Positions 1 to 64,000 of a stretch of 64,000 nt of DNA are shown one piece after another; within the stretch, counting starts at the first letter, position 1, and each line of letters begins with the position of its first letter. The stretch covers positions 308,397,402-308,461,401 of the forward strand of contig NC_085841.1 in NCBI RefSeq assembly GCF_035594765.1, written 5' to 3'. Both the position numbers and the translations under genes were made by a program. The notes under the pieces were generated by a model. That model did not search any database, had not been told where the DNA came from, and saw only the letters and a program-made list of their open reading frames with translations. Origin of the DNA: Anolis carolinensis. Lineage: Eukaryota.

Positions 1-1143
1 ATTTCAATGTTGAGATTTTATTGTTTTAGTGTTTCCAGGAAGGTGAAAAATCACATTTGCTTCATTAACAATGATTAGCTACTCTAAAAATACATGCATT
101 TAACAACAGAGCGAATGTAATAGTACATATATTATTACACTAGATTCTCCAATATATAGACAGGTAAATATTAATATATTGCTCACCCTGCCCCAGAGTT
201 GCTTTATTTTATTTATTATTTTAAGATAGAAGCAGAAATATTGGTTTTATCTATTCATTTTTAATATGCATATGTTTACTTCTATTTTAGTGTTCATATG
301 TCTTGGGTTTTAAATTGTACAATGTATTGTGCTTAGCATCGCTGGCCACTTTGAGTCTCTTTTAAGAGAGAAAAAGCAGCATATTAATAGATTTAATAAT
401 AATAAATACCATACACAAAAGAAGCAGATAGCAAAAATATCAAAACTGTATAACATAAAATTAAACTGGCAATGTACTGTATGGCCCTCTTCTTGGGATG
501 AAAATAATAATTTGTCTAACATGTGAACAATAATCAAGGTCAGTAAAGCAATGATTTATTTTTCCACCTCTCTTCCTTGCTTTCCTTCCTTTCCTGGGAT
601 CACTCCTCTCTTTTACTGCACAGCTAATTATTCCAAAAACTACTTTATTGTTCTGGTTAGGGAATCCTCCAGTTGTTGCTGAACTGCAAATCCCAGAAGC
701 CATAGCTACCGGTACAGTGAAAAATACTGGGAGATGTAGATCACCATCATCTGGATCATTGAGTTATTTAAGAAGGTTAGATTGGCATCCTCTTTGCTAT
801 CTTTCTGCAGCCAGGTACTAATCTTTTCATTCCAGAAAGCCTTTGAGAACTGATTTCTCGGGAGAAATTGATCTTGTATACTGAGTTTGATTTTTATTTG
901 TTGTTTTTTAAAAAAATGTTTTTAGTGGTTGAATCCCAACTCATGCACCCCAAAACACCTGGAAAAAAGGCTGGATATGAATAAAATCAACAGTAACAAT
1001 GCAGGCGTGTCCATTTTTATGGTCTCTTCAACTCTCCTTGGTGCCCTTGTAGAATCCAATTGCAATAAACAGAAACTCAATATTTTTACCATAATGCCAA
1101 GTGTGTTTCCAAAAACAAAACCCATATCCCCAAAAGCCTCTAA

Positions 1144-1350
1144 GGGTGCATCTACACTGCAGAATTAATGCAATTTGACACCACTTCAACTACCATGCCT
1201 CAATGCCATGGAATCATAGGAGTTGCTGTTTTACAAGGTCTTCAGCCTTCTTCTGCCCAAGATGTCACCAAACCACAACTCCCATAATTCTATAGTATTG
1301 TGTCTTGGCAGTTAAAGTAGCATTAAACTGGATTATTTTGACAGTGCACA
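1144..1350. mobile_element. Non-autonomous DNA transposon remnant (PIF/Harbinger-like MITE)
   Basis: Starts GGGTGCATCTACACTG after TAA; decayed inverted end (CAGTGCACA) near 1345. Confidence 0.5.
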
Positions 1351-1585
1351 AATATAACTAGCAGCAGCGCTCTGTATTTTGGCTGGCCAATAAAGGCATC
1401 ACTTCTTTGTGGGTTTTGGATTTACTTGTATTTGTACATGGCTACTGTAGAATAAAGCTGTTCTACATGGTTTCAAACATAATTGCTTCCAAACATGATC
1501 TGGAGGTTCCTGGCAGTCTCCTTTCTAAGTACAGTACTAAAAATTTAAAAATCTGTTAAATATGAAATTGTTATAGTGTGAATTT

Positions 1586-1899
1586 GGAGCCCCCAATCCG
1601 ACTCTGGGGGTTGGTGCCTATCTCCATTTCTAAGCCGAAGAGCCAGTGTTGTCCATAGACACCTCCAAGGTCATGTGGCCGCCATGACTGCATGGAGCAC
1701 CGTTACCTTCCTGCCGGAACTGTACCCTTTGATCTACTCATATTTGCATGCTTTCGAACTGCTGGGTTGGTAGAAGCTGGAGCTAACAGCTGGGGCTAAC
1801 AGCAGGAGTTCACCCCGCTCCCCAGATTTGAACCGCCAACCTTTCGGTCAGCAAGTTCAGCAGCTCAGTGATTTAACCCGCAATGCCACTGGGGGCTCC
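1586..1899 (-). mobile_element. Sauria SINE, 3' tail missing
   Basis: Reverse complement begins GGAGCCCCCAGTGGC with a tRNA-like head; body is near-identical to the copy at 5317-5639. Confidence 0.85.
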
Positions 1900-2115
1900 T
1901 ATAAACTTTGTACTAGCTTGATAAAATATCAAAATGAAGCAGTTAAGAGCAAATTAAGACACAGTTTTATTCTATTTTAAAAGCAGCATTTAAAAAAATT
2001 AAAGTGTAATTTCTTCCCTTTTTTGCTATTTGCTTGAGTTCCTATCCATACTGGCTATATGATCCATTTTCTGGATGCAGATTATCAGCATTAAACTGGA
2101 TCATGTGAGTCTACG

Positions 2116-2265
2116 GGCCCTTCCAGACAGGCCCTATCTCCAAGGATATGATCCCAGGTTTTCTACTTTAAACTGGATTATGAGAGTCCGCACTGCCAGA
2201 TAATCTGGGATAAACAAAAAACTTGGGATTGGATCCTGGGATATAGGGCCTGTCTGGAAGGGTAC
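2116..2265. mobile_element. Palindromic PIF/Harbinger-like MITE
   Basis: Long terminal inverted repeats GGGCCCTTCCAGACAGGCCCTAT ... ATAGGGCCTGTCTGGAAGGG. Confidence 0.7.
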
Positions 2266-2299
2266 TAAACTGCCATATAATCCAGTTTATAATCCAGAT

Positions 2300-2557
2300 T
2301 TTTGTTTGTGTCAAGAGCGACTTGAGAAACTACGAATAGATTTTGGTATGAAATAATTGGCTGTCCTTTACGACGTTGCTCAGGAGATGCCCGGATCTTT
2401 TGATGTTTTACCATCCTTGTGGGAGGCTTCTCTCATATCCCTGAATGGAGCTGGAGCTGACATATGGGAGCTCACTCCGCTCCCTGGATTCTAATGGCCG
2501 ACCTTTTGGTCTGCAGTCCTGCTGGCACAAGGGTTTAATGCATTGTGCCACTGGGGG
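2300..2557 (-). mobile_element. tRNA-derived SINE with a Vingi-like 3' tail
   Basis: Head resembles the Sauria SINE head; tail (plus strand tgtgtcaagagcgacttgag) resembles the Vingi 3' end at ~5677 (tgtgtcagaaacaaattgag). Confidence 0.6.
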
Positions 2558-2607
2558 CATCTGGAACTGGATGATATTGTCAGTGTGGATGGGGCCGAAG
2601 AGTCTAT

Positions 2608-3405
2608 GGGCCCTTCAACACAGCCATATAACTCAGAATATCAAGGAAGAAAATCCCACAATATCAGCTTGAACAGGGACGTCTGAGAGCCCTTCCAAAC
2701 AGGCCCTATATCCCAGGATCTGATCTCAGGTTTTCTGCTTTAAACTGGATTACAGTAGTCTCACTTATCCAACATAAATGGGCCAGCAAAAGTTGGATAA
2801 GCGAATATGTTGGATAATAAGAAGAGATTAAGAAAAAGCCTATTAAACATCAAAATAGGTTATGATTTTACAAATTAAGCACCAAAACATCATGTTATAC
2901 AACAAATTTGACAGAAAAAGTAGTTCATTACACATTAATGCTATGTAGTAATTATTGTATTTACGAATTTAGCACCAAAGTATCACAATGCATTGAAAAC
3001 ATTGACTACAAAAATGTGTTGGATAATCCAGAGCGTTGGATAAGTGAGTGTTCGATAAGTGAGACTCTACTGTATATGAGGGCCTTTCCACACAGCCCTA
3101 TATCCTAGAATATCAAGGTAGAAAATCCCACAATTTTTGCTTTGAATTGGAATATATGGCAGTGTGGACTCAGATAACTCAGTTCAAAGCGGAGACTCTG
3201 GGATTTTCTGTTCTGATATTGTGGGTTATATAGCTGTGTGGAAGGGCCCTGCGTCCCCACTGCCAGACCATCTGGGATAAACAGAAAGCCTGGGATCAGA
3301 TCGTGGGGAAGAGGGTCTGCCTGGAATGGCCCAGAGTCCACACTGCCATATATTCCAGTTTAAAGCAGAACACGTGGGATTTCATTCAGCTGTGTGGAAG
3401 GGGCC
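2608..3405. mobile_element. Nested stack of Harbinger-like MITEs (outer 2608-3405, inner ~2687-3333, innermost ~3080-3249)
   Basis: Three pairs of GG(G)CCCTTCCACACAG-type TIRs; the interrupted internal sequences resume after each insert. Confidence 0.65.
2753..3072. mobile_element. Tc1/mariner-type MITE
   Basis: TIR CAGTAG(AG)TCTCACTTATCCAAC, TA target duplication on both sides; a second copy lies at 25313-25620. Confidence 0.9.
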
Positions 3406-3589
3406 TACTTCTGGCAGAGTGTGCTGCTTTTAGCCTTGGAGATTGGGGAGACCTTGGGAGGGTCGCACTCTCTCAGCCTCAGAGGAAGGCCATGGCAATC
3501 CAATCCAAACTCTGCGATGGCTTTGCCTTTGGCCTGGAAGTGGTTTGATGAGCTTTTGGGCCAAGGAGGCGGAAGTCTGTAAAATTACA

Positions 3590-3945
3590 ACTCCCGGGAA
3601 TCCCATGGCAGCGGAAGAGGTGCCAAAACCGCGTTAACTCCAGATGTGGCTGCACCCAGAGGTCAGGGAGAAGGGCGGAAGGGAGGGCGCTGACTTTGTA
3701 CCTGAAGGCCCCCGCGTGAGGTCGATGGCTTCCTCCGAGAGGAGGCACTCCACGCCGCCGTTCATGCCGCCTCGCTCGTCCCTTCGCCTCCCGCCCTCCG
3801 AGCTCCTCCGCTGAAGGTGAAACAGGAGGGAGGCGAGGCGGCCGGCCGGAGCGCTAGCAGCGCTTTCAGTTTTGACCCAGACAGGAAGGAAGGAATCAAG
3901 CGGCGGGCGCAAAGGAGTCTGGGATGGGTAGTTCTCGCTATCTAC
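3590..3945 (-). promoter_or_regulatory. CpG island, 5' UTR and promoter region of SYNJ2BP
   Basis: GC- and CpG-rich segment around the first coding exon in an otherwise AT-rich background. Confidence 0.7.
3702..3765 (-). CDS. SYNJ2BP: Synaptojanin-2-binding protein (PDZ, mitochondrial outer membrane), coding exon 1; no later exons recognised within the window
   Basis: Minus strand ATG at 3765 gives MNGGVECLLSEEAIDLTRGPS+G, followed by the donor G|GTACAA (64 nt, phase 1). Matches the recalled human N-terminus MNGRVDYLVTEEEINLTRGPSG. SYNJ2BP neighbours ADAM21/ADAM20 in mammals. Confidence 0.92.
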
Positions 3946-3950
3946 TAGCT

Positions 3951-4659
3951 CAGGGGTCCCCAAACTAAGGCCCGGGGGCCGGATGCGGCCCTCCAAGGTC
4001 ATTTACCTGGCCCCCGCCCTCAGTTTTATAATATAATATTTTTATATCAGTTTTAATAATATAATATATATTGTATATACATATAATATTGATAATAATC
4101 TTATGTTATACAATATAATACTTATAGTAATACCATAAAATAATATTAATTATATGTTATATATTAGATATTATATAATAGTATAGTGGTATAGTTCAAT
4201 ATAGTAATATATAATGTTAATATTGTGTTATGCTAATAATATAATGTATTGTATGTACATACAACTGCTCTGAGTCCCCTTCGAGGTGAGAAGGGTGGGA
4301 GATAAATGTAGTAAATAAATGCAGTAAATAAATAATTAATTTTAGACTTAGGCTCGGCCAAGGTCTGACATGACTTGAAGGCACACAACAACAACAATCC
4401 TAATTAACTTGACTATCTCATTGGCTAGTAGGAGGCCCACACTTTCCATTGAAATCCTATGTTTATGTTGGTTAAAATTGTTTTCATTTATAAATATTGT
4501 ATTTGTATTGTTCTTTCGTTGTTGTTGTTGCACTACAAATAGGACATGTGCAGTATGCATAGAAATTTGTTTCTATTTTTTTTCAAATGATAATTCGGCC
4601 CCTCAACAGTCTGAAGGATTGTGGACCGACCCTCTGCTTAAAAAGTTTGAGGACCCCTG
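3951..4659 (+). mobile_element. Non-autonomous hAT transposon
   Basis: TIR CAGGGGTCCCCAAACT / AGTTTGAGGACCCCTG; 8-bp TSD TACTAGCT/TACTAGGT; same family as 16002-17246. Confidence 0.9.
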
Positions 4660-4663
4660 TACT

Positions 4664-5316
4664 AGGTTGCTGTGAGCTTTCCGGGCTGTATGTTCCTGAC
4701 GTTTCGCCCGCATCTGTGGCAGGCATCCTCAGAGGTCTGTTGGAAACTAGATAGATTTATATACTGTGGAATGTCCAGGGAAAGAGAACGAACTCTTGTC
4801 TGTTTGAGGCAAGTATGTTGCAATTGACCACTTTGATTAGCATTGAATAGCCTTGCAGCTTCAAAGCTTAGCTGCTTTCTGCCTGGAAGAATCCTTTGTT
4901 GGGAGGTGTTAGCTGGCCCTGATTATTTCTTGTCTTGAATTCCTCTGTCTTCTGAGTGTTGGTCTTTATTTACTGTCCGGATTTTAGAGTTTTTTAATAC
5001 TGGGAGCCAGATTTTGTTCATTTTCTAAAAATCTGGACAGTAAATAAAGAACAACACTCAAAATAGGGTGAATTCCAGACAAGAAGCAATCAGAGCCAGC
5101 TAATCACCTCCCAACAAAGGATTCCCCCAGGCAGGGAGCAGCCCGACTTTGAAGCTGCAAGGCTATTCAATGCTAATCAGGGTGGTCAGTGGCAACATTC
5201 ACACTTGCCTCAAACAGACAAAGAGTTCTTTCACTCACCATGGACATTCCACAGATATATAAACTCCACCTGCCTAGTTTCCAACAGACCTCACAACCTC
5301 TGAGGATGCCTGCCAT
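4664..5316. mobile_element. Penelope-like element 3'/pLTR fragments in inverted arrangement
   Basis: 4664-~5025 (minus) and ~5026-5316 (plus) are reverse complements of each other and match the 3' part of the Penelope at 12780-13155. Confidence 0.85.
4695..4735 (-). ncRNA. Minimal type-I hammerhead ribozyme in the Penelope pLTR
   Basis: Minus strand CCT-CTGAGGA-T-GCCTGC-CACAGAT-GCGGGC-GAAACGTC-AGG: CUGANGA and GAAA core, 6-bp stem II, short stem I, palindromic ACGU in place of stem III, GUC cleavage triplet. Confidence 0.75.
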
Positions 5317-5639
5317 AAGGTAAAGGTAAAGGTTTCCCCTGACGTTAAGTCCAGTCATGTCTGACTCTGGGGGTTGGTGCTCATCTCCATTTCTAAGCCG
5401 AAGAGCCGGCGTTGTCCGTAGACACCTCCAAGGTCATGTGGCCGGCATGACTGCATGGAGCACCGTTACCTTGCCATCGGAGCGGTACCTATTGATCTAC
5501 TCACATTGGCATGTTTTCGTACTGCTAGGTTGGCAGGAGCTGGACCTAACAGCGGCCGCTCACGCCGCTCCCAGGGTTTGAACCTGGGACCTTTCGGTCT
5601 CCATCTCAGTGCTTTAACGCACTTCGCCACCGGGGCTCC
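5317..5639 (-). mobile_element. Sauria SINE, full length
   Basis: (ACCTTT)n tail seen as aaggtaaaggtaaagg; tRNA-like head ending ggggctcc on the plus strand. Confidence 0.9.
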
Positions 5640-5661
5640 ATTCCATAAATAGATATAGATT

Positions 5662-6253
5662 AATTTTATGTATTTATTGTGTCAGAAACAAATTGAGGGT
5701 GCAGGTTGTAATGCATTTGAAAACACAAACAAAGTTTTAAAAACTTGGCATTATACTAAATGTCCTTTGACCAGTAGCTGGCCATTTGGAGTGCCTCTGG
5801 TGTTGCTATAAGAATGTCCTCCACTGTGCATGTGGCAGGGCTCAGGCTGCATTGTTGTAAGTGGTGTGTGGTTTGCTCTTCTCCACACTCGTATGCTGTG
5901 GTTTCCATTTTGTAGCCCCATTTCTTAAGGTCGGCATTGCATCTCGTTGTGCCAGAGCACAGTCTATTCAGCACCTTCCAAGTTGCCCAGTCTTCTGTGT
6001 GCCCAGGAGGGAGTTTCTCATCTGGTGTCAGCCACTGATTGAGGTTTCGGATTTTAACCTGCCACTTTTGGACTCTTGCATGCTGAGGTGTTTTTGCAAA
6101 TATCTCTGTAGATCTTAGGAAGCTATTTCTTGATTTAAGATGTTGACCTGCTGGCTGCTATCCAAACAGAGGATGGGCAGGAGATGTCAATGCTTTCATT
6201 GACATCCTTTCATTACAGGCTGCTGCTTACCGATAGATGTCAGGTGGTGCAAT
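5662..6253 (-). mobile_element. Vingi (Ingi-related) LINE 3' fragment
   Basis: ORF 5756-5974 LNRLCSG...CGEEQTTHHL..C...WSKDI is homologous to the C-terminus of the 62277-63923 ORF. Confidence 0.8.
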
Positions 6254-7520
6254 AAAGGATTCCCCAGGCAGTAAACAGCCAGATCTTGAAACTGAAAGCT
6301 CACAACCTATGAAAATGCCCGCCATAGATGGAGAAAGAAATGTCAAGAAAGAATGCTTCTGGAATATGGCCATACAGCCCGGAAAACAAACGGCAACCCA
6401 GATTCAAGATCTTTTTCAGTAATGTACTACAGTTGTTTTAAAATTTCTGTAATTAGGTATGGGTACATGACCTTCAACTGCTTTCAGTTACCATAAGCTC
6501 TACCCATTGTGTCAGTTATAGAATACAGAGGATAGCATATTCCAAGATGTCAGGTGTTATCTTCTCAGTCGGGATGGGAAAAGTGTGATGGCCCTGTAGA
6601 TGTTGCTGGACTTCAGCTTCCGTCAAACCTACTCAATGTAGTCTGTGGTGAGGAATGATGGGAACTCATGTCAACAGCTTACTTTGTCAATATCAGATCT
6701 TGATCAAGTTCACGAGGTGCTGAATCTCTAAGTCCAAATGTTCTTTCCAATGCTGTTATAACAACATGACACAAGACCGGAAGGTAATACCTAACAAGAT
6801 CCATCTACATTTGCATATCCATCTTCTCATTTTATGACTGCAAGCTTTTGTGTAGCTTGATTTCATATGTAGGAGGTAAAACAACTGGAAATTTAAATGT
6901 TTTGCTATAATATCCAAGCATTTCTGCTCTTATAGTCACTCTACTCTCCCCCTCTCCCCATTTGTGTGTTTGTAACTGAATGCACAAATCTAGGAGCTAG
7001 AGCAAACATTTGAACTAGTTGAGTTGTTTGTGTGTGATATTTGTACTTCTGGTATTGAAGGTGTGTTTTCTATTTATCCATATTATATTAGTATTCCTGC
7101 AGATTGCTTTATATTGTGTCATCAAAATATTCATATTTTGTGACTATTTTTATGAGGTTATTTGTTTTTTTAAATAGCATTCTTGAAATTTCATTACTAT
7201 AATGTTCTTTTTCCCTAGTACGAAGAGGATTTTGTTGTTGTTGTAGAACACAATAAATCCCCCCTGGCAATGACTTATGGTTTCTCCAAGGGCACAAGAA
7301 TAAAAATATAATTTTTATTTCATTAAAAAAATCCTTTTCTGGACTTCTGCAATTGCAGAGAAGAAGGATATTGAAAACAGACCAGCAGCAGTGACTCCCC
7401 CACAAAGCTATATTATCACAACTCTTTAATAAACTATATCTTTTTATTTCAACTTTCTGTCTACTTTGCATCTTTTGATACTTTTTCTATCTCCCTGTGT
7501 ATAACAATTTATTCAATTCA

Positions 7521-8258
7521 TGCCAAGATATAACAAGGTGAATCCTAGAGGTCTTCACATTTCAGGCTGGGCTGATCCCCAGCTATTCCTGGCCAAGGCG
7601 ATAATCCCATTGTTTGTATATGTAGAACAATAGACAGTTTCTGTGTCTTATCTGATAACATCAACCAATGTTTGTCCAGTCAAGTACTCCGCTTGGGTTG
7701 AGAGATTGCTGACAGTGGAATCAGAACCGTAAAGATATTTACATTTGCAAACTTCTTCATTTCGGGACTTGATTGAAGAAATCATCACCTTTTGTTCCTG
7801 GGGGCTCACACCTTTGTTTTCTAACAACATTTCCCCATCACCTGAAACTGGACAATTAAGCCACACAGAAACTCATTAACATTTCCAAATATGAACACTG
7901 ATCTTCCCCCTTCCACGGGTACGCTTCCCACAGCTGATTGGCCTTCCTGGACCAATCTCCCATCATCTCCCTGCCAGAGGGAAGCCCTGCCTGGAGGTAT
8001 CAACATCAGCAGAGCCCTGGGCAATCAGGGCATGGAGCTGGAGGTTTAAATAACTGTCAGATGTATAAAACCTCATGTCTCTGCATTCATGTTATGCTTG
8101 CACTTTTGAAAGTATCCACTTGTACATGCATGCTATTTAGCCAGATTGAATAAACGACTGTTTTCATCCTGTTGAGTGATTACTCTGTCCTGGTCTATTT
8201 CAGTTGAGCTTAATGCTCGCTGGGCATGGATCCTCTTATCCATGGCCCTGGCTCCACA
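7521..8258 (+). mobile_element. Probable solo LTR
   Basis: TG...CA ends with 4-bp TTCA flanks, TATAAAA ~8064, AATAAA ~8149; left boundary uncertain (alternative start 7621). Confidence 0.5.
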
Positions 8259-8341
8259 TTCAACTACACTGTGACTTTCTTGTCATGCAGACAGTGTAAT
8301 GTGAGGCTAAAATTTCAGTTACTTAAACATCTACACATCTG

Positions 8342-8647
8342 TACAGGAGGAGGGAGCAAGCTTGTTTTCTGCTACCCTGGAGACTAGGACGCAGAGCAAC
8401 AGCTTTAAACTCCAGAAAAGGAGATTCCATCTGAACATTAGGAAGAACTTTCGCAATGTGAGAGCTGTTCAGCAGTGGAACTCTCTGCCTCGGAGTGTGG
8501 TGGAGGCTCCTTCTTTGGAGGCTTTTAAGCATTGGCTGGATGGCCATCTGTCAGAGGTGCTTTGAATGTGATTTTCCTGCTTCTAGGCAGGGGATTGGAT
8601 TGGATGACCCATGGGGTCTCTTCAAACTATGATTCTGTGATTCTATG
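8342..8647 (+). mobile_element. CR1 LINE 3' fragment
   Basis: ORF2 C-terminus ([19 protein letters not shown]) and ATTCTRTG tail. Confidence 0.9.
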
Positions 8648-8961
8648 TTCAAATGCAGCTGCTGTGAATATGTGTTCTATCTGAAAAGTATGATTTTGCT
8701 TGAACTACATATTCTGTTTTTTTAAAAAAAAATTATTATCTAATATTATAAGAGTTTTCTTTGGGTAAAATATTGCACAAATCTGTAGTGCTCATACATA
8801 CAAATAACATATTTCCTGTAGATGAATGTAAGATTTTACTATGAGACAAACATTTTTTTTAAACCCAGCATTTAAAAATGATGAAAATTTTGCACATATA
8901 CGTTTCATATATTAATAACCTTAATATTTTCTGTTTCTTTTTTAAAACATAGTGTACCTTT

Positions 8962-11139
8962 TTAGCTCTTTTGTGGGCTTTCTTTGAGAGTTACATCTGC
9001 TGGATGAATACTTGAACCCAATCTTCTAAATTGCTGTCTCAGTTCAGTCCTGTAATATGCACCCAGTAAAACAACTGATAGGAGGACAAATAGTATTCCT
9101 GTAATAATCCCTGCAATGACAAAACTTCTATCTTGAAGAATGGGTCCGCTGTTAATACTGCCACCATAGCCCTTACCCATACAGTAAGGAGGACCCCAGC
9201 CATAATCACAGTGACAATGTCTACGATTGTTGCATATTCCCCGATTGTGGCATTTCCTTATGTCGCAGTCATAGTTCAAGGTGGATAGGTTTTTGCATTG
9301 CTTGTCTACACACAGCATGTCCGTACCACAGGGAGTGCCATCTGTCACTGCTCCAATATCAACCTTTTCTGATTCACTGTGGTAGTCTGTACCCCAACAA
9401 TGTCTATTGCCAATGATTGTTTGAATTATGGTGCTATCTTCCTCTAGAGTTGGTAATTTCTCCACATTATCACACTGAATTCGACCACACAGGATGTGAC
9501 TAGCCTTGCATTTGCTGTAAGTTCCATATTTAACACCACAGTTGCCAAAGCGATCACCCCGTGCATTAATTAGTCTGAAACAGTTCTCTGAAGCAACAGT
9601 GGCTTTCTTCCCAAATATCATTTTGCATTGTTCCTTGTGAGTAGCACAGTTCCCATGATAACAGTATGCAGCATCATTACATGGGGCACCATCTTGCACA
9701 TAAACATCTTCAGGACACAATTCTGAAGTCCCAGTGCAGTACTCAGGAAGATCGCAAACACTATTTTTTTTCCGACAGAGAGTTCCCGCTGGACGATACT
9801 GGCAGTTGGCACAGCATTTTCCAACATTACAAACAGCGCCAGAGTGAAATTTACAATTAGATTGGCAACATGAATTGCGCCGACATTGGCTTTCTGAACC
9901 ACAGTCACATTGTTCTCCTTTTTCCACGATTTTGTTGCCACAGTATTTGAGTTTAAATATAGTATTTGGATCTGCGGCAGTTAATAAGCAATGAGCATTT
10001 CTTCGTTTGAAGTAATCCCTATAGCTACAATCGCTAAACTTGTCAACTTCATCTGGAAATGGAGCCATAATGCAGGATTTTTGCTCACAAGTACAGTGTT
10101 CTCCATCATGGTTCATGCCAAGATGATGTCCTAATTCATGGGCAAATATAACAGAAAAAAAGGACACACTGAAACTCATGTATATTTCTACAGCAGACGC
10201 CCATTGGGAATTACAGATAGTTCCTATAAATGCTAAGCCAGCTGCGTGTTCATAAAATTTGTGTACAAATAAATGAGCAGCATCATTTGGTAGATGGTCA
10301 TTCAGTGTGCGTTTTCTCCATTTGTTAAAATTATCTAACAATACATTCAATTCACTGGAAATCATTATGGGGTTCTTTTCAGACCAGATCTCCAGTCCAA
10401 CTATGGATATAACAACACCAAGTGGTTTATAGAATGTATTCGTCATATGGATAATCTCTAGAACCCGTATACCTGTTAAAGTTTCATTTTTATTAAACTT
10501 GACATAACGTTGATGTTCTACCACAATTGCAATATCTGCATACCTGGTATGAGGCCACCACTTTCCTATAGAACCTCGGGCTGCCAAAATCTCTTTACTT
10601 TGGATCATGGCCTCTTGACGACTTTGCTCTTCCTTTGTGAACCCACACATAATTCGAAGGTCATCCTCTTTGCCTTCCAACTGATACACCACATGCTGAA
10701 AGCCAACAGATGCCTGGACAGGTTCAATTTCATAGGTCTCATTTTGTAAATGCAACAAACCACTGAGTCCTCCTAAGCAAGTGCTGAGAGTGACCAAAGA
10801 ATGAGGCTCATCCTGTATGAAACCATTGTAGAAACAGTCATTCCTGATAAATGGGTAGTCCATTTGGAGTTTTCCTTCCTTACTATATGTGAAGATAGGA
10901 AAGAGGTTAGGGACAACATTCCTCTTCTGCCTGAGGTGCATGACATGACTCTTCCCTTCAACTTGCAGCAGGTAACTGATATCCCGGGAGTTTTGTTGTC
11001 CATCTCGGGGGGTCAGTTTCCTTGGGACAGTTACCTCATATGAAGCATACCTGAAGCCCTGAGGCAGATTATGACTAGGAGTCTCACTGAAAACACTCCA
11101 CAAGATCACCACCATAATCTGAACAAAATTAAAAGTCAT
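8962..11139 (-). CDS. ADAM20/ADAM21-like disintegrin and metalloproteinase, copy 1 (single-exon CDS, 725 aa)
   Basis: Signal peptide, prodomain with Cys switch (IMCG), HELGHHLGMNHD zinc motif and Met-turn (CIM), disintegrin (EQCDCG..VCDLPEYC), Cys-rich, EGF-like, TM, short tail; uninterrupted ORF; synteny with SYNJ2BP. Confidence 0.95.
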   Translation of the reverse strand: MTFNFVQIMVVILWSVFSETPSHNLPQGFRYASYEVTVPRKLTPRDGQQNSRDISYLLQVEGKSHVMHLRQKRNVVPNLFPIFTYSKEGKLQMDYPFIRNDCFYNGFIQDEPHSLVTLSTCLGGLSGLLHLQNETYEIEPVQASVGFQHVVYQLEGKEDDLRIMCGFTKEEQSRQEAMIQSKEILAARGSIGKWWPHTRYADIAIVVEHQRYVKFNKNETLTGIRVLEIIHMTNTFYKPLGVVISIVGLEIWSEKNPIMISSELNVLLDNFNKWRKRTLNDHLPNDAAHLFVHKFYEHAAGLAFIGTICNSQWASAVEIYMSFSVSFFSVIFAHELGHHLGMNHDGEHCTCEQKSCIMAPFPDEVDKFSDCSYRDYFKRRNAHCLLTAADPNTIFKLKYCGNKIVEKGEQCDCGSESQCRRNSCCQSNCKFHSGAVCNVGKCCANCQYRPAGTLCRKKNSVCDLPEYCTGTSELCPEDVYVQDGAPCNDAAYCYHGNCATHKEQCKMIFGKKATVASENCFRLINARGDRFGNCGVKYGTYSKCKASHILCGRIQCDNVEKLPTLEEDSTIIQTIIGNRHCWGTDYHSESEKVDIGAVTDGTPCGTDMLCVDKQCKNLSTLNYDCDIRKCHNRGICNNRRHCHCDYGWGPPYCMGKGYGGSINSGPILQDRSFVIAGIITGILFVLLSVVLLGAYYRTELRQQFRRLGSSIHPADVTLKESPQKS

Positions 11140-11273
11140 GATCTTTGCCAGGAGAAAGAGTCCCCTGGGTAATCTTTCTCTGTTTTCTTATTCTGGCTAG
11201 GATAGCTCGGAAAAGGACAGAAGCAAAATGGGAATGGGGCTACAAATGGGATAGAGAGGAAGGAGAGTTCTTT

Positions 11274-11320
11274 CTGTAGCAACTGTCAGTAGGGTTGCCT
11301 TTGGAATGTGGGCGGGACTT
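11274..11320 (-). promoter_or_regulatory. Conserved upstream motif block of ADAM copy 1
   Basis: gTAGCAACtGtCAgTagGGTTgccTTTGGAATGtGGGCGG aligns with the blocks upstream of the other three ADAMs. Confidence 0.6.
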
Positions 11321-11395
11321 AGTGAGTCTGGGCCAAGACAGAAAGGATGGCAGAGAATGGGAAAGGTAGAGCGGGAAGGGAAAGGAGGCCGGCTA

Positions 11396-11446
<51 letters not shown>
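11396..11446. repeat. (CAT)17 microsatellite, probably the tail of a short LINE fragment extending to ~11630
   Basis: Perfect trinucleotide run. Confidence 0.9.
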
Positions 11447-11974
11447 TTAATTACTTATTAATCGCCCTCCATCCAAGATGCTCTAGGCGATTTACAAGAT
11501 AAAATGGTAAAGGATAAAAACATACATACAAATATTGATAAAATTAACATAGATCAAAAGCTCTAGTAAAGAGCCAGGTCTTGAGTGCTAGGGTAAAAGG
11601 CCCTAACTCACGCATGGCTCTCATATAGGGCGCCAGGATATAAATCAGCGCCAGGATGAAAGCATCTGAGGGAGGGAGAGAGAAAGGTAGAGGCAATATC
11701 TGCTGGAGTTAATCCCCTCCCACATTGCCATCTCGTTTCTTCATGTGCTTTCAAATGTTTACTTAGTGGTTAAATTGTACTCAAGAAGCAAGAAGGCAGG
11801 GTGGAGGATGCTGTCAGATTTCAGCAGTGCACATCCTTCTAGGAAATGTGCACTGTTTACTAGAATGTTTTACATATAATGCATAAAGTAAGGTTCCTGA
11901 TCAACCAGACCACAACTTACCCAAGGGACTGTCTGGATATTCTTCTGTCTAATTGCCTCCCTGTAAAATCTGAT

Positions 11975-12492
11975 GATTTCTGATGCCAGAGACCACCAAA
12001 AGAATCAAGAACAAGCCACAAGAGCAAAGACAAAGATCCACACAAAGGAAAAGTGTTCTTGCCATACATCAAGGGAACCACTGACTGCATAGGGAAGCTG
12101 AGGAAGAAACACAACCTACAAATGATCTACAGACCCACTAAGAAAATCCAAGAAATGCCACATTCAGCAAACATCAAGAGAGATCCTCTCACCTCTGTGG
12201 GCGTCTACTGTATACCATGCAGCTGAGGACAAGTCTACATAGGGACCACCAAACGCAGCATTGCCCAAACACGAATCAAGGAACATGAAAGGCATGCAGA
12301 CTAATTCAACCAGAGAAATCAGCCATAGCAGAGGACTGAACACAGCATATTATTTGAGAACACAGAAATGCTAGACCACTCTAGCAACCACTATGTCAGA
12401 CTACACAGAGCAGCCATTGAAATCCACAAGCATGTGGACAATTTCAATAGAAAGGAGGAAAACATGAAAATGAAAAAAATCTGGCTACCGAC

Positions 12493-12528
<36 letters not shown>

Positions 12529-13155
12529 ACTTTATTTTAGAACCTGCCTCCATCTCCTCAAAGGGACTCAGGGAATAAGCCTACACGGGGAATAAGCTTA
12601 GAATACAAGTATGCAAAAATATAAAATAAAAACAAAGAATAACACATAACAATGACATAAAAGCAATTAACCACAGAATAAAAGCATCAAAAATACATTA
12701 ATAAGAATCAAAGAACCAAGTAGTGGGACAAATAAAATTGCAATTGAAAGGGCAGGGCTTATGCAAAATATAATAGGGTCAGTATTAAAAAATTCTAAAA
12801 TCAGGACAGAAAAAAAAACAACACTCAGAAGACAGGGGAATTCCAGACAAGAATTAATCAAGGCCAGTTAACACCTCCCAACAAAGGATTCCTCCAGGCA
12901 GGAATCAACCAGGCTTTGAAGCTGCAAGGCTTTTCAATGCTAATCAAGCTGGCAATTGCAACATTCACACTTGCCTCCAACAAACAAGAGTTCTTTCTCC
13001 CACCCTGGACATTCCACAGATATATAATCCCCACTTGCCTAGTTTCAAACAGACCTCACAACCTCTGAGGATGCCTGCCATAGTTGTAGGCAAAATGTTA
13101 GGAGAGAATGCTTTTGGAACGTGGCCATACAGCCCAGAAAATTCACAGCAACCCA
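11975..13155 (+). mobile_element. Penelope-like element 3' part (GIY-YIG remnant plus pLTR), interrupted at ~12490-12780 by a LINE tail fragment
   Basis: Degenerate translation KVFLPYIKGTTD..GVYCIPCS*GQVYIGTTKRS..RIKEH; decayed hammerhead core at ~13063-13103. Confidence 0.85.
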
Positions 13156-13629
13156 ATCAAGATTCCCATTTCAACCTCCAAAACTTCATCTGCCATAGTT
13201 ACTGAGAAGTATCCAACCTGAGTTTACTCTAAAGATACAAGTGTAAACAGTACTAGAGATATAATGTCATTCAGTGTCATTACATTTATCCTGTGCAGCA
13301 TCATGAGATAAAGTCCAAACCAGTAGCTATGGTCATGTAGGAGCTATATTTGGAGCCAGGCATCAACTATGAGCCTTAGCCAGATGCTATCCTAAAGACG
13401 TATTCTAGGATAACAGTCCTGGTGCCCTTAAGAAATATCCCTCCCTCCCTAGATCACCAAGGCAGAAATGGCCGAGAAGGAAAATGGGTGGAGGGGAAGC
13501 ATTTATTTTCTAGAGAAGTAAACTGGCTTTCTGGGTTACTGCTCTCTAGGAAATAATTTGGCCAGACAACACTCAGCTGAGTACAGACTCTCTAGGCAGT
13601 TCAGGTCCAGGCTATTGGTCAACTGCATC

Positions 13630-13985
13630 CTCTTGTATGAACCTGCCTGGGCTCTGAGATCTTCAGGAGAGGCCCTTCTCTTGGTCCCACCTCCATCTCA
13701 AGCTCAATTGATGGTGGAGAGGAAATGGGTCTTCTCGGTGACTGCCCCTCGACTTTGGGACTCCCTGCCCAGGGAAGACAGAATGGCCCCCTCCCTGCTG
13801 TCCTTCTGGTGACAGGCTAAAACCTTCTTATTCAGACAGGCTTTTAAAGATGGTTTTTAAGATTGTCAGGGGCTGCTGTGATTTTATATGCTTTTAATTA
13901 TGATTAATACTGTTTTAATATTTGTATATTTGTATATATTAAGTTGTATTGCAATGCTTTTAGTTGTGAGCTGCTTTGAATCTCT
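13630..13985 (+). mobile_element. L2-clade LINE 3' fragment
   Basis: YEPAWALRSSGEALL..FSVTAPRLWDSLP ORF2 C-terminus followed by an AT-rich 3' UTR. Confidence 0.75.
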
Positions 13986-13990
13986 AATAT

Positions 13991-14370
13991 AATCATAGAA
14001 TCATAGAATAGTAGAGTTGGAAGAGACCTCATGGGCCATCCAGTCCAACCCCCTGCCAAGAAGCAGGAAATCGCATTCAAAGCACCCCTGACAGATGGCC
14101 ATCCGGCCTCTGTTTAAAAGCCTCCAAAGAAGGAGCCTCCACCACAGTCCGGGGAAGAGAGTTCCACTGCTGAACAGCTCTCACAGTGAGGAAGTTCTTC
14201 CTGATGTTCAAATGAAATCTCCTTTCCTGTAATTTAAAGCCATTGTTCCGCATCCTAGTCTGCAGGGCAGCAGAAAACAAGCTTGCTCCCTCCTCCTGTG
14301 ACTTCCCCTCACATATTTCTACATGGCTATCATGTCTCTTCTCAGCCTTCTCTTCTGCAGACTAAACATG
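13991..14370 (-). mobile_element. CR1 LINE 3' fragment
   Basis: (CATAGAAT)n tail; close to the 3' end of the full-length CR1 at 52024. Confidence 0.9.
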
Positions 14371-16001
14371 GAGAGAAATAGCAGGCTATAAATAAACATG
14401 ATGATGATGATGATGATGATGATGATAATAAAGATGATGATGATAGAATTGTGGATTTCAGATCTTGATAGAGTGTGTTACTCAGTTTGAGATCTCTGAA
14501 ACCCAGTAGCCCAGGTCTCACCTGCTAGACTGAAATGTCTTCAAATCACCTGGCACCCTTCATAGATTTACAGTCTGCTCTGTTTGGACCCTTCTTGGAA
14601 GTTCCTATAATATCATGTGTTAACTTTGGATATATTGACATATGATTAATCAAAAACCCATCCCATTTTCAGACCTGTTTTCATACACACACACACACAC
14701 ACAGCCAATTCCATTTACCAGGAAATTTCCAAAATCGGGAGAGGGAAAATACCATTTCATGATCCGTCACCCAGAAGCTCCGTTTTTGCTCCAAGAAAAT
14801 CCAGTCCATTGGCAAGAATGGGGAAAATGGCAAGGTTCCTCTTTCTGTCATTTTTATGAAAATGTCCACACTTGGAGGAAACATTTACATCTGCAAGCCC
14901 CCCAAGCTTCTGAATGTTTGAGCCATCCTCTAATTTTTAGGAAATATTTAAAGTTTCTACAAATAAATGTCTTTTAAAATAATAACAAATGAGAGTGGGG
15001 GAGGAGGACTGCTAGACTGGTGCAGGAGTACACACACACAAGCCAAAAGGTAGGGCTGGAGAAGGAATAGCAAAGACTGAGAGTCAAAGAGGAGAACTAG
15101 AAGAAGAAAGAGCTTTTTTATTTTTGTGGAGGGAGGAACTTAGGCTGCCGGTGCAGGACAGAGTACAGAAGCCAGAAGGTAGGGCTGGGGAAACTTTCCC
15201 CACGAAGACTCAAGGGAGTCAGGCTATTCCCTAAACCTAACCCCTACTCAGTGAACTTAAAGCAACCCCCCAAAAACCTCACAGTGCCCCCATAATGCAC
15301 GCCCACCCACTCCTCCCTAGCGAAATTACTAGTAAAAGAAGAATTATAAGAAAGATATTAACAAAGAAAATTTAAAGCAGAAGAAAAAGTTTGGAATTCT
15401 CAAAAAAGATCTCTAAGCACCAAGATGCAGTGACAGTACTGAGATAGAACACGCGGAGCTAGCTAGCACAATCTCTCTTTCAAATGCCAGGATGCCACAG
15501 AAAAATGGTGGAGCTTGCCCTGGTATATATAGACCAGCTTTGCAAAAAGAGAAATAACCCTCGTTCTTCTTCTGATTGGCTCCGCCAAGGATAACAGGGG
15601 CAGGGGAGGAAAAACCTGCACACACGCAGCTGTTCTTCTCATGTGGCAGCCGATACAGCCAAATATCAGCCAACAGGCGCCTTGTTATTGTCAACCTTTG
15701 GCTGCCCACACCCCGTTTCTAGGGATCTGGCTGATGGATTGCCCAAATCCCCCGAAAAAGGTTTATCAAAGTGATATTGTGCACACCCCTAGTGTTAAAC
15801 GGCTGCCAACACATACATATACAAAAAGAGAGGGGGGTGGGGAGAGAAAGAAAAGCTGACTTGGCTTACATTGAGAACAAGGGAAACCTACCTTGCCTCA
15901 GTTTTAATTGCTATCAATGTACATAAATACGAATTATTTTCAGACTGATATCACTATTCTGGAAACATAGAATTGGAAGAGAGCACATGGACCATCTAGT
16001 C

Positions 16002-16132
16002 CAAGGGTCCCCAAACTTTTTATGCAGAGGGCCAGTCCACAATCCTTCATACTGTTGAGGGGCCGGATTATCATTTGAAAAAAATACGAACAAATTCCGA
16101 TGCACACTGCACATGTCTTATTTGTAGTGCAA

Positions 16133-16165
<33 letters not shown>

Positions 16166-17246
16166 GAACAATGAAAGAACAATACAATATTTAAAAATAA
16201 AAACAATTTTAACCAACATACATTTATCAGAATTTCAATGGGAAGTGTGGGCCTGCTTATGGCCAATGAGATAGTCAAGTTAATTAGGGTTGTTGTTGTT
16301 GTTGTGTGCCTTCAAGTCATTTCAGACTTTGGGCGAGCCTAAGTCTAAAATTTATTTATTTACTACATTTGTATCACACCCTTCTCACCCCAAAGGGGAC
16401 TCAAGTGTGGCTTACAAATTATATGTACATACAATATGTTATATTATTAGCATAGCACACTATTAGCATTATATATTGCTATATTGAACTATACCACTAT
16501 ACTGTAATATTATTAGTAATATATAATATATAATTAATACTATTGTATGGTATTATTATTATTAGTGTTATATTGTATTACATTATAATATTATTATCAA
16601 TATTATATGTATATACAATATATCTATATATATAAAAGAGTGATGGCATCAGGGCAGCGGACAAAACAACAAAACTACAGGCCTCCCAACCTCAAAATTT
16701 GACAACAAAACCCATCATTCACGGCTCTAGGTTGATACAACAAAAAAAAAGAAAAAGAAAAATAAAGTCCTAATTACAGGGAGAGGAATAATAGTTTTTA
16801 TCCAATTGCTGCCAGTTTGAAGGCTAAACTCCGCCCACTTGGTCTCCTAGCAACCTACTCAGTCCAAGGGACAGGCACAGTTAGGCCTCACTTAGGCCTC
16901 TTCCACAGATTATCATATTTTAACTGGATTATATGGCAGTGTACACTCTATATACACATCTATATAACCCATTTAGAATTTTATATTATCTGCTTTGAAC
17001 TGGATTATCTTGACTCCACACTGCCATATAATCCACTTCAGTGTGCATACTAAACATAAAGACAACTATACAACAGACATTCAATACCACTACTACCTCA
17101 ACAATTTCTCACCAACACCAGTAGACAATACCACAGCAACGCGTGGCCGGGCACAGCTAGTTATATTATAAAACTGAGGGCGGGGGCCAGGTAAATGACC
17201 TTGGAGGGCCGCATCCGGCCCCCGGGCCTTAGTTTGGGGACCCCTG
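16002..17246 (-). mobile_element. Non-autonomous hAT transposon (family of 3951-4659)
   Basis: TIRs CAAGGGTCCCCAAACT / AGTTTGGGGACCCCTG; perfect 8-bp TSD ATCTAGTC. Confidence 0.92.
16623..17160 (+). mobile_element. Non-autonomous Helitron
   Basis: 5' TC (TCTATATATATAAAA), 3' CTAG preceded by hairpin CCACAGC-AAC-GCGTGG, inserted between A and T without TSD; absent from the hAT copy at 3951. Confidence 0.85.
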
Positions 17247-18714
17247 ATCTAGTCCAACCTTCTGCCATGCAGGAAAAGCATAATCAAAGTACCCCTGACA
17301 AATGGCCATCCAGCCTCTGTTTAAAAGCCGTCAAGGAAGGCGCTTCCACTACACTTCAAAGCAGACAGCTTCATTGATGAAAAGTTCTTACAGTCAGGAA
17401 GTTCTTCCTAATGTTCAGGTGGAATCTCCTTTTCTGTAATTTGAACCCATTGCCCCGAGTCCTAGTTTCCAGTGCAGCAGAAAACAAGCCTGCTCCCTTT
17501 CCTTATGACATCCTTCCACATATTTTTACATGGCTATCATGTCTCCTCTCAACCTTTTCTTCTGCAGGCTAAATATACCCAGCTCATGGGGCATGGTCTC
17601 CAGACCTTTGATAGTTTTAGTTGCCCTCCTCTGGACACCTTCCAGCTTGTCAATATCTCTTTTAAACTGTGGTGCCCAGAATTGGACACAATATTCCAGG
17701 TGAGGCCTGATTAAAGCAGAATAGAGAGGCACCATGACTTCACTTATACTCCTTTTGATGCAGCCCAAAATCCCTTTGGCTTTTTAAGCTGTTGCATCAG
17801 ACCACTGGCTCATGTTCAACTTGTTGTCCACAAAAACTCCAAGATCTTTTTCACATGGACTGTTGTCGAGCCAGGCGTCACCCATTCTGTATCTGTGCAT
17901 ATTATTTTTTCTGCATTAAGTGTAGATCTTACATTTGTCCTTGCTGAAATTCATTTTGTTAGTTTTGGCCCAGCTCTCTAATCTGTTAAGGTCATTTTGA
18001 ATACTGATCTATTAGCTATTCCTCCTAATTTGACATCATCTGCAAACATGACAAGCATGCCCTCTAAACCTTCATGCACATCAGTAATAAAGATGCTGAA
18101 CAGAACCCAGGACAAAACCCTATGGATGAAGATAACTAGTATTATCTAGCCCACATTTTATTAATTTGTTTGCAAGAAGATCATGGGGGACCTTGTCAAA
18201 GGCCTTACTGAAACCAAGATATGCTACATCCACAGCATTTCCTGCATCTGCCAAGCTTGTAACCCTATCAAAAAAAATAAAAATAAAATATTAGTCTGGG
18301 GTTACTTGTTTTTGAGAAATCTATGTTGACTTTTAGTAATGATTGCAGTCTGCCTCCTTAATGGTTTTTTCTGGTATTGATGTCAGTCTGACAGGGTGGT
18401 AATTATTTGTGTCCTATTTTTCCCCCTTCTTGAAGATAGGACAACAATTGCCCTCTTCCAGCCTGTTGGGACTTCTCCTGTTCTCCAAGAATTGCCAGTG
18501 GTTCTTAAATTACTGCTGCTAGTTCCTTCAATACTCCTGGATGTAGTTCATCTGGCCCTGAAGACCTGAATTCGTTTAGAGTGGCCAGGTATTCCTGGAC
18601 TATTTCTTTACCTATTTTGGGTTGCATGTCCCCTATTACCTCATCTGCTCCATGTTGCTCAGGTTGAATACCAATCTCTTTTTGGAAGAAGATTGAGGCA
18701 AAGAAGGTGTTGAG

Positions 18715-18965
18715 CAAGTTTGTTTTCTGCTGCCCTGGAGACTAGCTACAGAAAAGGAGATTCCACTTGAACATTGGGAAGAACTTCCTCACTGTGAGAG
18801 CTGTTCAGCAGTGGAATTCTCTGCCCCAGACTGTGGTGGAGGCTCCTTCTTTGGAGGCTTTTAAACAGAGGCTGGATGGGGTGCTTTGAATGCGATTTTT
18901 CTGCTTCTTGGCAGGGGGTTGGACTGTATGGCCCCTGAGGTCTCTTCCAACTCTTTGATTCTATG
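18715..18965 (+). mobile_element. CR1 3' fragment inserted antisense in the older CR1
   Basis: ORF2 end and GATTCTATG tail; TGAGCA repeated at both junctions. Confidence 0.75.
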
Positions 18966-20259
18966 AGCAGCTCTGTTAGCATTTCACCACCTCCTGTAAG
19001 CAGAAGCCCTACAATTTCCCTTTTCTTCCTTTTCCCCCTGACTTAACCAAAGAACCCCTTTTTATTGTTTTTAATCTCTATGGCAAGCCTGACCTCATTT
19101 TGTGCCTTAGCCTTACCAACCTTTCCCCTACATATGCTGGTTATTTGTTTGAATTCCTCTTTGATGATCCCCCCTTTCCATTTATTGTGCATGTCTCTTT
19201 TAATTCTTAGCTCAGTTAGAAGTAGTAATTTTCACAAGACTTGTTTGATATATAATATAACTGTAGATAGACATTCCAAAATAGATTGTTAACATCATGT
19301 TTCAAGATACTAGGTGTATGTGTTCCTTTAAAAAAAAAAAGCAGTAGAAGTCTGCTTAGACTTGCCAGTAGTTCAGAAATTACTTCTGCTAGTTCTTTCA
19401 ATACTCTTGGGCATCGTTCATCCAGCCCTGGGGACTTGAATTCATTTAGAGTAGCCAGGTATTCCTGGACTACTTCTTTACCTATTTTGGGTTGCATATC
19501 CCCTAGTAATATTGGCAAATATGAATTTCTTTGCTCAGTCAAAACAATTTTAAATGTCAAAAAATTGACATTGCTTGGAAAACTTCCATTATTGGTGAAA
19601 AACTATCATTGATTTACAAATAAATGATTTTTTTCCTGCTGATCATTTCACATCACAAAGTTAAATATACACTGATGGATGTCAACAGAGTTTAATCAGA
19701 AACAATGATTGAAAATAAAATGAAGTCTTCTTGGCATTGGTGATATCTTGACTGTTGTTGCACTTATATTGGATCGCAGGAGGTGATATGCATTATATGC
19801 ATGCTCATATTTGTAATTCCAATATTTAAGTTGCACCTTTTACATTCTAACATTTGTACTTAGAGTAATTAACATTTGTTCCACATATATTGGGGTATGT
19901 GTTTGCAATTCTATGTTGAAGCAGAAAATATTAAATTGTGTTTGATCATGCACAAAACCTGTTTATGGATTTTAGGGGAGAAAACTGATAACTGGGAGTT
20001 TGGACCGAATGTTTGCAGGACATATTTTTGCCCAGATTGGCTAAATGAATTGGTATCTATGAAGTATAGATTGTAGATAATTTCAACATATAGTCCAGGA
20101 TTTCTTCACTCTTGATAAGACCAATAATTTTATAAACCAATGTGTCTAGAAGAATATAGCTTTTAAAAAAATATTTCAAATCTTGCACTTTCAATTGCAT
20201 ATTGCACATTATTTCCTATGCATATATTCAAAACACTGGTCATTAGTTATTACTTTTAT

Positions 20260-22491
20260 CTACTGTGTACTTTCCTCCTGATTTAACTCTCTTGGAAGAA
20301 ATTGTGTCCTCAGTCTTCTAAACTGATCTATCAACTTATTCCTGAAATATACAATCACACCAGTCCACACAAGAGCAACAGAAGAAATATATACAATTCC
20401 TACAATAGTTAGTATTCTAGCAAAACTCATATTATACTTCTGTGGGGCAGGGGGTCCACTGTCAATGCTGCCACCGTTGCCTTTACTTAGACAGTTGGGA
20501 GGGGCCCATCCGTAATCACAGTGACAATTGTTGAGAGTGTTGCATACTCCCCTATTATGACATGTGGAGACATTGCAGTCATATTTCAAGAGGGAGACAT
20601 TCACACATTGCCGTTCAATACACATCTTGTCAGTACCACATGAAGTACCATCTTTCACTGCTCCGATATCAGCTGTCTCCTTTCCACGATGATGAACTGT
20701 ACCCCAGCATTCACCATTGTCAGCATGTGACTGAATTATAGAATTCTGTTTCTCTAAAGAAGGCAAGAGATCCACACCATCACACTGAATTCGTCCACAT
20801 AGGATATTCTCAGCGTTACATTTGTTATAAATTCCATATCTGATTCCACAGTTACCAAAGCGATTGCCTTGAACATTAATCTCTCTGAAGCAACTTTCTG
20901 AAGCAACTCGTGCCTTGTTGCCAAAAATGATTTTGCATTGTTCACTATGAGTAGTGCAGTTTCCATGATAACAAAATGCACCATTGCTACATTGGGTACC
21001 ATCTTGAATATAAACATCATCAGGACACCACTGTGAAGTCCCATTGCAATACTCAGGAAGATCACAAATGCCATTCTTCTCTCTGCAAAGGGATTGAGCT
21101 GGAAGGTAATGACACTCAGAACAGCATTGTCCAAAAGCACAACTGACACCTGAACGCAAAATGCAATTAGATTGACAGCACGGATCTGACTCACATTCAG
21201 CTTTTGAACCACAGTCACATTGCTCACCTTTCTCCATCACTTTGTTTCCACAGTATTCGGATGTATAAATTTTATTGAGGTCTGGTGGAATTAATAGGCA
21301 ATGTGAATTCCTTAATTTCAAGTAATTTTTATAACTGCAATTGCTAAATTGATCAGTGGGTACTTGAACTGTAGCCATTATACAGGCATCTCGATTGCAA
21401 CTACAGAATTTTTTGTCATGTTTCATACCAAGAATGTGCCCTAATTCATGAGCAAATGTATTAGAAAAATGAAATAAACTGGAAGTCATGTATGATTCCA
21501 CAGCAGATCCCCAATGCTTATCACAAATTGTTCCTAGGTATGCCAATCCATGTATAGTTCCAAACCTCTTATATACAAATAAGTGACCAGCATCATTCTG
21601 TAGCCGTTGAACAAGAGAGTCTCTTCTCCAGCGTGTAAATGACAATAGTGTGTCATTAATGGTGTCAGCAATTTCTATGAGATTCTTGGTGGACCAGATC
21701 TCAAGCCCAGCTAGAGACAACTGAAGAGGAATTGGGTCATACAGTGAATTTGCAGTATGGATAACATTCAGAACATGTAGAGTAGTAAGCGTTTCATTTT
21801 TGTGAAACTTCACAAATCGTTCATGTTCCACCACAACTGCTAACTTCACATATCTGATATGTGTCCACCACATTCCTCTTGCATCTATTCCTACTACTTC
21901 ATTCTCTGCCTTCTGCATCATAGCCTCTTGACGTTTTTGCTCTTCCTCTGTCAACCCACACATAATATGGACTGCATCTTCTTTCTTTTTCAAATGATAC
22001 ACCACATGTTGAAAGGTGTAAGATGCTGGAACAGGTTCAATTTCATACATCTTGTTTTTTAATCGTAAAATACCCTTGAGTCCTCCTGAGCAAGTGCTGA
22101 GTGTGACCAGAGAGGAAGGAATGCCCTGCACAACACCATGGTAGAAGCAATCATCTCTGATAAATGGATAGTCCACCTGGAGATCCCCATCCTTTTTGTA
22201 AGTGAAAACTGGAAACTGTTTAGGGAACAAGCCCTGTATCTGTCTGAGATAGAGAATGTGGATTTTCCCTTCAATCCGCAAAAGATACGTGATACCTTGA
22301 GATTCTTGTTCTCTAAATCTCGGAGTTAGTTTCCTTGGGATGGTCACCTCATATGATTCATATCCAAAGCCTTGTGTTGGTATCTGCCCTGTAGTCTCTG
22401 TGAGACAATTCCTGAAAAGCATGATAATGAGACAAGATAAAATACTTGTCCTTTTCCTGTAAAGGGGAATTAGTCCCATTAAGTATGTCAT
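20260..22491 (-). CDS. ADAM20/ADAM21-like metalloproteinase, copy 2 (743 aa)
   Basis: Complete domain order; HELGHILGMKHD; ICDLPEYC; TM and tail; single ORF. Confidence 0.95.
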   Translation of the reverse strand: MTYLMGLIPLYRKRTSILSCLIIMLFRNCLTETTGQIPTQGFGYESYEVTIPRKLTPRFREQESQGITYLLRIEGKIHILYLRQIQGLFPKQFPVFTYKKDGDLQVDYPFIRDDCFYHGVVQGIPSSLVTLSTCSGGLKGILRLKNKMYEIEPVPASYTFQHVVYHLKKKEDAVHIMCGLTEEEQKRQEAMMQKAENEVVGIDARGMWWTHIRYVKLAVVVEHERFVKFHKNETLTTLHVLNVIHTANSLYDPIPLQLSLAGLEIWSTKNLIEIADTINDTLLSFTRWRRDSLVQRLQNDAGHLFVYKRFGTIHGLAYLGTICDKHWGSAVESYMTSSLFHFSNTFAHELGHILGMKHDKKFCSCNRDACIMATVQVPTDQFSNCSYKNYLKLRNSHCLLIPPDLNKIYTSEYCGNKVMEKGEQCDCGSKAECESDPCCQSNCILRSGVSCAFGQCCSECHYLPAQSLCREKNGICDLPEYCNGTSQWCPDDVYIQDGTQCSNGAFCYHGNCTTHSEQCKIIFGNKARVASESCFREINVQGNRFGNCGIRYGIYNKCNAENILCGRIQCDGVDLLPSLEKQNSIIQSHADNGECWGTVHHRGKETADIGAVKDGTSCGTDKMCIERQCVNVSLLKYDCNVSTCHNRGVCNTLNNCHCDYGWAPPNCLSKGNGGSIDSGPPAPQKYNMSFARILTIVGIVYISSVALVWTGVIVYFRNKLIDQFRRLRTQFLPRELNQEESTQ

Positions 22492-22590
22492 CTGGGATCT
22501 TATGGCAAAAGGAGAAATACACAGCTGTGGCTAGGAAGCAAAAAGGAAAGTATGAACATGGCTGCATAGGAATTAGAAGGGGGGATTCTG

Positions 22591-22640
22591 TACATAGCAA
22601 CAGCCAATGAGGTTTTCTTTGGAATGGAGGTGGAGCCTGG
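22591..22640 (-). promoter_or_regulatory. Conserved upstream motif block of ADAM copy 2
   Basis: CATAGCAACAGCCAATGAGGTTTTCTTTGGAATGGAGGTGGAG, ~100 bp upstream of the ATG. Confidence 0.65.
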
Positions 22641-23706
22641 ATGATCCAGAATGGAACAGAACAACAGTGGCTGGGTGAGAACAAAAAGGGGCTTCAGAAG
22701 TATCTAGCTGAAAGAGCTACAGCAAGACAAGCTAGTTTTGATGGGAAACTCTTATTTGGTTAGATACAGTGCTATTTTAAAAAGTATGTTCTTATCACCT
22801 TGACTATTAAAGAGTGCCTAGTTAAGGGATGTTGGATATCAAGGATAGAGTAGGTGTCAAAGTCAGGTCTTCTTCTGATGTAGAGCTAGTAGATATGAGG
22901 CCACCAAATGTATGCCCCTGTCATTCTCTATCCCAGAGTTAGGCAACTTCTGTAGGGACAATATTTCTTGCCCATGCACTTGCCATAGCATGCATCATAT
23001 TTGGCTAATGTAAGTTTAGTGTTGCACTTCTTTGTTTGTTTGGGTTCATTTCTAGCCAGTTGGGAGGAGAAGGCACTGGAGTGTTAAAGGGCATGCTGTT
23101 GCTTCAAGAGTGTGACTTATCATTTTGTCGTTTTTTTATATATGTATGTGGAAACACATTGCAATTTGTGGGATTTGGTGGCTCTGAGATGTTAGATGGG
23201 TTTGAGGACTGCATAAAATATTTAAGACTACACTTATACTTTGTGCACTTTTGCACAAGATAAGAACCTGAGTTATTCCAGATTCCCTTTCTCCCTTAAA
23301 TGTAGTTTTTCAATTAATCTTTCAAAAACATTTTGCAGTTGAAAACAATTACTTAATCTCTACAGGACAGCTACTGGCATCCACTGGTGATGGTTGAATA
23401 TGGGACTTCAAAGATGGAATCACAAGTTCAGTAGAAGGAGTGAAAGGGGTACAAAATATTCCTAGTTGCCAAGCCCAAATATGGTACACTGGGGAATCTG
23501 TGTCCTTGGTGGGTATAAAATGTTATGCTCTCCTACCTGGTTTTTGAATGGGGTCGGGGGGTGGGGTGGGAGAAAGAGAAAGTTAAAAGTTAGGAAAGGG
23601 TCTTAACTAGCATGCTACAACACTCTGAAAGCAAGTTCATCCAAAATCCTGATCCAAGGTTTGAACAGGCAACCATGCTCTTGCAAAAACCTCAAACATG
23701 CACCTC

Positions 23707-23871
23707 TGAGGTTTTCTTTGGAATGGAGGTGGAATCTGGATGATCCATAATGGAACAAAATAACAGTGGCTGGGTGAAAATAAAAAGAGGCTTCAGAGGT
23801 ATGTAGCTGAAAAAGCTACAGCAAGAAGAGGTAGTTTTGATGGGAAATTCTTACGGGGTTAGGCACAGTGC
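23707..23871. repeat. Local duplicate of ADAM copy 2 upstream sequence (22608-22772)
   Basis: ~165-bp direct repeat with scattered substitutions. Confidence 0.85.
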
Positions 23872-24074
23872 GCTACAGCCAATCTGTTATCTTTTGACTT
23901 TTTAAAAAGGTCCCAAATGGCCTATACTTCTATAGATATATGAGGATATTTTACTACATTATGCTAAGGGATATTTCAATATAAGAAAGACATTTTCAAA
24001 ACAAAAAATCAAAAGCATCTTCTGGGAGGAAAAACAGTCTGTGGCAGGTTCCAATGGTGGTGGTGGTGGTGATG

Positions 24075-24510
24075 ATGATGCCTTACAAAAGCAAAATGCG
24101 GGATGATCTAAAAACCTGACAATAAAAATTAAAACACAGTTAATGAAATTATGATATCAAAACCATTACATTTTTAAAAATACAAAATAATTTCAAGGCA
24201 TAACAAAGTTATACTTAAAGCCTGCACATCTTACAAAAAGACTGAACAAAAAAGACTTTGCTCGCTACCAAAATGAGAGTAGAGATGGGGTCAGCCTGGC
24301 CCCGCAAAGAAGGAAAGTCCACAGACTGGGAGCAGCCAGTGAAAAGTATCCCACCAAGACAGGCTTGTGATAGTGGCAAGACCGAGAGGAACATCTTCCC
24401 CGAGTTCTTAAGACTGGCAGGGGCATACAGAGATACAGAGTGTTTTAAATGGTGTGGACCTATGCCATAATCGGTCATGACTAACACCTTGAATTGGGCC
24501 CAGAAACAAG
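24075..24510 (-). mobile_element. L2-clade LINE 3' fragment, decayed
   Basis: ORF2 C-terminal remnant (GIGPHHLK..YAPASLKNSGKMFLSV). Confidence 0.6.
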
Positions 24511-25312
24511 CTGTTCGTTACTGTAGGTGTTTCAACATGGTAAGAAGAGATAGAATCCTATGGTGGTGTGGTTGAATTTTTGCAAAAAGCTACAAATAGG
24601 GAACACAGGCATCTTGAAATGATCTTTGGAAAACGAAGTGACTTGGGAGCTGAACATTTCCCAGTCATGTCCTGTTGGAGTGTAAAACTTTCTTTCTTGT
24701 TTTCTTAAGAGTTTCCTACCAAGGGGTGACACCAATAAATCCAGCCTGCTTTTTTCTACTATGCCACCAAGACACAAGAAATACATGAGATACTGAAAAA
24801 TGAAATATGAATATTATTCTGGATATGTCTCGACAGCTACAAGGTAAGCTGAAAAAGATTACCCTTGTCCCTGTTCACAAGTCAGCTCATGCCCAGCTCT
24901 GTTGCTACTAAGGTGGAAAAACCTGGCAGGTTGATTGATCCAAGTTCTAAGTGTTTGTGTGCATTGAGATGTCTGTCTCCTTCCTTTCCCTGTTCCTTTT
25001 CTTCTCCTCATCATCCTCAGAATAACAATGCTCATATAAACCCACATGAAATTTAAGATTGTGCATGATCTTAAAGAGACAGATTTTGAGAGCCATAATG
25101 TTGTAGTGGTTTGAACATGGGTTAATCCCTCTTCAGCTGTGGTGACCCTGGGTCACCACACTCTCACAGCCTTGGAAGGCAAATGCAAACTCACTCTGAA
25201 CATGTCTTGTCAAGAAAACCATATAATAGAGCCACTTTACAGGAAGAAACCGGAAGGCACACAACAGCAATGCAAAGAAGAGTATGCATGTGTGAGAGAA
25301 AAATTATTAGTA

Positions 25313-25620
25313 CAGTAGAGTCTCACTTATCCAACATAAACGGGCCGGCAGAACATTGGATAAGCGAATATGTTGGATAATAAGGAGAGATTAAGGAAAA
25401 GCCTATTAAACATCAAATTAGGTTATGATTTTACAAATTAAGCACCAAAACATCATGTTATACAACAAATTTGACAGAAAAAATAGTTCAATACGTAGTA
25501 ATGCTGTGTAGTAATTACTGTATTTACGAATTTAGCACCAAAATATCATGATGTATTGAAAATATTGACTACAAAAATGCGTTGGATAATCCAGAATGTT
25601 GGATAAGTGAGACTCTACTG
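25313..25620. mobile_element. Tc1/mariner-type MITE
   Basis: TIR CAGTAGAGTCTCACTTATCCAAC, TA TSD. Confidence 0.92.
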
Positions 25621-25730
25621 TATTTGCACAAATCAAATACAGAAATTTAAAACTGGGGTAAATTAAACTTAAATTAGAAAAAGCACCAACAAAACGCAAA
25701 TCTCATGTGATTGCTTCTCTTACCCAAGCT

Positions 25731-26730
25731 CAGGGCCGGCCCCACGCATGCGGCAGCTGATGCCGCCGCCTCGGGCGCAGGCCCGGGGGGGCGCCGTCAG
25801 GCTGGGCGGGAGGCGGGGCACCGCCCTGACGGTGCCCCGCCTCCCGCCCAGTGCGCCCTGGCCCGTCTGGCCTGCTAGAAAAGGCCAGACGGGCGAGCGG
25901 GAGTAGCGTGGGAGGCGGGGCCAGCTCTGACGCCGCTCCCCCCCCCCGCCCAGCGTGCCTTGGCCCTGCCTCCCACGCAGCGTGGGAGGCGGGGCCAAGG
26001 CACGCTGGGCGGGGGGGGGGGAGCGGCGTCAGAGCTGGCCCCGCCTCCCACGCTACTCCCGCTCGCCCGTCTGGCCTTTTGTAGCAGGCCAGACTCAGCG
26101 GAGGTTTCTCCAGGCCGCGATTGCGGCCTGGAGGAACCTCCGCTGAGTCTGGCCTGCTACACAAGGCCAGACGGGCGAGCGGGGGTAACGTGGGAGGCGG
26201 GGCCAGCTCTGACGCCGCCCCCCCGCCCAGCGTGCCCTGGCCCCGCCTCCCACGTTGCGTGGGAGGCAGGGCCAAGGCACGCTGGGCGGGGGGGGGGGGG
26301 AGCGGCGTCAGAGCTGGCCCCGCCTCCCACGTTACCCCCGCTCGCCCGTCTGGCCTTTTGTAGCAGGCCAGACTCAGCGGAGGTTCCTCCAGGCCGCAAT
26401 CGCGGCCTGGAGAAACCTCCGCTGAGTCTGGCCTGCTACAAAAGGCCAGACGGGCGAGCGGGGGTAGCGTGGGAGGCGGGGCCAACTCTGGCCCCGCCCC
26501 CCCGCCCAGCGTGCCCTGGCCCCGCCTCCCACGCTGCGTGGGGGGCGGGGCCAGGGCACGGGGGGCGGGGCCAACTCTGGCCCCCGCCCCCTCACTATTC
26601 GCCCTGGCCCCGCCTCCCACGCAGCGTGGGAGGCGGGGCCAGGGCACGCTGGGCGGGGCCAGGGCGCCGGTGGCGGGGGCGCTTTTCAGCACCCCCGCTT
26701 TACATCAAAAAATATCTCCGGCCGGCCCTG
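25731..26730. mobile_element. GC-rich non-autonomous hAT element (Tip100-like termini) with internal alternating palindromes
   Basis: TIR CAGGGCCGGCC / GGCCGGCCCTG; perfect 8-bp TSD CCCAAGCT. Confidence 0.88.
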
Positions 26731-27120
26731 CCCAAGCTGCAACACCCCACCCCCTAAAAAAAGTAGTAGAGGAGGAAGAAGAGGAAGAGGGTAAGAGGAG
26801 GGGAAGAAGCCAAGGGAGGAAGGAAAAGCTAACTTTCCCATGCAGTCAGGGGTTTTGAGATTGCACTGCCTCTTTCTTCTTATGCTATACTTCTACAGAT
26901 TTTTGATTGTTTGTTTTTGTTTTACTTTTAAGACTTGTAAAGTTGAAGATACAAGAAAGACCCACCAGAGCACATCTGGACCTCAGTTCCCACTGATCCT
27001 CCTGTCACTTTGCTGGAAAGAAAAAGCACTTTGTAGGGTAGAAAATTATAGTATCATCTTAGTAATTGTAGTAGCTTTGTTATCAGTCTCAACACAGTTT
27101 CCAATGATAGATTAACAATA

Positions 27121-28277
27121 CACGCAGTCCCCAAGTTACAAACAAGACAAGTTCTGTAGGTTTGCTCTGAAGTTGAATTTATATGTAAGTCAGAACAGGT
27201 ACATTTTTAAATGTAACTCCAACAGTGTGTGTGTGTTGTGGTTCAGCCAGATGAAGATGAGGGGATTGGGGTTTCAGAGCCTGGGAGAGTGATAGATGGT
27301 TCTTTAGATGAGGAAAAGGAGCGGGTTTCAGAGTGAGATTCTGTCTTTGAGACAGAGTTTGAAAGTGGAACTGTTTTGGAGTCCAGCAGACAGGGAGAGG
27401 ACCTTTCACCCACAAGGAGCTTATCAACCTCTGATAAGGACTAGACAGACCAAGATAGCTCCTTTGAGGGAACAGCTGGTTCAGACAGGGATACCAGACT
27501 GCGTCTAAGGGGGGAAAACATCAGGTGCAGGAAATAAAATAAAAAATCCATGCGAAAGAAGCACAGAGAAAGAGTCCTCAAGGTCAAAGAAATGCTTTCA
27601 TGCCTTGCAGTCCTTAAATCAGAGAGCATTCGTTGAGATTTTAGATCAGGCAATGCTGCTGAATAGTAAGAATGCCAGCTCATGTTTTACTTCCTGGGAG
27701 TTTTGATTCATGTTTTAAGAAGTTCTTATAGCCCTGGTTTTCCTGGATTCATGTTCATGTTTTGATTCTTGTTTTCCTGTACCATTTGGATTATTTGGAT
27801 TATTTGAAATGCTTTCACTCTTCACCAGCTTGGTTGTGGTTTTTCATATGTACCTTTTCTAGTTACCTTTTGGATTTCACCTTCCTTATTCCTTTTGGTG
27901 ATTTTTCCCTTTTTATATGTATTTTCTTCAATAAACTGTTTTACTACTACTACTTTTGGATTATTAGTTGATCCTAAGGGCAAGGTGAACTCTGTCTGAG
28001 GTGCAACTATATACATACATATACATACACACACACACCACCCTGTGGTATTTGTTTCACCTCTCAGTCCCTGTGATTATTGTGACTTTTAAAGGCTTTC
28101 TGTGAAAACAAAGATTGGTGATAAAGCTTCAGTTGAGGTACCTTTTCCCCATGATAACTCTTTCAGGAGTGAATTTCCCTTCCAAGGAATAGATTTCTCT
28201 TTTTTCCTGTTGTCTCACCCCCATTCTTAACTATGAGTCATTTTTAAGTCGGATGATTGTAACTCGGGGACTGCCTG
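27121..28277. mobile_element. Tc1/mariner (Tigger-like) non-autonomous element containing a solo-LTR-like insert
   Basis: TIR CACGCAGTCCCCAAGTTAC / GTAACTCGGGGACTGCCTG, TA TSD. Confidence 0.8.
27234..28008 (+). mobile_element. Probable solo LTR inside the mariner element
   Basis: TGTTG...CAAC termini inserted in a TG/TA microsatellite; AATAAA at ~27930. Confidence 0.5.
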
Positions 28278-29401
28278 TACTTAGGTTAGTCTTCACCCTT
28301 TTTTCAGCTTTCTCAAGTCTGCATGTGATTAACCATATCTCTAATTAATATTGACAACTACAAGATAAATCAAAAGTCAGATAATAACTGAGACAACTCA
28401 CAGTCTGATTAATGTAATACTTTCTTTATTGATGGACTATAATTGAACAAACATATGTTACAGAAAGATGCACATAAGGTAAAATAGTGCACAAACGCAC
28501 AAACAAAAATAGTCCCACATCTTTAATAACATAGCCACCAAATTTTATTCAGTACAATTTTTTTAAAAAAACTTTATCAGTAGTATTTGACACCATACTA
28601 TTATCATAATTTATCACAGTAATTTTAATTTGCGAGGGAAGTCACTCCTCCAATGTAGATCTCATTTTTAAATTTTGGATATCTCCAAATAGTGGATGAG
28701 TTTGGAAACAGCATCTAAACTTAATTGACAGGGTGAGAAGATACCAGTTTCCAACAGATCCTAAAATCACTCTAATGTGTTATGTAAAAAGATATATTTA
28801 TATAATGTCTGTAAGAATGTGCATTGCACAAAACTGAAAGCAATACACCTCTCTAGTCCTACAGAATAATTTAGGGAAATATGGGCTATAGTCCTTTTCA
28901 GAGAAAAACAACTTTTTTACCAGGGTAAGCAAAACAATGTTACCTTTGCATTTACTATTGAAATGGTGATAACAAGACAAGACACGGTCTAGTCTTTTTC
29001 TCTTTTCATTTGTGTTACAGTTTGCATTTTGTGGAAATTTGGAAATTCAATATCATATCCAAAACCTTTAAAACAGCAAATAATTAATTGACTTTTGGAA
29101 AACTTAGGCTTTGAACATGAATATTAAATTTAAAATATATTGTTTGACAATTCTTATGGACTATCTTAAATGCATGGATTACCTTGAATACATCTCTATT
29201 TAAATAAACCAAACAATAGTCATGACTTTTCCTGGAAACTAACTACTTTTTTGAAATGTTGTATGCTAGAAATAATATAAATCATTGTTTACCTTTCTTA
29301 CCAGGAAAGTTAGAGGTTGCTTTTTAAAAAAAGGTTCAATATATCCCTTATTTCCATTTTATGATTTGTGTACTTCATTCACAGTTCATTTCTGTGATCT
29401 G

Positions 29402-30520
29402 TTATGGACTTGCTTCCCACTGGGTGGCTGTAGGGTGGATTTTTGGACTTAGTCTTTAAGATAATAGGTCAGTTGATTCTTGACATACAGATGGAGGCCT
29501 ACCCATACAACAGCAGCAGAAAGGACTAACACAGTTCTTGCAATAATTACTACAAATTGCTACGAAGTTCCGTATCAGAAAGGGCCCACATCATTTCTGC
29601 CTCTAGTGACTGCCTACTTACTCAGGAGTGGCCCATCTATAATTGCAATGGTAATATTTGTGGGCATTGCATGCTCTTTGTGAGTTCGGATTTCCTGATG
29701 AACACCCTCACGCATTGCCCATCAATGCACATGTCAGTGCCACAGGGAGTGCCATCATTCAGTGATCTAATATGATCTCTCCCTGTTCCACTCCCTCACC
29801 ACACTGCTCATTATTGCCAGTGGTTGCTTGGATTATGGACACTGTTTTCCATCAAAGCAGGTTCCTCTAAACATGCTAGTAAAGGATTTAGTTATATAAG
29901 TTAGTCACAGCATGACTTATTTTAACACATTCCATGATTAAAGCCAGAGTAGTCCAAATGATTGTTGTGAGCACTTTGAAGCAATCCTCTAACTGAACAG
30001 TGGCTTTCTTTCCTATTATCATTCCACATTGCTCATTACTGCAACTCCCATGACAACACCATATATCAACTTTGGGGCACCATCTTCAGGGGATCATTCT
30101 GAAGCCCTACAGCATGGCTCATGAAAATCAGAGATCCTAGTTTTTGTGTACACGTGGACCGAACTAGAAAGATACTGATATGATACAGCACTAGCAAAAA
30201 CCACAGGCAGCACCTGAGCATAACATACCATTAGATTAACAAAATGGATCCAACTCACATTGAGGTTTTGAACTAGCATCACAACATTTTCCATTTTTCA
30301 GTAATTTGTTTGCGCAGTACTTCAGTTTATATATTTTATCAAGATGTGGTGGGATTAATAGTCAATAAGGTATTTCTTGTATGAAACTGTCCCCTTAACC
30401 ACAGCTGCTAAATATATCAGTGGTTGCTTAAACTGCAGCCACGATACAGACCTGTTGTGATCAACATCCTATTTCATTTCAAGGTTATGTCCAAGGTCAT
30501 GCACAGTTTGGAAATAATAT
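29402..30520 (-). pseudogene. 5'-truncated ADAM20/21-like pseudogene (end of metalloprotease domain to tail)
   Basis: Degenerate HDLGHNLEMK*D zinc motif (~30470-30505), decayed disintegrin, DGTPCGTDMCIDGQC (~29710-29757), TM VLVLSAAVVWVG; many stops and frameshifts. Confidence 0.88.
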
Positions 30521-30673
30521 ATGGTTCAAAACATGCATTATGCACTGTCAGCACATTCTTGCCTTTTTTCCTCCTGTGTACATATTTGACACATTGGTAC
30601 TGGGCACTGCTGCAATCTATGGAAGCCTCTTATGCTGGGTAGAATCTTATCCTCTGCCATCTAAACAGATGCA

Positions 30674-32851
30674 TCATCCTCCTCTTGAATGATAGACAGC
30701 TGCACCAACCCAAGAAGCAACACAGAAAATAAGAAATATTATTCCTATAATAATTTGTGTTCTACTAAATTTGATGATACGCTTCTGTAATGGAGCAGGT
30801 CCGCTATCAGTACTACCACCATATCCTTTATATAGACAGTTTGGAGGGGACCAGCCATAATCACAATGGCAGTGTTTATAAGTGTTGCATACTCCCCGAT
30901 TGTTGCACTTCGTGACATTACAGTCATACATTAAGAGGGAGATACTCACACATTTCCCATCAATACATATCATGTTAGTGCCACAAGGAGTGCCATCCCG
31001 CACTGCTCCAATGTCAGCTGAGTCCATTCCATTGTGGTAAGCTATACCCCAACATTGACCATTGAGAGAAGATGACTGAATTATGGTATGGTGCTTCTCC
31101 GAAAAAGATATTTCATCCACATTATCACACTGGATTCGGCCACACAGGATATTCCTAGTATCACATTTATTATAAGTTCCATATGTACGTCCGCAGTTAC
31201 CAAAGCGATCACCTTGAGCGTTAACGTCTCTGAAACAACTTTCTGAAGCAACTCTTGCCTTGTTGCCAAAGATCATTTTACATTGTTCTTTATGAGTGCT
31301 GCACTTTCCATGATAACAAAATGTATTGTCATAGCATGGGGTACCATCTTGTACATAAACATCTTCAGGACACCATACTGAAGTTCCACTGCAGTACTCA
31401 GGAAGGTCACAGATGCTAGTTTTTTCTCGGCAAATGGATCCAGCTTGGAGATACTGGCAGTTGGCACAGCATTGTCCAAAAGCACAACTGGCACCAGAAT
31501 AGAAAGTACAATTAAATTGGCAACATGGATCTGACTCACATTCAGCTTTTGAACCACAGTCACATTGCTCACCTTTTTCCACCACTTTGTTGCCACAGTA
31601 TTTTATTTTATCTTTTTTTTCAGAGTCTGGTGGACTTAACAAACAAAAAGAATTTTTTAGTTTGAAATAATAATTATAACTGCAATTGCTAAATTGATCA
31701 GTAGGTGCTTGAACTGCAGACATAATACAGGCATCTCGATCACAATTACAGTACTTCTTATCATGTTTCATACCAAGAACATGACCTAATTCATGAGCAA
31801 ATGTATTAGAAAAATGAAATAAACTGGAAGTCATGTATGATTCCACAGCAGATCCCCAATGCTTATCACAAATTGTTCCTAGATATGCCAGTCCATGTAT
31901 AGTTCCAAACCTCTTGTATACAAATAAGTGACCAGCATCATTCTGTAGCCGTTGAACAAGGGAGTCTCTTCTCCAGCGTGTAAATGACAATAGTGTGTCA
32001 TTAATGGTGTCAGCAATTTCTATGAGATTCTTGGTGGACCAGATCTCAAGCCCAGCTAGAGACAATCGAAGAGGAAGTGGGTCATACAGAGAATTTGCAG
32101 TATGGATAACATTCAGAATGTGTAGAGTAGTAAGTGTTTCATTTTTGTCAAACTTCACAAATCGTTCATGTTCCACCACAACTGCCACCTTCACATACCT
32201 AGTGTGTGTCCACCAGTTTTTGTTGAAATCATGTTCTGCTACTCCATTCTCTCTGTTCCACATCATAGCCTCTTGATGTTTTTGCTCTTCCTCTGTCAGC
32301 CCACACATCATATGGATAGCTTCTTCTTCTTCTTCTTCCAAGCGATAAACCACATGTTGAAAGGTGTCAGATGCTGGAACAGGTTCAATTTCATATGTTT
32401 CATTTTTTAATCTCAAGATACCTCTGAGTCCTCCTAAACAAGTGCTGAGTGTGACCAGAGAAGAAGGCTTACCCTGCACAACACCATGGTAGAAGCAGTT
32501 GTCTCTGATGAATGGATGGTCCACCTGGAGATCCCCTTCCTCTTTGTAAGTGAAGACAGGAAAATGTTTAGGGACCAAGCCCCTTTTCTGCCTGAGATAC
32601 AGAAAGTAGCTTTCCCCTTCAATTTGCAAAAAGTAGGTAGCATCTCTGTGCTGGCGCTGTCCATATCTGGGAGTCAGCTTCCTTGGGATGGTTACTTCGT
32701 AAGAGGCATATCTAAAGCCTCTTGGTGGTGTCTGCCCTGCAGTCTCTGTCAGAAAATTCCTCAAGAATATCATAAGCAGCCAAGATAGAGCATTTGCGGT
32801 TTTACCAGACAGAGGAAGAAGTCCCATGAAGTACATCCTCTGTTGTCTCAT
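30674..32851 (-). CDS. ADAM20/ADAM21-like metalloproteinase, copy 3 (725 aa from the first ATG; tail shortened by a frameshift)
   Basis: HELGHVLGMKHD, full ectodomain and TM. The track start at 32890 is TTG; first in-frame ATG is 32851 (alternatives 32836, 32827). Confidence 0.93.
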   Translation of the reverse strand: MRQQRMYFMGLLPLSGKTANALSWLLMIFLRNFLTETAGQTPPRGFRYASYEVTIPRKLTPRYGQRQHRDATYFLQIEGESYFLYLRQKRGLVPKHFPVFTYKEEGDLQVDHPFIRDNCFYHGVVQGKPSSLVTLSTCLGGLRGILRLKNETYEIEPVPASDTFQHVVYRLEEEEEEAIHMMCGLTEEEQKHQEAMMWNRENGVAEHDFNKNWWTHTRYVKVAVVVEHERFVKFDKNETLTTLHILNVIHTANSLYDPLPLRLSLAGLEIWSTKNLIEIADTINDTLLSFTRWRRDSLVQRLQNDAGHLFVYKRFGTIHGLAYLGTICDKHWGSAVESYMTSSLFHFSNTFAHELGHVLGMKHDKKYCNCDRDACIMSAVQAPTDQFSNCSYNYYFKLKNSFCLLSPPDSEKKDKIKYCGNKVVEKGEQCDCGSKAECESDPCCQFNCTFYSGASCAFGQCCANCQYLQAGSICREKTSICDLPEYCSGTSVWCPEDVYVQDGTPCYDNTFCYHGKCSTHKEQCKMIFGNKARVASESCFRDVNAQGDRFGNCGRTYGTYNKCDTRNILCGRIQCDNVDEISFSEKHHTIIQSSSLNGQCWGIAYHNGMDSADIGAVRDGTPCGTNMICIDGKCVSISLLMYDCNVTKCNNRGVCNTYKHCHCDYGWSPPNCLYKGYGGSTDSGPAPLQKRIIKFSRTQIIIGIIFLIFCVASWVGAAVYHSRGG

Positions 32852-32945
32852 TGCAGAAATGGAAACCTTCTCCCATTGTTGAAAGGCCAAAAGAAAGATG
32901 GCAATATCATTCTATGGGAATTGGAAGAAGAGGCGAAGGATTCCG

Positions 32946-32995
32946 TACATAGCAACAGCCAATGGGGTTTTCTTTGGAATGGGGGTGGAGCTTGA
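32946..32995 (-). promoter_or_regulatory. Conserved upstream motif block of ADAM copy 3
   Basis: CATAGCAACAGCCAATGGGGTTTTCTTTGGAATGGGGGTGGAG. Confidence 0.65.
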
Positions 32996-33399
32996 ATGAT
33001 CAAGAATGGAGCAGAATAACAGTAGGTAGGTAAGAGTAAAAAGATCCCCATGTCTAGCTGAAAGAGCTGTAGGAAGAAGAGCTCATTTTATTGGGAATGT
33101 CTTCTAAAGATCTCACAATAATTTTGAGATGCAGTCTAAGCCAAAGTCTTAAAATGCCACATATGTTTCTATAAATCTTGGCCACAGTTACCAATGGCTA
33201 GTCCTTTTTTGGTGGGTTATTGCCCATTTGAAATAGGTGTGAAGCCTTCTGGTATATGTAAATATCCCCTTCAGACTTAGATCAACTGATGTCTGGTCAT
33301 CTCAGGCACAGCTTTTTCTTTGACCAGTTACAGATCTGAAGATAAATCTCACAAGTTATTAAACCAAGTAACAGTTATTAGCATTAATATCCGCCTAAG

Positions 33400-33773
33400 A
33401 CATGTTTAGCCTGCAGAAGGGAAGGCTGAGAGGAGACATGATAGCCATGTAAAAATACGTGAAGTCATAGGGAGGAGGGAGCAAGCTTCTTTTCTGCTGC
33501 CCTGCAGACTAGGACACGGAACAATGGCTTCAAACTACAGGAAAGGAGATTCCACCTGAACATCAGGAAGAACTTCCTCACTGTGAGAGCTGTTTGACAG
33601 TGGAACTCTCTCCCCTGGGCCGTGGTGGAGGCTCCTTCTTTGGAGGCTTTTAAGCAGAGGCTGGATAGCCATTTGTTGGGGGTGCTTTGAATGCGATTTC
33701 CTGCTTCTTGGCATGGGGTTGGACTGGATGGCCCATGAGGTCTCTTCCAACTTTACTATTCTATGATTCTATG
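33400..33773 (+). mobile_element. CR1 LINE 3' fragment
   Basis: ORF2 end and ATTCTATG tail. Confidence 0.9.
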
Positions 33774-35246
33774 AAATGTAACTCCTCTTGCAATCTTATA
33801 CAGACATCCACTTGAGTTTGATACATATTATCTTAGAAAATTTTCTCCATCAAAATCAAACAAAATTGCCTCTTCTCAATTACACAATCTTCAACCCCTT
33901 CAAAGAAAATTTTGCCATCTTTTAAAGTTATTTTCCTTTTACCTTTTTCATGTCTCACAATTTTCTTTGGGTTTCTTTCATACTCAGAAAATTATGTTTC
34001 AAGGGTACTTAACAGAATCAGAAGCTCTTGGTTCCTTAGATGATGCAGGCATCTTCTGAGTATTAGAGAAATCAAGAAGTCACCTTCTGAAATTTTGTAA
34101 CTTAAAATCACAAGTTCTTTTAATAACATCAATAAATCAATAACATCAATTAATGTCAATAAATACAGAATACAACATAGATGGAACTGAAATCCAGTAA
34201 ATCAGTTTTCCTTGATTGGGAGGCAAATTAGTGGTTTCTTAAGTTAGTTGGGTCTGGTTTTACATGACCCTGGGAAGGAAGCAGTGAGCACCTGTAGTCC
34301 GGCTCATCCCATCATTCTTTGGCCTCCAAACTGCTGCTAGTTAGGTATTGTACTATAGTTCTCCAGTACTTTTTATTCCCTCAGTCTTTCTCTGTTTCTC
34401 CAACTTCCTTTTCTTTAAATCTTTCATGCTCTTGTCAAAATCATCCCATCGGACAAAAAAACCCCATAGCTTTTCAGAATGTTCTGTTACAGCTCCCTCA
34501 GGCCACAAAATATTGTTCTCCAGGCATCTTGCAAGAAAGCAAAAGTTAAATGGCACCCATCTCCTGATGTTGGGATTCCAATCTATTTAGAAATATTTAG
34601 TTTGACATTGTGAAGTTATATTCCATAACTAATAGAATGACATGGAAAGTAATATCCTATGGATTCCCCCTCTCACAGAGATGATCTTTGCAACTTTTTT
34701 GGAGTATTGACAACAATTCAGTTCTAGAATGAAAAAGATTTATGACACACTGTTGCTATTAACTGCTGCCCTTAAAAAACCCTTTAACTGCTGCTCAGAA
34801 CCGCATCAAAGTAATTAAAGATTCCCTTCCTTGAAAAGCCTGGTGTAAATACATTAGCAGATTTCACCACAATTTTGAATGCAGCATATGTCATTCTGTG
34901 AGTGACTAGGCTTTGCCAACTTTAACTAAGCTAGTCTTCAGTGCTTCAATGCGCTGCTGTGGCTACATTAGCCCTATCAAGGCCATGACTGATGTAAGCT
35001 GGCCGTTACATACTCCAAGTCGCAGAGTGCACGTGGGACTCGAGTAAAAAGAGATGGATCTAGGAGCATTCACAAGCTATGCACTCACACCTTTAGTGGG
35101 AATGCAGCTCCATCCAGGGCAATCCACAAAGCCTCTGTCTTGATGGGGATTCATCTTCAGTTTAATAGTCCTTGTACAGCTAATCACATCATCCATGCAC
35201 TACTCCAAGAGCTGCACAGCCTTAGTCAACTCTAACAACCACAATA

Positions 35247-35458
35247 GGACCGGGCTGTGGCACAGGCTGGAAAGCAAGCCAGCTGCAACAAATCAACAAA
35301 TCACTCTGACCAAGAGGTCATGAGTTCAAGGCCAGCCTGCATCTTGTCTCTGTCTCTGTTCTATGTCATGGCATTGAATGTTTGCCTTTATGTGTGCAAT
35401 GTGATCCACCCTTTGGGGTGAGAAGGGCGGAAATGCTGTAAATAAATAAATAAATAAA
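35247..35458 (+). mobile_element. tRNA-derived SINE with an L2-type tail
   Basis: B-box-like GAGTTCAAG; tail ..GAGAAGGGCGG..(TAAA)n resembles the L2 3' end at 37274-37345. Confidence 0.65.
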
Positions 35459-35971
35459 TGGCAACATCATAGGGAACTGCAGGAAGGGGAAATAGACGAG
35501 AAACTGGTAGTCATCTCAGGCACAGAAGAGAGAGCTCCATCTGCTAGATAATAAAGTTTGAAATTGCATTATATGGTCAGTGCAAACTATGCAGTTCAAT
35601 GCAGTTATGCTACATCATATGAGTCTATACTGATCATATAATGCAGTTTCAAACTGCATTATGTGGCAGTTTAGATGGGGCCAAAGAAGTGAGTACAATT
35701 TCAGCAAAAAAAAAAAAACAAATAAAGAAACCAGTAACAGAGCCAGTGTGGTCATTCCACTTACTCTCTTAACTAATCTAGGCACTTATCCTGAGGCAAA
35801 AAGGATGCACTTTCTTTCTGATGATAGAGCTCTTTGCTGGGCAGGGTGGAAGGCCAGTTAAACTTCTCTGGACATTGTTGTCATTACTGTATTAGTAGAC
35901 TGGTCCAGTGTGTTCCTTACATACTTACTTGGAAGTAAGCCCAAGTGGTGAGCCAGGTCCAGATAATCAGA

Positions 35972-36066
35972 AGGCAACCGATCCTGGCTGATCTTGGAAG
36001 TTACGCATGATTGGCTCTGGTTAGTAGTTGGATGGGAGACTGAAGAAAATACCAGAGGCTGTAGGT
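35972..36066 (+). pseudogene. Degenerate 5S rRNA-derived sequence (5S-SINE head)
   Basis: CTGATCTTGGAAG..CTGGTTAGTAGTTGGATGGGAGAC..AATACC..GCTGTAGG follows the 5S rRNA 3' two-thirds with many substitutions. Confidence 0.7.
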
Positions 36067-37273
36067 TGTGGGCCCTTCCACACAGCCATATAACCCAGAA
36101 TATTAAGGCAGATAATCAACAATATTTGCTTTGAACAAATACATTCTTTCTGGTCTTCATGAAATGCAACCCATCTGGATCCAGGAGTCCTCTGTCTAAA
36201 AAGTGAAGGTGATGATCTTAGAAGCTAAATGTCACATGTCAGCACCATCTGCATCGGCAGTCATTACACTTTAGTACATGATTCTTTCAATATTGGGGGA
36301 GTTGTGCCCACCAGGAAAGGATGCCTAGGTGTTTCCATCCTCTTTTCACTCTTTGAATGAATTCCTCAACCACACACAGTCTTTTATTAAATAAGCAACA
36401 GAGATACTTCATAGACCCTTGAAAGCAGAAAGCAGCACAAACAGATCTGATTAAGCACTCAGCTGACTGTGCATTTTAAAATGTTTGTTTATTTTTGGAA
36501 AAAAATATTGATGGCACAAAAAAAAATCTGGAGCTACCTGTCTGTAATTTGCCAGAGATTATTTATTCTGAGGGGTCTACCATGTCTCTGAATTTCATGC
36601 ACTGATTTATATAACCTGAAAAATATAACTGATTTAGTTTTCAAATGCATATGTTCCAAAGGTCTAATTTTCAAATCCCAGTTTGAATTCAGTGCCCAAC
36701 ATGCATTGGATTGGGTCCAAAAATTGAAGTTGGTCCCAATCCAAATTGCCAAATCAGGTTCCAAATTGAATCAGAGAATTCTTGCACATCCCCACTATTT
36801 ATCTTGCTGTGTCTGAATCATAGAATCATAGAGTCGGAAGAGACCATATGGGCCATCTAGTCCAAACCGCTGCCATGCAGGAAAAGCACTATCAAAGTAC
36901 CCCTGACAAATGGAAATCTAGCCTCTGTTTAAATGTTTCCAAGGAAGGTGCTCCCATCACACTCCAAGACAGAAAGTTCCACTGTTGAACAGCTCTTACA
37001 CTCAGGAAGTTCTTCCTAATGTTCAGGTGGAATCTCTTTTCCTGTAATTTGAATCCATTGCTCTGATTCCTAGTTTCCAGGGCAGCAGAAAACAAGCTTC
37101 TCCCTCTTCCTTATGACATCCTTCCACATATTTATACATGACTATCATGTTTCCTCTTAACCTTCTCTTCTGCAGGCTAAATATACCCAGCTCTTTAAGA
37201 TGCTCGCTATGGAGCATAGCCTCCAGACCTTTGATCATTTTAGTTGCACTCCTCTGGACATGTTCCAGCTTGT

Positions 37274-37789
37274 AAATTTATTTATTTATTTATTTCCAAT
37301 ATTTCTATCCCGCCCTTCTCCCCGAGGGGACTCAGGGCGGCTTACACAACTGGCAGGATCGCTTCCAGTATATCATAATACAATAAAATAATAAAACAGT
37401 TAAAATAGTTAAATAACATATTAAAATACAATATATAAAAGATTTAACACAGTGCAACGCCGAATATATATGCCAGTCATCCATCAGACCTTGTGCAAGA
37501 GCCTTAATCCAATTCATGTCAACGCTAACATTCATTAAACGCTTGCGTACATAGCCAGGCCTTCAACTTCTTTCTAAACCTCAAAAGGGATGGAGCCTGC
37601 CAGATGTCATTAGGGAGGGAGTTCCACAGCCGAGGAGCCACCACCAAGAAGGCCCTGTCTCTCGTCCCCACCAGCCGTGCTTGTGAGGCAGGTGGGATCG
37701 AGAGCAGGGCCTCCCCGGATGATCTTAAGATTTTCGTGGGCTGATAGGAGGAGATGCGTTCGGACAGGTAAGTTGGACCAGAACCGTTA
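37274..37789 (-). mobile_element. L2-clade LINE 3' fragment
   Basis: (TAAA)n tail; ORF2 C-terminus homologous to 13630-13850. Confidence 0.75.
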
Positions 37790-37926
37790 ACATCTCTTTT
37801 AAACTGTGGTTACCAGAATTGGACACAATATTCCAGGTGAGGTCTAACCAAAGCAGAATAGAGAGGTGCCATGATTTCCCTCAATTTAGACACTATACTC
37901 CTTTTGATACAGCCCAAAATCCCATT

Positions 37927-40900
37927 TGTGATATTCTTCGTATGAAGGAAGCTCAACAGCCAGCAGAGTCTTGTAGGAAAGAGTTTATTCCAAACATTAG
38001 GAAGGCTACTGAGGCTTTGGGTGCACAAAAGCTATATATCCCAGCAATCAGTAGTTCTTACATTACAGCTGTAACAACCAGAGAGTGTGGCTTAAAGGCA
38101 CAGTATACCACATCTCCCCTTCATACATAATAACTACACATCTGACAAGACAAAACAAAATACATTTTATAAAAGTGTTAAAAAAATCATACATCAAAAT
38201 TACAAAAGTCTCTCATTAAAACTTGGCAGCTTCATTACATCACTAGACAGGTAAGAAAATATGTCTTCTATGGGGCCAGAGGTCACTAGTACTTAGCCCA
38301 TCGTTGAGGATGGTCTTCAGCACCATCCTTCTAAGGAGTGTACCTTACAGGTTCAAACACAGGCCTGCCATGCGATGTCACATACGTTGGCTTTCTATCT
38401 GCTATTACATGTGCGTCACTTTTGTTCACAAACATCCCTTTAGAACCATTATATGTTGTATTTCCTTGAATTGTAGTTTCGGGTGTTTGGTTCCGTTGTT
38501 TTAATTGACGCCTATTACGCCGATATACGCGACCGTCCTGATTCTTTATTAGATATGACCAAGGCTGTTTACATTTTTCTATCACAACGGCAGGAAGCCA
38601 TCTTTCTTTGCAATTATTGGATTGCATCCATACCAAATCTCCCTCTCTTAGTGGTTTGAGGGGTCTTGCTGTTCGATCATAAAAATGTTTCTGTCTTTCC
38701 TGAGCTCTTTGTAGATCTTGACGCACGTTAATAGGAATCCTAGGACATAATAAGTCAGTTGTTATGGGAAGTTTACTTCTCAGCATTCTGCCCATCAATA
38801 TTTGTGCAGGTGAATATGATAGTCCTGTCACAGGTGTATTCCGGTACTCCAACAATGCTGCATACAGATCACCCCTTGCCTTTCCTACTTTATGTGTAAG
38901 TTGTTTTATAGACTGGATGGCTCGTTCTACCATACCATTAGATTGTGGATACCCCGGACTACTAAAGCATTGTTCAAATCCCCATTCTTTCGCAAATACT
39001 TTGAATTCTTGACTCGCAAATGGCATATTATCACTCACCACAATTAATGGAGTTCCATGTCTTGCAAACACAGATTTCATCTTGACAATTACTGTTCTTG
39101 CAGTTTTATCAGGTAAACTTACTACTTCTGGGTATTTTGAGAAATAGTCAATTACCAACAGAAAAGAGTGATTGTCCTGTTCAAATATATCCACTCCCAC
39201 CTTCTGCCATGGCCCTTCTGGGATCTCATGGGGTTTAAGTGGTTCCTTTTGATTATTTGGAGCAAAACAAGCACACACAAAACAACTGCCAACAGCTGAC
39301 TCAATATCTTTGGACATACCAGGCCAGTACATCAACTGTCTTGCTCTTTCTTTGGTTCTTTGAATCCCTTGATGGGACTCATGCAGCTGTGCAAGAACAT
39401 TTTGTCTTTGGCTTGCCGGAATGATTATTCTTTCTCCCATGAAAAGAACCCCATCCCTATACCTTAGATGATCTTTAACCGGCCAAAAAGATTTTGCTAT
39501 TGGAGCCACCTTTCTCATGTACTTTGGCCAGCCTTGGTTTAGGTATGTTTGAATCATCCTAAGCTGGGGATCACGTTTTGTTGCTTCTTGTATTAAACCC
39601 ATTTTATCTGGGTGCATGGCTAATGTATTCACTTCGTATATCACTTTCTCATCTCCTATTGGATTTTCCTGACTTCCAGGGTGATCAACAGTAGCTCTTG
39701 ACAAGGTATCAGCCAGATACATAAGTTTACCTGGAGTATATACAAAGTTAAGTTGATACTTCTGAAGCTGCAACAACATTCTTTGCAGACGAGCCGGGGC
39801 ACTGCCTATTGGTTTTTTATAAATTGATTCTAAGGGCTTGTGATCAGTTTGAACTAGAACCATTTTACCAAACACATACTGATGGAACTTTTGTACTGCA
39901 TATACAACAGCAAGCAATTCTTTCTCTATTTGAGCATAATTTTTCTCTGCAGAACTGAGTGCCCTTGAAGCATAAGACACTGGCTTATTATCCTGTAGGA
40001 GACATGCTCCTAAGCCATCTTTTGAAGCATCTGCTTGGATAACAACTGGTTTTGTCACATCAAAATACTGCAGTACAGGTGCATCGCACAACTTTTGCTT
40101 GATCGCCTCAAAAGCTTTCTGATGTTCTGGCATCCATTGAAAACTCATATTTTTCTTTAACAGACTTCTCAATGGCGCTGTCAACTCTGCCTCTTTTGGG
40201 ATGTATTTTGCCAAATACTGTACTGACCCTAGAAATCTAAGCACTCCCTGCCTGTCATTGGGAGGTTTCATTTCTTGAATTGCCTTTACTTTCTCAGTGT
40301 CTGGCCTGACTCCCTCTGCAGTCACAATATGGCCCATATATCTAACAGAGTTTACCCTGAACTGGATCTTTTCTTTGTTAAACTTGATGTTTTTGACACG
40401 TGCTGTTTCCATTACCTGATGTAAAATCTCATCATGTTGTTTACTTGTCTCAGCTGCTATAATCATATCATCAGCAATCATATATACACCTTTTATATGC
40501 CCAAATGTTTCTTGATTTTTCTGTTGAAAAACCTCACTTGAGGATTTAAGCCCAAATGGTAAACGATTAAAACAATACCTTCCCCACGGCGTATTGAATG
40601 TACATAATCTGGATGATGCTTTATCTAGTTTTACCTGCCAATAGCCATCTTTCTCATCTATTATTGTGAAGATTTTCTTTCCAGCTAGGTGACTTAAAAC
40701 TTCCTCAACTGTTGGGATGGTATAATGTTGTCTCCGCACTGCCTTATTTAGATCTCGCGGATCAAGACATATACGCAGAGACCCATTCTTTTTTTCAGTG
40801 ATAACAAGACTGCTCACCCAATCTGTGGGTCCTACAACTTTTGTTATAACTCCCATATTTTCCATCTGATCAAGGGTATCCTTTAGCCTATCATGTATGG

Positions 40901-42504
40901 CAAAGGGCACTCTCCTACATCCTTGGATCACGGGAACCACTGTTGGATCAGTGTGAATGTGGTGATGTCCTTGAAACTCACCGAGACCCTGGAATACTTC
41001 TGGATATAAGCTGAGCAATTTTTCTTGTGTTAATAACCCCTCTGCCTGTATCATATCTACCCTATAAATTAAACCCAAATTCTCACAAGCTGGTCTGCCT
41101 AATAATGGGGTTGTCGAGCAATCTGTCACATAAAACAACAGATTATACACTCCTTTTGCTGTTATACAATCAAACTCAACTGCTCCCATTGGTTGTATTT
41201 TTGTTCCCCCATATGCAACCAGCACTACTTTACTCATAGACATTTGTTTTGCACCAGGTATTCTAGAAAATATACTAAATGGTAACACATTTGCTTCAGC
41301 TCCAGTATCTAATTTAAACTTAATTATACAGTCTCTTATGGAAATATCAGCATACCATCCTGCCTTGTTTGTTATCTGTGTATCCTTCATTTCTTCATCC
41401 AGCTTTCCTATCATTAAATTACTTACATTCAACTCATGAATGTGTTGTCTGGCTTGTATATTCACAGGATTGGTCACCCTTGACCTGCATAACCTGGCAT
41501 AATGATTTTTCTTGCCACACTTGTTGCAGGTCTTTCCAAATGCTGGACATCTCCGAGGTTCATGAGCTGTACCACAATAACCACACTTATTCTGATTTTT
41601 CCAATTGTCTCTGTGTCTCGACTCCCTGGTTCCCAGAGCTTGAGTTATAATCTCGTTGTTTTCTCCATGGCTGTCTTGTATGTTACAATCTTCTTCCGAT
41701 GTTATTGCCATGGTTCTCAGCTGAGCTCTCGTTGTCTCATCAACCCGGCATATCTCCACGGCCTTCTCAAGTGTAAGATCGGCTTCTTGTAACAACTTTT
41801 GTTTCAGTTTCTCTTGCTGTAAACTAAAAACAACTTTATCTCTTATCATCTCATTAACTGCCATTCCAAATTCACAGCTGGCTGCTTTCAGTTTTAGCTC
41901 AGCAATAAATTGCACATTTGTAACTCCAGGACTCTGCATATGGTTCCAGAAACAAAACCTTTCAAACACAATGTTCTTCCGAGGTAAAAAATAAGTCCTA
42001 AACTGTTCCAGAACCTCTGCAATATCTTTCGGGTTCTCCTCGGCAAAAACAAATGTATTATATAAAGAAACTCCTTCCTCTCCCACACAATGTAGCAGGA
42101 TAGCTATCTGCCGCTTCTTTGACACATTCTCAAGTCCCGCTGCAGCAAGATACAACTGAAAGGCCTGTTCCCACCATCTCCAGTTCTCAGCCAAATTACC
42201 TTGCATAGCAAGGGGAGGAGGAGGACGAAATGACTCCATGTCTAAACACTCCTTTTTCGGGGGAGGCTAGCTTCCAGGTTGTAGCACAGGAGAGGTTTGT
42301 ATCCCACTTCTGACACCATGTGATATTCTTCGTATGAAGGAAGCTCAACAGCCAGCAGAGTCTTGTAGGAAAGAGTTTATTCCAAACATTAGGAAGGCTA
42401 CTGAGGCTTTGGGTGCACAAAAGCTATATATCCCAGCAATCAGTAGTTCTTACATTACAGCTGTAACAACCAGAGAGTGTGGCTTAAAGGCACAGTATAC
42501 CACA
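37927..42504 (-). mobile_element. Full-length Ty3/Gypsy LTR retrotransposon (Mag-like)
   Basis: Two identical 186-bp LTRs (37927-38112, 42319-42504, TG..CA); 5-bp TSD CCATT; PBS TGGTGTCAGAAGTGGGAT (tRNA-Leu 3' end); PPT GAAGGGGAGA. Confidence 0.97.
38331..42239 (-). CDS. Gypsy Gag-Pol polyprotein (1302 aa)
   Basis: Two zinc knuckles, protease LDTGA, RT (LPFG, IADD), RNase H (DAS, EKE, TDH), integrase HHCC and D,D35E, in Gypsy domain order. Confidence 0.96.
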   Translation of the reverse strand: MESFRPPPPLAMQGNLAENWRWWEQAFQLYLAAAGLENVSKKRQIAILLHCVGEEGVSLYNTFVFAEENPKDIAEVLEQFRTYFLPRKNIVFERFCFWNHMQSPGVTNVQFIAELKLKAASCEFGMAVNEMIRDKVVFSLQQEKLKQKLLQEADLTLEKAVEICRVDETTRAQLRTMAITSEEDCNIQDSHGENNEIITQALGTRESRHRDNWKNQNKCGYCGTAHEPRRCPAFGKTCNKCGKKNHYARLCRSRVTNPVNIQARQHIHELNVSNLMIGKLDEEMKDTQITNKAGWYADISIRDCIIKFKLDTGAEANVLPFSIFSRIPGAKQMSMSKVVLVAYGGTKIQPMGAVEFDCITAKGVYNLLFYVTDCSTTPLLGRPACENLGLIYRVDMIQAEGLLTQEKLLSLYPEVFQGLGEFQGHHHIHTDPTVVPVIQGCRRVPFAIHDRLKDTLDQMENMGVITKVVGPTDWVSSLVITEKKNGSLRICLDPRDLNKAVRRQHYTIPTVEEVLSHLAGKKIFTIIDEKDGYWQVKLDKASSRLCTFNTPWGRYCFNRLPFGLKSSSEVFQQKNQETFGHIKGVYMIADDMIIAAETSKQHDEILHQVMETARVKNIKFNKEKIQFRVNSVRYMGHIVTAEGVRPDTEKVKAIQEMKPPNDRQGVLRFLGSVQYLAKYIPKEAELTAPLRSLLKKNMSFQWMPEHQKAFEAIKQKLCDAPVLQYFDVTKPVVIQADASKDGLGACLLQDNKPVSYASRALSSAEKNYAQIEKELLAVVYAVQKFHQYVFGKMVLVQTDHKPLESIYKKPIGSAPARLQRMLLQLQKYQLNFVYTPGKLMYLADTLSRATVDHPGSQENPIGDEKVIYEVNTLAMHPDKMGLIQEATKRDPQLRMIQTYLNQGWPKYMRKVAPIAKSFWPVKDHLRYRDGVLFMGERIIIPASQRQNVLAQLHESHQGIQRTKERARQLMYWPGMSKDIESAVGSCFVCACFAPNNQKEPLKPHEIPEGPWQKVGVDIFEQDNHSFLLVIDYFSKYPEVVSLPDKTARTVIVKMKSVFARHGTPLIVVSDNMPFASQEFKVFAKEWGFEQCFSSPGYPQSNGMVERAIQSIKQLTHKVGKARGDLYAALLEYRNTPVTGLSYSPAQILMGRMLRSKLPITTDLLCPRIPINVRQDLQRAQERQKHFYDRTARPLKPLREGDLVWMQSNNCKERWLPAVVIEKCKQPWSYLIKNQDGRVYRRNRRQLKQRNQTPETTIQGNTTYNGSKGMFVNKSDAHVIADRKPTYVTSHGRPVFEPVRYTP

Positions 42505-45465
42505 CCATTGGCTTTTAAGCTTCTGCTTCACACTGTTGGTTCATGTTCAACTTGTTGTCCACAAAGACTCCAAGATCTTTTTCACATGGACTGTTGTTGA
42601 GCCAGACATCACCCATTCTGCATCTTTGTGTTCCCTTTTTTCTGTAAGTGTAGTATCTTACATTTGTCCTTGTTGAAATTCATTTTGTTAGTTTTGGCCC
42701 GCTCTCTAATCTGTTAAAGTCATTTTGAATTCTGAGCCTGTCCTCTGGAGCATTAGCTATGCCTCCTATTTTGGTGTCATCTGCAAACTTGCTAAGGATG
42801 CCCTCTAAACCTTCATCCAAATAATTAATAAAGATATTGAACAGTACTGGGCCCAAAACTAAATCTTGAGGTACTCCACTAGTCATGTCTTTCCAGGATG
42901 AAGTGGAATCAATGGCGAACACCATTTGAGTTTGGTTGCTTAACACATTACATATCCATTTAATAGTAGTATTGCCTAGCTCACATTTGACTAGTTTGTT
43001 TGCAAGAAGATCATGGGGACCCTTGTCAAAGGCCTTACTGAAATCAAGATATGCTACATCCACAGCATTCCCTACCTCTACCAATTTTCTAACTTTATCG
43101 AAAAAAGAGATAAGATTAGTCTGGCATGACTTGTTTTTGAGAAAGCCATGTTGACTTTTAGTGATCACAGCATTTCTTTCTAAGTGATTGCAGTTTGCCT
43201 CCTTAATGGTCTGCTCCAGGATTTTTCCTGGTAATGATGTCAGTCTGACTGGATGGTAATTATTTGGTTACTATTTTTCCCCCTTCTTGAAGATAGGGTC
43301 AACATTTGCCCTCCTACAATCTGCTGGGACTTCTCCTGTTCTCCAAGAATTGCCAGTAGTTGTGAAATTACTTCTGCTAGTTCCTTCAATACTCTTAGAT
43401 GTAGTTCATCTGGCCTGAAGACTTGAATTCATTTAGAGTGGCAAGGTATTCCTGGACTACTTCTTTACCTATTTTGGGTTGCATTTCCCCTATTATCTCA
43501 TCCACTCCATATTGCTCAGGTTGAACACCAATCTGTTTTTCGGAGAAGATTGAGGCAAAGAAGGTGTTGAGTAGCTTTTCCTTGTTCCCTGTTAGCATTT
43601 CACCACCTTCTGCATGCAGAGGCCCTACAGTTTCCTTTTTCTTCCTTTTTCTGCTAACCTAACTGAAGAACCTCTTTTATTGTTTTTAATCTCTCTGACA
43701 AGCCTGAGCTCATCTTGTGCCTTAGCGTTACAAACATTTTTCCTACATATGTTGGTTATTTGTTTGAATTCCTCTTTGGTGATTTCTCCCATTTTCCATT
43801 TCTTGTGCTTGAGTCTTTTAAATCTTAGCTCAGTTAAAAATAGTATTTTCCAAAAGACTGGTTTGATATATAACTACATTCCAAAGTAGATTGTGAACAC
43901 CATGTTTCAAGATACTAGGTGGATGTGTTCCTTTTTCTATAAGCAATAGAACATTGAACCAATTCATCAGTTGTGTGCAACTGATGAATATTCATTTGCA
44001 CATTTGGAAACTGTTTTGGAATGCCATTTATCCTAGCTTGAATGGGGAAAGTATGGTCAGGGGACCACATGTAACATCAAGACCCATGACGTAGCCCCAA
44101 CTATCCCCCATTTGCTCTGTCCCCTGTAAAATGTTCCCACTCCCAAAAATGTTATTTTTTCCTCTAAAATATGAAGTCACCTTGGAGCAAAATTCCCATT
44201 TATTGTAATTTCACCCCCAGGTATGTTCTAAAATGCAAGTGCATCAGCCTCCTCAGTTGAAATTGTTTCAATATGGAATTACATTTTTTATCTTAATTCT
44301 CCCTCTCTCATTTTTTTTTCAGAGCAGGGAGGTTGATAGCTGTGTGAACCTGTATTTTGGGGAAAGGAGAAAAAAATCTGCTAGAGTTTGGAACGTTGCC
44401 CATTCTGCTAGTATGAAGGCATCATTTAATACTGGCCTTCATTTTTATATGTAATACTTTCTTTGATCATCTGGAAGGCCTATTTGCAGTTATGATAGTC
44501 ATTGTCACATTAGAAATGGAAGTGGGCCATCTTGAGTTCTAAGCCTGCCCCCAAAGGCTCTACAAAAAATTCTATGAAAGCATCTACCAATGAGAAGCCT
44601 CCAGCTTATAAATATCAGTCTCTAGATGGCACAACTTAATTACTGTTTGCATTTCTTTGGTTTGCAGTACCACGGAGAGCCTGCATGATTAATTGATATA
44701 ATTGTATTATGGATCTCTATAAAAAGACCGATAAAATTAGAAAGAAAGATAAACTTATGGAATGCTTTGTTACTTATGACTGAGGACTGTAACCATGAAA
44801 GAAGGCCTTTTTCTTTTTCTTTTCTGCTGTTTTTCAAACTTGGTTATTTGCCATCTCCCACTGAAAGAAAGAAATACAATTTGTATGTGAGGGAGAGAGG
44901 GGAGAATTGGAATTTCAGGTTCCAAGGTATATATGGTGAAATTACAGTCGTGCAAGATCCAAAACAAAGCCAAGCAATGGCCCTCTGTCTCTGCTAGCAC
45001 AGCAACCTGTCTTCTTCAGCTATGAACTGCTGAGGATTGCATTTCAAATCTTTAAGTTCTGCCTCTGGAATTCATCATTCCTGTGTGAGCAGTTTTTTTT
45101 TCTATTTCTTGCAAACCCTCCTCCTTTTGTTTTCCACACCCATTCACTGAAGTTGGGGACAAAATGCCATCACCATCTGCAGAACTAACATGGTTTTGGA
45201 CCCAGTGTGGAGGCACATAATACAAATAAGGGGTTAGATTATGTTTCATGGCCCTTCCACACAGCTATATCACCCAGAATATCAAGACAGATAATCCACA
45301 ATATTTGCTTTGAACTGGATTATCTGAGTCCACACTACCATCTAATCCAGTTCAATATGGGTTTTGTATAGTTGTGTGCAAGGGGGCTTAATTATGGGAG
45401 ACTATTTACCTTTTTATGACATACACATAGGACAGGCAGTAGAGTTTTTTCTGCAGGCATACTGG

Positions 45466-46605
45466 TGTTGTCGAGCAAATTTAGGGTTTGTCCCTGGAGC
45501 AGGGACGAACCGATACCCTCTGACCGCAGGATTCGATCCTGGCCAGCGGGGGCACTGCGAATTAAAACCCTATTTCCCACAATAATCTCACCCAAATTCT
45601 TGAAGAGAGAGAACTGAGTTGTCTTTATTTCGAGTCAGCTGACGCGGACGTCAAGACGCAATCGCTCGCCGTGATGACTTGTCACATAATATAGTGCAGC
45701 AATTTTTATAAGCAAAAAGACAGGTGGAGCAATTCAAATCTCCCTCCCCGCCTTTCCCCGCCCAGTTCCACTCTGATTGGCTCTTTGACTGGGTGGCTCG
45801 AAATCCCCCCCCCCCAATCAGATGGCTTCCTACAGTCTACCAATCAGGGACAAGGGGCGGGCTGAGCAGCGATTAATGGACAGCCAAGCAGATTATGAAA
45901 AGGATGGATGAGTCAATATGTCCAATCTACATATGTGTCTGACACGCTTGTATTGACAAAGGAAGAGCTGTTTCCTGAATAATTGTGTGGATGAAGGGTG
46001 AGCTATTCTTCCTTCTGATGGCCTGCTCCGAACTCAGAAGGGGAACAGCCCAAATAATTGTCCATGCAAGGGTAGGTGATAATCTCCTCTGGGCAGGGTA
46101 CTCCAGCCCATCCAAAAGGGGGGGGGGGCTGTCTGCACGTAGCTGAGTCAAACCTCAGTCACTCTATTTTTTCATATATGAGGCATTTTGGGAAGGGAGA
46201 CATATAGGAATACATTCATAGAGTCAGAAATCATATTGCCCACTCCCAGCCACCCAAAGGTCTAGAGTTCATAAAGTTTCATACGAAATCCAGAATCCAA
46301 AGGAAAAGATTGTAAAGCATGTGGTTTAAAACTGGCTTTTTTCCTTTGCTAACTCCTTTGTCTGGGTAAACAAAAGGGAGTGCTTTTGTCACTGGTTAAA
46401 GAAAGAATTAAGGAAGTTGTTATTTCTTGCCTCAGGCTAAAAGGTCAAACACCTTTTGTGCAGAGAGTTTTAGTAAACCACAGTAAACTCCAGTAAAAAG
46501 TCTAAATCACCTTCTACTATAAATTATGAAATATAGAACATAAAGTCTTGATTTTTGAACTATCCTTTACAAAGTCCTGGGGGGGGGGGGGTCACCTCGA
46601 TCACA
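45466..46605 (-). mobile_element. Solo LTR, ERV1-like (1140 bp)
   Basis: TGTTGTCGAG...CTCGATCACA imperfect inverted ends; 4-bp TSD CTGG; on the minus strand CCAAT (~45776), TATAAAA (~45704-45710), AATAAA (~45624). Confidence 0.85.
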
Positions 46606-46699
46606 CTGGTAGCCGCCACTGTGCTGATCTGACAATGGATGCCTCTTTTCACCAGCAGAGCATTATGTTTACTGTATCAGAGGCATAAATACTCTAAAG

Positions 46700-46870
46700 A
46701 CTTCTGTCTGGTATTGGAACCTAAGCAAAGTCATCCCTGGTTAGGGTTTGGATGAGAAACTCCCAACAAATATCAGGTACTGTAGGCTATATTTCAGAAG
46801 AAGGAACTGACAAACCACCTCTGGTGTGAAATTCTTGGGATTACAAGTCAACAGATGACTTGAAGGCACA
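46700..46870 (+). mobile_element. Degenerate 5S-derived SINE with a BovB-like tail
   Basis: 5S-like head (CCCTGGTTAGGGTTTGGATGAGAAAC..CTGTAGGCT), then GAAGGAACTGACAAACCAC..GACTTGAAGGCAC. Confidence 0.55.
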
Positions 46871-49770
46871 TATGCACATTTGTGGGCAATCATTGGACAG
46901 ATGTGCAGAATTACAATTGTTCAAAAGATTTGGCATTCTAACCCTGAAGATGGACTTTCTAAAAAGAAAGCATGCAAGCCAGTATCCTTTTTTGGTGGGG
47001 GTTTTTAATGTTTGAATTTTTATTGAAACAAACCAGGAAAATTTCATTTTTGAAGTAATCATCAGGATGAAAAGAATATTTGAAAATGTTCTTGTCCTTA
47101 AGAGGTAATAAGTATTTCAACAAACCAAAAATGCATCAAGTTTATTATCAAATTTTGCAAAATAAATATTAATTTGGGACCTCCATGCAGCAATTTTGAA
47201 AAAAAACCTTTTACTCAGAAAATATATAAATGTACATTTATGTAAAATAAATTTTCCTGAAAAATGGTTTTAGCAAGTCCATACTTTTGACACAAACCCC
47301 AATTCTTTTCACAAGTGAGTTTTTGCAAGAAGTTCCAAAGTTTAAAAAAAAACATCAAAATATAATAAATATAAGAAAACTCTTATGTCATTCAAAAGAG
47401 AGAACACCTTAGAAATTATATATTCTTATACACAAGTATGAACATTGCACAAATCTATATCCCTACCAAATTGGAATGATAACTATGAAAGAACTAGATA
47501 TGATGTCCTCAAGTGCTGGAGTGGACACCTGCAAAGAGGATGGGGCAGAGCACACTGGCACACCCGAAATGTCCATTACACTTCGGGTTTTGATTTTAGT
47601 CAATTTCCAGCTACATTTATTTGGAGTTGGGGATATGTTTGTGGGGAAGGGAATCACTTCATTTTTTCTAAAGCTTCAAGGACCTCAAATGTGGCCACAC
47701 ATTGCCAAACAGTAGTCACATATAAGCATGTATCATTGAATATAAAAACCAGGATCATCCATATCATAACATTTCTTATTTCTTTGTATAGAGATAAAAG
47801 TTGGACAGTCAAAAATGCAAAAAATAATTTGAAATGTGGTGATGGATGAGAGTTCTACAGCTACCAAAATACAAATAGATAAAACTAAAAGCAGACAAAG
47901 CCAGAACTCCCAGTATAGTCATATATAAGTTGGTAAAAATGAAGTTTGATGATGAAATAGATAGATCCATATGCAGTCCTTTTCTGCAAGGCTGCTTCCT
48001 CATTAACATGTTATTTTCTCCTCATAGCTAAATAGTTCTTTCATTAATCTAAAAATGTCTCATCGATTTTGGGGTCTTTGATCTGAGGCCCTTGCAAAGC
48101 TAATACCCAAACCTTCTTATAACGTTCTCCTGATTTACTTGCTTACTTGACAACCTGCTACATTAAAAGATGTCTATTTTACTTGCTGTTAAATTCAGCT
48201 TCAGTGAGTAAACATCTGTTGGATAGAACACCAGACTCACTGCTACAGCATATAGTGAGTCAATGGTTTGGATATCTGCTCCAGTACTTGAAGAACCTGC
48301 TGCATTGAGGTCATTATAATCCTGTAAATTATCTGCTTCATTCATGCAGAGCCTCTTTCTGTCCACTTAATAGCACACTGTGAAGGTGGTCATATAACCC
48401 CAGCCAAATCAAGCCAATAGACAGAGAAAAATATCATTGTTATTGGTTGGAGACTCCACCAATATCATTGCTGTCACTTGTCAAGTAACTGACTGAAGGA
48501 AACGTATAGTTAACTAGCTACAGTTTGGCACCATGTGTGAAGGAAGGAAGGTAAAGGACAAGTGAATTGGCATAACACTGCTGACTCTGTGTATCTACAG
48601 TCTCATCTGGGATGGGTTGTTTGAGTTACTTCTTTGCTTGGTGAGTGTCTTAAAATATAGAAGCATATTCTTACATATTATAGCCACGTCCCAAATCTGT
48701 CTGTCTTCAGATATTTCTTTGTCAGCTTAAACACTTTAATGCTGAATATATACAATTGCTCTCATTTATATACTCTTGGTAGACCTGATGTATTTGTTAG
48801 CTGAAAAGGTTAAAGATGCAGCATACTTAACATGAGAGAAAATTACTTATCTATTAAAGAAACGTATGACAGTACATGTAATTTGTTCCCACTCTGTTGT
48901 AACCATAGTCTTGTCTCGGGTAGTCCACCCCACTGCACTGATAGCTTGATTCAAGATCAATGTATGTTGTCTTCACTGTGCTAGGAATGAGTCCAGGTAT
49001 AAATATCTCTTGCAGTGGCTGGAATTCATAGATCAGCCCATGCCACAAGAAGAAAGCTGAGGAGGAATTCAGACCATGGAACCTGGCCTTGGATAATTTT
49101 CCCACTGATGTGAGAATTCAGGTACTGGTGGAAGAACAGGCAGGAAGTCAAACTGGAGGCAGTGAAATTCAAGGATGGCTACAAGCATCCAGGCATGGCT
49201 TCTCACATCTTCCTGTAACAAATAACTGCAAGGTTTTGTTAAAGTTGGACTCCCTCATTCACTTCCAGGAAACTACTGGCATGCAAAATAGACTTGTCTG
49301 ATTTTTCAGGCATTGTTTGTGGCAGTATTAAGAGGATCCTGATTTTATCACAGGATCCAAAATAAAACATGTACTCAGAATTTGCACCGTTCTCCTCAGT
49401 TCGTTGGCATAATGGTAGGATCATCTCCAGAATTCTCTGGTTCAAAAGCTTTTAATGTAAAAAGGATTCTCCCTCCCAATTCACCCCCTATTTAATCTCC
49501 TGTTATATGTTGCTCAGAGTATCTAATATCTCATGTTAGAAAACTGATACCAGTGGACTAGTGGACGATACTTGTCTTAACTATAGGACAGGTAGAACCT
49601 CGGCATATGGCTGAGGGTTTGTAACTCAGGATCTTCACAAACCCTTGTTCCTGGAACAGAAAATATAGCTTCAAAATAATGCTCAGATTGTGCATAGTAA
49701 GTGCATGCCAACATAATATCATAATTAATTTCCTGTGCAATGTTTCATGAATTGTGCATTTGCATGCTGT

Positions 49771-51969
49771 TCAACTTTGGCAGTTTTCTGTAGAATTACA
49801 TTTTGATTTGACTCCTGGGTGGACCCATTCCCTCAGTGTTGAACACCGATGCATTAACTGTGCCTTGAAAAATAGACCCAGGACAACAACAATAACAAGT
49901 GGAGAAAGAAAAAATATAAATCCAAATAAATTGTGTTTTCTGTTGTTCAAAGCACGATTCCATGGTGGAGGGGGGCCACTGTCAATGCTGCCTCCATAGC
50001 CTTTATTTTCACAGTTTGGAGGGTCCCAGCCATAATCACAATGACAATGTTTTTGAGTGTTGCATATTCCTCGATTATGACACTCTGTGACATTACAGTC
50101 ATATTTCAAGAGGGACACATCGAGGCACTGCCTGTCAATGCACATCCTGTCCATGCCACAAGGTGTGCCATCCCTCACAGCTCCGATATCAGCTATCCTC
50201 ATTCCACCATGATAGTCTGTACTCCAGCACTCTTTATTGCCAATGGATGATTGAATTATGGTGCTATGTTCCTCCAGAGAAGGTAACTTACGGATATTTT
50301 CACACTGGATTCGGCCACACAGGATATTATCAGAATGACATCTTGTGTAAGTGCCCTGGTTCAGGCCACAGTTACCAAAACGATCGCCTTCTGCATTTAA
50401 GTTTCTGAAGCAACTCTCAGAAGCAACTGTGGCTTTCTTTCCAAATATCATTTTACATTGCCTAACATGAGTAGTACAATTTCCATTATAACAGTATGCA
50501 TTTTCATCGCATGGGGCACCATCTTGTACATAAACATCTTTAGGACACCACTCAGAAGTACCATTGCAATACTCAGGAAGATCACAAATACTAGTATTAT
50601 CTCTACAAATAGATTGAGCTGGAGCATATTGACATTTTGCACAGCACAGTCCAAAAGCACAAATAGCACCTGAACGCAATCTACAGTTAGACTGACAACA
50701 TCGATCAGTTTCACAGTCGGCTTTGGAACCACAGTCACATTGTTCTCCGTTTTCTACTATTCTGTTTCCACAATATTTGACTTTATATATTTTATCATGA
50801 TCTGGTGGAATTAACAAACAATCTGTATTCCTTAGTTTGAAATAGTCACTGTAACTGCAATTGCTAAACATATCACTGTTTGAGTGAAATTCATCCATGA
50901 TACAAGAACGCCGATTACACCTACAGTAAATACCATCATGTCTCATTCCAAGAATATGTCCTAATTCATGGGCAAATGTGACAGAAAAATATAATAAAGT
51001 GTAATCCACATATGAAGCTACAGCAGATGCTCCTGTCTTATCACAAATTGTTCCTATAGGTGCTAGTCCTAGTGTCCTTCCAAAATATTTGTATACAAAT
51101 AAATGGGCTGCATCATTTTCTAGACGCTTACTAAGTGAATTTCTTCTCCATATGGCAAAAGAATTGAAAGTTTTCATTATGCTATCAGCAATATATATGA
51201 GATTTTTTTCTGTCCAGATTTCTAATCCAGCAACAGATACCTTAACAGAAAGTGGTTCATAAAATGCATCTGCAATATGGACAATATCCAGAACTTGTAT
51301 ACCAATAACAGTTTCATTTTTGTCAAATTTCAAATATCGTTCATGTTCTATCACAATTGCTACCTTCACATACCTGGTGTGTGCCCACCAGTCACTTCTG
51401 GAATTACTTTTGGTTAGTTCATTCTCTGTGTTTGGCATCATGCTCTCCTGGTGGTTTTGCTCTTCTTCTGTTACTCCACATTTCATTTTTACATCACCCT
51501 CCTTTTCTTCCAATCGATACACTACATGTTGAAAGTTAGGAGAGGCCTGGACAGGTTCAATCTCATAGGTGTTGTTTTCTAATTGAAATAGACCCCTAAG
51601 TCCCCCTGAACAAGTGCTGATGGCAGCCAAAGAAGAGAGTTTTCCCTTTATATAACCCTGGTAGAAACAGTTGTTCCGAATGAATGGATAATCCACCTGG
51701 AGTTCTCCTTGCTTAGAGTAGGTCAAGACCGGAATGTTTTTAGGAGCAAAGCTCTTCTTTTGGCGAAGGTGCACCATGTGACCCCTGCCTTCAATTTGCA
51801 AATGGTAGGTGACCTCTAGTGCCTCTTGTTGTCCATACCTTGGCATCACTTTCCTTGGAATGGTCACTTCATAGGAAGCATACCTAAAACCCTGTGGTGG
51901 TGTCTGACTTTCCATCTCATTGAGAACATTCCATAAAATCAGCAGCAGCTGGGAAGATTTATTCAACAT
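49771..51969 (-). CDS. ADAM20/ADAM21-like metalloproteinase, copy 4 (732 aa from the first ATG)
   Basis: HELGHILGMRHD, full domain set, intact ORF. The track start at 51990 is GTG; first ATG is 51969. Confidence 0.94.
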   Translation of the reverse strand: MLNKSSQLLLILWNVLNEMESQTPPQGFRYASYEVTIPRKVMPRYGQQEALEVTYHLQIEGRGHMVHLRQKKSFAPKNIPVLTYSKQGELQVDYPFIRNNCFYQGYIKGKLSSLAAISTCSGGLRGLFQLENNTYEIEPVQASPNFQHVVYRLEEKEGDVKMKCGVTEEEQNHQESMMPNTENELTKSNSRSDWWAHTRYVKVAIVIEHERYLKFDKNETVIGIQVLDIVHIADAFYEPLSVKVSVAGLEIWTEKNLIYIADSIMKTFNSFAIWRRNSLSKRLENDAAHLFVYKYFGRTLGLAPIGTICDKTGASAVASYVDYTLLYFSVTFAHELGHILGMRHDGIYCRCNRRSCIMDEFHSNSDMFSNCSYSDYFKLRNTDCLLIPPDHDKIYKVKYCGNRIVENGEQCDCGSKADCETDRCCQSNCRLRSGAICAFGLCCAKCQYAPAQSICRDNTSICDLPEYCNGTSEWCPKDVYVQDGAPCDENAYCYNGNCTTHVRQCKMIFGKKATVASESCFRNLNAEGDRFGNCGLNQGTYTRCHSDNILCGRIQCENIRKLPSLEEHSTIIQSSIGNKECWSTDYHGGMRIADIGAVRDGTPCGMDRMCIDRQCLDVSLLKYDCNVTECHNRGICNTQKHCHCDYGWDPPNCENKGYGGSIDSGPPPPWNRALNNRKHNLFGFIFFLSPLVIVVVLGLFFKAQLMHRCSTLREWVHPGVKSKCNSTENCQS

Positions 51970-52122
51970 GTTATCTGAGGAGAACTCCACGCTGCCTTCC
52001 TAGGGAGAACAGAGAGCCTTTTACATAGAATCATAGAATCATAGAATCATAGAATAGTAGAGTTGGAAGAGACCTCAAGGGCCATCTAGTCCAACCCCCC
52101 GCTAAGAAGCAGGAAATCGCAT

Positions 52123-54858
52123 TCAAAGCACCCCCGACAGATGGCCATCCAGCCTCTGCTTAAAAGCCTCCAAAGAAGGAGCCTCCACCACAGTCCGGGG
52201 GAGAGAGTTCCACTGCCGAACAGCCCTCACAGTGAGGAAGTTCTTCCTGATGTTCAGGTGGAATCTCCTTTCCTGTAGTTTGAAGCCATTGTTCCGTGTC
52301 CTAGTCTGCAGGGCAGCAGAAAATAAGCTTGCTCCCTCCTCCCTATGACTTCCCCTCACATATTTGTACATGGCTATCATGTCTCCTCTCAGCCTTCTCT
52401 TCTGCAGGCTAAACATGCCCAGCTCTTTAAGCCTCTCCTCATAGGGCTTGTTCTCCAGACCCTTAATCATTTTAGTTGCCCTCCTCTGGACGCTTTCCAG
52501 CTTGTCAGCATCTCCCTTCATCTGCGGTGCCCAAAACTGGACACAGTATTCCAGGTGTGGTCTGACCAAGGCAGAATAGAGGGGGAGCATGACTTCCCTG
52601 GATCTAGACGTTATTCCCCTATTGATGCAGGCCAAAATCCCATTGGCTTTTTTAGCTGCCGCGTCACATTGTAGGCTCATGTTTAACTTGTTGTCCACAA
52701 GGACTCCAAGATCTTTTTCGCACACACTGCTGTCAAGCCAGGCGTCCCCCATTCTGTATCTTTGATTTCCATTTTTTCTGCCGAAGTGAAGTATCTTGCA
52801 TTTGTCCCTGTTGAACTTCATTTTGTTAGTTTCGGCCCATCTCTCTAGTCTGTCAAGATCGTTTTGAATTCTGCTCCTGTCTTCTGGAGTGTTAGCTATC
52901 CCTCCGAGTTTGGTGTCATCTGCAAACTTGATGATCGTGCCTTCTAACCCTTCGTCTAAGTCGTTAATAAAGATGTTGAACAGAACCGGGCCCAGGACGG
53001 AGCCCTGCGGCACTCCACTTGTCACTTCTTTCCATGATGAAGACGACGCATTGGTGAGCACCCTTTGGGTTCGTTCGCTTAGCCAATTACAGATCCACCT
53101 AACCGTAGTTTTGTCTAGCCCACATTTTACTAGTTTGTTTGCCAGAAGGTCGTGGGGGACTTTGTCGAAGGCCTTACTGAAATCTAGATATGCTACATCC
53201 ACGGCATTCCCTGTATCGACCCAACTCGTAACTCTATCGAAAAAAGAGATCAGATTAGTCTGGCATGACTTGTTTTTGGTAAATCCGTGTTGACTATTAG
53301 CAATGACCGCATTTGTTTCTAAGTGTTTGCAGACCACTTCCTTAATGATCTTTTCCAGAATCTTGCCTGGTATTGATGTGAGGCTGACCGGACGGTAATT
53401 GTTTGGGTCGTTCTTTTTTCCCTTCTTGAAGATAGGGACCACATTCGCCCTCCTCCAATCTGCTGGGACTTCTCCTGTTCTCCAAGAACTCTCGAAGATG
53501 ATTGCCAGTGGTTCTGAAATAACTTCCGCTAGTTCCTTCAATACTCTTGGATGTAGCTGATCTGGCCCTGGGGACTTGAATTCGTTTAGAGTGGCCAGGT
53601 GTTCCTGGACAACTTGTTTCCCTATTTGGGGTTGGATTTCCCCCAATCCTTCGTCCATTCCATGTTGCTGAGGTTGAAGATGGCTTTCTTTTTGTGAGAA
53701 GACCGAGGCAAAGAAGGCATTAAGCAGTTCTGCCTTTTCCCTATCCCCTGTCACCATCACCCCATCTACTCCTTGCAGTGGCCCTATCGCCTCCTTTTTC
53801 TTCCTTTTTCTACCAACATAAGCAAAAAAACCTTTTTTGTTGTTTTTTATGTCCCTGGCAAGCCTGAGCTCATTTTGCGCTTTAGCCTTGCGAACCTTTT
53901 CCCTACAGGAGTTGGCTATACGTTTGAATTCTTCTTTGGTGATTTCTCCCCTTTTCCACTTCTTGTGCATGTCACTTTTGAGCTTTAGCTCAGTTAGAAG
54001 TTCTTTGGACATCCATTCTGGCTTCTTTGCACTTGTCTTATTTTTCTTCTTTGTTGGCACTGTTTGCATTTGCGCCTTGAGTATTTCACTTTTGAAAAAC
54101 TCCCATCCATCCTTAACTCCCTTGTTTTTTAATATCGGCGTCCATGGAATGCCGCTCAGTAATTCCTTCATTTTTTGGAAGTCAGCTCTCTTAAAGTCCA
54201 GAATGCGTGTTTGACTTGTCTTAGTTTCAGCATTCCTTTGTATTGCAAACTGCAGGAGCACATGGTCACTTGCCCCTAAGGATCCAACCACTTCAACTGT
54301 ATTGATCAGGTCTTCCACATTTGTTAAGATTAGATCAAGAGTTGCTGATCCCCTTGTTGCCTCTTCTACCTTCTGGACCATAAAATTATCTGCAAGGCAA
54401 GTGAGGAATTTGTTGGACTTTGTACTCTTGGCTGAGTTTGTTTTCCAGCAGATATCGGGATAATTGAAATCGCCCATGACTACTATATCTCTTCTTTGTG
54501 CCTGTTTGGTCAGCTGTTGACAGAAGGCTTCATCAAGTCCTTCATCCTGACTCGGAGGTCTGTAGTAGACACCCACGACAAGATCTTTTTGAGTCCCGGT
54601 TCCCTTGATTCTTATCCAGATGCTTTCAAGCTGGTTTCCCGGATTACAGTCTTGCATTTCTTCTGCAACGTAACTGTTTTTGACATATAAAGCTACTCCC
54701 CCTCCTCTCCCCTTTGTTCTATTTCTGTGAAAGAGGTTATAGCCCTCAATGGTTAAATTCCAGTGATGGGAGTCATCCCACCAGGTTTCAGTGATGCCTA
54801 TGACATCGTATGTGTGGTGCTGTGCTAGGAGTTGGAGTTCGTCTTGCTTATTTCCCAT
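52123..54858 (-). CDS. CR1 ORF2: APE endonuclease and reverse transcriptase (frame stays open upstream past the ORF1 stop)
   Basis: ITETW, YRPP, GDFN, SDH endonuclease motifs; PQGSVLGP and FADD RT motifs; no stops. Confidence 0.96.
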
Positions 54859-55049
54859 GCTCTGAGCATTAGTGTAAAGACATGTAAGCCCCTGTGACCT
54901 CCCCTCGAACTGTTTATTTGGGATTATTGTGCTCTCTGTACTTGGTCCTTGCTGTGTTTGTGCAGCCCTCCGTTTAGCCTTACGGCGGTTCCCTGTGGTC
55001 GTGGGTAATATAGTGTTCGCCAGGCTGTTGTTCCCCTCCCCCAGTGGAT

Positions 55050-56321
55050 TTAGTTTAAAGTGCGCCTGATGAGGTTTGTGAGTCTGTGTGCAAAAAGATG
55101 TTTTCCTACTTGTGTGAGATGCACCCCATCGCTTGCCAGTAGTCCATCCTCTTGGAAGAGTAGACCATGGTCAAGGAAGCCAAAATGCTCCTCTTGACAC
55201 CATTTTCTGAGCCAGTTATTGACCTGTACTATTTTTCCGGCCCTTGTAGAGCCATGTCCTACAACGGGGAGGAGGGATGAAAAGATCACATGTACATTAT
55301 ACAGTTTTAGCTTTGTTCCCAGAGCTCGAAAATCATTTGTGATCTTTTGAAAAGTATGCCTAGCGGTGTCATTGGTACCTACATGAATCAACATAAGGTG
55401 GGGAGGGTGATGGGGCTTTAGGAGCCTGCTGAGCCTCTGAGTGATATGGTGTATTTTTGCCCCCGGGAGGCAGCATGTTTCTCGAGCCATCCCATCCGGT
55501 CTGGAAATGATGGCTTCCGTTCCTCTAAGGAGGGAGTCACCTACTACCAAGACCTGTTTCCTTTGAGGATTGACAGGGTCCCTTTTGTGCAAGACAGTGT
55601 GTATGTCCCCTGAAGAGTGTTCCTGTTGAAGTGAATCATGTAGGTGTAAAGTGTTGTCCTCCTCCTCAACATCCCCAGTGCATTCATCAATGACAATCCA
55701 TTGAGATACATCCGAGAGCCCATTACTCTCCCAAGGATGTTCCTGTTGCTCCTGGTCTATGATTGGGGATGGAGCATTTGCATGATTACATAAGTGTGAC
55801 TGTGGTGATGCACTGTCCCCGTCAGGGCTATCCCCTGCGCATTGATCCAGGATGGTCCACTGAGTGGTATCTAAGAAACTGTGGTCCTCCACAAGATGTG
55901 TTTCCTGATTGTATGTTAATGATGTAAGAATTTCAAATCTGTTGTGTAAATGCAGCTGAGCAGAGGAGTTCTGCGGAGGCTGCCTGGTCCTGCGTCTCCT
56001 TCTATGGGTGACCTCCTTCCAAGCCTGAGGGTTGTCTACCTTTGAGTTGATCTCCCCATAAGGTTCCTGATCATGGTCTTGGTGGTGTTGGTGTGATGCA
56101 GGCTGCTGATCTACAGCAGCGTGTTGTGCAGTGTCCAAGAAGAGCTCGAGTGCCTGAATGTCCTTAAGGGTCTTAATACGGTGCTCGAGCTGTTGGATCC
56201 TCTGCTCCATCAGAGTCATCTGTTTGCATTTGGAGCAGATGTAGTTGTCTAGTTTTTGTGTGAAAAAGCGGAACATGCCACAGCTGGTGCATGTGATGGG
56301 AATGTTTTGCTTTTGTTGCAT
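55050..56321 (-). CDS. CR1 ORF1p: zinc finger, coiled coil, SGNH esterase
   Basis: CTSC..CSKC, heptad segment, GDSL block (VVGDSLL), GTND, DGVH. Confidence 0.93.
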
Positions 56322-56478
56322 CTCTTGGTGAGCGTGGTGGCCAAGTGGGATCTTTGTACAGTTAAGTAATATGCACGCACTTTATGTGCAGACTGCAACA
56401 AACCACGTCTTTGTGTATTTGTTTATGTTGCTTTGTTTCTTGTATGTACTGCAAAGGATAGTTAGTAAAGGTGCCTTT

Positions 56479-56792
56479 TTCTGCGAGAACCAACTGCCCT
56501 TCTGGGATCAGGCTCTGGCAGAAACTCACACTGGCAAATAAAGCTTTCCCAGAAACTCAATTAACAGGGGACAATGCCTGCTGTCAATCAACTTAAGTAC
56601 CTGGCTCTCTTTCAACACAACAGTCACACAACAGTTAGACTTTGACCACAGGAGCCAAGCCCAAACTCAGTTTAAAATCTTAGCCAAATCTTAGCCAAAT
56701 CCTACCTGAAGCCAGGGAGCAAAAATGTCCTCCTGCTTCCTCTGCTTCTGCGAGAACCAACTGCCCTTCTGGGATCAGGCTCTGGCAGAAAC
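56479..56792 (-). repeat. 47-bp perfect direct repeat in the CR1 5' UTR (56479-56525 and 56746-56792)
   Basis: TTCTGCGAGAACCAACTGCCCTTCTGGGATCAGGCTCTGGCAGAAAC occurs twice. Confidence 0.95.
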
Positions 56793-56862
56793 ACCTGGGT
56801 TGGGCCTGAAGAAAGATTGAAAAGAGGTTGTGTGTGTGTGATTGAGATTGAGAAGTGTTCTA

Positions 56863-56910
56863 TCCATAGCAACAGTCAATGGGTTTCCATTGGAATGGGG
56901 GCGGAGCTTG
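56863..56910 (-). promoter_or_regulatory. Conserved upstream motif block of ADAM copy 4, displaced by the CR1
   Basis: CATAGCAACAGTCAATGGGTTTCCATTGGAATGGGGGCGGAG aligns with the other three blocks. Confidence 0.65.
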
Positions 56911-57014
56911 GGAATTCAATGGTGGAAAACATTGAGGGGTGGATGGATGGCAAAGGAATGTGTCTGAATGGTAGTTAATGATATGGCAAGAGGAGTAGAA
57001 GCTGAGCGCACTGA

Positions 57015-60000
57015 GGCCCCTTCCACACAGGCAGAAAAATCCCACAATGTCTACTAGGCATGTGCGATCCATGAAAAAAATGGTTCAAAACTTGCTTCAA
57101 AAGTAGGGGGCACTGGCGCTTCATTTCTAAAGTCATTTCCAAATTTTGAAGCAAAAAGTTCAAAACTTTCCAAAGCTTCTGAATCTTTGTATGTACCTCG
57201 TTAATGGCAGATGTGCATGTGCATGGAGGAAATCATTATTGTCAATGGGGAAACTTGACAGGCTTCTATCTCCCTCATTTTTTGAGTTATTCTGATGAAA
57301 CTAGCTACAGTGGTAGAACACATTGACCACTGTTAGCTCACCAAATCTAACAACATTTGACTTATCTTCAGATTTTTGGTGAATTTTCAAAGTTTTTATT
57401 TAAAAACATTTTTAATAATAACAAAAATCTGTTCCTGGTTTGGAAGTGTTATTTCCTGTTTAATGGGTTTGCTGGGGCTGAGAGTGTGTGACTTGCCCAA
57501 GATCACCCAGTGGGTTTCCATGGCTGAGTGGGGAATCAAGCCATCAGAGTCCAACTCTCAAACCACTCCCTCCCTCCCTCTCTCCCTCCCTCTCTCTAAA
57601 CTTCTCATATCTTCCAAGAATTCACATATGAAAATTTTGTCAAGACAGTCAAGTGAGGACAAAAGAGGGTGGAGAATGTTAAGAGGAGAAAGGAACTGGG
57701 ACATCTGGGAATTGTAGTTTTAAAGTGGGCACACTCCATTACAGTTACTATTGGGGAAACTTCTGCTCCAGCCCAGTGCTTTCTGGGAAATGTAGTTTAG
57801 TGCAGGCTTTGTGGCTTTTCGCTTCCCATTAAATAAATGCAGAAAATTTCGAGGCTCCATTCTCCCTCATTTTTAAAGCTATTGGGGTGAAACTTGATAA
57901 AATGACAGAAGATATTTATCACTCTTTGCCTATCAAGTTTCACAATGTTTCACCCATCCACTGATTTTTTTGGGAAATTTCAAAGTTTTTTAAAACAACA
58001 TTTTTTTAAAAAAAGCTACAAGAACTACGCCCCTGCCTCTCCCTCCCTCTTCCGTCAGCCCTGATTGGCTTAGAGGCACAGTCAGGTTTTGCTTCCCTCA
58101 TATTGACACACAACCACATAACTTTGGTCAGGTTTATATATACTATTATTTCCTTAACTCCTCATTGCAGATTCCATGATTGTATATATTATAATAATTA
58201 GACTGTCTCTCAATGCCACAAATAGCTGCTCCAGCCTAATGCTTTCTGGGAAATGTATTTTAGTGCTGGCTTGTGGCTTCTCGCTTCCCATTAAATAAAT
58301 GGGGAAAATTCAGAGGCTCCTTTCTCCCTCATTTTTAAAGCTATTGGGGTGAAACTTGCTAAAATGGCAGAAGATATTTATCACTCTTTGTCTATCAAAT
58401 TTCATATTTAAAAAATAATCTTTATTAAAGCGTTTTTTTCAAAGATTAAAAAGCAAAAAGGGCAAAAAGAATTCAACATGAGACAATAAATATAAAATAT
58501 AAAATATCCTATATAGAAGGAATAGTCTCTATGAGAACGAGGGAGGGTCAGAGAGTGCGGGTTTTAGTAAAAGGAAAAATATAAAAAATAAAAAGTGTAT
58601 AAGATAGGATTAAAAACATAAAGACAGAAGAGTATGTGATGTTGACTTCCAAAAAATCTTCGTGGAGGTTTTTCCCTTTTCCTTCTTCCTCTGCTATTTC
58701 TTTATTCTTTATCTTTATCTTTCTTTATTTCTTTATCTTCTTTCTCCTTGTCTTCTTTCCATTTCTCTTATCTGGTAAGCTTTTTTCCTTTTTCCTCTTT
58801 TGTTGTTTTTTCCCCCTATAAATGTATACATTTATATGCAGACATCTTATATTTCAGTTACTTTGTCTATGTATTTGTTTATATCAGTATCTTAAACTTT
58901 TTACCCTTTAAATATTCTGTTACACTACACCAATCTGTCTCCTTTATTGGCTTTCCCTTACTTTTTAGAAAGGTTAGTCTATCCTATTCTAACAATTTCC
59001 TGTAAAATTTTGTTATTTTTTTAAAAATTGTTTGCATAATTTCCCCCCGAAAAATGTTTTGTTCTTCAAATCCAATTTCTTTGTCTATTTTAAAATGTTC
59101 CTTTATCTGCCAATATTGATACCAGGAGATATTTTGTCCAGTTTATTCATTTCCTGTTGTGTCTTCATTTTTTATTCTATTTGACAACCACCTTCTACCC
59201 CATTAAAATCTCCCATTATTATCAAATGTTCAAACTCTTGATTGCTAATATGGTTTTTAAAATTTTCTATGAAGACTGTCTGCTCCGTTTGGGGCTTATA
59301 TATTGCATAACAGTATATTTATGCCTTGTATTGTTATTATCACCCCTATAAATCTCCCTTCTCTATCTTTGAAGGATAGTTTGGCCAGGATTTTTTCATC
59401 TATATATATCACTACTCCTTTATTTTTTCTAATGCTGATGCATGAAACATCTTTCCCATTTTTTATTTTTATTTTTTGCATTATGTGCGTTTCTTGAAGT
59501 GCAATCACCTGGTATCTTTTTTTCCTTAGTGTATTAAATACTTTATTTTTTTCCGAGTTTAACCCATTAATATTTGAGTATATTTTTAACTCACTCATCT
59601 TGGGCCTTTTTTCTCTTGCTCCTCTTCTACTTCCTCTTCTTCTTCCTCTACTTCTTCTATCACCTCTTCTTCTGGTTGTTCTTCCACATTCTCTAAATTA
59701 CTTTCGTACTTCGTCTTATATTCATTCTATATCCCTCTATATCCAGATCTTCTTTTTCCGATGATTCTGTTCTCTGTCTCTTGGGTTTTTTCCTCCCTTT
59801 ATATTTCGTTTCCATTTCCCCCCCTCCTTCCATTCTTATTGTGTTATAAAATTCTCTTGCTCTATGCTCGGAGGTAATCCAATAGCTTTGGTCTTTGTAT
59901 GTCGTCATTAATCCTTCTTCTTTTTCCCATCTGAATCGTACATTTTGTTTTTTCAACTCATCTGTCAAAAAAGTGTTTTTCTTTCTTCTACTTGTTATTG

Positions 60001-61464
60001 TACTTGGAACTTCTTTTAGGAAATTCTTTTCATCCCTTTATAAAAGATTTGTTTCTTATTATATATTCTCAGAATCTCATCTCTTGTGATTTTCCTTGTG
60101 AAGTGCACTATTACATCTCTAGGTGTTTTGTTTCTTCTCAAAAAATTGGTGTTGATCCTATAAGTTTTGTCTGTTTGGTCTTGTATTTCCTATTCCGAGC
60201 AGTCAAGAAGATTCATAAGTATCTCCATTATTTTTTTCTCTTATGATTTCTCCAGGTTCCTCTTGGATGTTCCTCATTCTTAATTGAAACTCCATTTCCC
60301 TTGTCTCTAGTGCTTCCTGTTTTGCAGTCACTTTTTCATTTTTATATGTAGTTCTTTTACCATATTTTGTGTCTTTTCCTGAGATTTCTTTAGTTCTTTC
60401 TTCTCATTTTTTAGGTCTTTCATCTCTTGCTGGATTAACGTTATCTCCCTCTTCATCATGCCTAATTCCTCTTTGATCTCTCTCTTAAAATTCGACATTT
60501 GTTCTTGTGGGATCTAAATATTGTAATTTGTAGTTTGTTATTTAGTCGTTTAGAGTTTCCAGACTTCAGTCTCTCATTTATATCCCAAAATATAATGCCT
60601 TGGCTATATGCCTTGGCTGCTTTCCTTTTGCTGTTTCTTCCTTCCTTCCGTCCTCACCAGAGAGCTGCTTCCCCTTTTCCCTCCTTCTGAATACCTCCGG
60701 AGAAATCTCCCACCTCCTTCCAATGTTCACTACTTACAGTCAACTCTCTTCTTCTTCCTTCTTTGTAAATTAAAAGTGCACCCGGTTGGCGATTCTGCCA
60801 GGGGTCCCCCCCCCCGTGTGCTCCCGCTGCAACCCGTCTTAACCCTAAGGGTCCAATACCGGGTCCCTTTGAAGCCCACTCTTGAGGAGTGAGCCTCTTT
60901 GGGACCATCGGCTGTCCCCCTGATTTCCACAGTCCACTTCTCCTTGATCCGTGAGTTGGAGGGAGTTGTCACTCTACCCAGTCGCCCGGATTTTGCTGGC
61001 ACCCTCTTGCGAGCTCTAAAGTGCCCATCTCACTGCCATTCCTGCTCACCCGGAAGTCTCTGTCTATCAAGTTTCGTAATGTTTCACCCATCTACTGATA
61101 TTTTGGGAATTTTTTTAAAAGGCTACAAGAATGATGCCCCTGCCTCTCTCTCCCTCTTCTGTCAGCCCTGATTGGCTGAGAGGCATGCCAACATGTTTGG
61201 CTTCACCTCTCAGCGAGGCTTGGTCACAGCTACATCTGAGACATAAGAAATGAAGGTGTCTTTTGATTCAAATTCTTAATATTGGGAAGGCAGTGAGCAG
61301 GTGAGAACTCGCTTCAAAAGTGCTTTAGATCCAAATTAGATACAAATTTAACAACCATACGAACAATTTGCCCACTTTGAACTGGGTAATCTGAGTCCAC
61401 ACTGACATATATTCCAGTTCAAAGGAGATAATGTGGGATTTTATTTGGCTCTGTGGAAGGGGCC
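57015..61464. mobile_element. Harbinger-like MITE interrupted by a hAT-like element (~57055-61374)
   Basis: GGCCCCTTCCACACAG ... GTGGAAGGGGCC with TGA TSD; the insert begins TAGGCATGTGC and has internal tandem repeats. Confidence 0.65.
58404..61060 (-). mobile_element. Internally deleted L1-clade element (5' UTR, decayed ORF1, most of ORF2 missing)
   Basis: 5' GACTTCCGG, CpG-rich UTR, ORF1 fragment FRWEKEEGL, endonuclease start NINGLNS..LQETH..MGDFNG, AATAAA near the 3' end, 15-bp TSD TGTCTATCAA(A/G)TTTC. Confidence 0.8.
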
Positions 61465-62044
61465 TGAGAACCAAGGGGTCAAATTTAGGTTCACAGAGAT
61501 ACAGATCTACTTTAATTAACAAAATAGTTGTGGTCCTAGGAATTACATCTTTAACAGAAAATTTACACCCTGTTACAGAAATAACACTGAGGCCCCATCT
61601 ACATTGCCATTATAGTGCAAATTTAACGGTATTATATGAGTAGCGTAGATTTATATAATGTAGTTTAATTGCATTGTACTGGATTATAATGACAGTGTAG
61701 ATGGGTCCTAAATGAGTGGGGATATAATTCTCTACTACAAAAAAAGACATGCAGCTGTACTTTAGGAAATTCTTTATTCATAACCAAAAATATTTACATG
61801 TCAAATGAAACAATAATTTTGCTTAAGAAAAATATTTTGAATGTTCTAGTGACTGTTTCAAGGCTTCTGCCAAATTGCATCCAGGGATATTTTTTTTCTT
61901 CACCACTTCAACTGTATTCATGTTTTTCATTTTGATTACCAAACATCTAGATCTATACTTTTTACATATGCAGGCTTATCTTCTCTCCCATTTCTGTTTT
62001 ACTGTTCACTCATGCTCAGTAAGGCATTATGGAGAAAGTGGGTT

Positions 62045-62183
62045 CACTTTTCTGAGCAAGGTTCTGGAGCAGGTGGTGGCTTCTCAGCTCCAGGGATTCT
62101 TGGATGACACTGATTATCTTGATCTCTTGCAGTCTGGTTTTAGGCCGGATCACAGAACGAGACAGCTTTGGTTGTCTTCATGG
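62045..62183 (+). mobile_element. L2-clade RT fragment
   Basis: FLSKVLEQVVASQLQGFLDDTDYLD..QSGFRP. Confidence 0.75.
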
Positions 62184-64000
62184 ATTTATTTATTTATTTC
62201 GTGTCAAAAGCATTGGTACAGCAAATACATTTCAAATAATGGAAATAAAATAGAAAATAAAAGAAATCACAGGCAACTAAATAGTTTTGGACCAAAAGCG
62301 GGCAACAGCAACCTCATTGTCTGTAGCTTTAAACAACTCCTCCTCCGTACATGAGGCAGGGCATTGTGGGCAAGCATACATATGCTGAGTTGTTTGTTCA
62401 GCTCCACAGTCACACAAGGTGGAGGATTCCTCCAGGTAGTGCCACCTTGCCAAGTTGTCTTTTGATCTGCCCACTCCACTTCTGAGTCTGTTCAGGGACT
62501 TCCAAGTTGCCCATTCCTGGTTTGCCCCTGGAGGAAGACCCTCTTGGGGGGCCATCCAGTTAGAATTGCCAGGTTTAGCTGCCCAGAGGGACACCCTTGC
62601 TGTTGCTGGAGGAACATCAAGAGGAGTGGTGGTTCTCATGAAGCCCTTCCTTGATTTGAGTCTACTGGGAGGAGGCTGATAGTCATGCAGTGGGTGGCTT
62701 TCACAATGTTCAACCTTTTTTCTCTCACCGTTAGCAGCAACTTCCCATCGCACGTCAGGAGGGGCAATGCCAGCTAACTTGTAGAGTTTATCAACAGGTG
62801 TAGGTTTAAGGCATCCCGTGATGATTCTGCATGTTTCATTCAGTGCTATGTCCACCTGCTTTGCATGGGCAGACTTGTGCCAAACAGGACAGGCATACTC
62901 TGCAGTTGAGAAAGACAAGGCCAGGGCTGATGTTCTTATTACTTGTGGGTCTGCTCCCCATATGCTGCCAGTCAGTTTCCGCAGGATGTTATTGCGTGCA
63001 GCTACTTTGTGCTTGGTGTTCATGCAGTGTTTCCTATATGTTAGTGTTCGGTCTAAGGTGACACCAAGGTATTTAGGATGGAAACAGTGTTCGAGCTCTT
63101 GGCCTTCCCAAGTAACTTTCAGTTTCCTGTTGGCTTCGCGGTTACGTAGGTGGAAAGCACACACTTGTGTCTTGGCAGGGTTAGGCTTCAGGTGGTTCTC
63201 TTTGTAGTAGCTGGAGAGATCTTTCAAGGCATTGGTGAGTTGCTTTTCAACTGTTTCAAAATCTTTTGCTTGTGTTGTAAGGCCAAGGTCATCAGCATAT
63301 ATAAAGCTCTTTGTGAGTGGTGGTAGTGGCTGATCGTTCGTGAAGATGTTAAATAAGGTTGGTGCAAGAACGCTGCCTTGGGGTAAACCATTATTTTGCC
63401 TCCTCCATCTGCTTTTCTGGCCCTGAAACTCCACATAGAAGCTGCGGTTTTCTAAGAGGGTCTGGATAGTTTTTGTAAAGTCAAAGTCCCGGGTGATATG
63501 GTAGACTTTAGGCAGCATTTTTCTATGTTGCACCGTGTCATAGGCTGCCATAAGGTCCACAAAAATTGTTCCCGTGATGCAGCCTTTCTCGTAGCCTTCC
63601 TCAATATGTTCAGTCAGATGAAGAATTTGACCTGTACAGTTTTTCCCTGGTCTGAAACCTGCTTGTTGTGCAATAAGCTTGGGTTCGATAACAGGTCCTA
63701 GTCGATTTAATAGCATCCTCTCATAGACTTTATATAGATGACATAAGAGGGAGATTGGTCGATAGTTCCTGGCATTGGAGGCATCTTTACCAGGTTTTAA
63801 GATGGCAATTATCTTAGTTTTCCTCCATGCTCTGGGAATCTGTTTGTGTGCCAGGCATTGATTGTAGAATTTCAAAAGCCAGTTTTCAGCTTTGGCCCCC
63901 AAGTGTTTGATTTGCTCCATCATCAGGTCATCTAGGCCAGGTGCTTTACCAGTCTTACATCGCTTGATGGCTTCTCTGAGTTCTTTCAGGTTTAGAGGAG
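62184..64000 (-). mobile_element. Vingi (Ingi-related) LINE, continues beyond the window
   Basis: (TAAA)n tail; long intact RT ORF. Confidence 0.85.
62277..63923 (-). CDS. Vingi reverse transcriptase ORF (partial; true start probably outside the window)
   Basis: YRPISLL, QAGFR, LPQGSVLAP, YADD, C-terminal CDCG..H..C; no RNase H. Confidence 0.88.
   Translation of the reverse strand: MMEQIKHLGAKAENWLLKFYNQCLAHKQIPRAWRKTKIIAILKPGKDASNARNYRPISLLCHLYKVYERMLLNRLGPVIEPKLIAQQAGFRPGKNCTGQILHLTEHIEEGYEKGCITGTIFVDLMAAYDTVQHRKMLPKVYHITRDFDFTKTIQTLLENRSFYVEFQGQKSRWRRQNNGLPQGSVLAPTLFNIFTNDQPLPPLTKSFIYADDLGLTTQAKDFETVEKQLTNALKDLSSYYKENHLKPNPAKTQVCAFHLRNREANRKLKVTWEGQELEHCFHPKYLGVTLDRTLTYRKHCMNTKHKVAARNNILRKLTGSIWGADPQVIRTSALALSFSTAEYACPVWHKSAHAKQVDIALNETCRIITGCLKPTPVDKLYKLAGIAPPDVRWEVAANGERKKVEHCESHPLHDYQPPPSRLKSRKGFMRTTTPLDVPPATARVSLWAAKPGNSNWMAPQEGLPPGANQEWATWKSLNRLRSGVGRSKDNLARWHYLEESSTLCDCGAEQTTQHMYACPQCPASCTEEELFKATDNEVAVARFWSKTI

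What the first reader, a model, noticed from the sequence alone, without database searches (positions are those of the whole stretch)
51969..56910. Intact CR1 inserted in sense between an ADAM gene and its conserved upstream block: possible promoter capture and new intron
Seen: the motif block lies 97-137 bp upstream of the ATG in copies 1-3 but 4.9 kb upstream in copy 4. Removing the CR1 (52024-56792) restores ~127 bp. The CR1 is co-oriented with the gene and both its ORFs are intact. On the minus strand the flanks read CCCAG|GT just 5' of the CR1 and CTCTCTGTTCTCCCTAG| (AG at 52001-52000) just 3' of its tail. Before insertion this GT..AG pair spanned only ~25 nt, too short to splice; now it spans ~4.8 kb. 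Further donor-like sites lie in the CR1 UTR (TTCAG|GTAGGA ~56705, CCAG|GTACTT ~56600). Inference: a presumed germline promoter may drive a retrotransposition-competent CR1, while splicing rescues ADAM expression from the same transcript.
Basis: partly seen in the sequence, partly recalled or inferred. Interest (0 to 1): 0.8.

Follow-up and report, generated by a model that had tools for sequence, protein, structure and literature searches.

The report
Young, not-yet-fixed CR1 in ADAM leader
A complete jumping gene (CR1) sits in the untranslated leader of one of four tandem sperm-type ADAM genes in the green anole reference genome, but other anoles still carry the gene without it, so it is a recent, ordinary insertion variant; the idea that it became a new intron is untested.

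Summary
The window is Anolis carolinensis rAnoCar3.1. It carries four intronless ADAM20/21-like ORFs on the minus strand.

A full-length CR1 (52023-56790, both ORFs open) lies in sense between the copy-4 ATG (51969) and a block (about 56867-56912). That block is conserved upstream of such genes across squamates.

New result: the insertion is not fixed.
- A 5,296-nt contig of run X1 (about 13x, DNA-like) joins 56791 directly to 52022 with no mismatch.
- A 1,003-nt contig of run X4 (RNA-like) does the same and ends at 56844, just downstream of the block.
- The Anolis sagrei orthologue also has the empty site, with no target duplication.

So the CR1 landed recently in a transcribed 5' leader, at least 54 nt downstream of the start of transcription.

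"Promoter capture plus new intron" stays untested, because no filled-allele transcript was seen. The proposed donor is weak and is absent in A. sagrei.

Published resequencing of 13 A. carolinensis genomes found 27,802 polymorphic CR1 insertions, so this is a new member of a known kind. The filled allele most likely lowers ADAM copy-4 output.

Low to moderate interest. The scan had not reported this polymorphism before.

The parts
49771..51969 (-). ADAM20/21-like gene, copy 4 of the tandem array: single-exon CDS, 732 aa from the ATG at 51969, stop codon included
   Evidence: ORF and Pfam domains. Zinc motif HELGHILGMRH. Exact protein annotated in GCA_035594765.1. A. sagrei orthologue 86% identical, dN/dS 0.39.
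51970..52022 (-). Proximal 53 nt of the original 5' leader, now between the CR1 tail and the ATG. Holds the acceptor-like CTCTCTGTTCTCCCTAG| (AG 52001-52000).
   Evidence: Sequence. Covered colinearly by the empty-allele contigs of X1 and X4.
52023..56790 (-). Full-length CR1 LINE, 4,768 nt. The cut is ambiguous by up to 3 nt because of a shared TGT. It is absent from the empty allele.
   Evidence: The joint 56791|52022 in X1 record 1, and in X4 record 16 by depth arithmetic. A. sagrei empty site. 5'-truncated relatives elsewhere in the window.
52024..52055 (-). CR1 3' terminal microsatellite (ATTCTATG)x4
   Evidence: Sequence
52123..54858 (-). CR1 ORF2, 911 aa, open: endonuclease + reverse transcriptase (FADD at residue 645)
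55050..56321 (-). CR1 ORF1, 423 aa, open: C-terminal GDSL/SGNH esterase-like domain
56322..56790 (-). CR1 5' UTR, 469 nt. Its first 47 nt (56746-56792) recur exactly 267 nt downstream (56479-56525), which gives a monomer structure. Holds the donor-like CAG|GTAGGA at 56705.
56791..56849 (-). Distal part of the original 5' leader, now upstream of the CR1. Transcribed at least from 56844 in the empty allele. Inr-like TCAATCT with its A at 56849 (weak motif). Donor-like CAG|GT at 56794-56793.
   Evidence: X4 contig end at 56844. Motif scan. Sequence.
56867..56912 (-). Conserved promoter-proximal block: GC box CTCCGCCCCC, CATTCCAA, CCAAT-like CATTGAC, and GTTGCTATGG (X-box half-site-like)
   Evidence: Aligned in all four copies and in A. 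sagrei, Phrynosoma, Python and two Logan contigs. The factor names are from my own knowledge and were not tested.

Best explanation
This is a recent CR1 retrotransposition that is still segregating in Anolis carolinensis. A full-length, coding-intact CR1 inserted in sense into the roughly 110-nt 5' leader of the fourth gene of a tandem array of intronless, testis-type (group I) ADAM genes. It left no target duplication or deletion, only a 3-nt microhomology.

The ancestral empty allele persists in other individuals. There the gene is transcribed as one colinear unit that starts just downstream of a squamate-conserved promoter block.

Shown: the insertion, its boundaries, its absence in two other samples and in A. 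sagrei, the conservation of the block, and purifying selection on the gene.

Inferred: on the filled allele, the ADAM promoter, if it stays active, reads into the CR1. That would give a leader-CR1-ADAM RNA on which ADAM is the third ORF. The allele would then most likely give less ADAM copy-4 protein, and the three paralogues next to it could cushion the loss. It behaves like the many low-frequency, mildly deleterious full-length LINE insertions known in this species.
For: - X1 record 1 (5,296 nt, depth 12.9, 0 mismatches) lies on 56910-56791 and then directly on 52022-51600.
- X4 record 16 (1,003 nt, depth 5.96) lies on 51600-52022. Its last 54 letters account exactly for the depth of 1.34 in bin 56800-56999, which places them at 56791-56844.
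- X4 is RNA-like. Its single-copy depth is 6, yet the CR1 5' part reaches only about 160, against about 63,000-73,000 at depth 13 in X1. It also has no depth over the genomic repeat at 57000-57399.
- The A. sagrei orthologous site is empty and aligns without a gap to the joined flanks.
- The window is identical to GCA_035594765.1.
- The block is conserved in A. sagrei, Phrynosoma and Python.
- dN/dS is 0.39.
- Ruggiero et al. 2017 (PMC5389967) found 27,802 polymorphic CR1 insertions in 13 genomes, 2,578 of them full length, mostly at low frequency and under length-dependent negative selection.
Against: - The run kinds are guesses. The tool lists X1 and X4 as 'RNA?', and my DNA/RNA assignment rests on depth arguments.
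- Only two runs were informative; X9 and X10 have no depth on the flanks. The allele frequency is therefore unknown, and the insertion could be common in some populations.
- No filled-junction contig was listed in any run, so the filled allele is attested only by the reference assembly.
- The effect on ADAM expression is pure inference.
Confidence: 0.85

Rival explanations
1. On the filled allele the conserved ADAM promoter drives a chimeric transcript, which gives a retrotransposition-competent CR1 a germline promoter. Part of that RNA is spliced from a donor at 56795|56794 (or 56706|56705) to the acceptor at 52000|51999. The CR1 is thereby removed as a new 4.8-kb intron and ADAM expression is rescued.
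For: - The start of transcription lies upstream of the insertion point in the empty allele: the X4 contig reaches 56844.
- The CR1 is in sense and intact.
- An acceptor-like CTCTCTGTTCTCCCTAG lies 22 nt past the CR1 tail.
- A moderate donor lies at 56705 (score 4.4).
- Only two poly(A)-signal hexamers occur in sense inside the CR1.
Against: - No transcript of the filled allele was examined.
- The boundary donor is weak (2.2 against a consensus of 8.6) and is CAG|CT in A. sagrei, so it is not a selected site.
- The insertion is not fixed, so nothing shows it is tolerated, let alone useful.
- Young LINEs in germ cells are usual targets of silencing (general knowledge), which could shut the promoter instead.
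Confidence: 0.1
2. The CR1 at this place is an assembly artefact of the reference, and all animals are really empty.
For: Both informative runs show only the empty form, and no filled-junction contig was listed.
Against: - The element has the exact anatomy of a true insertion. Its 5' end falls at the start of a 5' UTR monomer: the first 47 nt are repeated exactly 267 nt downstream.
- It has a complete 3' (ATTCTATG)4 tail, microhomology at the joint, and no loss of flank relative to A. sagrei.
- Contigs of short-read runs break at high-copy repeats, so missing filled junctions are expected even in carriers.
Confidence: 0.03
3. The joints seen in X1 and X4 are spliced RNA from a filled allele, not an empty allele.
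For: The tool's guess for both runs is 'RNA?'.
Against: - The joint coincides with the CR1 ends. It does not fall at any GT..AG pair within the 3-nt ambiguity.
- The X1 contig runs about 2.9 kb past the stop codon at even depth, in a run whose 1.34 Gb of contigs fits a genome.
- A. sagrei DNA shows the same empty arrangement.
Confidence: 0.03

Closest known systems
Polymorphic LINE (CR1) insertions of Anolis carolinensis (Ruggiero et al. 2017, PMC5389967)
   Same: Same species and same clade. The element is full length (4.8 kb, within the 4.6-5.8 kb given there). It is present in one genome and absent in others. It belongs to the class found to be rare and selected against according to length.
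   Different: This particular site, in the 5' leader of a group I testicular ADAM gene and downstream of a conserved promoter block, was not found described. Its frequency is unknown.
Group I (intronless) testicular ADAM genes, ADAM20/21-like (Bahudhanapati et al. 2015, PMC4550289)
   Same: Single-exon CDS, tandem clusters, full domain set, and orthologues that NCBI names ADAM20-like or ADAM21-like in many squamates.
   Different: Testis expression of the anole copies was not shown here. The conserved upstream block is a squamate feature that I did not find described in the papers read.
Intron gain by retroelement insertion (for example the scan's own GEMIN4/CR1 case, s1-519614)
   Same: A CR1 lies in sense inside a transcribed region, next to an AGGT-like target.
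   Different: In the GEMIN4 case the duplicated target supplies both splice sites and the intron is shared by two species. Here there is no duplication, the acceptor is a chance site 22 nt away, the donor is weak, the allele is not fixed, and no spliced RNA is known.

Membership tests
CR1 clade LINE, full-length autonomous copy | ORF2 with apurinic-type endonuclease followed by reverse transcriptase | tested here: met
   Pfam Exo_endo_phos 5.8e-16 and RVT_1 9.3e-35 in the 911-aa ORF. FADD motif present.
CR1 clade LINE, full-length autonomous copy | ORF1 upstream of ORF2, open | tested here: met
   423-aa ORF with a GDSL/SGNH-like domain
CR1 clade LINE, full-length autonomous copy | 3' end made of an 8-nt microsatellite instead of a poly(A) tail (own knowledge of CR1) | tested here: met
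   (ATTCTATG)x4 at 52024-52055
CR1 clade LINE, full-length autonomous copy | 5'-truncated relatives sharing the 3' end | tested here: met
   Ten further fragments in the window at 77-94% identity, most of them 3' parts
Presence/absence (insertion) polymorphism | Empty allele with intact flanks in animals of the same species | tested here: met
   X1 and X4 contigs join 56791 to 52022 with 0 mismatches. The species label is the same coded organism as all holders.
Presence/absence (insertion) polymorphism | Outgroup shows the empty state, so this is an insertion and not a deletion | tested here: met
   A. sagrei L002 9900-9960 aligns across the joint without a gap
Group I testicular ADAM (ADAM20/21-like) | Intronless CDS with propeptide, metalloprotease, disintegrin, cysteine-rich and transmembrane parts | tested here: met
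Group I testicular ADAM (ADAM20/21-like) | Expression mainly in testis | not testable with these tools
   Run tissues are coded. X4 looks like RNA that holds 91% of the gene's words, but its tissue is unknown.
Retroelement-derived new intron | Spliced transcripts that remove the element | not tested
   The single read-laying run met only empty-allele contigs
Retroelement-derived new intron | Usable GT..AG pair around the element | tested here: inconclusive
   The pair is present. The donor at 56794 is weak, the donor at 56705 is moderate, and the acceptor has a 14-nt pyrimidine run. The matrix was recalled from memory and is rough.
Retroelement-derived new intron | Fixed or shared between species | tested here: not met
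   Not fixed within the species and absent in A. sagrei

The most novel reading that the evidence does not exclude
The filled allele is a natural experiment that is still segregating. A squamate-conserved, germline-active ADAM promoter transcribes an intact CR1 with a 58-nt host leader, which makes this copy an unusually well-expressed source element. Its offspring would then carry the ADAM leader as a 5' transduction. Weak splicing to the chance acceptor at 52000 would keep some ADAM output, so this would be the first step of an intron gain caught before fixation.
Probability: 0.1. Interest if true: 0.6.

Novelty: new member of a known kind. Interest (0 to 1): 0.3.

Why it matters
As it stands, this is one more of the tens of thousands of polymorphic CR1 insertions of the green anole, and the reference genome happens to carry the derived allele.

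Its value is practical in three ways.
- Annotation: the 4.9-kb gap between the promoter block and the ATG in the reference is not the normal structure of this gene. Annotators and users of rAnoCar3.1 should know that.
- Experiment: both alleles exist, so heterozygous males would allow a clean allele-specific test. It would show what a sense, full-length LINE in a 5' leader does to a germline gene: read-in transcription, silencing or splicing.
- Promoter: the conserved block now has a likely start of transcription 15-25 nt downstream of it. That makes it a good candidate core promoter for squamate testis-type ADAM genes.

Tried and rejected
- Exact-protein look-up for other assemblies of copy 4 gave only the reference itself. 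The older AnoCar2.0 locus could not be fetched.
- The two UniRef/Ensembl models from AnoCar2.0 (H9GUJ2, H9GUF9) begin with a short exon, MDSDGLIPHS. It maps to a high-copy repeat at about 57551 and is spliced to an acceptor inside the CDS. I take this as a prediction artefact. It says nothing about filled versus empty.
- Runs X9 and X10 gave no depth on the unique flanks. They are uninformative and are not evidence of absence.
- A fuzzy-regex search for the block timed out. It was replaced by alignments.
- The Inr-like motif downstream of the block is expected by chance about once per 130 nt. It is mentioned only as compatible with the X4 contig end.
- A paper search for ADAM20 + ADAM21 + intronless + testis found nothing with all four terms.
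- The turtle (Malaclemys) homologue shows no block, so conservation is claimed for squamates only.
- In some searches the two flanks were joined only inside a local script, to compare them with the A. sagrei site and to count distances.
Full report
**What is in the window.** The window is identical to chromosome CM069367.1 of Anolis carolinensis assembly GCA_035594765.1.

On the minus strand lie four single-exon ORFs of 725-743 aa. Each has a reprolysin propeptide, an M12B metalloprotease, a disintegrin domain and an ADAM cysteine-rich domain. Each also has an intact HExGHxxGxxH zinc motif and a C-terminal hydrophobic anchor.

Their relatives in some forty squamates are named ADAM20-like or ADAM21-like by NCBI. 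This is the 'group I', intronless, testis-type ADAM class, which Bahudhanapati et al. 2015 describe as occurring in tandem clusters in amniotes, Anolis included (PMC4550289). The paralogues are old: 57-72% amino-acid identity and dS 0.47-1.0.

**The observation.** Between copy 4 (ATG at 51969) and its upstream region lies a 4.77-kb CR1 in the same orientation.
- ORF1 (55050-56321, 423 aa) has a GDSL/SGNH-like domain.
- ORF2 (52123-54858, 911 aa) has endonuclease and reverse transcriptase domains with FADD. Both ORFs are open.
- The 3' end is (ATTCTATG)x4.
- The first 47 nt recur exactly 267 nt downstream, so the 5' UTR is built of monomers.

The upstream block (GC box, CATTCCAA, CATTGAC/CATTGGC, GTTGCTATGG) aligns in all four copies. 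It also aligns upstream of homologues in A. sagrei, Phrynosoma platyrhinos, Python bivittatus and two unnamed Logan contigs. It does not appear in a turtle.

**The new fact: the insertion is not fixed.** I searched public runs with the unique copy-4 gene. I then laid four of them on 51600-57590.
- Run X1 has a 5,296-nt contig (depth 12.9, no mismatch). Its letters 1-120 lie on 56910-56791 and its letters 121-543 lie on 52022-51600. It skips exactly the CR1.
- Run X4 has a 1,003-nt contig (depth 5.96) lying on 51600-52022, with 54 more letters beyond. The only X4 depth in bin 56800-56999 is 1.34, which equals 5.96 x 45/200. Those 54 letters are therefore 56791-56844. The contig crosses the same empty joint and stops at 56844.
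- Runs X9 and X10 have no depth on the unique flanks and say nothing.

The tool cannot tell DNA from RNA for these runs, so the following rests on depth.
- X1 behaves like a genome: 1.34 Gb of contigs, even depth of about 13, and the contig runs 2.9 kb past the stop codon.
- X4 behaves like RNA. Its single-copy depth is 6, yet the CR1 5' part reaches only about 160, where X1 has about 63,000-73,000. The genomic repeat at 57000-57399 has no depth at all.

**Direction of the change.** The A. sagrei orthologue (86% identical protein) was fetched with its flanks. Its upstream sequence aligns to the two A. carolinensis flanks, joined inside a script, without any gap at the joint: caggtgt|aaaagg against cagctgt|agaagg.

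The empty state is therefore ancestral. The CR1 inserted without target duplication or deletion. Only TGT is shared between the upstream flank and the end of the CR1 tail, which makes the cut ambiguous by up to 3 nt.

The joint cannot be read as a GT..AG intron within that ambiguity. Together with the DNA-like X1 contig, this excludes splicing as the source of the joint.

**Where transcription starts.** If X4 is RNA, the copy-4 transcript of the empty allele is colinear, with no intron in the leader. It reaches at least 56844. That is 23 nt downstream of the last block motif (GTTGCTA ends at 56867) and 5 nt downstream of an Inr-like TCAATCT (a weak motif that is common by chance).

The CR1 therefore landed at least 54 nt inside the transcribed leader, not between promoter and start site.

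- On a rough donor matrix written from memory, the boundary donor CAG|GTGTTT scores 2.2 against 8.6 for the consensus.
- CAG|GTAGGA at 56705 scores 4.4 and is the only donor of 4 or more in the whole CR1.
- The boundary donor is CAG|CT in A. sagrei, so it is a chance site.
- The acceptor has a fair 14-nt pyrimidine run.
- In sense, the CR1 holds one AATAAA (54918) and one ATTAAA (54133).

An unspliced leader-CR1-ADAM RNA would carry ADAM as its third ORF, so little ADAM would be made from it.

The gene itself has been under purifying selection since the split from A. sagrei (dN/dS 0.39, dS 0.18). Three intact paralogues lie next to it.

My reading is that the filled allele is a mildly deleterious or nearly neutral hypomorph.

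**Comparison with what is known.** Ruggiero et al. 2017 (PMC5389967) resequenced 13 A. carolinensis genomes.
- They found 27,802 polymorphic CR1 insertions, 2,578 of them full length.
- Most were at low frequency.
- They found signs of length-dependent negative selection.
- Full-length CR1 is given there as 4.6-5.8 kb.

The present element fits that class in every tested respect. The site itself I did not find described.

That case had a duplicated AGGT target and was fixed. Here neither holds.

**Verdict.** This is a real and well-described feature, but an ordinary one: a young, segregating, full-length CR1 insertion in the 5' leader of ADAM copy 4. The reference carries the derived allele, and the gene's normal structure is the empty one.

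Promoter capture and intron birth are possible but have no evidence. They are directly testable because both alleles exist.

Noticed in passing
window 54856-55065 (minus strand): ORF1 ends ...CAC TTT AAA CTA A. The U_UUA_AAC heptamer sits just before the TAA stop. ORF2's frame is -1 relative to ORF1 and is open all the way from the heptamer to the ORF2 ATG at 54858. This is compatible with the frameshift idea of earlier notes s1-528401 and s1-519648. Most family contigs read TAG instead of TAA at the ORF1 stop (55050 T>C).
   Followed up: partly
window 38331-42239 (minus strand): A 1,302-aa open ORF with RT, RNase H and integrase domains lies between ADAM copies 3 and 4. It is the pol of a Ty3/gypsy-like LTR element. 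It was only noted; nothing was built from it.
   Followed up: no
window 62277-63923 (minus strand): A 548-aa ORF with a reverse transcriptase domain. This is another retroelement upstream of the array. Its clade was not determined.
   Followed up: no
window about 57525-57551 (minus strand) and 49215-49251: The Ensembl/UniProt models H9GUJ2 and H9GUF9 of this gene take a first coding exon (..DSDGLIPHS) from a high-copy repeat upstream of the block. H9GUJ2 also takes a C-terminal extension downstream of the stop. These are probably prediction artefacts. The NCBI model equals the plain 732-aa ORF.
   Followed up: partly
window 56867-56912, 32950-32996, 22595-22641, 11277-11323; L002 9826-9868; L006, L007: The upstream block is conserved across iguanian lizards and a python, at about 100-170 nt from the ATG. 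It combines a GC box, a CATTCC (TEAD-like) motif, a CCAAT-like motif and a GTTGCTATGG (RFX half-site-like) motif. The factor assignments are from memory and were not tested.
   Followed up: partly
window about 11330-11420 (minus strand): A long (ATG)n microsatellite lies directly upstream of the block of copy 1 and replaces the sequence that copies 2-4 share there.
   Followed up: no
window 57000-57590: The stretch upstream of the block is itself repetitive in the genome. Its depth is thousands-fold in the DNA-like runs. It has none in X4 at 57000-57399 and some at 57400-57590.
   Followed up: no

Follow-up and report, generated by a model that had tools for sequence, protein, structure and literature searches.

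A conserved, in-phase slippery heptamer at the ORF1/ORF2 boundary of CR1 retrotransposons suggests programmed −1 frameshifting

How the second open reading frame of LINEs is translated is an open question (PMC3894237). L1 and SART1, like CR1, are LINEs whose RNA has two ORFs and yields little ORF2 product, and both make a free ORF2 protein (ORF2p) by termination-reinitiation (PMC3894237, PMC3708506, PMC1965478). At the junction, L1 has a spacer and SART1 a UAAUG, whereas the CR1 family described here has overlapping frames and no AUG. According to the accessible part of PMC5911963, ORF2 of the Dictyostelium elements TRE5-A and TRE3-A, which are APE-type non-LTR elements of another clade and kingdom than CR1, is said to need a −1 frameshift.

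The closest described slip sites are viral. The U_UUA_AAC and G_UUA_AAC sites of coronaviruses and arteriviruses (PMC3835772, Table 1) have the same heptamer in the same phase as the CR1 junction, and in both the polymerase is encoded downstream in the −1 frame. The viral sites are followed by a pseudoknot at 3–7 nt, whereas no stable fold was found in CR1; the CR1 site also differs in having a stop codon directly after the heptamer and in residing in a non-LTR element. The nsp2 signal of PRRSV offers a second comparison. As far as the accessible part of PMC4937337 goes, it is like CR1 in that it is structure-free and has a short motif of low complexity, set apart from the slip site by a 10-nt spacer. 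By the same source, its slip site, GG_GUU_UUU, is unlike that of CR1, and its C-rich motif is a binding site for PCBP together with nsp1beta, whereas the CR1 motif is G-rich and has no named candidate binder. This parallel is an analogy.

Among the LINEs of birds CR1 is the main one, making up 11.8% of the chicken genome (PMC11835228, accessible part). A survey of CR1 (PMC13343379) does not contain the words frameshift, slippery, overlap, start codon, translation or reinitiation, and the word frameshift is likewise absent from PMC3894237, PMC3708506, PMC4120745 and PMC8665684. The accessible portions of PMC11835228 and PMC1965478 describe no frameshift in CR1. No description of a −1 frameshift in CR1 was found in the searchable literature, and an earlier suggestion in older (1997) CR1 papers is possible.

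The element analysed here is a full-length CR1 LINE on the minus strand of a 64,000-nt stretch of Anolis carolinensis DNA, which is called the window. ORF1 (55050..56321, minus strand) encodes 423 amino acids followed by TAA, with its first ATG at 56321 and a stop-to-stop span of 56381–55050. The N-terminus carries a Cys-rich motif, and a domain search places an SGNH/GDSL esterase at the C-terminal end (PF13472, E 1.8e-10); UniRef proteins labelled Anolis carolinensis are identical to ORF1 across the part searched. Past the putative shift site, ORF2 (52123..55053, minus strand) runs without a break for 976 amino acids and contains endonuclease (PF03372) and reverse transcriptase (PF00078) domains. 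The 3′ end of the element is an octamer microsatellite, (ATTCTATG)x4 at 52024..52055 (minus strand), without poly(A), and such a terminal repeat is what we take to be typical of CR1. An esterase ORF1 together with an APE endonuclease and reverse transcriptase in ORF2 is the canonical definition of CR1 (PMC13343379), and with both features present the element is an ordinary member of canonical vertebrate CR1 with an esterase ORF1.

The 3′ end of ORF1 reads ACT TTA AAC TAA. The heptamer TTTAAAC (U_UUA_AAC; 55053..55059, minus strand) is formed by the last two ORF1 codons and the preceding base; it lies in the zero-frame X_XXY_YYZ phase and abuts the ORF1 stop codon (55050..55052). This stop is TAA here and TAG or TGA in relatives, and all three are read as Leu in the −1 frame. 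ORF2 lies in the −1 frame relative to ORF1 and is open from 55170 to 52123, which gives a 120-nt overlap and a frame that runs open from the heptamer into conserved coding sequence. Stop-codon readthrough is ruled out, as it would stay in the zero frame, which is not that of ORF2. The preliminary description of this locus had recognized the heptamer in its phase before the stop and the open ORF2 frame with 65 codons from 55053 to 54858 free of ATG until the one at 54858, and had computed a fusion protein of about 1399 amino acids; all of this is borne out by the sequence (423 + 976 = 1399). Indeed, the ORF2 frame has no ATG from 55170 to 54859, the overlap included. TTTAAAC is the sole strict in-phase heptamer in the 424 codons of ORF1; ORF2 has 10 in 978 codons, which puts the chance occurrence at about 1% per codon.

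The junction is a property of the family. Over 401 nt it is identical in all 40 scored matches, which were drawn from 997 candidates, and the exact heptamer is present in 1529 of 1554 family junctions located by their flanks. The junction is therefore not a private mutation of one copy, and the missing ORF2 start codon is likewise a family trait. The CR1 family of this copy is young and abundant.

Relatives were gathered by peptide motifs situated away from the heptamer, which yielded 47 metagenome loci, here labelled bird-type from their likeness to bird proteins, and 55 loci from the lizard's own genome. Searches for relatives in viral contigs gave one weak locus and then none, and in genome contigs none. 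The ORF1 end is covered in 49 rows, which form 23 clusters at 80% identity; decayed copies are among them, and the clusters fall short of full independence. The terminal Leu codon is TTA in 21 of these 23 lineages; at other positions TTA accounts for 23 of 386 Leu codons. In 22 of 23 lineages a T precedes the terminal Leu codon, compared with T at 65 of 287 third bases of Ala and Thr codons, and this T is held across Ala, Thr, Ser and Cys codons. The terminal Asn codon is AAC in 16 of 17 cases (40 of 100 elsewhere). On a tree of 22 lizard and bird-type rows, codons 164 and 165, which belong to the heptamer, stand alone among 155 ORF1 codons in showing no third-base change (median 5); two two-fold codons, F123 and H128, are likewise unchanged and were partly selected by the search pattern. 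Among the six-fold codons on that tree (n = 21), the terminal Leu alone never changes. One row, L042, has its last codons misaligned by an upstream deletion and was scored as a miss in the codon counts and left off the tree; it has the heptamer 10 nt further on. The preliminary description had named conservation no greater than amino-acid constraint as grounds for giving up the frameshift interpretation. Instead, the synonymous positions are frozen among rows with a median pairwise nucleotide identity of 0.51 (51%), in the two host groups compared at the DNA level, lizard and bird-type; other taxa enter through proteins. The boundary between ORF1 and ORF2 of CR1 is thus marked by a conserved, in-phase slippery site. 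A separate comparison, of the pattern GCTTTAAACTAR in the lizard's own genome, gave 955 matches against 296 for a control, and none of 30 fetched loci encodes ORF1 or endonuclease; it was dropped as biased and uninformative.

The phase of the sequence beyond the heptamer is kept in intact copies, with many exceptions among the others. In this copy the ATG-free linker (54877..55053, minus strand) extends in the −1 frame into the endonuclease. Within the family the stretch from heptamer to the endonuclease motif YTN is 183 nt and is free of stops in 17 of 19 rows, the other two having deletions. Outside the family, both ends were found in 20 copies, of which only nine are in −1 phase, seven of these being stop-free, with in-phase linkers of 111, 153, 177, 183 and 264 nt. 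The 11 copies off the −1 phase count against frameshifting; they comprise 10 that are otherwise decayed and L057, a fragment. Of the bird-type contigs, five have unbroken matches to both ORF1 and the endonuclease, and all five are in −1 phase without stops. The intact linkers of bird-type loci measure 111, 153 and 264 nt, and those of lizard families 183 and 177 nt. Ten of 29 rows have a −1 frame that closes one or two codons 5′ of the heptamer, and entry into it must therefore occur at or after the heptamer.

A programmed −1 frameshift that produces a 1399-amino-acid ORF1-ORF2 fusion is the best explanation of these comparisons, with a probability of roughly 75%, and the interpretation offered in the preliminary description is to that extent supported. 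Most ribosomes would terminate at the ORF1 stop, and a minority would slip in tandem on UUA and AAC and continue through the linker into the endonuclease and reverse transcriptase. Slippage would fix a high ratio of ORF1p to ORF1p-ORF2p, and the fusion would tie the enzyme to the ORF1 particle.

The main rival is termination-reinitiation, which is on the whole unlikely: ribosomes would stop at the end of ORF1 and restart nearby, at an AUG in bird-type elements or at a near-cognate codon here, and release free ORF2p. An in-frame ATG does occur at linker codon 5, 2 nt past the stop, in four of the five intact bird-type copies; L048 has TAATG, and other copies have ATG or NTG at linker codon 6. 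In the present copy the near-cognate candidates are in-frame CTG codons at 55044 and 55023 (minus strand), the latter in good context with A at −3 and G at +4. SART1 uses a UAAUG (PMC3894237), and the L1 ORF2 start tolerates any sense codon (PMC1965478, accessible part). However, no start codon is common to the relatives, as linker codons 5 and 6 include CCA, CAG, TGT, TAT, TCG and AAG, and the CTG at 55023 is CTT in sister families. An AUG at the upstream stop, as in reinitiation of the SART1 or calicivirus type, is lacking in this family, which has no in-frame ATG until 54858. TGGGA, the calicivirus-type reinitiation motif, is found 5′ in 6 of 27 copies and is absent from this one. Moreover, neither a constant −1 phase nor a frozen slippery heptamer is necessary for this route; were it used, the heptamer and the G-tract that follows would act as a reinitiation signal. 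The preliminary description did not weigh reinitiation at the post-stop ATG of several bird-type families or at a CTG here.

Gene callers place the start of ORF2 at the first in-frame ATG (54856..54858, minus strand), which encodes the Met of YTNAQSM. The YTNARSM Met is widely conserved and is the first residue of many proteins in the databases. Structure prediction of the endonuclease, however, makes this start exceedingly improbable. A model built from a 67-sequence alignment (pLDDT 88), used in place of a poor single-sequence prediction (pLDDT 37), has its first beta-strand at residues 4–11, with the Asn of YTN as its last residue; the Met is residue 15, at the beginning of the first helix. 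The predicted strand (54868..54891, minus strand) lies 5′ of the ATG, as the preliminary description had proposed for the N-terminal strand of the endonuclease. The best structural match of the model is the L1 endonuclease (E 1.6e-14), to which it aligns from model residue 3 and L1 residue 6 onward (Z 21.3, rmsd 3.1, 209 aligned). It aligns to ExoIII from model residue 5 and ExoIII residue 1 onward (Z 20.5, rmsd 2.8, 208 aligned), and also to the N-termini of TRAS1 and R1Bm; phmmer alignments to solved structures stopped short of the first strand. By the offset of the aligned ranges, the Asn at 54870–54868 that ends the predicted strand would match N14 of L1, where the N14A change is reported to remove endonuclease activity (PMC1965478, accessible part). 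A start at 54858 is too late, since the protein would then lack both its first strand and the Asn equivalent to N14, which relatives keep 5′ of that Met.

A start could also be supplied by splicing, if an acceptor within the junction or the linker were used to bring in an AUG from further upstream. At the stop codon many relatives have TAG|G, which resembles an acceptor. Splicing is nevertheless highly improbable, because the stop is TAA in this copy and many others and TGA in some families, and because no joint skipping sequence within 54000–56479 was seen in contigs from four probable RNA runs, a weak test in that contigs drop rare forms and the RNA nature of the runs is a guess.

Downstream of the heptamer lies a candidate stimulator, the G-tract GGGGGAGGGG (55033..55042, minus strand), which encodes Gly-Glu-Gly in the ORF2 frame. 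The preliminary description had put a G-rich tract within about 10 nt; it begins exactly 10 nt after the heptamer. In a column profile anchored on the heptamer, and hence circular for those seven columns and used for spacing alone, 20 of 29 rows have a run of at least four G that starts exactly 10 nt past the heptamer, three have it at a different distance and six lack it; one row, L039, is mis-anchored. Wherever linker codon 7 encodes Gly (23 rows) it is GGG, and the conservation of the tract may partly reflect a Gly-x-Gly requirement in ORF2. The usual spacer between a slip site and a stimulatory structure is 5–9 nt (PMC7618472, accessible part). No such structure had been claimed for this junction, and none emerged: five windows of the RNA downstream in this copy give z-scores of −0.78 to +0.42, no better than shuffles. 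Across 10 copies no stable hairpin is shared (z −1.56 to +1.09, by a folding method without pseudoknots), nor is a G-quadruplex, which is predicted in two of the 10, this copy not among them. Under the frameshift interpretation the adjacent stop and the G-tract that begins 10 nt downstream might together make the ribosome pause, perhaps with the help of a protein that binds there and with no pseudoknot involved; this part of the mechanism is a weaker suggestion.

The lack of a stimulatory fold is compatible with a different reading, in which heptamer and G-tract are kept for another RNA function, such as packaging, an ORF1p site or an IRES element, and the start of ORF2 is unrelated to slippage; an IRES with a non-AUG start has been proposed for LINE ORF2 generally (PMC3894237). 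This is very unlikely, given that conservation picks out precisely the bases of an in-phase X_XXY_YYZ, that the single variant deduced, for a frog family, is also a known slip site, and that structure in the linker does not rise above shuffles.

If frameshifting is indeed used, CR1 has a retrovirus-like strategy unlike that of L1, and databases truncate CR1 ORF2p within its endonuclease. Tests for intact elements and retrotransposition constructs would then have to retain the junction, and host factors that act on frameshifting could restrict CR1. With over 1500 near-identical junctions in this lizard family, the idea is readily testable.

Proteins extend the comparison to other hosts. Of 91 ORF1 relatives that reach the end of the profile, 68 terminate in LN, and the named relatives include ones from lizards, a snake, turtles and frogs; overall, 71 of 164 ORF1 proteins have this C-terminus. 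At the position just before the terminal LN (n = 71), E occurs twice and K, Q, M and W do not occur at all. None of these five residues has a codon with T as its third base, and they account for 15% of the residues at the 22 positions before that one. It is conceivable, as a tentative proposal, that vertebrate CR1s at large make their reverse transcriptase within a Gag-Pol-like fusion, through a −1 frameshift that has persisted for hundreds of millions of years. RNA structure would play no part in the slip, which would be driven by the adjacent stop and by a G-tract at a fixed 10-nt spacing to which a protein of the host or of the element binds; the signal would then be a G-rich counterpart to the protein-stimulated one of arteriviruses. 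Fused, longer ORF1 proteins were also sought; the four matches are all gene-model chimeras and none is a clean ORF1-ORF2 fusion, a result that weighs little either way.

One unnamed protein, P0061, bears on the site itself. It appears as the −1-frame reading of a Ranitomeya-labelled ORF1 end and continues into the endonuclease; against the Ranitomeya-labelled ORF1, one window in 875 is consistent. One of three such frog ORF1 proteins did not fit across 23 positions. Taken together, the ORF1 and P0061 readings give the codons GCG TTA AAY and hence a site G_UUA_AAC or G_UUA_AAU. This frog CR1 family would then use a G_UUA_AAC-type site, a variant common to CR1 and viruses, as GUUAAAC is the frameshift site of equine arteritis virus (PMC3835772, Table 1).

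Among lizard copies of the CR1 element, variation is found immediately downstream of the U_UUA_AAC slippery heptamer (55059-55053, minus strand). Family-wide, the ORF1 stop codon (55050-55052) separates two young subfamilies, TAA in one and TAG in the other. This stop difference alters one residue of the linker, the -1 frame stretch leading to the endonuclease, and the heptamer is constant. Three older copies from the lizard's own genome (loci L109, L118 and L136) lack ∼9 nt of spacer just after the ORF1 stop; here a purine run directly follows the stop and phase is retained. These copies may represent a CR1 subfamily with different spacing.

Two proteins, P0061 and P0052, point to a frog-type CR1 family in which G_UUA_AA(C/U) would replace U_UUA_AAC, with Gly-x-Gly at the same linker position.

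Seven of the 30 loci with GCTTTAAACTAG (L083, L085, L086, L088, L092, L095 and L098) share a different, CCAGATTATCT-like repeat context that is unrelated to CR1 ORF1.

One contig of run X3, a probable RNA run, departs from CR1 at 55065, 6 nt upstream of the heptamer, and is probably a 5′-truncated CR1 copy within another transcript. Upstream of ORF1, RNA-like contigs display a 267-nt loop-back at 56479-56745 (minus strand), which fits a 5′ leader built of 267-nt monomers. The window copy contains approximately one 267-nt unit and a 47-nt repeat.

Downstream of CR1 and on the same strand, an unbroken 742-codon frame (49771-51999, minus strand) encodes an ADAM-type metalloprotease with propeptide, reprolysin, disintegrin and cysteine-rich domains. 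The frame starts ∼55 nt past the CR1 3′ repeat and could be reached by CR1 read-through.
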